A stretch of DNA of 33,660 bases from Basidiobolus meristosporus CBS 931.73. Its lineage: Eukaryota > Fungi > Basidiobolomycota. A model generated the notes under the pieces. That model was not told the DNA's origin. It was given only the letters and a program-made list of their open reading frames with translations, and searched no databases. Positions 1 through 33,660 of this stretch are shown here, in pieces (positions within the stretch are counted from its first letter, which is position 1; each line of letters opens with the position of its first letter). Made by a program: the position numbers and the translations under genes. The stretch lies in contig MCFE01000815.1 of the NCBI GenBank assembly GCA_002104905.1, forward strand, positions 1 to 33,660. The letters are read 5' to 3'.

Positions 1-500
1 GTAACATACTGATATATGTGCTCATATAGCCCCACTTGACTGTCAGACAAGCTTTGATAGGTTATTTTACTGAAATGCAAAATAAATATATCATTACTGA
101 ATGATTGCTGGAAGTAGATTTTACCTAAATCTGCTGCCAATCATAATAAGGCTGAGAATGCAAATTCTGGAGCTGTTAGCTGCCATTTGGACTACCCATA
201 ATGGAAGAAGATCCTAAAAACAAGCTCCCTGAATTGGCAGAGTTGTGATGACAAGTAATAACATGTATATCCACCTGGAGTACAGATATGGGCTGCATGA
301 TTGATTGGAAGAATGCTGCAGTTGTGTTAAGCACTTAAATGCCAGAACCAATGTACCAGGAGGAAGAGTTGAAGCTGTTAGACATGTTGTCACTCTCTAT
401 CAGTATCAAAGCAATGTGAGAAAGTATTATACCAGTCTAGCAAAATCAACTCAAGAAAGTACTACAGCCAGCCAAAAAGATTGAAGCAAACAATTGCAAG
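1..500 (+). pseudogene. Possible decayed C-terminal region of a CACTA/EnSpm-type transposase
   Basis: Stitching the three + frames gives VRQALIGYFTEMQ...AGSRFYLN...SAANHNKAENANSGAVSCHLDYP...NWQIGRVV...YIHLEYRY...VEAVRHVVTLY. This resembles, from memory, the tail of fungal CACTA transposases. Many stops and frameshifts. Tentative. Confidence 0.35.
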
Positions 501-819
501 CCTGATTGGGGTATATAGCAAAGCAACAATTGGCCAATATGCAACCAAGAGCCACTCATTAGAAAACATAATATTTTATACTTGTTATTAATATACCATT
601 TATTACAGTGGAAGAAAACACTTGGTGGTATTAAGTAACTATGGAACAAGTCTGAAAAACTGTCATTAATTAAGTTACTGCCAAGCTCTACAACTCAAAA
701 TACTAAAATATTGGAGCCTTATACCAAATTTCCAATGAAACTGGTGTTCAATACAGTATTTTTCATCAGATTTGTTTACCTACAACAAAAGTTGTGATTG
801 ATCTAAGTGGATGCCAATT

Positions 820-3386
820 TTGATTACTCTATGAATAATAATTGTGATGATCCTGTTAAAAGGCCATCACAAAGTTAAAGTCATGTGTCTAAGAGATATT
901 GATCCTGTCAGTACACCATGTAAATACTGTTGAAAAATAATTGCACCCCAATTTAAAAAAAACTAGTAATTAAAGCTTCAGGTACAACTCAATTATAATT
1001 GCTTTGACCTGTACAAGTCCCTATACCCAAAACTAACATTGAGCCCAACCCCACACTCAGCAAGTAACACTATTAGAATCCACCATTCAGTAAATATTTC
1101 TATTAGAACACCCTTTTTCCATGACTTTGGCAGGAATCCTGCGGCTTTATGCCACTGTACATTCACTGGCTCCTATATGTCCTGGTCTTCAGCTGGTACT
1201 GCAAGGTCTAGTACTTCATCTGCCAGTCTTTGCAATAAATACCTGCAATATTCATGTGAAATTTCTTGAGCACTGCTCATGAAGAAGTGCTGCAACCTCT
1301 TAGTGGCCTATTAATGGCCCAAAATTCCCCCGCAGGCATTGTGATAGTCTTTTGAGTACTTGACATTGTTGCATTGTCTGTCAGTGGGATCTCTTCTCTG
1401 TCTACAATGGAGGCGGTGGTGGACAAATTGCTTTTCTTGGCAAACTCATCTACCTCACTGGAATGTAGGTCAACAGGCTGTGCTTCCAACCTATGAGAAA
1501 AAAGCTTTTGTCTTGTTGGGCATTCTTTGTGTCTATGAGGAGATTCAGCCCATTCTGGGCTGATGGCATTAACTGGTGCAAACTACAGCTTTTCTCTCAT
1601 ACTTCCCTCTCTCTGGCTTGGGTAATGTTTTTCTCTTTACCCTTACCTTTATTACTGCCAAGTTTTTCACTGCTACTTTAAATCAGTGCTTCTTGTATTG
1701 TGCTTTGTTTTCTCCTTGAAGAATGCTGTACTGAAGCATCTTTTTTTGCCTGCTTGACCATTGCCTGCACTCTCCTGGCTACCTACTATTTTTTTATTGC
1801 TTGTCTGGGACTATTGGCCCTGCTTGTAATGAGTGCCTGAGAAAGCTGCAGGTTTTATCAATGCCAGGTTCTTTGCTGCTATTGTGACTGAGTGTTTCTT
1901 GTGATAAATTACATTTTCTCCTTGATAGATGCTACACTGATTCATCTGTTTCTGTCTGCCTGTCCCTTACTGGCACTCCTCAAGCTATCTGATGTTTTTT
2001 TACTACTTGTTTAGAGCTTTCAGCCAAAGCTTGTGACAAGCTCTTGAGGAAGCTGCTGGTTTTTAGCAGTGGCACCTTTGTTTTCTGCTATTCTTGAGAT
2101 ACCTTCTGAGCATACAAATGCTGGCCCAAAATCTGTTTGCTTGCTTGAATCTAGGATATAGCTCATGGAACAAGTCAGGTGCATTCTGCTTAGCCATCAG
2201 TCCCTGATGTTCCCATGGCATGCTGGCCTTAAGATTATGCTATGCTAGACTTCTAACAGCCTTTGAATATTGGCCCACACCTCATCATTGCACTTAATGG
2301 CTTCACAGATCTTCAATGTCTTTTGATTTTTAGGCATGGGAATAAGCACCACAGACTCTCACTCCCATTCTATGATAGGCTTTTCTGTTGGCTCTATCTC
2401 TGGGCACTAATGTTGTGCTTCAAAGATTGAATGGTGTTCCTATGCTGTTACATTAGGAAATGGCCCAATTCATGGCTGTAATATCAAGCTACTTGGGTTC
2501 CTTCTAGGCAGCAAAGATGCCGTGTTCCCTACCTGAGATACTGATTGCTCTATATGTATTATTTGCTCATCCTGTTTCTGGAACATTTGATGACTTCTCT
2601 GGGCCATAACATGTATCCTATCAGGTACTGCACATAACTACCTCATCAATGCTTTGGTATGAGCTGACAACATACTTGCAATATGGGTGGTGGTAATGTT
2701 ATGTTGGCCATTTGCTGGTCTTCAACAGAGGGTACTGCATTTACTCCATTCTCATGTGCCTGAGCATTATGGTCAACTTGCAGTTCTGCAGAGGTTCTAA
2801 TCTGCCTACTTGGCTGAGAGCCCAAGGAGTCTGCATTGTTACCTTTGGTGGGCACACTGTCAACATGGCCTTTTTTGGATGCAGCCCTGCTTGTTGCACT
2901 GAATGTCAAAGCAAGCTGTTGTCCAGCTACTCTTCAGCTGCTGTCAACAGTGGGGTTTAATTGGGAACCAGACAACTTTGCTTTACTTTTTCTTAGTATA
3001 TATAGGGAAGTGAGTCATACCAAAGTGGAAATAGAAAAACATATATGTGTGTATGTGGTCCCACAACTTAATTCATAATGCATACTATGGCAGGCCATCA
3101 TTGAATTTCACATTCACATATGTGCAATGTTTCAAATACAAGACTCTCTTAAATTCACACAAGTATCAACAGAAAAATGCTATAATAGCATAACATTGTT
3201 GAGTGTCAAGCTGTTTGCCCCATGGAGAAGACTACTTTGATTCAATGCCATTGGAAAAGAGAAAAAAGACCATGTGGCTATTGTAACAAGCCTCTCAGCC
3301 ATGAAGCATGCAGGCAGCAAAGCAAGTATTACAAGGCTCATGGATAGTGTTTTGTCACACAAGTAATATTTTGACCATTCATCAGT
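820..3386. mobile_element. Two-gene CACTA-like element, copy 1 (partner ORF remnant on -, transposase N-terminus on + from ATG 3222), cut off by a foldback element
   Basis: Colinear homology with 17549-20530 and, inverted, with 11600-13433 and 4117-5080. 3222 reads MEKTTLIQCHWKREKRPCGYCNKPLSHEACRQQSKYY, the same segment that leads into the Tnp2 domain in the other copies. Confidence 0.7.
2931..3222. promoter_or_regulatory. Putative bidirectional promoter between partner ORF and transposase
   Basis: About 290 bp separate the two divergent starts in three copies once MITEs are removed. TATA-like TATATA near 3000 and TATAAT near 3181 recur in the other copies. Inference only. Confidence 0.3.
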
Positions 3387-4116
3387 AGACTTGCTTGGTT
3401 GGATAGTGCCACATTGAGCCATGAGTGTCAAATAGTGCCATAATGTGCCAGAGAGGCATAGCATACCTAAACTTGGCAACAGAGTGTAAAGCATAGCTCC
3501 TCATCTTCATGCAAAGCGGCCCATGTATTTCACCCCCATGCTGGAGAAATTCCATTTTTTGACCGTTTTTTTGGATCAATGTTGTGCAGGATGTGTAAGA
3601 GCTCAGAAGGACTGAAGACAAGCATCTGGTACTCAATACCCATGGCACTCTGAATCTAGCTCCTGTGGCTTGTATCAGGTCACAAACATGAATGGCACTA
3701 TCTTGGTCCACTGGTACTATCTGGCACTAAAAGTGCTTTGTATAGGTTTTACTTTAGGGCTACTATTTAATATAGTGCCAGATAGTACCAGTGGACCAAG
3801 ATAGTGCCATTCATGTTTGTGACCTGATACAAGCCACAGGAGCTAGATTCAGAGTGCCATGGGTATTGAGTACCAGATGCTTGTCTTCAGTCCTTCTGTG
3901 CTCTTACACATTCTGCACAACAATGATCCAAAAAAAATGGTCAAAAAATGAATTGTTGCCAGCACAATGGGTGAGCACAGGGGCTGCTTTGTACAAAGAT
4001 GAAGAGCTATATTTCACACTCTGTGGCCAATTTTAGGTCTGCTATGCCTCTCTGGTGCACTATGGCATCATTTGGCACCCATGGCTCAATGTGTCACTAT
4101 TCAACAGAACAGGTCT
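3387..4116. mobile_element. Foldback (long inverted-repeat) non-autonomous DNA transposon, Pangu/PHIS-like, copy 1
   Basis: Ends AGACTTG...CAGGTCT, arms of about 340 bp around a ~50-bp spacer. Flanks are AGT left and ATT right (both A-N-T but not identical). Confidence 0.85.
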
Positions 4117-5080
4117 ATTGCACCTACATGAATGTTAGATTCAATGATGACCTGCCATAGTGAGCATTATAAATAAAGTTGTGGCACCACAAACATCTGT
4201 ATATGTAACACCAATTTCACCTTTGGTTTGACTCACTTCCATATATATGCAGCCAAAAAATAAAGCAAAGTTGCATGGTTCCCAACCACACACCACCACT
4301 GACAGCAGCAGAAGAATGGTCAGACAACAGCTTGCTTTGACATACTGTGCAGCAAGTGGAGCTACAACTAAAAAAGGCTCAGTGGACAGTGTGTCCACTA
4401 AAGGTAATAATGTGCACTTCTAAGGCTCTCAGTCAAGTTGGCTATTGGGAATCTCTGCAGAGCCACAAGCTGACCAAGTTGCTGTGGCAGATAAGAATGT
4501 AGCAAGAGCACTACCTCCAGCCAGAGACCAGCAAGTGGCCATCATAACATCACCACCACCAGTATTAGCAAGTATGTTGTCAGCTTATACCAAAGCATTA
4601 ATGAGGCAATTAGGTGCAGTGGCTGCTAGGATAAATACAATGGCCCAGAGTGATCAGGAAATAGTCCAGAAACAGGATGAGCAGACAAAAGATGCAGAGA
4701 GATCAATATCCTGTATTGAGTAAGCACTATCTATACTGCAAAGAAGGAACTTTAGTAGCTCATATCACATCCAAGAATTGAGCCATTTCCCAATGTAACA
4801 GCAGGGGAACACTGTACAGCCTTTGAAGCACAACAACAGTGCTCAAGGATAAAGCCCACAGAAAAACCTATTACCACATAGGAGCAGCAGAATGTAGAGT
4901 TTATACCAAAGCCTAAGAATCAAAAGACATTGGAGATCCATGAAGCCATTGAGTGCAATGATGAGAGTGGGCTAACATTCAAAAGGCTGTTAGAAGTTTA
5001 GAACACCTACACCTTGAGACCAGTATACTGTTGGACCATTGGGAACTCAAGGTCAAGCAGAATGCACCTGACTTGCTCCA
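4117..5080. mobile_element. Two-gene CACTA-like element, copy 2 (inverted; 5' part of partner ORF on +, ATG 4316)
   Basis: Reverse-complement homolog of about 2170-3130 and 19110-20070. Confidence 0.75.
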
Positions 5081-5567
5081 TGACACAATCTCATGACATC
5101 CTTGACCTTGCATGATTTGACCAAATCTAGTTGGTGAAGAGATTGCAGTTCCTTCTAGAAAGTTCTACTGCATTCTAGCAACTACTGGAAAGCTCCAAGT
5201 CAACATTACACAATGGAACATTCTATGGAAGCTTCCCTTTGGAAATTATGTAGCTCACTACCATATATGGTAGTTGCATGTTGCATAACCTAGTTGCATG
5301 ATTAGCTGACTCATGTCATATCCCCATGTAATGTTCTAATCTGTTCTTTAGTATATTTCTATCTTGACACACTTACTGTGCCTTGCCCCAAAACCCATCA
5401 TTATTAGCCAATATCTCATGGCATCTATATTGCCAAAAAGTATATATAGATATATCCCCCCTTATGTGTTCCTCAGTCTGATAATCACAGGTCTTGAATA
5501 AACAGCCTTGCCTTGTTGATCCACACCTAAGTCCTTTCCTGGTCCTGCCTTGTGTCATTTCATAACA
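5081..5567 (+). repeat. 5' LTR of Ty3/gypsy element B (start approximate)
   Basis: Ends TCATAACA at 5567. TATA-like tract near 5441, AATAAA at 5497, followed by a leader and gag. Left boundary is set by loss of homology to the CACTA-like copy. Confidence 0.55.
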
Positions 5568-5986
5568 GCTTTATCAGACACCTCTTGATTTACCTGTGGA
5601 TCTCTACCTTCTACTTAAAGTTCTTGAGAAGAGCTTGTAAAGGAATACCTACTGTCAGTATCACCCTATATCTTTCCCTAGTCTTGTCCTCTAAAGGCAA
5701 GGATATTTCATCTTTGCAAAATTATTGGCCAAAGCTGCATTCACTTTATTACCCTGCTGGTGTAGTATACAGCTGTTACAGTATTGGAAGCCTTAGTACA
5801 ATACTCTATCAAAGGATGTCAAAGCCATTACATGGTGAAGTGTTCTTAACTTATTCAAGGTTAGGAACTGTAGCTCAATAATTGTATTCTTGACAATCTA
5901 GTAGCTTTATAACCCATATATTAGCTAGTAGCATCCAGTACTCTTGAACAAGCTCAAGAAACCTCTCCACCTCCTGCTACCCCAAC

Positions 5987-6263
5987 ATGTCCAGTCCAGA
6001 GTACATCTTTGCAAGCATCATGGCTGTCTTTGCCCAGCTGTAACAAGACAGTGCAGATCTCAGAAACACTGCTGCACAGCTTCAGAGCCAAAATACTCAA
6101 TAGCCTATCCATACTCCATCCTACCATGATCAAAAGATCCCTTCCACCACCAAGTTCATTGGCTGCCAAAATAAGTTCTGAGGTTTCATCAACATAGTTG
6201 AACACCACTTGTTGCTGCAACCCAATTGGATCTGAACAGATCAAGCAAAAGTAGGATATATCC
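5987..6263 (+). pseudogene. gag: Ty3/gypsy (Tf1/chromovirus-like) gag remnant, element B
   Basis: Reads MSSPEYIF...QKIPSTTKFIGCQNKF*GFINIVEHHLLLQPNWI*TDQAKVGYI, matching the KFxGxRxKFRGF...LQPxxYxTDxAKVG gag motif. Stops look like CAA/CAG/CGA C-to-T changes. Confidence 0.8.
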
Positions 6264-8959
6264 CTAAACAATAGCCAATATTAGTCTGATGGACTTAAAC
6301 TTGGCTACCGGTGCAAAGGTCTCAGTATAGTCAGGTCCTTTTGTTTGAGAGTATCCTTTGGCTACAAGTCTTGCTTTGTATCTTTCAATTTTATCATCAG
6401 CCTTGTATTTTGTCTTGAAGACCCATCTGCATCCAATTGATTTTTGGTTGAATAGTAATTTGACTAAGTCCCAAATTTGATTTTCCATCAGGGCCTGATA
6501 TTCCTTGGTCATTGCAGATCTCCAAAGCTTTGTCTGAGGGCTATTTAGGGCCTCTTTTACAGTCTGGGGCTCATCAATATGGACTGAATAGGCATAGGCT
6601 AAGTTTGTACCCTCATTGATACAGTAATTTGCGCTATTTCTTGTCCAATTGGATATCTGGGCATATGATACTGAAATGATCACTTCTGCAATATTCCTGG
6701 GCACTGATTCTGGCTGAACCACAGCTGTAGAGTCCTCTGGACTGAAAAGAATTTCATTGTTTTGCACTGATTCAATCCTGACAATTGGTGGACTTGAGAT
6801 CAAATTTTTGTCATCATCTGATGTCATTTTTTGTAAAAATTTTGAATTTTCATCAAACAACACATCCCTGGACTTGATTAGCTTCTTTGCTTTGGTATAG
6901 TAGAGTCTGTATGCCTTACTTGCATTGCAGTAGCCCAAAAATATGCATTTTACACTTTTTGGCTCAAATTTTGACTGATTTCCGGCCAGTTTTTTGGCAT
7001 ATGTTGTACACCCAAACATTCTTAGATGTTCTGCACTTGATCTGTATCCTTACCATGCTTCAAATGGAGTATAATCACAAAATATTCTGTTATTACTCCT
7101 ATTTTTAAGATACACAGCAGTGGCAACTGATTCTGCCCAAAAATCATAGGATAATTTTTGATCATGGATAACAGAACTTGCCATATCAATTATTGATCTG
7201 TTAACACGTTCTGCTACTCCATTTTGCTGTGGGGATTATGGTACAGTATTCTCTTGCTTTATCTCATGAATTTTGCAGAAGTGGATAAAGAGTTCTGAGG
7301 TATATTCTCCACCATTGTCAGATTGTATTTTCTTGATTTTTTCACCAGTTTCTCTCTCCACCATGGCTTTAAGCTCCCTGAGCTTAGCCAGAGCTTCTTC
7401 CTTTCTCTCCATGAAGTAGACCCATGTGTATTTTGTATAATCATCAATAAAAGTGATTAAATACTTCATCCTGCCTAGGGATAAATTTTACATAGGTCCA
7501 CAGATCTGAGTGAATTAGATCTAACTTTTTCTTAGTTTTGATTAACCCAGAGCTCTTGGATGGTTGTCTGGCTTGTTTCCCATATGTGCAGGCTTCACAG
7601 TGCTCCAAATTAGCTGGGGGATCAGTTTTCACTCCAGAAATTAGCTGATCTTTGATCATTTTGCGCAAAAAATTGAAATTGATGTGCCCAAATCTCTTGT
7701 GCTAAAGCATTGGTGTTTCTTCATTTAAGTTACTTATATTGGCTTCCAAATAGGATGGAATATAAGTCAGCTTGTATAGGTTCAGATCTCTGATACCCAA
7801 AGCAATATGGGCACCATTTTGATCAGTGATCTTGCATCCTGAATTGTCAAAGCTGAAACTGAGTCCATCTGCAGTGACCTTGCTTACAGATGGTAGGTTC
7901 TTGGCTTTTTCTGGTAAATAGAGTACTTCTTTAAAGGTCAGTGTATGGCTTTCTTCACTGCTTCTTAGGTTTACTTGGATAGTTCCTTCTCCCACTGCAT
8001 CAAGTGTTCTATTGTCACCCATGAAAACCTTCTTAATTGGAATTTCTTGATATTGGGTAAAAAGTTCTTTTTGGTGTGTAAAGTGTTGAGATGCTCCAGA
8101 GTCAATATACCACTTCTGAGAATCCTTATTTGTGGTCATGTTTAGTGCATATATGAATAGTATATCTTCAGTTGTTGGAGCATTTCCATATTCAGGCTTC
8201 TTTTGCTGATTATCTTTCTTTTTGAGACACTGGTCTGATGTGTGTCCTTTCCTTTTGCAGTAGTTAAAAAACAGGTTGCTGTTACCTTTGTAGGGTCTTG
8301 GGTACCTCCTTTGTTGGTTATCATTGCTTATTAAGGCATTTTCTTCTTCCTTCTTATTGGCGCTTGATTTTCTTAATTCTTCATGCAGGAGCCTTCCATA
8401 TATGTAATTTAAGGTCAAATCTTCAGTTCTGGACTCTAAGGCTGATACAAGGCCCTGAAACATGTCTGTCAGGCTAGTCAGGATGGTAACTATCACATCC
8501 TCATCAGTAGTTGGTACGCCCACAGATTCCATCTCATCTACCAGCATGGTTATTCTGTTAATTAGATTTTTCATTTCTTCTCCTGGCGGCATCTTTGTAG
8601 TAAAGAGTTTTTGTCTCATATACATTTTCTTAGCAGCTGAACATGACTGGTAGGTGTCTTCTAGTGCCTTCCAGGCATTCTTTGCCGTCTTTGCTCTTGA
8701 GCATTGAATTAGCAATTTGTCTTTAATATAGAGGCAAATGCAGTTAAAGGCACTTTGTTCTTTCTTCTGGTACTTTAAGGCTTCCTCTCTCATGTTTTTA
8801 GGAGGGCATTCTTCTCCCATGACAATATCCCAAAGTCTCTTTCTTGTAGCAGCATCTTCATCTCACCTTCCACACTTGGTAGTTAGCTCCTTCCAACTTT
8901 TCAGCGGAGAGAAAAAATCCTGTAATAGCAGTAGTAGACATTGAAGAGAGTGATAGCTT

Positions 8960-8972
8960 GGGGCTCATAACC
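8960..8972 (-). promoter_or_regulatory. Primer-binding site GGTTATGAGCCCC (anticodon stem-loop of initiator tRNA-Met, half-tRNA priming)
   Basis: Directly follows the LTR and is identical to 31106-31118. Confidence 0.9.
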
Positions 8973-9320
8973 AGTTGTAAGAGTCTTGGTGATATTGGAA
9001 GTGATTGGGAGGACAAGTAGATTATGTGGTTTTCACTTAATGATTTACTGAATGTTAAAGTAGTATTTATACTTTTACCTGGTCTTGGCATAACAAACAT
9101 GTAAAATAGGTTAAGAAAGGTCCCAAGAACATGTGTGCAAAGTTTAGGGCTGTGTGACAACTTTGAGAATTTTCATGTTCTGGGTACCTGTTATTTTGGT
9201 GAAAATATTCCAAGTAAATCCCAACAAGGAATTTTGGTCAGTTTTCTCTAGGATTTGAAGGTGATGATCTAAGTGACTAAGTTAGGTGAGTATTTAGGTG
9301 GAAATATAAATTTTACATCA
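8973..9320 (-). repeat. 5' LTR of copia A (348 bp)
   Basis: Starts TGATGTAA and ends TTACAACT on -, each one base off the TGTTGTAA/TTACAACA ends of the solo copy at 13440-13789. Confidence 0.9.
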
Positions 9321-10364
9321 CCATTGACCTTGAAGACAGAAAAACCTAACCTTTTGGCCCTATCTACAACCTCTCACAGCCTGAGTTGAAAGAACTCCAT
9401 GGCTATATCAAAGAGAACCTCCAGAAAGGCTTTATTATGCACTCCAAGTCCCCTGCCAGTTCCCCAATCATCTTTGTCAACAAAAAGGATAGTACCCTTA
9501 GGATGTGTGTAGACTACTGTGCACTGAATAACATCACAATCAAGAACCACTACCTTTTGCCCCTTATCAACACCCTGTTGGATCAGGTCTCTGTTGCCAA
9601 AGTATTTACCAAAATTGATCTCAGAGGAGCTTTTAACCTTGTCAGGATCAAGCCTGGCAATGAATGGAAACCTACCTTCCAAACCTCATATGGTTGCTTT
9701 GAGTATAAAGTTATGCAATTTGGTCTCATCAATGCCCCAGCTGTCTTTCAACACCTAATGAATGACATATCCCTTGAGTACCTTGACCAATCTGTGGTTA
9801 TCTACCTTAGGATATTATGATCTACTCCAAGACTCAAGAATAACATAATGCATATGTGAAGAAAGTCTTGACCAAGCTTGACACTGTTGGCTTCTATGCC
9901 AAGCTAGAAAAATTTGAGCTTGACCAGAAAGAAGTTGAGTTCCTAGGTTATCACATTGGCTCAAATGGAACAAGAATGGACCACAAGAAAGTAGAAGCCA
10001 TCCAGTCCTAGAAAACTCCCTGTTCTGTAAAACAATTGCAATCCTTCCTTGGATTTGCCAACTTCTACTGTAAGTTCATTGCCAGCTACCCCAAGATAGT
10101 TACTCCCTTGACAAAGCTCACCCAGAAAAATCTGCCCTTTGCCTGGGATGAGGAACAGTCTCAGTCCTTTGATTCTATCAAGAAATCCCTCTTGTGTGCC
10201 CCCTGCTTGCCCAGCCTGACCTGGAGAAACCTCTCATCAAAGAAACCAATACCTCTGACTTTGCCCTTGATGTCATCCTTTCCCAGTATGATGACAAGAA
10301 TGTGCTATGGCCTATTGCATTCTACTATTGAAAGTTTACTCCAGCTGAAGTAAACTATGATATT
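9321..10364 (+). pseudogene. pol: Ty3/gypsy reverse transcriptase and start of RNase H, element B
   Basis: [32 protein letters not shown]...[23 protein letters not shown]...[11 protein letters not shown]...FLGFANFY...ILSQYDDKNVLWPIAFY...AEVNYDI, truncated at 10364. Confidence 0.95.
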
Positions 10365-11767
10365 AATGTGGTCATCAGTATGAGGATACTGCTGAAAAGC
10401 AAATGAACTGCTCCCAGTGGAAAGCTTTTGCTTCAATATATATCCTCTATCTTAAGTATCTCTGGCTTCTGATTGATTCCATATTTGGGCCAATGGCATA
10501 TTGCTTGCTAACTTTGCTGAATTGCATGCTGACTTGTGTACATTTTCTCTGCGGAAAGATAATATTCCCAGTGTTGGTGTTTGGGTAATAATAATACATG
10601 TGAGTAATGGAGTAAGTCCCCATGGATCTCACACATTTGACAGCAGTACTATCCATTGTGCCCAGAAAAGCCAGCTATCTTGCTGATGGCTGGGGTATTT
10701 GCAAGACAGATAATAATATGCACTTCTATATGACAGCCATAAACAATTATCCTGCTGGAAAGCATACAAAGCACATCCAGCAATGGACATAGGTAGCTAT
10801 CCAGGTGGACAGTGATTTAGGCCCAGATACCAGTGAGACTACCATTAGATTTCTGCTCTGATACCACAAGCTAGGTGGTAGATCCAGGTTGATGAGAATC
10901 AGTGGTCAGCAGAATTTGCCAGTAGAGTACTTGTTTAAGGGGAATCCATGAAGTGCCAAGGCAAAGGCATGGCCATACATACCCTCAAGGTAGCCCATGC
11001 TAGTTAGCTGTTTGTAATGTTTGTTATTGAGTATATTGGATATGTTTGAGCTTAATTGATACTGAGTGCAGTACTTTATAGCTTCACAATACTTGTTGGA
11101 CTGCATGAGCTTCTTTAGACAGGGCATTACCCAAATACATACAGAGTGTGAACAACATTTACCCCCAATGGTGGTGGATTCCTGACAAGTTGGACACCTT
11201 GCAATGGTGGCATTTTCTGATGTGAATTCCATGCAAATGTTAATACATGCTGGTATCTGGATAGTCTCTGGGTCATATGTTGCCTGCCACATGATGGTTG
11301 TCCACCTATAACTTGTGCATGGTAAGTTGCATCCTGGGATGATTTTTGCAAGAAGTAGTAGTAAATCCTCAAAGCCCCCACTACTGATATTAGTGGAAAC
11401 ACACCACTTCTCTAGCCACAACATCACATCAGTCATCAGTAAGTGATTACTGGGCTCACTTGACTCCACAAAGTATCCTTGGCATTTTTTTCAACAGGTG
11501 TTGTCTCATTGCCTATAGGGATTTGACTGGGCTCATACATGGTACTGTTGTTAGGGGAGATAGGCTTCATCAAGTGGCCAACAAGATATTGTAGGTACAG
11601 TAGTGACTGGTGAATGGTCAAATATGACTTGTGTGGCAAAACACTTGCCATGATCCCTGTATTACTTCCTACGCTGTCTGCATGCTTTATGGCTAAGTGA
11701 CCTGCTACAATGGCCACATGATCTTTTTTGCTTTTCTTACAGTGTTGATCAAAGTAGTCTTGTCCAT
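10365..11767 (-). pseudogene. CACTA/EnSpm Tnp2 (Transposase_21-like) transposase remnant
   Basis: ORF 10906-11469 has NLPCTSY...ACINICMEFT...RCPTC...FALALHGFPL. Downstream frames give AGFSGHNGxYCCQMC and YGINQKPEILKIEDIYxSKSFPLGAVHLLF, all typical Tnp2 blocks. Confidence 0.85.
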
Positions 11768-11779
11768 GGAGAAGATATT

Positions 11780-11989
11780 AGACTTGTTCCATCATTCCAG
11801 CTGATCATAGTGCCCAATAGTGCCATAGCATGCCAGATGGTGCCTGATCATGCCACAGAGTGCCAGAGGGTGCCATACATTGCCAATTTGTGATCAAAAT
11901 TGAGATGCATATGTCCCTAAATGTCAAATTAATAACAAAATATACAGCACTTTCTGGCACTATGATCAATGGTACAATGGAACAAGTCT
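11780..11989. mobile_element. 210-bp MITE of the AGACTTG family (Pangu/PHIS-like)
   Basis: TIR AGACTTGTTCCA...TGGAACAAGTCT with a perfect ATT duplication (11777-11779, 11990-11992). Removing it restores the length of the empty site in copy 1. Confidence 0.9.
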
Positions 11990-13439
11990 ATTCTGACATT
12001 CAACAATGTAACGCTATTATATCACTTTTTGCCATCACCCATGTGAGTTTAAGACAGTCTTGAGTTTGTGACATAGCACCTACATCAATGTAAGACTCTA
12101 TAATGACCTGCCATAGTAAGTATCATAGATAAAGTTGTGTCATCACATGCACATGCATATGAAATACCATTTCCCCTTTGGTTTGACTCACTTCTATATA
12201 TATGCATCCTAAAATAAAGCAAAGTTACATTGTTCCCAACCAAACCCCACAGCTGACAGCAGCAGAAGAATGGTTAGACAACAGCTTGCTTTGACATTCA
12301 GTGCAATAAGCCATGCTACAGCCAAAAAAGGCCCTGTGGACAGTGTGCCCACTAAAGGTAATAGTGCAGACTCCTCAGGCTCTCAGTCAAGTAGGCAATT
12401 GGGAGCTTCTGTGGAGCCACAAGCTGGCCATATTATGGAGGCAGACTAGAATTTAGCAAAAGCAATACCCTCAGTTGATGACAAGCAAGCAGCTTACATA
12501 ATATCATTACCACCTGTATTTGCAGGTATCTTGTCAGCTCATACCAGAGCATTAATGAGGCAATTGAATGCAGTGGCTAATAGGATTGAAGTGATGGCCT
12601 TGAGAAGTCAGGAAATAGACCAGAGACAGGATGAGCAGATAAATGGTGTAGAGTAATCAATATCCCAGGTAGAGAATGCAGTATCTTTGCTGCAAAGAAG
12701 GAACTAAAGTAGCTCCATGTCACAGCCAAGAATTGAGCAATTTCCCAATGTAATGGCCAAGGAACACTGTACAATCTTTGAGGTAAAACAACAGTCCCCA
12801 AAGATAAAGCCCACAGAAAAACCTATCATAGCATGGGAGGGTAAAAATGTAGTGCTTATACTAAAGCCTTAAAATCAAAAGATATTGAAGATCCATGAAG
12901 CTGTTGAGTGCAATGATAAAGATTGGGCTAATATTGAAGAGGCCATTGGATGTCTAGCATGGCAACACCTCAAGGCCAGCATACCATGGGATCATCATGA
13001 ACCCAAGGCCTAGTAGAATGCCCTTAACTTGCTCCACAAGCATTATCCTGGATTCAAACAAGCAAATGGATTTTGGGCCAACAATGGTACACTAAGAAGG
13101 TATCTCAAGTATAGCAGAAGCTATCAGCAGTAGAAGAACAAGGGTGCAATTACTAAAAGTCCGCAGCTTCCTTAAGAGGCCATTACAAGGAGGGCCAAAA
13201 GCTCCAAACAAGCATTAAAGACACATCAGGTAGCTGGAAGAGTGACAATAAGGGAAAAGCAGGCAGACACATATGCACCAGATTAACATTTACCAAGGAG
13301 AAAGTGTGGTTTTACTCAAGAAGCACTCAGTCAAATTAGCAGTGCAGGACCTGGCAGTGCTAAAAACAAGTAGCTACCTCAGAAGCCCATCATAGCATGG
13401 TCTGAGAATTGGAAATAAGCAGAAAAGAAGCGTTGTGGT

Positions 13440-13789
13440 TGTTGTAAAAAATTCGTAATTCCACCTAAATATTCACCTAACTTAGTCACTTAGATCATCA
13501 CCTTCAAATCCTAGAGAATACTGACCAAATTCCTTGTTGGGATTTACTTAGAATATTTTCACCAAAATACCAGGTACCCAGAACATGTAAATTCTCAAAG
13601 TTGTCCAAACAGCCCCAAACTTTGCACACATGTTCTTGGGACCTTCCTTAACCTATTCTACGTGTTTGTAATGCCAAGACCAGGTAAAAGTATAAATACT
13701 ACTTTTACATTCAACAAATCATTAAGTGAAAACCACATAATCTACTTGTTCTCCCAATCACTTCCAATATCTCCAAGACTCTTACAACA
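13440..13789 (+). repeat. Solo LTR of copia family A (350 bp)
   Basis: TGTTGTAA...TTACAACA ends, perfect 5-bp TSD GTGGT, closely similar to 8973-9320. Confidence 0.95.
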
Positions 13790-13794
13790 GTGGT

Positions 13795-14001
13795 GGTGTA
13801 TAAGTCCAAAGGGCAAAATATGGCCAACACTTCTCAAGTGTGTGTGTGTGTGGGGTGTTCACCGGGTGCAATAACCTGTGGCAAAAGCTTGCTAGGAATA
13901 CTGGGTCTTTTAACTAATCCAATGTGAAGGGGGATAAAGCCTCAAGCTTGTCAAGGGAAAACTATTGAGCTAAAATTCCCAACTTAGTTGGTGTCTTAAC
14001 A
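13795..14001 (+). repeat. Unclassified repeat S, copy 1 (includes a (GT)7 tract at 13838-13851)
   Basis: Inverted homolog at about 16255-16443 (ATATGxCCAACACTTCTCAAGTGT...GTGCAATAAC...GGCAAAAGC...AATGTGAAGGG...AAGGxAAAACTATT). Confidence 0.7.
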
Positions 14002-14009
14002 GAAGTTTA

Positions 14010-14871
14010 TACTGGCTTCAACATCCTTTGTGATGATAGTGTACTAAAGCTTCCAAAGTCAGAACAACTGTAAAATCCACCAACAGGGACTTGATAAGAA
14101 TGCACTTTTGACCAATAGTTATAAAAACTGAAAAGTATCTTTGCCTGTACAAGAACAAACTTGGGAAAACAATCAAATATAATAAAATATACCTACTCTG
14201 AGAATTTCTTCTCACAGGTATTGCCTCCAAGGTCAGTTGGCTGTCAGCATGGTTTCCTGGGAGTATTGTAAGGTCTAAGTCACAAAGTAGTGGTAATAGG
14301 TAGCAGTGATCTCACTAATCAATAAGTCAGAATATTGGAAGGGGAAATGGTTTATTTGTAGGGATAGCCTCCCTTATATACTTTTTTGCTGCTCAAATTC
14401 TGGCTAGAAAATACTTTCCAGAAGTTTCTGGAAGGTAGTAGAGAGTCAATCATGTCATTGCGTACTAGAAATAGCTCAAATTCTTGGCAGATTGTTCCAT
14501 GAGACATAGTAGCACCTAGCCAATGAGATAGTGATATTATGAAACCTCTGTGTCATGTATTTACCTCATATGGTAGCAGGATAGGAGGGCTATGAAACCA
14601 GGATGTTCACATGCCATAGGCACTGCTGCAGGTACTTGCTGTATATGGTAACTATCTTATCATGGCATCTTAGCAAGGAATAGGAATAGCTTGTACAATG
14701 GGTTAAGTGTGACAAATAGTCTGCCAGGTCACATAGTAATAATTACATAGACAGATAGAAAATATTGCAATTTGGGATGATACTAATATAGGGGGGGGTA
14801 ATTCTTTTTAGGGAAGTGAATGTATAGGAATGAGCACATCTGCCTGTGGGTGTCACTCTGGCCCCACTATA
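14010..14871 (-). repeat. Probable 3' LTR of gypsy D (left boundary unknown)
   Basis: On -, the purine tract GAGAGGGGTGGA is followed by TATAGTGGGG (a TG start decayed to TA) right after the integrase. TATA-like AAAAAGTATATAAGGG near 14375. Confidence 0.4.
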
Positions 14872-14929
14872 TCCACCCCTCTCAGCTTTGAGCTCAGGTC
14901 AAAGCAAACTAAAGGTGATGTGCAAAATT

Positions 14930-16250
14930 CTGGTGCTTTAATAGGTAAAGTCTGTTTCCTGCCACAGGTACTCTTAGCAGTGTTTCATCAAATTCAGACA
15001 AATAGTAGCCTCCATTTCCAATCACCTTGGAAATAATAAATAAACAGACCACTTATTGTCAAATTTGTGGCTCTACTGTTTATCTAAAGTGGAATCATAG
15101 AACAATACTGGATCTTCTTGCAGTAGTGGCTTGGGTCAAAGGCTATGTGACTTGTCAAATGATTCCTTGTTCTGAAGTCTGGTCTCTTTGAGTTTAGCAG
15201 CTGCTTTAGTAATATCAAGTTCATGGTGATCAAGCTGTTTGATGTGTTTAGTCAGTAGTTCTTCTGTATTCTTAGTAGTTCTCCACTCTAGCATGCTCCA
15301 TGATGTTGAGTCAAGCTCTACTGGAGGAATGCAATTATGTCCATAAAGTAATTTGAATGGAGATAGGCCTGGGCTACATTTTGTAATGATCCTATCTGCC
15401 AAGAGTGCTAGATGAAGTTGTTTAGGCCAGTGTAGTGTTATGTTCTTGCAGCTCTTGACTAGGAAGTTAACAAGTGGGCCAAGGCCTCTTTCAACCATTT
15501 CATTAGCTTGTGGGTGATGGGCAGTGGTGAAAGAAATACATATCTTGTATTGTGAGCAGAGTTCCTGGATCAAATATGAAGTCATTTCTCCTTGGTCAGC
15601 CACAAACTGGCTGATGCAACCTAATCTGCATATTATATCTTCAAGAATAAATCTCCATATTGTGTGGCTTTTGTTATTGGACAGAGCTCAAGCTTCTACC
15701 CATCCACTTGGATCATCTCTGGCAACAACTAGGTACTTCTTGGTTCCAGCAGTTGGCATGTGGACCAGGTCAATGCTAACCTTCTGCCATAGGCAAGGTG
15801 CATAGGTTGGATGGAGCAGCTCCTCATATCTATTGGTTGACCTTCTTTGGCAAATGTCACAAGGTTCAACAAAGTGTTGGACATCATGATACATATTCTC
15901 CAAGTAATATCTACTGTAAACACTATTGTTAGTGGCATCTCTTCCTCTATGAATACCAGGTCTTCCTTCATGAAGGCTTGACATAATAGTCAGTTGTTCC
16001 TTGGGCCTAACTATAACTCTCCTGGGTGTCTGTCCAGGCTTTACCCAAGAGGAGGCCCCCCCTGCTTCCCCCCTGGCCAACCCAGGGGGCCTAAAATGGC
16101 TCCTTATAATACCCCAATTGCCTCAATAAACGCCACCTTGCTTTTTCCCTTAAATAGCCCCCACATGGCCCCCCCTCCACCCCCCATCCAAAGGATGGGG
16201 AGGGGTGGGGGGCCATCTTACGGGGGGCTACCTGTGGCTTTGGAAATGGG
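14930..16250 (-). pseudogene. pol: Ty3/gypsy integrase remnant, element D
   Basis: H2C2 zinc domain SLHEGRPGIHRGRD...FVEPCDICQRR, core KVSIDLVHMP...YLVVARDDPSGWVEA...ADQG...HPQANEMVER, C-terminal YYLSEFDETLLRVPVAGNRL. Confidence 0.9.
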
Positions 16251-16254
16251 GGCA

Positions 16255-16443
16255 ATAATGGCCTACTAAGATGCCAGCTGTGGTGCGTATAGTAGATTAA
16301 TAGTTTTTCCTTGAGAAGCATCTGGATTTATTCCCTTCACATTTGAGTAGGGACAAAGCCCAGGTTTTCTAGACAGCTTTTGCCGGATGTTATTGCACTC
16401 AGTAAGCACATACACAAGACACTTGAGAAGTGTTGGGCATATC
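16255..16443 (-). repeat. Unclassified repeat S, copy 2
   Basis: Reverse-complement homolog of 13818-14001. Confidence 0.7.
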
Positions 16444-17548
16444 TATTGTAAGAGTCTTAGAGATATTGAAAGTGATTGGGTGAATAGGTAGAATGTAGAG
16501 TCTTTACTCAATGATTTACTGAATGTCAAAGTAGTATTTAGACTTTTAACTGTCTTGGCATAACAGACATGTAGAATATGCACAGGAAGATCCCAAAAGC
16601 ATGTGTGCAATACTAAGGGCTGTGTGGACAACTTTGGCAATTTTTGTGGTCTGGGTACCTTATGTTTTGGTGAGAATATTCTAAGTAAATCCCAACAAGG
16701 AGTCTGGTCAGTATCTTCTAGGATCTGCAGGTAATGATCTAGGCTACCAAGTAGGTGATTATCTAGGTGAAATTATAAATGATTGTAGCACTCCCACTCC
16801 ACTAAATGCTCTTACAGACCAGTCCCAATTTTCACCTGAGATATCAAAAATTATCTCTAGGTAATGGCTTTGTAAATAATTCTGCAATCGTTTCATCTGT
16901 AGGATAGTAAGCCAAGCTAGCTAAGTTACTCTCTTTAGCTTCCCATTGGAAATGCTGTGTAGCATCTATGTTCCTGGTTCTAGCATGAAAAATTGTATCT
17001 CTATCTAATTATATATACATCCTTGATAATCTTGAAATAAAGTGGTATATATTTTTTGACATAAGCTTAAATCTTTCAAGCAGCTTCCTGAGCCACATTG
17101 CTTCATTTATAGCTTCACAGGCTGCTATATATTCAGTCTCCGTGGTAAAAAGAGTACTGGTTTGTTGCTTTCTTGAATTCCATGAAATAGCTCCTTTACA
17201 GTGTGGAAAAGTGTATCCTGTGCTGGATCTTTTGCCTTCAGCATTGTATTCCACAAGATCTTTCTGAGAGTCCCTTTAAGTGTACCTTAAACAGATATCA
17301 GCAGCTTCTATTAGGCTTCTGAATGTCTGCCCAACTGCTGCAATTTGATGAGTGCCATAGTTCTGACTATGTTGGCTGCCAACTCCCACTGACTATGAGA
17401 TAACTGGACATGCTCCAAGCATGATATAAATCCGACTGCTACAATAGATTGATAAGCAAAGTCAGGGCTTTTAGATGGCACCCTGTTCTCTTGATTTGAT
17501 TGAGAGTTGACCAAGTCAAGGTTTGTCACCTTTGGGGTTGCTGCTAGT
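16444..17548 (-). mobile_element. pol: 3' end of a copia family-A relative (end of RT, RNase H, PPT, 3' LTR 16444-16790)
   Basis: RSSTGYTF...AISWNSRKQQT...TETEYIAACEAINEAMWLRKLL (RNase H). Purine tract AGTGGAGTGGGAG at 16791-16803 precedes an LTR homologous to, but visibly more diverged than, the other two family-A LTRs. Confidence 0.9.
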
Positions 17549-17599
17549 TTACTCTACAAGAAATTTTTGTAATGATCCCATAAAAAAGTCATCACAAAG

Positions 17600-19878
17600 T
17601 TAAAGTCCTGTGACTTAGTGGTTCTGATCCTGTCAGGACAGTGTCCAGAGACCATTGAAATGTAATTGCGCCCCAGATTTCACAAGAAACTTAGTCAAAA
17701 TTTTTCATCACAACAATATGTAAGTGGCTTTTGATTGGTTCCCTGCCAATTTGCTCACTTTCTGATCCCAGACACTCTATCACCTCCTGCATTTGTGTGA
17801 ATTGATTGGTTACTGCATTATTTTCACACTCCTCACTTCCGGAATCAACTGTTTCTCTTACTTTTCATACATACAAATTGATTTATTTCCAATGAAACTT
17901 CTGTTGTACCTCAATTGCCAATTGTATTGACCTATACAAGTCTCTATACCCTGCATAAACATAAAGTCCAACCTCAAACTCAACAATTAACTCCACTAAA
18001 GTCTCCCACTTAATAAGTATTTCTGCTCTAACACCCTGGTTCCACAACTTTGGCAGGAACCCAACAGCTTTGTGCCACTGTTCAGTCACTGGTTCCCACA
18101 TGTCCTGGTTTTCTGCTGGCACTGCAAGGTCTAGCTGCTCTTCTGCCAGTCTTTGCAATAAGTTCTTGCAATATTCCAGTGCATTTTCTTGAGCACTGCT
18201 ATTGAAGAAGTGCTGCAACCTCTTGGTGTGCCTATTAATGTTTCAAAATTCCACTGAAGGCATTGTGATAGTATTTTGAGCTCTTAACATTATAGCCATG
18301 TCTGTCAGTGGGATCTCCACTCTGTCAACAATGGAGGATGTGGAGGCTCTGGTAGGCAAATTGCCATTTTCTGCAATTACATCTATCTTGCTGGAGTGTA
18401 GCTCAACTGGCTGCACTTCCAATGCTTGTGAAAACAGTTGTTTTCTTGTTGGTAATTCTTCTAGGCTATGATGAGATTCAATCTGTCCCGGGCTTGCGGC
18501 ATTAATTGGCAAGAACTGCAGTTTTTTTTGCATGCCTCCTTGTCTCAGGCTTGGGTAGACATTTTTCCCTCTACCTTTTCCTTTATCACAGCCAGGTCTG
18601 TCACTACTACCTTTCTAAGTGCTTCTTGTAAAGAACTAAGTTTTCTCCTTGATAAGTTCTACTCTGACACTTCTATTTTGGCCTGCTTGTCCCTTGCTAG
18701 CACTCTTCTGGCAACCTGACATTTCTTTTCCACTTGTTTTGAGCTCTCAACTGTAGTTGTGATGGGCTTCTGCAAAAGCTGCTGGCTTTCATCACTGCCA
18801 GGTCCTTCACTGCTACTTTACTAAGTGCTTCTTGAAATGGTAATATGCTTTTTCCTTGATATATGTTGCACTGGTGAATCTGTGTCTGCCTGCTTATCCC
18901 TAATTGGCACTCTTCCAGCTACCTGACATATCTTTGACACTTGTCTGGAGCTTTTGGCCCTGCTTGTAACAGGCTCTTGAGGAAGCCACTAGTTCTTAGC
19001 CATGGTACCCTTGTTCTTCTGCCCTTGATAGTTTCTGCCATTCTTAAGATGCTTTCTTAGCATACCAATGCTGGCCCAAAATCTGTTTGCCCATTTGAAT
19101 CCAGGATATTGCTCATGGAACAGGTTGAGTGCATTCTGCTTGGCCTTGAGTTCCTGATGGTCCCATGGTATGCAGGCCTCAAGGTGATGGCATGCTAGAC
19201 TTCTAATGGCTTCTCAAATATTAGCCCACTCTTCATTATTGCACTCAATGTTTTGACAGACCTTCAATGTCATTTAACTTTTAGGCTTCAATGTAAACAC
19301 CACATTGTTCTTCCCACACTGTGATAGGTTTTTCTGTGGGCTTTATCTTTGAGGACTGTTGTTGTACTTCAAAGACTGTACAGGGTTCCTCTGCTGTTAC
19401 ATAAAGAAATAGCTCAATTCTTGGCTGTACATTCAGCTACTTGAGTTCCTTCTTGGCAGCAAAGATACTGCTTTCTCTGCCTGGGATATTGATTGCTCTA
19501 CACGGATTATCAGCTCATCCTGTGTCTGGGCTATTTTCTTGCTTCTTGGGCCATTGCATCTATCCTATCAGTCACTGCACCTAATTGCTTCATTATTACT
19601 TTGGTATGAGCTGACAACATGCTTGCTAATATGGGTGGTGGCAATGTTGCAATAGCCACTTGCTGGTCATCAACTGAGGGCACTGCGTTGGCTACATTCT
19701 CATCTACCTGAGCATAATGGACAGTTTATGGCTCTGCCAAGGTCCTCAATGGCCTACTTGACTGAGAGCCTGAGGAGTCTGCATTATTACCTTCAATGGG
19801 CACACTGCCCACAGGGCCTTTTTTGGATGCAGCCCTGCTTGTTGCACTGAATGTCAAAGCAAGCTGTTGTCCAACCAT
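17600..19878 (-). pseudogene. Decayed partner ORF of the CACTA-like element, function unknown
   Basis: Conceptual reading through stops: MVGQQLALTFSA...PPPILASMLSAHTKVIMKQLGAVTDRIDAM...IECNNEEWANIREAIRSLACHHLEACIPWDHQELKAKQNALNLFHEQYPGFKWANRFWASIGMLRKHLKNGRNY..., then a ~206-bp duplicated basic segment and a Cys-containing part. The ATG is present in 3 of 4 copies. The 3' end is uncertain. Confidence 0.6.
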
Positions 19879-20139
19879 ACTTCTGTTGCCATCAGCACAG
19901 GTGTTTGGTTGGAAACCAGAAGACTTTGCTTTGTTTTTTGGTGGCATAAAATGGAAGTGAGTCAAACCAAAGGAGAAATAGTGTTACATATGTGTGTGTA
20001 TGTGGTGCCACAACCTTATTTGCAATGCTTACTATGGCAGATCATCATTGAATCTTACATTCATGTAGGGGCAATGTCTCAAATACAATACTGTCTTAAG
20101 TTCACATGAGTATTGACCAAAAAGTGATATAATAGCGAT

Positions 20140-20350
20140 AGACTTGTTTCATTATTCCAGCTGATCATAGTGCCCAGTAGTGCCATAGCATGCCAGATGG
20201 TGCTTGATCATGCCACAGAGTGCCAGATGGTGCCATACAGTGCCAATTTGGGATCAAAATTGACATGCATATGAGCCTAAAATATCAAAATAATAACAAA
20301 ATATGCAGCACTTTCTGGCACTATGATCAATGGCACAAATGAACAAGTCT
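20140..20350. mobile_element. 211-bp MITE of the AGACTTG family, second copy
   Basis: Highly similar to 11780-11989. Flanks GAT/ATT, and a 3-bp duplication fits the empty-site length. Confidence 0.9.
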
Positions 20351-20382
20351 ATTATGTTGCTGAAGGTTAAACTGTTTGCCCC

Positions 20383-21663
20383 ATGGACAAGACTACTTTG
20401 ACTCAATGCTGTAAGAGAACAGAGAAGAGACCATGTGGCTATTGTAGCAAGCCGCTCATCCATTGAGCCTGCAGACAGCATAGCAAGTATTACAAGGATC
20501 AAAGCCAGTGTTGTGCTACACAAGTCATATTTGACCATTATCTTGCAGGCTAGTTGATACTTCTATATCAGCACCTGGCCATCTTTGTCACCTTGCACAA
20601 ACTGAGCCAGGTGAGTTTTTGATGCCTTTAGGCTCACCTCAGCCTTCTGAACATGGCATGCAGAGTGATAGTGCTGAGAAAGAAGGTTCACTGATAGATT
20701 TTGAGCCTATCTCCACTAATAACAGCACCATGTATGAGCCTGGTCAAATCCCTATATGAAACAAGACAACACCCATTGAAACAAATGCCAAGGATAATTT
20801 ATGGAGCCAAGTGAGCCCAGTAATTCATCTACTGGTGAATCATGTAAAGTTGTGGCTAATGAAGTGGTGCATAACTGCTAGTTTCAGTAATGGGGGCTTT
20901 AAGGATTTATTACTGCCTCTTTACTAATTCATTCCAGGATGCAACTAATCATGTGGATGGTGTAAGTGGATAACAGTCATGTGGCTGGCAACATATGACC
21001 CAGAGACCGTCCTGATTCCTGCATAAGTTATGAGTTTCATGGCATTCATATCCAAAAATGCTACTATTGCAATGTGTCCAAATTGTCAGGAATGCACTAT
21101 CTATAAGGGAAGACATTGTTCACAATCTGGTTATATTCCAGTATTAACCCATCCAAAGAAGCATATATAGTCCCACAAATATTGCTATGCTATAAAGTAC
21201 TGCATTCAGTATTAATCAAGCGCAAAAATATCTTTTATATTCAATGGTAAACATTACAAAAAGCTAATAATCAAGGGCCACATTGAAGGTATATATGACC
21301 ATGCCTTTGCCATAGCACTTAATGGATTCTCATTAAACAAGTACTCTACCAGCAAATCCTGCAGGCCACTAATTCCCATCAACCTAAATCTGCTACCTAT
21401 CTTACAGTATCAGAGCATAAATCTGATGGTAGTCTTGCTGGTATTAGGGACAATATCACTGTCCAACCTGGATTACTACATGTATCCTTTGCCGGATGAA
21501 TATCTTATGCTTTCCAGCGGGATAACTGTAAATAGCCATCAAGTAAAAGCACACATTATTATCTGTAGTGTAGAGACCCCAGCTTTCAGCAAGAGAGCAG
21601 GTTTTTCTGGGCACAATGGGCAGTTGTGCTGTTGAATGTATGAGATCCAGGGGATTTACTCCA
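20383..21663 (+). pseudogene. CACTA/EnSpm Tnp2-type transposase remnant, copy 4
   Basis: MDKTTLTQCCKRTEKRPCGYCSKPL... through ...VKAHIIICSVETPAFSKRAGFSGHNGQLCC*MYEIQG, colinear with 10600-11767 (-). Confidence 0.85.
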
Positions 21664-22390
21664 TGTGTATACAAAATCCCATTTGGTAAATTGGTATGGT
21701 AGCATTATACAAAGATAGTTGTAGGGCACCATACTGCTGTGAAAATGCCATCATTGACTTACAATGAGGCCATCAAGATAGCATTAACTTTCTGCCATAT
21801 AAGGGAGTTGGATGTACTGGCCGGCTAGTTCCATTTGAAATAGTTGCAGAGTGCATTGAGATTGCAACAATACCACACAATTATTGTCACAGCACCAATC
21901 AAATCCAGTCATGTATTGTAACTTTATTTAGCAGTAAAATTAGCAAAATGCCATCATGATCTGGTTATAAGATGGTCAAGGGAGTCACTGATTCAAAGCT
22001 GCTTGTATTTGATGGTCTCCAAACAGGAACCTGATGGCTGATCTGGATTGGATCCCCCACATGACAAAATTATTTTCCATAGGGGTAGTAGTTATATGGT
22101 GATATGCCAATCTTTTCCAATGATGATCTGCTGCATTTGCAAATAAACTTCAAAGTCTTTTTCCAAGTCTACCTCCCTGTCTGATAAGATTTGCCTGGGG
22201 CATTCAAACTTCATTTTAAGCTCATGGTAAAGGAGACTGGCAAATTCTTGTTTACTGGCTACTAGCACAACCCTAGCCACTGGCAATATGGTGGCTAGGT
22301 CAACTGCTACTAAAATCCACCCATTGCATTTTCCAGTAGTTGGAGTCTTCCAATAAAGTTCAATGCACATCTCTCAAGTGGTCTTACTAA

Positions 22391-22759
22391 TGTTACAAGT
22401 CTTGGTATAAGAGTTGTAGAGGAATAGGGAGTTTAGCTGGTATTGTATTCACTAAAACTTGAACTGATCTTTATTGAGGTTCCATCAGCTCCTTATATAC
22501 ATTTTGCCAGATCAATTGTTGACTAATTGTATTTCCTAATGTAGGTTGTGGCTGATGACTCATTTGATTGCATCATCATCACCCAATAAGATCCTACTCA
22601 ATATATCTATTTCTGTCTGATAAGGATCTGCTGATTCATTTGCTGACTAATGTTACTGATTTGTTAGATAATAATGATATACTAATAACCTAAGCATATA
22701 ACTAATTGATTTGACTAAAAACTGATCTAACTTAAACATTCAAGCAGCAGATCATAACA
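22391..22759 (-). repeat. Solo LTR of gypsy family E/F (369 bp)
   Basis: TGTTATGATC...GACTTGTAACA on -. Flanks CTAA/CCAA fit a 4-bp TSD with one C/T change. Homologous to the LTR at 29296. Confidence 0.85.
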
Positions 22760-23608
22760 CCAATGCCAAGGGACATAGATCAGCAATTCTCTGCCATTGA
22801 CCTTAGTTGAATTGGCAAACTGGGCATGTTTTCACCAGCATATTAATATTCTGTTTCATTCTGGTCCATCATGCGGTAGTTTTTACAATGGTACCAGTTC
22901 CTTCAATTCTGAGATGTCCATATCCATCAAGAAGCTTTTGTGTTAAATCCAGGCAAGCAACATTGGTGCACCAGGCAATAGGGCTCATATCATTACTTTA
23001 GTAGATTGTTTCATCCTGTACTACACACTTGCCAGCTTCATCCCAGAGTATAATCTAGATGTCTTCATCCACCTCATTAGTTATGGCTTGGCCCCTCAGG
23101 TAGTCTAGTAATATGCTAGGTCAATCTGATTTGTGCACCAGTCTGAGTTGTGCTACTTGTTCTGGTCTTGATAAGGCATCCTCAACAACATTATTCCTCC
23201 CAGGGCAATAGACAATATTGTGGTCAATTGCTGATTATATCTGTTGCATCTTGTCACTCATCTAGATAGTGCCCTCTGAGTAAATATGCACATCAGTAAG
23301 GCATGATCAGCCTTTACAGTTCACTTGACTTCAATAATGTTGCATCTCCATGTCTTTAAGCAGTATATTATGGCTAGCTTCTCCTTCTAATGCACTCAAT
23401 AGTTTGTTCTGCCAAGTTCAGTTTCTTAGATAAAAAAGCAATTGGGTATTCCTTTCCTTCCTATTCTTGGCTCAGTACTCCACCAATTGCAAAATCTGCA
23501 GCATTTCTGTAGATAGTAAACTGCTTTCTGGAATCAGGTATTCTTAAGCTTGGCAGCTTGTCAAGTTGATTCTAGAGTATCTTGAATGCAGTCCACAGGC
23601 AATATCCC

Positions 23609-23964
23609 TGTTAGGATCTAACGCTGAATTGTCTGAATTAGATCAGTTTTTAGTCAAATTAATTAGTTTTATGTTTAGCCTAATGGTGTTACATTGTTAT
23701 CTATCAAATCAGTAGTATCAATCAGCAGATCATTAAGGGACAGAAATAGATATATTAATTGGGCTTTAATTGGATGAAAATGACGCAATCCAATGAGTTC
23801 TCAGCCACAATCTACATTAGGAAGTACAATCAGTCAGCAATTGACCTGGCAAAATGTATATAAGGAGCTACTGGAACCTCAATAAAAATTGTTTAAGTTT
23901 TAGTAAATATACTGATAGATAAACTTCCTATTCCTGTACAACTTCTATATCAAGACTTGTAACA
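23609..23964 (+). repeat. Solo LTR of gypsy family E/F (356 bp)
   Basis: TGTTAGGATC...GACTTGTAACA. Flanks TCCC/ACCC. Removing it rejoins the RT-RNase H connection (KW/DIAC) of element F. Confidence 0.85.
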
Positions 23965-24365
23965 ACCCACTTCAAGGTGTTGCCTTTCTTGAAAAATTAT
24001 TCAAAAGGGTTGTAATATTTGCAAAGTACTTGACAAATCTCCAACAACAGGAAACTATTCCAAGAAGTGATATGTGCTCTGAAATGCTATGGGGCTGCCT
24101 CAGATTCTTGATAACTTCCACTCTCTTTAGATGTAAGTTCACTCCTGTGCTATTCATTATGTGTCCCCATTACTCAACTGGTTTTTTGAAGAGCTCACAC
24201 TTTGTTAGCTTGCTATGTAGCTTGTTCTCTCTGAGCTTCTTCAGGACCTTTTCAATGTGCACCAGTGGTTCTGTGCTCTCTTGCAGTATACCAATATGTC
24301 ATCTAGGTAGATTACCCCATACTTGTCTAAGTTATGCCAGAAGATAGTTAACTTCAAGGTTCAAT

Positions 24366-25099
24366 AGACTTGTTCCGTTGGATAGTGCCACATTGAGCCA
24401 TCAGTGCCAAATGATGCCATAGTGTGCCAGGGAGGCTAAGTGAGCCTATACTTGGCCACAGTGTGTGAAACATAGATCTGCATCTTCATGCAAAGCAGCC
24501 CCTGTGTTTTACCAATTGTGTTGGAGAAAATCCATTTTTTGACCTTTTTTTTTAGGTCAATGTTGTGCAAGATGTGTAAGAGCACAAAAGGATTGAAGAT
24601 ATGCATTTGGTACTCAATACCCATGGCACTCTGAATCTAGCTCCTGTGGCTTGTAACATGTCACAACAATGCATGGCACTATCTTGGTCCACTGGTACTA
24701 TCTGGCACTATAAGTGCTTTGTATAGATCTTACTTTGGGGCTAATAATTAAATATTGTGCCAGATAGTACCAGTGGACCAAGATAGTGCCATGCATTGTT
24801 GTGACATGTTACAAGCCACAGGAGCTAGATTCAGAGTGCCATGGGTATTGATTACCAAATGCATATCTTCAATCCTTTTGTGCTCTTACACATCTTGCAC
24901 AACATTGACCTAAAAAAAAAGGTCAAAAAATGGATTTTCTCCAACACAATTGGTAAAACACAGGGGCTGCTTTGCATGAAGATGCAGATCTATGTTTCAC
25001 ACACTGTGGCCAAGTATAGGCTCACTTGGCCTCTCTGGCACACTATGGCATCATTTGGCACTCATGGCTCAATGTGGCACTATCCAACGGAACAAGTCT
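24366..25099. mobile_element. Intact 734-bp foldback element (Pangu/PHIS-like), copy 2
   Basis: Arms 24366-24708 and 24757-25099 (343 bp each, about 4-5 differences by eye), 48-bp spacer, perfect AAT duplication. Removing it restores the RT frame NAPATx*TL...IF...YLDD. Confidence 0.95.
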
Positions 25100-26120
25100 A
25101 ATATGTTGCAGGGGCATTGGTGAAGCCAACACTCATGACTATGAACTTGTAATATTAATTTCTGGTACAGAATGCTGGCTTAGGGATGTTGTCCAGTTTC
25201 ACCCCTATATGGTTGCATCCTGACATGAGGACAATCTTGCAAAATGTGATGGCCCCATTGAGTTGGTCCAAAAGCTTACCAGTCAACAATACACAATACT
25301 TATTCTTCATTGCAACAGACTTAAGGGCTCTGTTGTCAGTGGACATCCTAAGTGTTCCATCTACTTTTTTCATAAAGAGCACTGGTGCACCCAAGGTGAC
25401 TTGCTGGTCCTAATGTATCCTTCCCCCTATGGTGGATCATATTTTCTCTTCTTTGCTTCATTCCAACGGAGTCATCATGTAAGGTGTCTTGCGCACTGTG
25501 GGGCTGGCTCCTGTGTCAATGGCATGATCCATGGCTCTGACTGTTGAAATTGAGGTTGAACTGGTAAGTTCCAAGTAGAGTCTAGTTTTCAAGAGAAATT
25601 GTTCTAACATGTATTGAGTGATGCTTGTGAGTCAATTACATTCTTGGCAGGAACTCCAATGTCTACTCCATTCAGATATAATATTTGCCCTTGGCTTGAG
25701 GTTATTGGGGATAAGTATTCTTCTGTCATATGGAAGGTGAGTATAAGTCTTCTTCAATCTCCTCCAACAGGGTACTATGCTCAAAAGCTTCAATATGGGT
25801 GAAGGTTTCTGTGGACTGGTGTCCATTTCTTTTCTGAGGGCAGTACTTTGAGATATGTCCTTGCTAGTACTCTTGACAGGGCTTTGCTGGCTCTGGCCCA
25901 TAGTATTCATTCCTTGTTGCTGCTGGCTGAGGATCTGGAGTAACTGTTGCTGTTTGGCCAGGATTTGATGCATAGAGTTCTTTCATTCTTCATTTTCTAC
26001 CATCTTGAGGGAGGCTGCCTCCTGCTTCTGGAGGCAAGTTTCTAGTATTGCTGCTACTAATGTTGCAAGACTTAGCATAAGAGCTTTAGATGAAATAGGC
26101 AGTTTAGCTAGTATGGTACT

Positions 26121-26613
26121 AGACTTGTTCTGTTTGATAGTGCCACATTGGGCCGTGGGTGCCAAATAGTGCCATCGCATGCCAGGAAGGCATAGCAGAC
26201 CTGAACTTGGCCACAGAGCGTGAAATATGACTCTTCATCTTTATGCAAAGCAGCCCCTGTGCTTCACCCATTGTGCCAGAGAAAATCCATTTTTTGATCT
26301 TTTTTTTTGGGATCAACATAGTTCAGGATGTGTGAGAGCACAGAAGGACTGAAGAAATGCATCTGATACTCAATACCCATCTTCAATCTTTTTATGCTCT
26401 TACACATCCTGCACAAGATTGATTTATATAAATAGGTCAAAATAGGGATTTTCTCCAGCTCAATGGGTGAAACACAGGGGCCACATTACATGCAGATATA
26501 GAGCTATGTTTCACATTCTGTGGTCAAATATTGGCTCAATTGGCCTCATTAGTACACTATGGCATTATTTGGCATTCATGGCTCTATGTGGCACTATCCA
26601 ACAGAACAAGTCT
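26121..26613. mobile_element. Foldback element copy 3 with central deletion (493 bp)
   Basis: Both termini present. The left arm stops at AATACCC (26380) and joins the right arm at ATCTTCAAT. Flanks ACT/ATT. Confidence 0.85.
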
Positions 26614-28419
26614 ATTCACTACAACTGCACTAACTATTGCTGAGGCTCCAGCAGCACCTTGTATTCATTCCCCAGATCATAACACTAAGACTGAGCAAAA
26701 CAATGGACCCAGTTGATCAAGATGAATACTTTTTAATAGGTTGAGCAAGAGTGTTAAAGTATCAGAGAGCAATGTTGGAAGTGAAATGCAAAGTTGGAGT
26801 ATTAACATCATATTCACTGGTTGGTTCATTGAGATGCAACATGGTAATTGAACTCATTACAAAGCTACCTAAATGTAACTGTTTGGAAGAAGAATCCTAG
26901 CTTGGAAGAATGCAAGAAGAAAGTACTTTGCTTCAATTGCCTCCAGTATGAGCATATCTCAAAGATCTACCCTTACAGAAGAAGTGGATATTGGTCAACA
27001 AGAACTTTCAGTCATACTGTAGTCTGAGAACATAGCAGAGTTTAGGATGAACTTGAGGACAACTCAGAATACCCTTCAATACTACAGAAGAATACTTTTC
27101 CCAAAAGATCTCAAACCCAAGGAATTTATTATGCCTGAATAGAGTAATTGTGGGGGTTCCTGCCAAGAGCATTATTGACTTAGGAGCATCACTCAAGCTC
27201 ATGACAAACAATTGGCCTTCAAAGATGGAATGCACTCAGAACCTACCAGTTCATCTTCAATTTAAGCAGCATATGGGAGCTCTTAGCAAGATCAACCATT
27301 TTAATTAGCCAGTAAGAATGTAGATAAATGTTTATGAAGAAGACCTACAGGCCTCAATATCTGAAAGCTGCAAATCTGATGTGGTGCTTGGAAAAACATG
27401 GCAATTCAACTGTAGTCCATCAATCACATAGACACAATACCACTCAGACCCAAAAAGGCAACCAGATTTGTGAGTTACTACCTACCACTCTTAACCTCTA
27501 CTTTGTTAATTCTGGTGTTTTAGAAACAAGTGAGCGCAGCAAAACATGGTTCTTTATATCACTTAGAGAAACATCACTGGCATACATAGTACAAATCAGA
27601 TTGGCCCAGCTTGCCACCAATGTACTTGGAGGACAAAGCCATTCCTAATGAGATCAAGAAGATTATCAGGAATGAAGCTATCAAATGGGCAGTAAAGGAA
27701 AAAACACTCTGCCAAATTGTTGATGGAAACCTTATTGCCTATGACCACTATGTTCCTTGCCTATATTTAATCCATAAGCTACTTAATCAATATATACATC
27801 TAGCAGCTGATGAAGTCTATAGCCTGGCAAAAGCTGGAGCATGGTGATCCAGAAAGAAGCAGGAAAATGGGAAGCAAGTGAAAGCATGCTCAAGTTAGCA
27901 TAATTAGCCAAGCTTACCTACACTGAATTACTGAACTCTGCCCCTTGAAGCCAGACAGATCAGCTGAGAGATGTGTAATTGACTTTATTGTAAGACTGCT
28001 CACTGTCAGAAGAAGCAATTTGTGGATTTTATTAGCAATTGACCAAGCCACCATATTGCCTGTGCCTATAGGTTTTCTAGTGGCAGGTAAACAAAAAGTT
28101 CCAAGTCTCATATACCATAAGATCCTGATGAAGCTTGGATGCTCTGGGAAAATGTTGTTTGATAAAGGGGCAACTCTATGGCAAATGCATTTGATGCCTA
28201 CATGGAGACACAGCAGATCAAACATTAGAAAACTTTGGCATATTACCACAGAACCAATTGAGTAACTGAGCGGCTTAATAGATTGTTTGGAAAAGTGCTG
28301 ACCAAGTAGGCCAACAGAGCTATAAGTATATGGGACAACCATACTGATCAGGTACAGTTTTATTGAAGAGTTAGAGTGCACAATACCACCCTAGAATTGC
28401 CACTTTACTTAGGTGAGAC

Positions 28420-28933
28420 TCAGGTACTGCTTTGCATGAAGATGCAGAGCTATGTTTTACACTCTGTGGCCAAGTAGAGGCTCATTTGGCCTCTGTTGCA
28501 ATTTAAGAAGTGATTTGGATACAAGTAACTTATCAAGAAATAACGATAATAATTGAACTGTTGTTTATTGATAAAGAAGCTCAGTATATATACCTTTGTA
28601 GAAGTAATACAGCTGTGACACCAAGTAAGGAGGGTTTCTCAATATTCAGGAGCATTCTGTTACAGTTTCAGGGTTAGTACATAATAGTTAGTATTAGTGC
28701 TAATCTGATCCTGACTATAGGGGAATAATCATAAGATCATAGATCTGAAGAAAGTGGCAAAGTCAGAGCTGTAAATTAGTCACATAGGGACCAAGACTAG
28801 TCCAGAATTGCAAAGTAAATTTTTAGGTGCAGAATGATACTAAATAGTCCAATATTTTAACAGCCTCCCTGGCATAGTATGGCATCATTTAGCACTCATG
28901 GCTCAATGTGGCACTATCCAACAGAACATGTCA
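28420..28933. mobile_element. Outer right-arm fragment of a foldback element, interrupted by a solo LTR
   Basis: Matches 24960-25099 on both sides of the LTR. Ends CATGTCA followed by ATT. Confidence 0.85.
28494..28862 (-). repeat. Solo LTR of copia family C (369 bp)
   Basis: TG...CA ends, perfect 5-bp TSD GCCTC, reverse-complement homolog of 30737-31105. Confidence 0.95.
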
Positions 28934-29535
28934 ATTAACAACTACAATAATGATGTCAAGAGGCAAAAGCCAAATATCTTCAAGTGCAGAGAAGATGAAG
29001 CAGAGATTTGATAGAACTATATCACCGAAAGCATTGACAGTTGGGAGCTTTGTATTGCTGCAAAATCATACTTAGAAGGAGTTGCATCCACAATGGACAG
29101 GACTACTCAAGATCATCAGAGAATGTCCATTTGCTACTTGTCAACTTGTGTACAAAGAAGGGAATATCTGGGAAGATTTAGTTTATAGAGACAGACCCAA
29201 GCTTGCAAGACTTGCAGACAGTACTGAACCATCAAGATATTAGTATTGCAAGAAAAGTGATTCAGGAAAACCCTTTGAACTGCAGTAGGGGAGAGTGTTA
29301 TGATCTATTACTCAAATGTTTAAATCTAGTCAGCTTTTGATCAAATCAATTGGTTTCATGTTTAGCCTATCAGTATATCAGTGTGATCTATCATATCAGT
29401 AGATTTAGTCAGCACATGGATTGGCAGAACCTTTTCATACAGAAATAGATATACTAAGTAAGATATAAATGGGTGATGATAATGTAATCAAATCAGTCAT
29501 CAGTCACAACCTACATTAGGAAATACAATTAGTCA

Positions 29536-30422
29536 TATAGTGGCCAATAACCTAGAAACACTGGAAGAGACTAAATTCAGTCTATCTAAGGAGTTAAAGA
29601 TGTCCAATCTAAGAGAACTTAATCACTACTGAGGGATTAAGTTCTCCATAGACAGAAGTACCCAGACTATCACCCTAAGCTAATCCAAGTGTATTCAAGA
29701 TGTACTAAAGAAGTACCTGTTGGAAGACTTTAAACTAGCAGCTACCCAAATAGAGACAAACCTTGACCTGGTCAGACTCAACCAAATTAACAGAGCTTGG
29801 TTCCATATGCAAGCCCTAACTTTCCTTATCAATCTGTGGTTGGCACTGTGAGGTACATCATGCTTGTAACACATCCATATATCTTTTATTCAGTGGAAGT
29901 TGTCAGCCAACATAATCAGAACTATGGATCTGATCATATTGCAGCAGTTAAGCAGATTTTTATATATATAAAAGGAGGTGCTGATATCTGCTTAGATAAG
30001 TCCATATGGATTTGGAACAGAATCTTGTGGGATACTCTGATGCTGATTAGGGACAAAATATAGCTGATAAAAGATCCACCACAGGATACACCTTTCTTTA
30101 CTGTAAAGAAGCAATCTTATGGATTCAAGAAAGCAATCAAATGAAGCACTTCCCACCACAAAGGCAGAGTATCTGGCAGCCTGTGAAGTTGCAAAAAAAG
30201 CAATGTGGTTAAGAAAGCTATTTACAGGCTTAGGCCTGTGTCAAAAATCTCTATTACTTTATTTCATGGTAATCAAGGATATATACAATTAGGTAGGACT
30301 CTAGCTCTTCATGCTAGAACTAAGCACATAGATATTAGATATTATTTCAAATGTGAAGCAATAGAGAATATCTTGATTAGCTTAGCTTACAGTCCTTCAG
30401 ATGAAATAATCATGGACATATT
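29536..30422 (+). pseudogene. pol: Ty1/copia RT-RNase H fragment (family-A-like)
   Basis: IVANNLETLEETKFSLSKELKMSNLREL...PYQSVVGTVRYIML...RSTTGY...LHARTKHIDIRYYF. Homologous to 16860-17548 (-). Confidence 0.9.
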
Positions 30423-30736
30423 AGACTTGTCTGTTGGATAGTGCCACATTGAGCCATGAGTACCAAATGATGCCATAGTGTGCCAGGGAGGCAAGTGAAC
30501 CTATACTTAACCATAGAGTGTGAAAGATAGCTCTGCATCTTCATGCAAAGTAGCCCCTGTGTTTCACCCATTGTGTTTGATAAAATCCATTTTTGACCTT
30601 TTTTTTAGGTCAATGTTGTGCAGGATGCATAAGAGCACAGAAGGATTGAATATATACATCTGGTACTCAATACCCATGGCACTCTGAATCTTGCTCCTGT
30701 GGCTTGTAACATGTCAGAAAAATGCATGGCACTTTC
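30423..30736. mobile_element. Left arm of a foldback element, interrupted by copia C
   Basis: ATT then AGACTTGTCTGTTGGATAGTGCC..., colinear with 24366-24682 up to GCATGGCACTTTC. Confidence 0.9.
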
Positions 30737-31105
30737 TGTTGAAATATTGGACTATTTGGTATCATTCAGCAGCTAAAAATTTACTTAACAATTCTAGGCT
30801 AGTCTTAGTCACTGTAGGACTCATTTACTGCCTTAACTTTGCCACTTTCTCCAGATATATGATCTTATGATTATTCCCCTATAGTCAGGATCAAATCAGC
30901 ACTATTACCAAACATTATGTACTAACCCTGAAACTGTTACAGAGTGCTCCTGAATATTGAGAAACCCTCCCTACTTAGTGTTGCAGCTGTATTACTTCTA
31001 CAAAGGTATAAATACTGAGCATCTTTATGAATAAACAACAGTTCAACTATTATCACTATTTCTTGATAAGTTCCTTATATCCAAATCACTTCTTAGATTG
31101 CAACA
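30737..31105 (+). repeat. 5' LTR of copia C (369 bp)
   Basis: TGTTGAAA...TTGCAACA, followed directly by the PBS. Confidence 0.95.
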
Positions 31106-31118
31106 GGTTATGAGCCCC
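31106..31118 (+). promoter_or_regulatory. Primer-binding site GGTTATGAGCCCC (half initiator tRNA-Met type)
   Basis: Abuts the LTR CA end and is identical to the copia A PBS. Confidence 0.9.
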
Positions 31119-31141
31119 GATTGCCTTAATCTATTCTAAAG

Positions 31142-33660
31142 ATGACTTCTACCAGCAAACAAAGCAATACCAACATCTTCCCTGTAAAGGAGAGGTTTGA
31201 TGGGAAGAACTACAGACTTTGGAGAATCAAGATGCAGATCCACCTTGAGGAAAGAAAGCTTTGGAACATAGTAACAGGAAAGGAAGTTGAGCCCAAAGGA
31301 ACAGCAGAAGATGTGGAGAAGTTTCAAGAGAAGGAGAGAAAGGCCTTCAATGCAATATGCATCAATGTGCAAGACTCCTTCATTGGACAAATCCATGCCT
31401 CAAATACTGCCAAAGCAGCATGGGAATCCTTAGAGAAGATCTTTAGAGCAAAGTCAGTATCAAGCAAGCTTTATTTGAAACAAAAGTTCTTCAACATGAG
31501 AAAAAAGCCAGATGATGACATGCTACAACTCATTACCAGAATGGAGACACTTGCAGAAGAACTTTACAGTATTAATGCTGGTGTAGATGATGAAGAAAAG
31601 ATACTCTGTCTGCTTTGCAGCCTACCAGACAAGTATGAGCCACTCATACTTTCTTTTGAAAGCAGAGAAGACAACTTGACTTTAGACTATGTCAAAGGAA
31701 GACTTCTCCATGAAGAACTCAGACGTAATGATCAAGCAGAGAAAATTGAAGATAATGCTTTATTCAGCTCAGAAAGGCATACAGAAAAGAAGGGAAAGCA
31801 ACAAAACCAAAGAAAACCTGGCTGCTGTAACTACTGTAAGAAGCCAGGACACTGGGCAAGAGAATGCAAGAAGAAACAAGCAGACAAAAAACAGAAACTA
31901 GAGCAGGCAAACCATATAACTACTGATGAACAGCTATTTGTCACTGTACAAGAGAGTGCAAGTAACCAAAGTAATGAATGGTATATTGACTCTGGAGCAT
32001 CACAGCATATTTGTGGTATAAAGGATTGGTTCAGCAACTTAAAGACTATTCCCGTAAGAAAGGTTTATCTGGGAGATAACTCTGCATTGGAAGCTACCGC
32101 CAGTGGGTCTATACAACTAAATATGAGTGATAACTCAGGGGCAACAACAGCAAAACTGACTGACGTACTCTATGTACCTGGAATAGCTAAGAACCTACTC
32201 TCAGTCAGTAAAGCAACTACTCAGGGACTGAAATTTGTTTTTACTAAGCCGAGCTGCTCAATATTGAGTGAAAATGGACAAATATTAGCTTTGGGAATCA
32301 GAGATCACAATATATACAAGTTACAATGCAAGATCATTGTACCTGAGTATGTCAACATTGCTGAAACTGATGAAACCAACTGGGAGACGTGGCATAGGAG
32401 GCTAGGACACATAGAGGAACAGAAAATGAGCAAATTGGTGAAAAATCAGCTTGTTTTGGGCCTAAAATACTCAATTCCGATCAAATTGAATGTTTGTAAG
32501 GGATGTTCATATGGCAAACAAGCTAGGCAACGTTTCAAGAGCTCAGAAGGCATCAATACCACCGAAATATTGGCTATTGTACACTCAGACATATGTGGCC
32601 CCATGAGAACACTGTCCTTTGGAGCCAAGAGATACTTTATGACGTTTATTGATGACAAGACAAGACATACATGGGTGTACTTCCTCAAAACAAAGGATGA
32701 AGCTTTAGAGACGTTTAAGCACTTCAAGAACATGGCAGAAACACAAACTGGGTGTAAATTGAAGGTACTACAAAGAGACAATGGATGAGAATACTGCTCA
32801 AAGGAGTTTGCAAAATACTGCTTGTCTACTGGTATACTTCAACAGACCACAGTTCCTCATACTCCACAGCAAAATGGAGTAGCAGAACGTGCAAACAGAA
32901 CAATAGTAGAGATGGGAAGATCTATGCTACATGATAAGGGAATGGACTACAAGTTTTGGGCTGAATCTGTTGCTACCGCTGTATACATCAAGAACAGATG
33001 CCCACCAACAGCACTACGTGATTCTACACCCTTTGAAGCATATACAGGCAAAAAACCAGATCTCCAGCACCTCAGGATCTTTGGCAGTGATGTTTTTTAT
33101 CACATCCCTGACAAAAAACGCTCAAAGTTGGAATCAAAGAGTAGAAAAGGGATCTTTCTTGGGTATTGTGAAGATACTAAAGGGTATAGAGTGTATGATG
33201 GCGAAATTCAGAAGCTGATCAAGAGCAGGGACGTTGTATTTGAGGAAAATTCAGATCAGAAAGCCACAGAAATCATTGGCCAGCTGCCTGATGATGCAAT
33301 CAACACAAATGAAGAAGATACGTACCAAATCCAGCCAGATATGGAAGATACTTCTACCAGTTCCAGATCAGAACAGATTATCCCAGTTAGGAGATCTACC
33401 AGAATAAGAAATGCCCCTGGATCCTGGTGGCAGACATCCAATGATCATGAAGAAGCTTATCTTGCCTTATGTGCCAAACCTCAGAATCTGGAACAGGCAA
33501 TGCAAGGTCCAGATGCTACTAAGTGGCAACAAGCCATGCAGGAGGAGTACCAATCACTGATCAAGGCAAAAACGTGGGAACTGGTAGATTTACCAAATGG
33601 GAGAAAGCCAATAGGATGTAGATGGGTCTACAAGATCAAGATAACCTCAAATGGTGCCGT
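31142..33660 (+). CDS. gag-pol: Ty1/copia gag-pol polyprotein of element C; one in-frame TGA at 32786-32788, otherwise open to the window edge
   Basis: gag FDGKNYRLW, knuckle CNYCKKPGHWAREC, protease WYIDSGAS, WHRRLGH, integrase DNG*EY...PQQNGVAERANRT, RT start WQQAMQEEYQSL...GCRWVYKIK. Manual translation shows no further stop after 32788. Confidence 0.95.

Follow-up and report, generated by a model that had tools for sequence, protein, structure and literature searches.

Organisation of the locus

The DNA analysed here, referred to as the window, is a stretch of 33,660 nt from Basidiobolus meristosporus CBS 931.73. Comparison of the window with itself revealed three copies of a two-gene unit (A, B and C) and one fragment (D), all grouped inside 22 kb. 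In A, B and C, a Tnp2/Transposase_21 gene lies head-to-head with a second long gene, named here the partner. The initial annotation had described this linkage in three copies, together with a fourth copy retaining the partner 5' end and a spread of 22 kb, and self-comparison confirmed the arrangement and located all four copies; its remark that the unit becomes visible only when copies are compared with each other is likewise supported. The copies and the features of copy C, which is the reference for the following description, are:

17549-21664, + strand: copy C, with the partner on the - strand and the 5' part of the transposase on the + strand
17886..18242, - strand: C-terminal domain of the partner in C, 119 stop-free codons
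17886..19947, - strand: partner remnant of C, ~690 codons, ATG at 19947, stop just below 17886
18615..18956, - strand: tandem duplication in the partner of C, with a 207-bp period equal to exactly 69 codons
19948..20382, no strand: divergent spacer of C, in which an inserted MITE adds to 217 bp of element sequence
20139..20356, + strand: AGACTTG-ended MITE in the spacer of C, 218 bp, a later insertion outside the ancestral unit
20371-20463, + strand: N-terminal Cys/His motif of the transposase in C
20383..21664, + strand: 5' part of the transposase in C, ~427 codons, with Transposase_21 at 21216-21632, ending near the end of the Pfam domain
824-3379, + strand: copy A, 76.5% identity to C over 2259 bp; partner ~985-2999 (-), spacer 3000-3221 without MITE, transposase from 3222 (+)
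about 10450-13429, - strand: copy B, of which 10607-13429 aligns to C (79.5% over 1442 bp, 78.5% over 962 bp); transposase starting at 11767 (-) and traceable to at least 10607, MITE-bearing spacer at 11768-12201 (MITE 11779-11995), partner starting at 12202 (+)
4117-5083, partner on the + strand (aligning to C as -): fragment D, 78.7% identity to C over 968 bp

The pairwise identities of the copies are all similar (76-80%), and the copies are truncated at differing points by differing elements. The left edge of C adjoins a copia fragment and its right edge is the point at which the likeness to B ends, while the transposase of A is cut at 3379 by an element of the AGACTTG family and the partner of B at 13429 by another repeat. 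Fragment D consists of the partner 5' part only (~280 codons, ATG at 4247), is cut 130 bp upstream of this ATG, and is inverted relative to A about one MITE-like element. Within the window, no flanking sequence common to different copies was found.

Elements of the CACTA/EnSpm-Mirage-Chapaev (CMC) type have terminal inverted repeats starting with CACTA, CAC or CCC and target-site duplications of 2-5 bp, typically 3 bp. Neither terminal inverted repeats nor target-site duplications were found in the window, in which no copy retains both ends. The left edge shared by C (17549) and A (824) reads TTACTCTACAAGAAA and has no inverted mate in the window; as it is known from these two copies only, it may be a simple break. 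All copies are inactivated by many stops and frameshifts, with a CpG observed/expected ratio of 0.06, and nothing in the window is able to transpose now.

The transposase gene and the divergent spacer

The Pfam family PF02992 (Transposase_21) matches copy C at 21216-21632 (+) with an E-value of 2.5e-7 and 30.6 bits (cut-off 28.6), covering profile positions 36-148 of 213, and a second, weak match lies in copy B (10750-10905, E 0.025). The Tnp2-type transposase named in the initial annotation is thus borne out by one match above the Pfam cut-off and a weaker one, and the scans of the transposase pieces returned PF02992 only. The conserved Cys/His motif claimed for the transposase N-terminus is present in all three copies as well, and reads RPCGYCNKPLSHEACRQQSKYY in A, RPCGYCSKPLIH*ACRQHSKYY in C and RSCGHCSRSLSHKACRQRRK*Y in B.

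The transposases of B and C extend for ~430-450 codons and stop close to where the Pfam domain ends, and no downstream half of the gene was found in the window. Since no copy exceeds ~450 codons, neither a complete DDE triad nor the C2C/H3-4H motifs are seen. A truncation point common to B and C (10607/21664) was considered and rejected, because the frame of B stays open to 10450 (-), 52 codons beyond 10607; with two copies only, the similarity stops wherever the first of them breaks. A word-index protein search with a 194-residue transposase piece gave no match in an index whose length window excludes full-length relatives.

The transposase begins with MDKTTL or MEKTTL, and the partner with MPPKNKAK. 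In C these starts lie at 20383 (+) and 19947 (-), and in B at 11767 (-) and 12202 (+). Copy A has the transposase start at 3222 (+) and a partner start codon mutated to ATA at 2999 (-), and D has the partner start at 4247 (+). From start to start, copy A measures 222 bp, as against 435 bp in C and 434 bp in B; subtracting the 218-bp MITE brings both of the latter to 217 bp. The constancy of the linkage reported previously therefore holds, while its length of ~290 bp has to be corrected to 217-222 bp without the MITEs. The spacer is presumed to be a shared promoter region.

Coding capacity of the partner gene

In C, stop codons and a small number of 1-2 bp indels interrupt the partner remnant. 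The majority consensus of the four copies contains an open frame of 366 codons, whereas unrelated frames reach at most 92 codons. Stops in the partner frame number 7 in 465 codons in C, 11 in 459 in A, 12 in 408 in B and 3 in 283 in D, whereas each of the five remaining frames has 7-39; in every copy the partner frame has 2-5 times fewer stops than any other, a pattern far outside chance expectation. The C-terminal part shows the same pattern (1 and 3 stops versus 4-25 in the other frames), and the stop-free pieces of all copies tile a single system of 712 codons. The in-frame tandem duplication of C has a counterpart in the partner of A (1682-2022, 206-bp period). The consensus and the tiling guide joined by X were used locally only, and the database searches were carried out with stop-free pieces.

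Codon-level constraint between the copies, which the initial annotation had put forward as its own test of the partner, was not found: the substitutions are even across codon positions, and the dN/dS values between copies are similar in all frames and hence uninformative as a coding test. This evenness demonstrates that all copies decayed neutrally after insertion and nothing more; other lines of evidence show ancestral coding. Open consensus frame, stop depletion and the protein-level relatives described below uphold the partner as a real long ORF, and together they show it to have been a coding gene of ~710 codons in the ancestor.

The C-terminal domain and its relatives

The last part of the partner carries the motif W-E-x2-N-x2-W-H-x-A-x-G-Y-P-P-x2-W ... 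E-W-W-I-L-x-E ... C-x-V-G. The exhaustive profile search, which covered only this C-terminal domain (the last 119 residues), yielded five true relatives among 1.84 billion cluster representatives with E-values from 1e-18 to 1e-5. These are short unannotated proteins, in which the matched region corresponds to the last 110 partner residues, and a profile word search added two further relatives of the domain. In all relatives the domain is C-terminal, and its L, E, W, H, P and W positions hardly vary; identity at the protein level is 22-37%, with conserved Trp, His and Pro positions. One of the five relatives from the exhaustive search is KAK9753544.1 from Basidiobolus ranarum. The relatives sit on tiny, unannotated contigs, and two scans of JGI metagenomes for relatives with flanks found none. 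By these alignments, the C-terminal domain is deeply conserved.

The partner is otherwise isolated. Seventeen partner pieces matched no Pfam family at E-values up to 1, the N-terminal and middle regions gave no match in profile searches against the PDB, and neither Pfam scans nor PDB profile searches detected a DNA-binding domain. No match to the N-terminal piece was obtained in the word-index protein search, the index of which has a length window that excludes full-length relatives, and the ORFs of the window itself are absent from the protein collection searched. An Atlas look-up placed the middle piece near unnamed fungal clusters at only 0.89-0.90 and gave no usable lead.

An AlphaFold model predicts the C-terminal domain confidently as an all-helical five-helix bundle (pLDDT 79.6, pTM 0.75), while the model of the decayed window sequence is poor (pLDDT 62.6). 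No solved structure or known fold resembling the partner was found. In the profile search of the domain against the PDB, the only matches were dynein light chain (LC8) chains, which raised the question of a divergent LC8-like module that dimerises the protein or hooks the dynein/LC8 hub. The alignment covers helices 1-2 and the WHCIVG strand, with agreement at the C, L-x-K, DI and N-x2-W-H-x2-V-G positions. However, the best E-value of 0.0079 is marginal, none of 10 domain members matches Pfam Dynein_light even at E-values up to 10, the model, composed of helices throughout, lacks the beta sheet of LC8, and LC8 is absent from the Foldseek and VIA-align lists. An LC8 identity is very improbable on these grounds and was rejected.

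Origin and function of the two-gene unit

The Tnp2 identity, the head-to-head layout in three copies and the ancestral open frame of the partner are established. The four copies are probably ancient, inactivated members of one two-gene cut-and-paste family of the CACTA/EnSpm-Mirage-Chapaev type (Tnp2, Transposase_21). In its active ancestor, two genes would have been transcribed apart from the spacer of ~220 bp. The first would have encoded a DDE transposase bearing a CCHC-like Cys/His motif at its N-terminus, and the second an accessory protein of ~710 residues, in which a basic N-terminus (MPPKNKAK) was combined with low-complexity stretches, a predicted helical or coiled segment, a Trp-rich helical middle, the in-frame duplication of 69 residues and the C-terminal domain predicted to form five helices. 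If TnpA/ORF2 of plant CACTA elements and the second PIF/Harbinger protein are taken as models, the partner may be the element's own helper, which would bind element DNA or bridge the ends and recruit or stabilise the transposase, and the shared spacer may have acted as a bidirectional promoter keeping the two proteins co-expressed.

The same copies could also have arisen through segmental duplication, long ago, of a single rearranged heterochromatic locus instead of through separate transpositions, in which case the head-to-head junction would have been inherited once and the three linked copies would not be three independent witnesses. Their uniform identities, their clustering, the inversion of A and D around one MITE-like element and the lack of recognisable ends or target duplications in any copy are in favour of this, but the copies have no common flanks and are cut at differing points by differing elements, and the deep homologues make the partner a gene family and not a local oddity, so that we consider duplication unlikely. 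That the partner is a captured host gene, or a gene of another element, co-amplified as a passenger beside the transposase appears rather improbable: the junction and one spacer are common to three copies, the ~220 bp between the partner and transposase starts are what a shared promoter would lead one to expect, and no Pfam domain of cellular families was found in the partner. Its relatives occur as short isolated ORFs with no transposase visible, as a passenger would, yet their extreme rarity and tiny unannotated contigs are typical of repeat-derived sequence and not of a conserved host gene. A passenger would also fit the dissimilarity of the partner to TnpA and other known transposon accessory families, and gene capture by fungal DNA transposons, for instance of TET/JBP, is known (PMC12730594).

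Barely credible is the reading of the partner ORF as an artefact, in which non-coding subterminal sequence, kept open by base composition, would make up the 2.4 kb upstream of the transposase. Its N-terminal 470 codons do lack a third-position excess of between-copy substitutions, the opposite strand has open stretches of 64-111 codons, and tandem repeats occur here as in subterminal regions. This reading is already contradicted by the consensus, which opens in one frame only, by stop depletion confined to the partner frame in all four copies, by a repeat period that is a multiple of three, and by the protein-level relatives. Within the two-gene transposon family favoured here, a further-reaching proposal is possible but doubtful, namely that the partner belongs to an unnamed ancient helper family (WH-x-A-x-GYPP / EWWIL five-helix domain), obligately paired via the shared bidirectional promoter with a distinct fungal Tnp2 clade that extends from this genome to zoopagomycetes such as Basidiobolus, and that it corresponds to TnpA outside plants and has a fold of its own.

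To our knowledge, CACTA-type accessory proteins outside plants are essentially uncharacterised, and such proteins evolve fast enough to escape annotation. No new class of mobile element is opened by the present analysis; the gain is a defined gene model for one non-plant accessory protein of this type and a conserved C-terminal domain usable as a search handle, which helps to annotate the repeat-rich "dark matter" of a CpG-starved genome. The divergent genes around the 220-bp spacer predict co-regulation.

Comparison with known systems

In plant CACTA elements both products come from the same strand, and En/Spm is a single alternatively spliced unit, whereas the two genes described here diverge from the 220-bp spacer. 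The likeness to En/Spm consists in a Transposase_21 (Tnp2) transposase and a second element-encoded protein without an enzymatic signature; in En/Spm, transposition requires this second protein, which binds to subterminal repeats (PMC1636069; PMC4158355). Unlike TnpA-type proteins, the 17 partner pieces match neither Transposase_24 (PF03004) nor Transposase_23/TNP1 (PF03017) at E-values up to 1. CACTA termini and a 3-bp target duplication are not seen, no copy here having both ends, while a second element-encoded ORF (~712 codons), a feature of CMC elements, is present.

PIF/Harbinger elements encode a DDE transposase and a Myb-like DNA-binding protein as two separate genes in either orientation. 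They resemble the present unit in having two genes, the second a non-catalytic helper, and provide the functional model adopted for the partner. The transposase here, however, is Tnp2 (PF02992) and not DDE_Tnp_4/Plant_tran, and no partner piece has a Myb/SANT match in Pfam or the PDB profile search. In the case of Kyakuja-Dileera-Zisupton (KDZ), the KDZ transposase domain and the CxC domains are absent from the Pfam scans of the transposase pieces.

Closer in host are the fungal EnSpm and Plavaka families of the CMCT clade (Repbase; Kojima 2025, PMC12730594), which share a Tnp2-like transposase, a multi-gene composition and residence in methylated, CpG-poor repeat landscapes. Described multi-gene fungal CMCT elements carry a TET/JBP dioxygenase (PMC12730594), whereas no partner piece gave a Tet_JBP signal in Pfam. 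Published termini, for instance CAC..GTG and EnSpm-1_PGr CACCACGG... (PMC12730594), are unlike the candidate end found here, and neither GYPP nor WWIL, both partner motifs, occurs in the supplementary sequences of that study. SmTRC1 and other animal or fungal CACTA-related elements likewise combine Transposase_21 having extra Cys-rich regions with lineage-specific accessory proteins (PMC1636069). The products of SmTRC1 arise by alternative splicing from one strand (DeMarco 2006, PMC1636069), in contrast to the separate divergent gene observed here, the C-terminal domain of which is conserved across distant taxa.

Against this background, the suggestion of an undescribed system is not supported in that form, as the standard account of full-length CACTA elements has a transposase and an "ORF2" without known function (PMC4158355), and accessory proteins that are lineage-specific and not alignable between lineages have already been noted in animal and fungal relatives (DeMarco 2006, PMC1636069). 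What remains unusual is the divergent layout around the ~220-bp spacer, combined with a partner family that lacks a Pfam model and has hardly any relatives in the databases.

A two-gene unit in four decayed copies

A Tnp2-type transposase gene and an unnamed partner gene of 710 codons diverge from a 220-bp spacer, and this single unit was amplified or duplicated and has since decayed. Self-comparison of the window delimited four copies, none of which is complete:

824-3379, + strand, copy A
4117-5083, - strand relative to copy C, fragment D (5' part of the partner gene)
10607-13429, - strand, copy B
17549-21664, + strand, copy C

The pairwise identity among the four is 76-80%, with a transition/transversion ratio of 1.4-2.0. 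In copy A, a member of the AGACTTG family (MITE-like repeats with AGACTTG ends) interrupts the transposase gene 158 bp in, fragment D breaks off 130 bp upstream of the partner start, and the partner of copy B is cut at 13429. The similarity between B and C runs out at 10607/21664, a limit that in a two-copy comparison marks only the first break; as the frame of copy B stays open for 52 more codons beyond it, the break probably lies in copy C. The left edge common to A and C, TTACTCTACAAGAAA, is reminiscent of an En/Spm end; its inverted mate was not found within the window, where matches to the left-edge pattern do not exceed chance expectation. An exact 15-mer, ATTTCCAATGAAACT, is shared by the left flank of copy A (728-742) and the partner stop region of copy C (17885-17899), with about one such pair expected by chance at this window size.

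Pfam Transposase_21 matches the + strand of copy C at 21216-21632 with an E-value of 2.5e-7, exceeding the curated cut-off, and gives a second, weak match in copy B; no other Tnp2 fragments were detected in the rest of the window. In a three-frame reading, the transposase begins with MDKTTL or MEKTTL, at 20383 (C), 11767 (B) and 3222 (A). All three copies carry, about 15 codons downstream of this start, the Cys/His motif that the initial annotation had described for the transposase; it corresponds to no Pfam family. The partner begins with MPPKNKAK on the opposite strand (C, 19947; B, 12202; D, 4247), while its start codon in copy A, at 2999, now reads ATA. The spacer measures 222 bp in A; in B and C it comes to 217 bp once the 218-bp MITE that each carries is discounted. 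These start positions and spacer lengths show that the head-to-head unit and constant spacing suggested by the initial annotation are real, with the spacing corrected from about 290 bp to about 220 bp. The two AGACTTG-ended MITEs (20139-20356 in the spacer of C, 11779-11995 in that of B) inserted approximately 20 bp apart and point in opposite directions with respect to the element. As they share 92% identity, compared with 79% for their host copies, they struck this short spacer later and independently of each other.

The partner as an ancestral gene

Substitutions between the copies are spread evenly across the codon positions (94/103/107 for C versus A; 47/47/66 in the C-terminal part), so the copies diverged by neutral decay. 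The dN/dS comparison between copies that the initial annotation had recommended is unable to reveal constraint here. Each of the four partner copies retains 0-7 CpG. When the four copies are reduced to a simple majority consensus, a frame of 366 codons opens, beginning just upstream of MPPKNKAK; the unrelated frames of that consensus extend to 92 codons at most, and no single copy stays open for more than about 100 codons in this region. Followed through the alignment, the partner frame contains 7 stops in C, 11 in A, 12 in B and 3 in D, as opposed to 7-39 in each of the other five frames; in the C-terminal part there are 1 and 3 stops versus 4-25. The stop-free pieces of all the copies fit together into a single frame system of 712 codons. 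This frame includes a tandem duplication whose 207-bp period corresponds to exactly 69 codons, found in both copies that cover the region:

18615-18956, copy C, 69-codon unit duplicated in tandem and in frame
1682-2022, copy A, 69-codon unit duplicated in tandem and in frame

Judged from the consensus frame, the depletion of stops, the tiling, the in-frame duplication and the protein relatives described below, the partner is an ancestral gene.

Relatives and predicted fold of the partner

The protein searches used stop-free pieces of the copies as queries, and a profile was built from the last 119 residues of the partner (one piece from C and two from A). Against 1.84 billion cluster representatives, this profile recovered five true relatives with E-values from 1e-18 to 1e-5; a further match, to a repeat protein, was judged spurious. 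Two additional relatives came from a profile word search. The partner family has no more than about seven relatives in a total of 15 billion predicted proteins. Metagenome scans for partner relatives returned none. The only organism-labelled relative found is KAK9753544.1, a partial hypothetical protein from Basidiobolus ranarum; the others lie on short, unnamed contigs from ENA or Logan. The domain is C-terminal in all of the relatives, often preceded by a stretch rich in Ser/Thr/Pro/Lys like that of the window copies, and the positions L, E, W, H, P and W are nearly invariant.

Pfam matched neither the 17 partner pieces nor the relatives. AlphaFold, with a natural relative as the first row, predicted the C-terminal domain as a five-helix bundle (pLDDT 79.6, pTM 0.75). 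No convincing fold match for this bundle came from Foldseek (best E 2.1) or from a VIA-align comparison with 48,161 chains (best Z 5.0). In profile searches of the PDB with this domain (17886-18242, - strand, and the related proteins P0001-P0009), only the dynein light chain LC8 appeared, with E-values of 0.008-0.8. This reading was not adopted, because Pfam Dynein_light matches none of the members and the sheet of LC8 is missing from the all-helical model. No PDB match was obtained with the N-terminal helical part of the partner or with its Trp-rich middle part.

Surrounding repeats

The window consists of nested, decayed repeats and is extremely depleted in CpG (observed/expected ratio 0.059, compared with 1.20 for GpC); copia-like and gypsy-like fragments surround the two-gene copies, and no feature points to human DNA. 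Longer members of the AGACTTG family, with near-perfect hairpin arms, lie at 3382-4117, 24361-25100, 26117-26616 and 30416-30737; one sits exactly between copy A and fragment D, and the arms 24365-24712 and 24753-25100 are 99% complementary. Two copia-like elements, at 31130-33658 (+) and 6264-8862 (-), have open frames of 548 and 372 codons from ATG, much longer than those in the CACTA copies, and are therefore probably younger; their exact proteins have no entry in the public protein collection. A 340-bp inverted repeat with 94% identity (8974-9314 and 13448-13788) encloses a gypsy reverse transcriptase fragment and copy B, and a third copy with 82% identity is located at 16446-16780. These repeats may represent LTR remnants or an inversion.

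Comparison with known elements

The unit is likely a two-gene element of the CACTA type. By analogy, the partner might be the family's own helper, like TnpA/ORF2 of plant CACTA elements and the second protein of PIF/Harbinger, a tentative assignment to which we give somewhat less than an even chance, and the spacer could act as a bidirectional promoter. In plants, TnpA/ORF2 binds subterminal DNA and supports excision (PMC4158355, PMC1636069), and full-length CACTA elements are as a rule built from a transposase and an ORF2 of unknown function (PMC4158355). The accessory proteins of animal and fungal CACTA relatives are not alignable across lineages (PMC1636069). Multi-gene elements described from fungi, namely EnSpm, Plavaka and KDZ, mainly carry TET/JBP passengers (PMC12730594); in contrast, the unit in the window has no TET/JBP signal, and the partner motifs were not found in the supplementary sequences of that study. 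Compared with known CACTA elements, the unit is distinguished by its divergent orientation and by a partner family that has no model.
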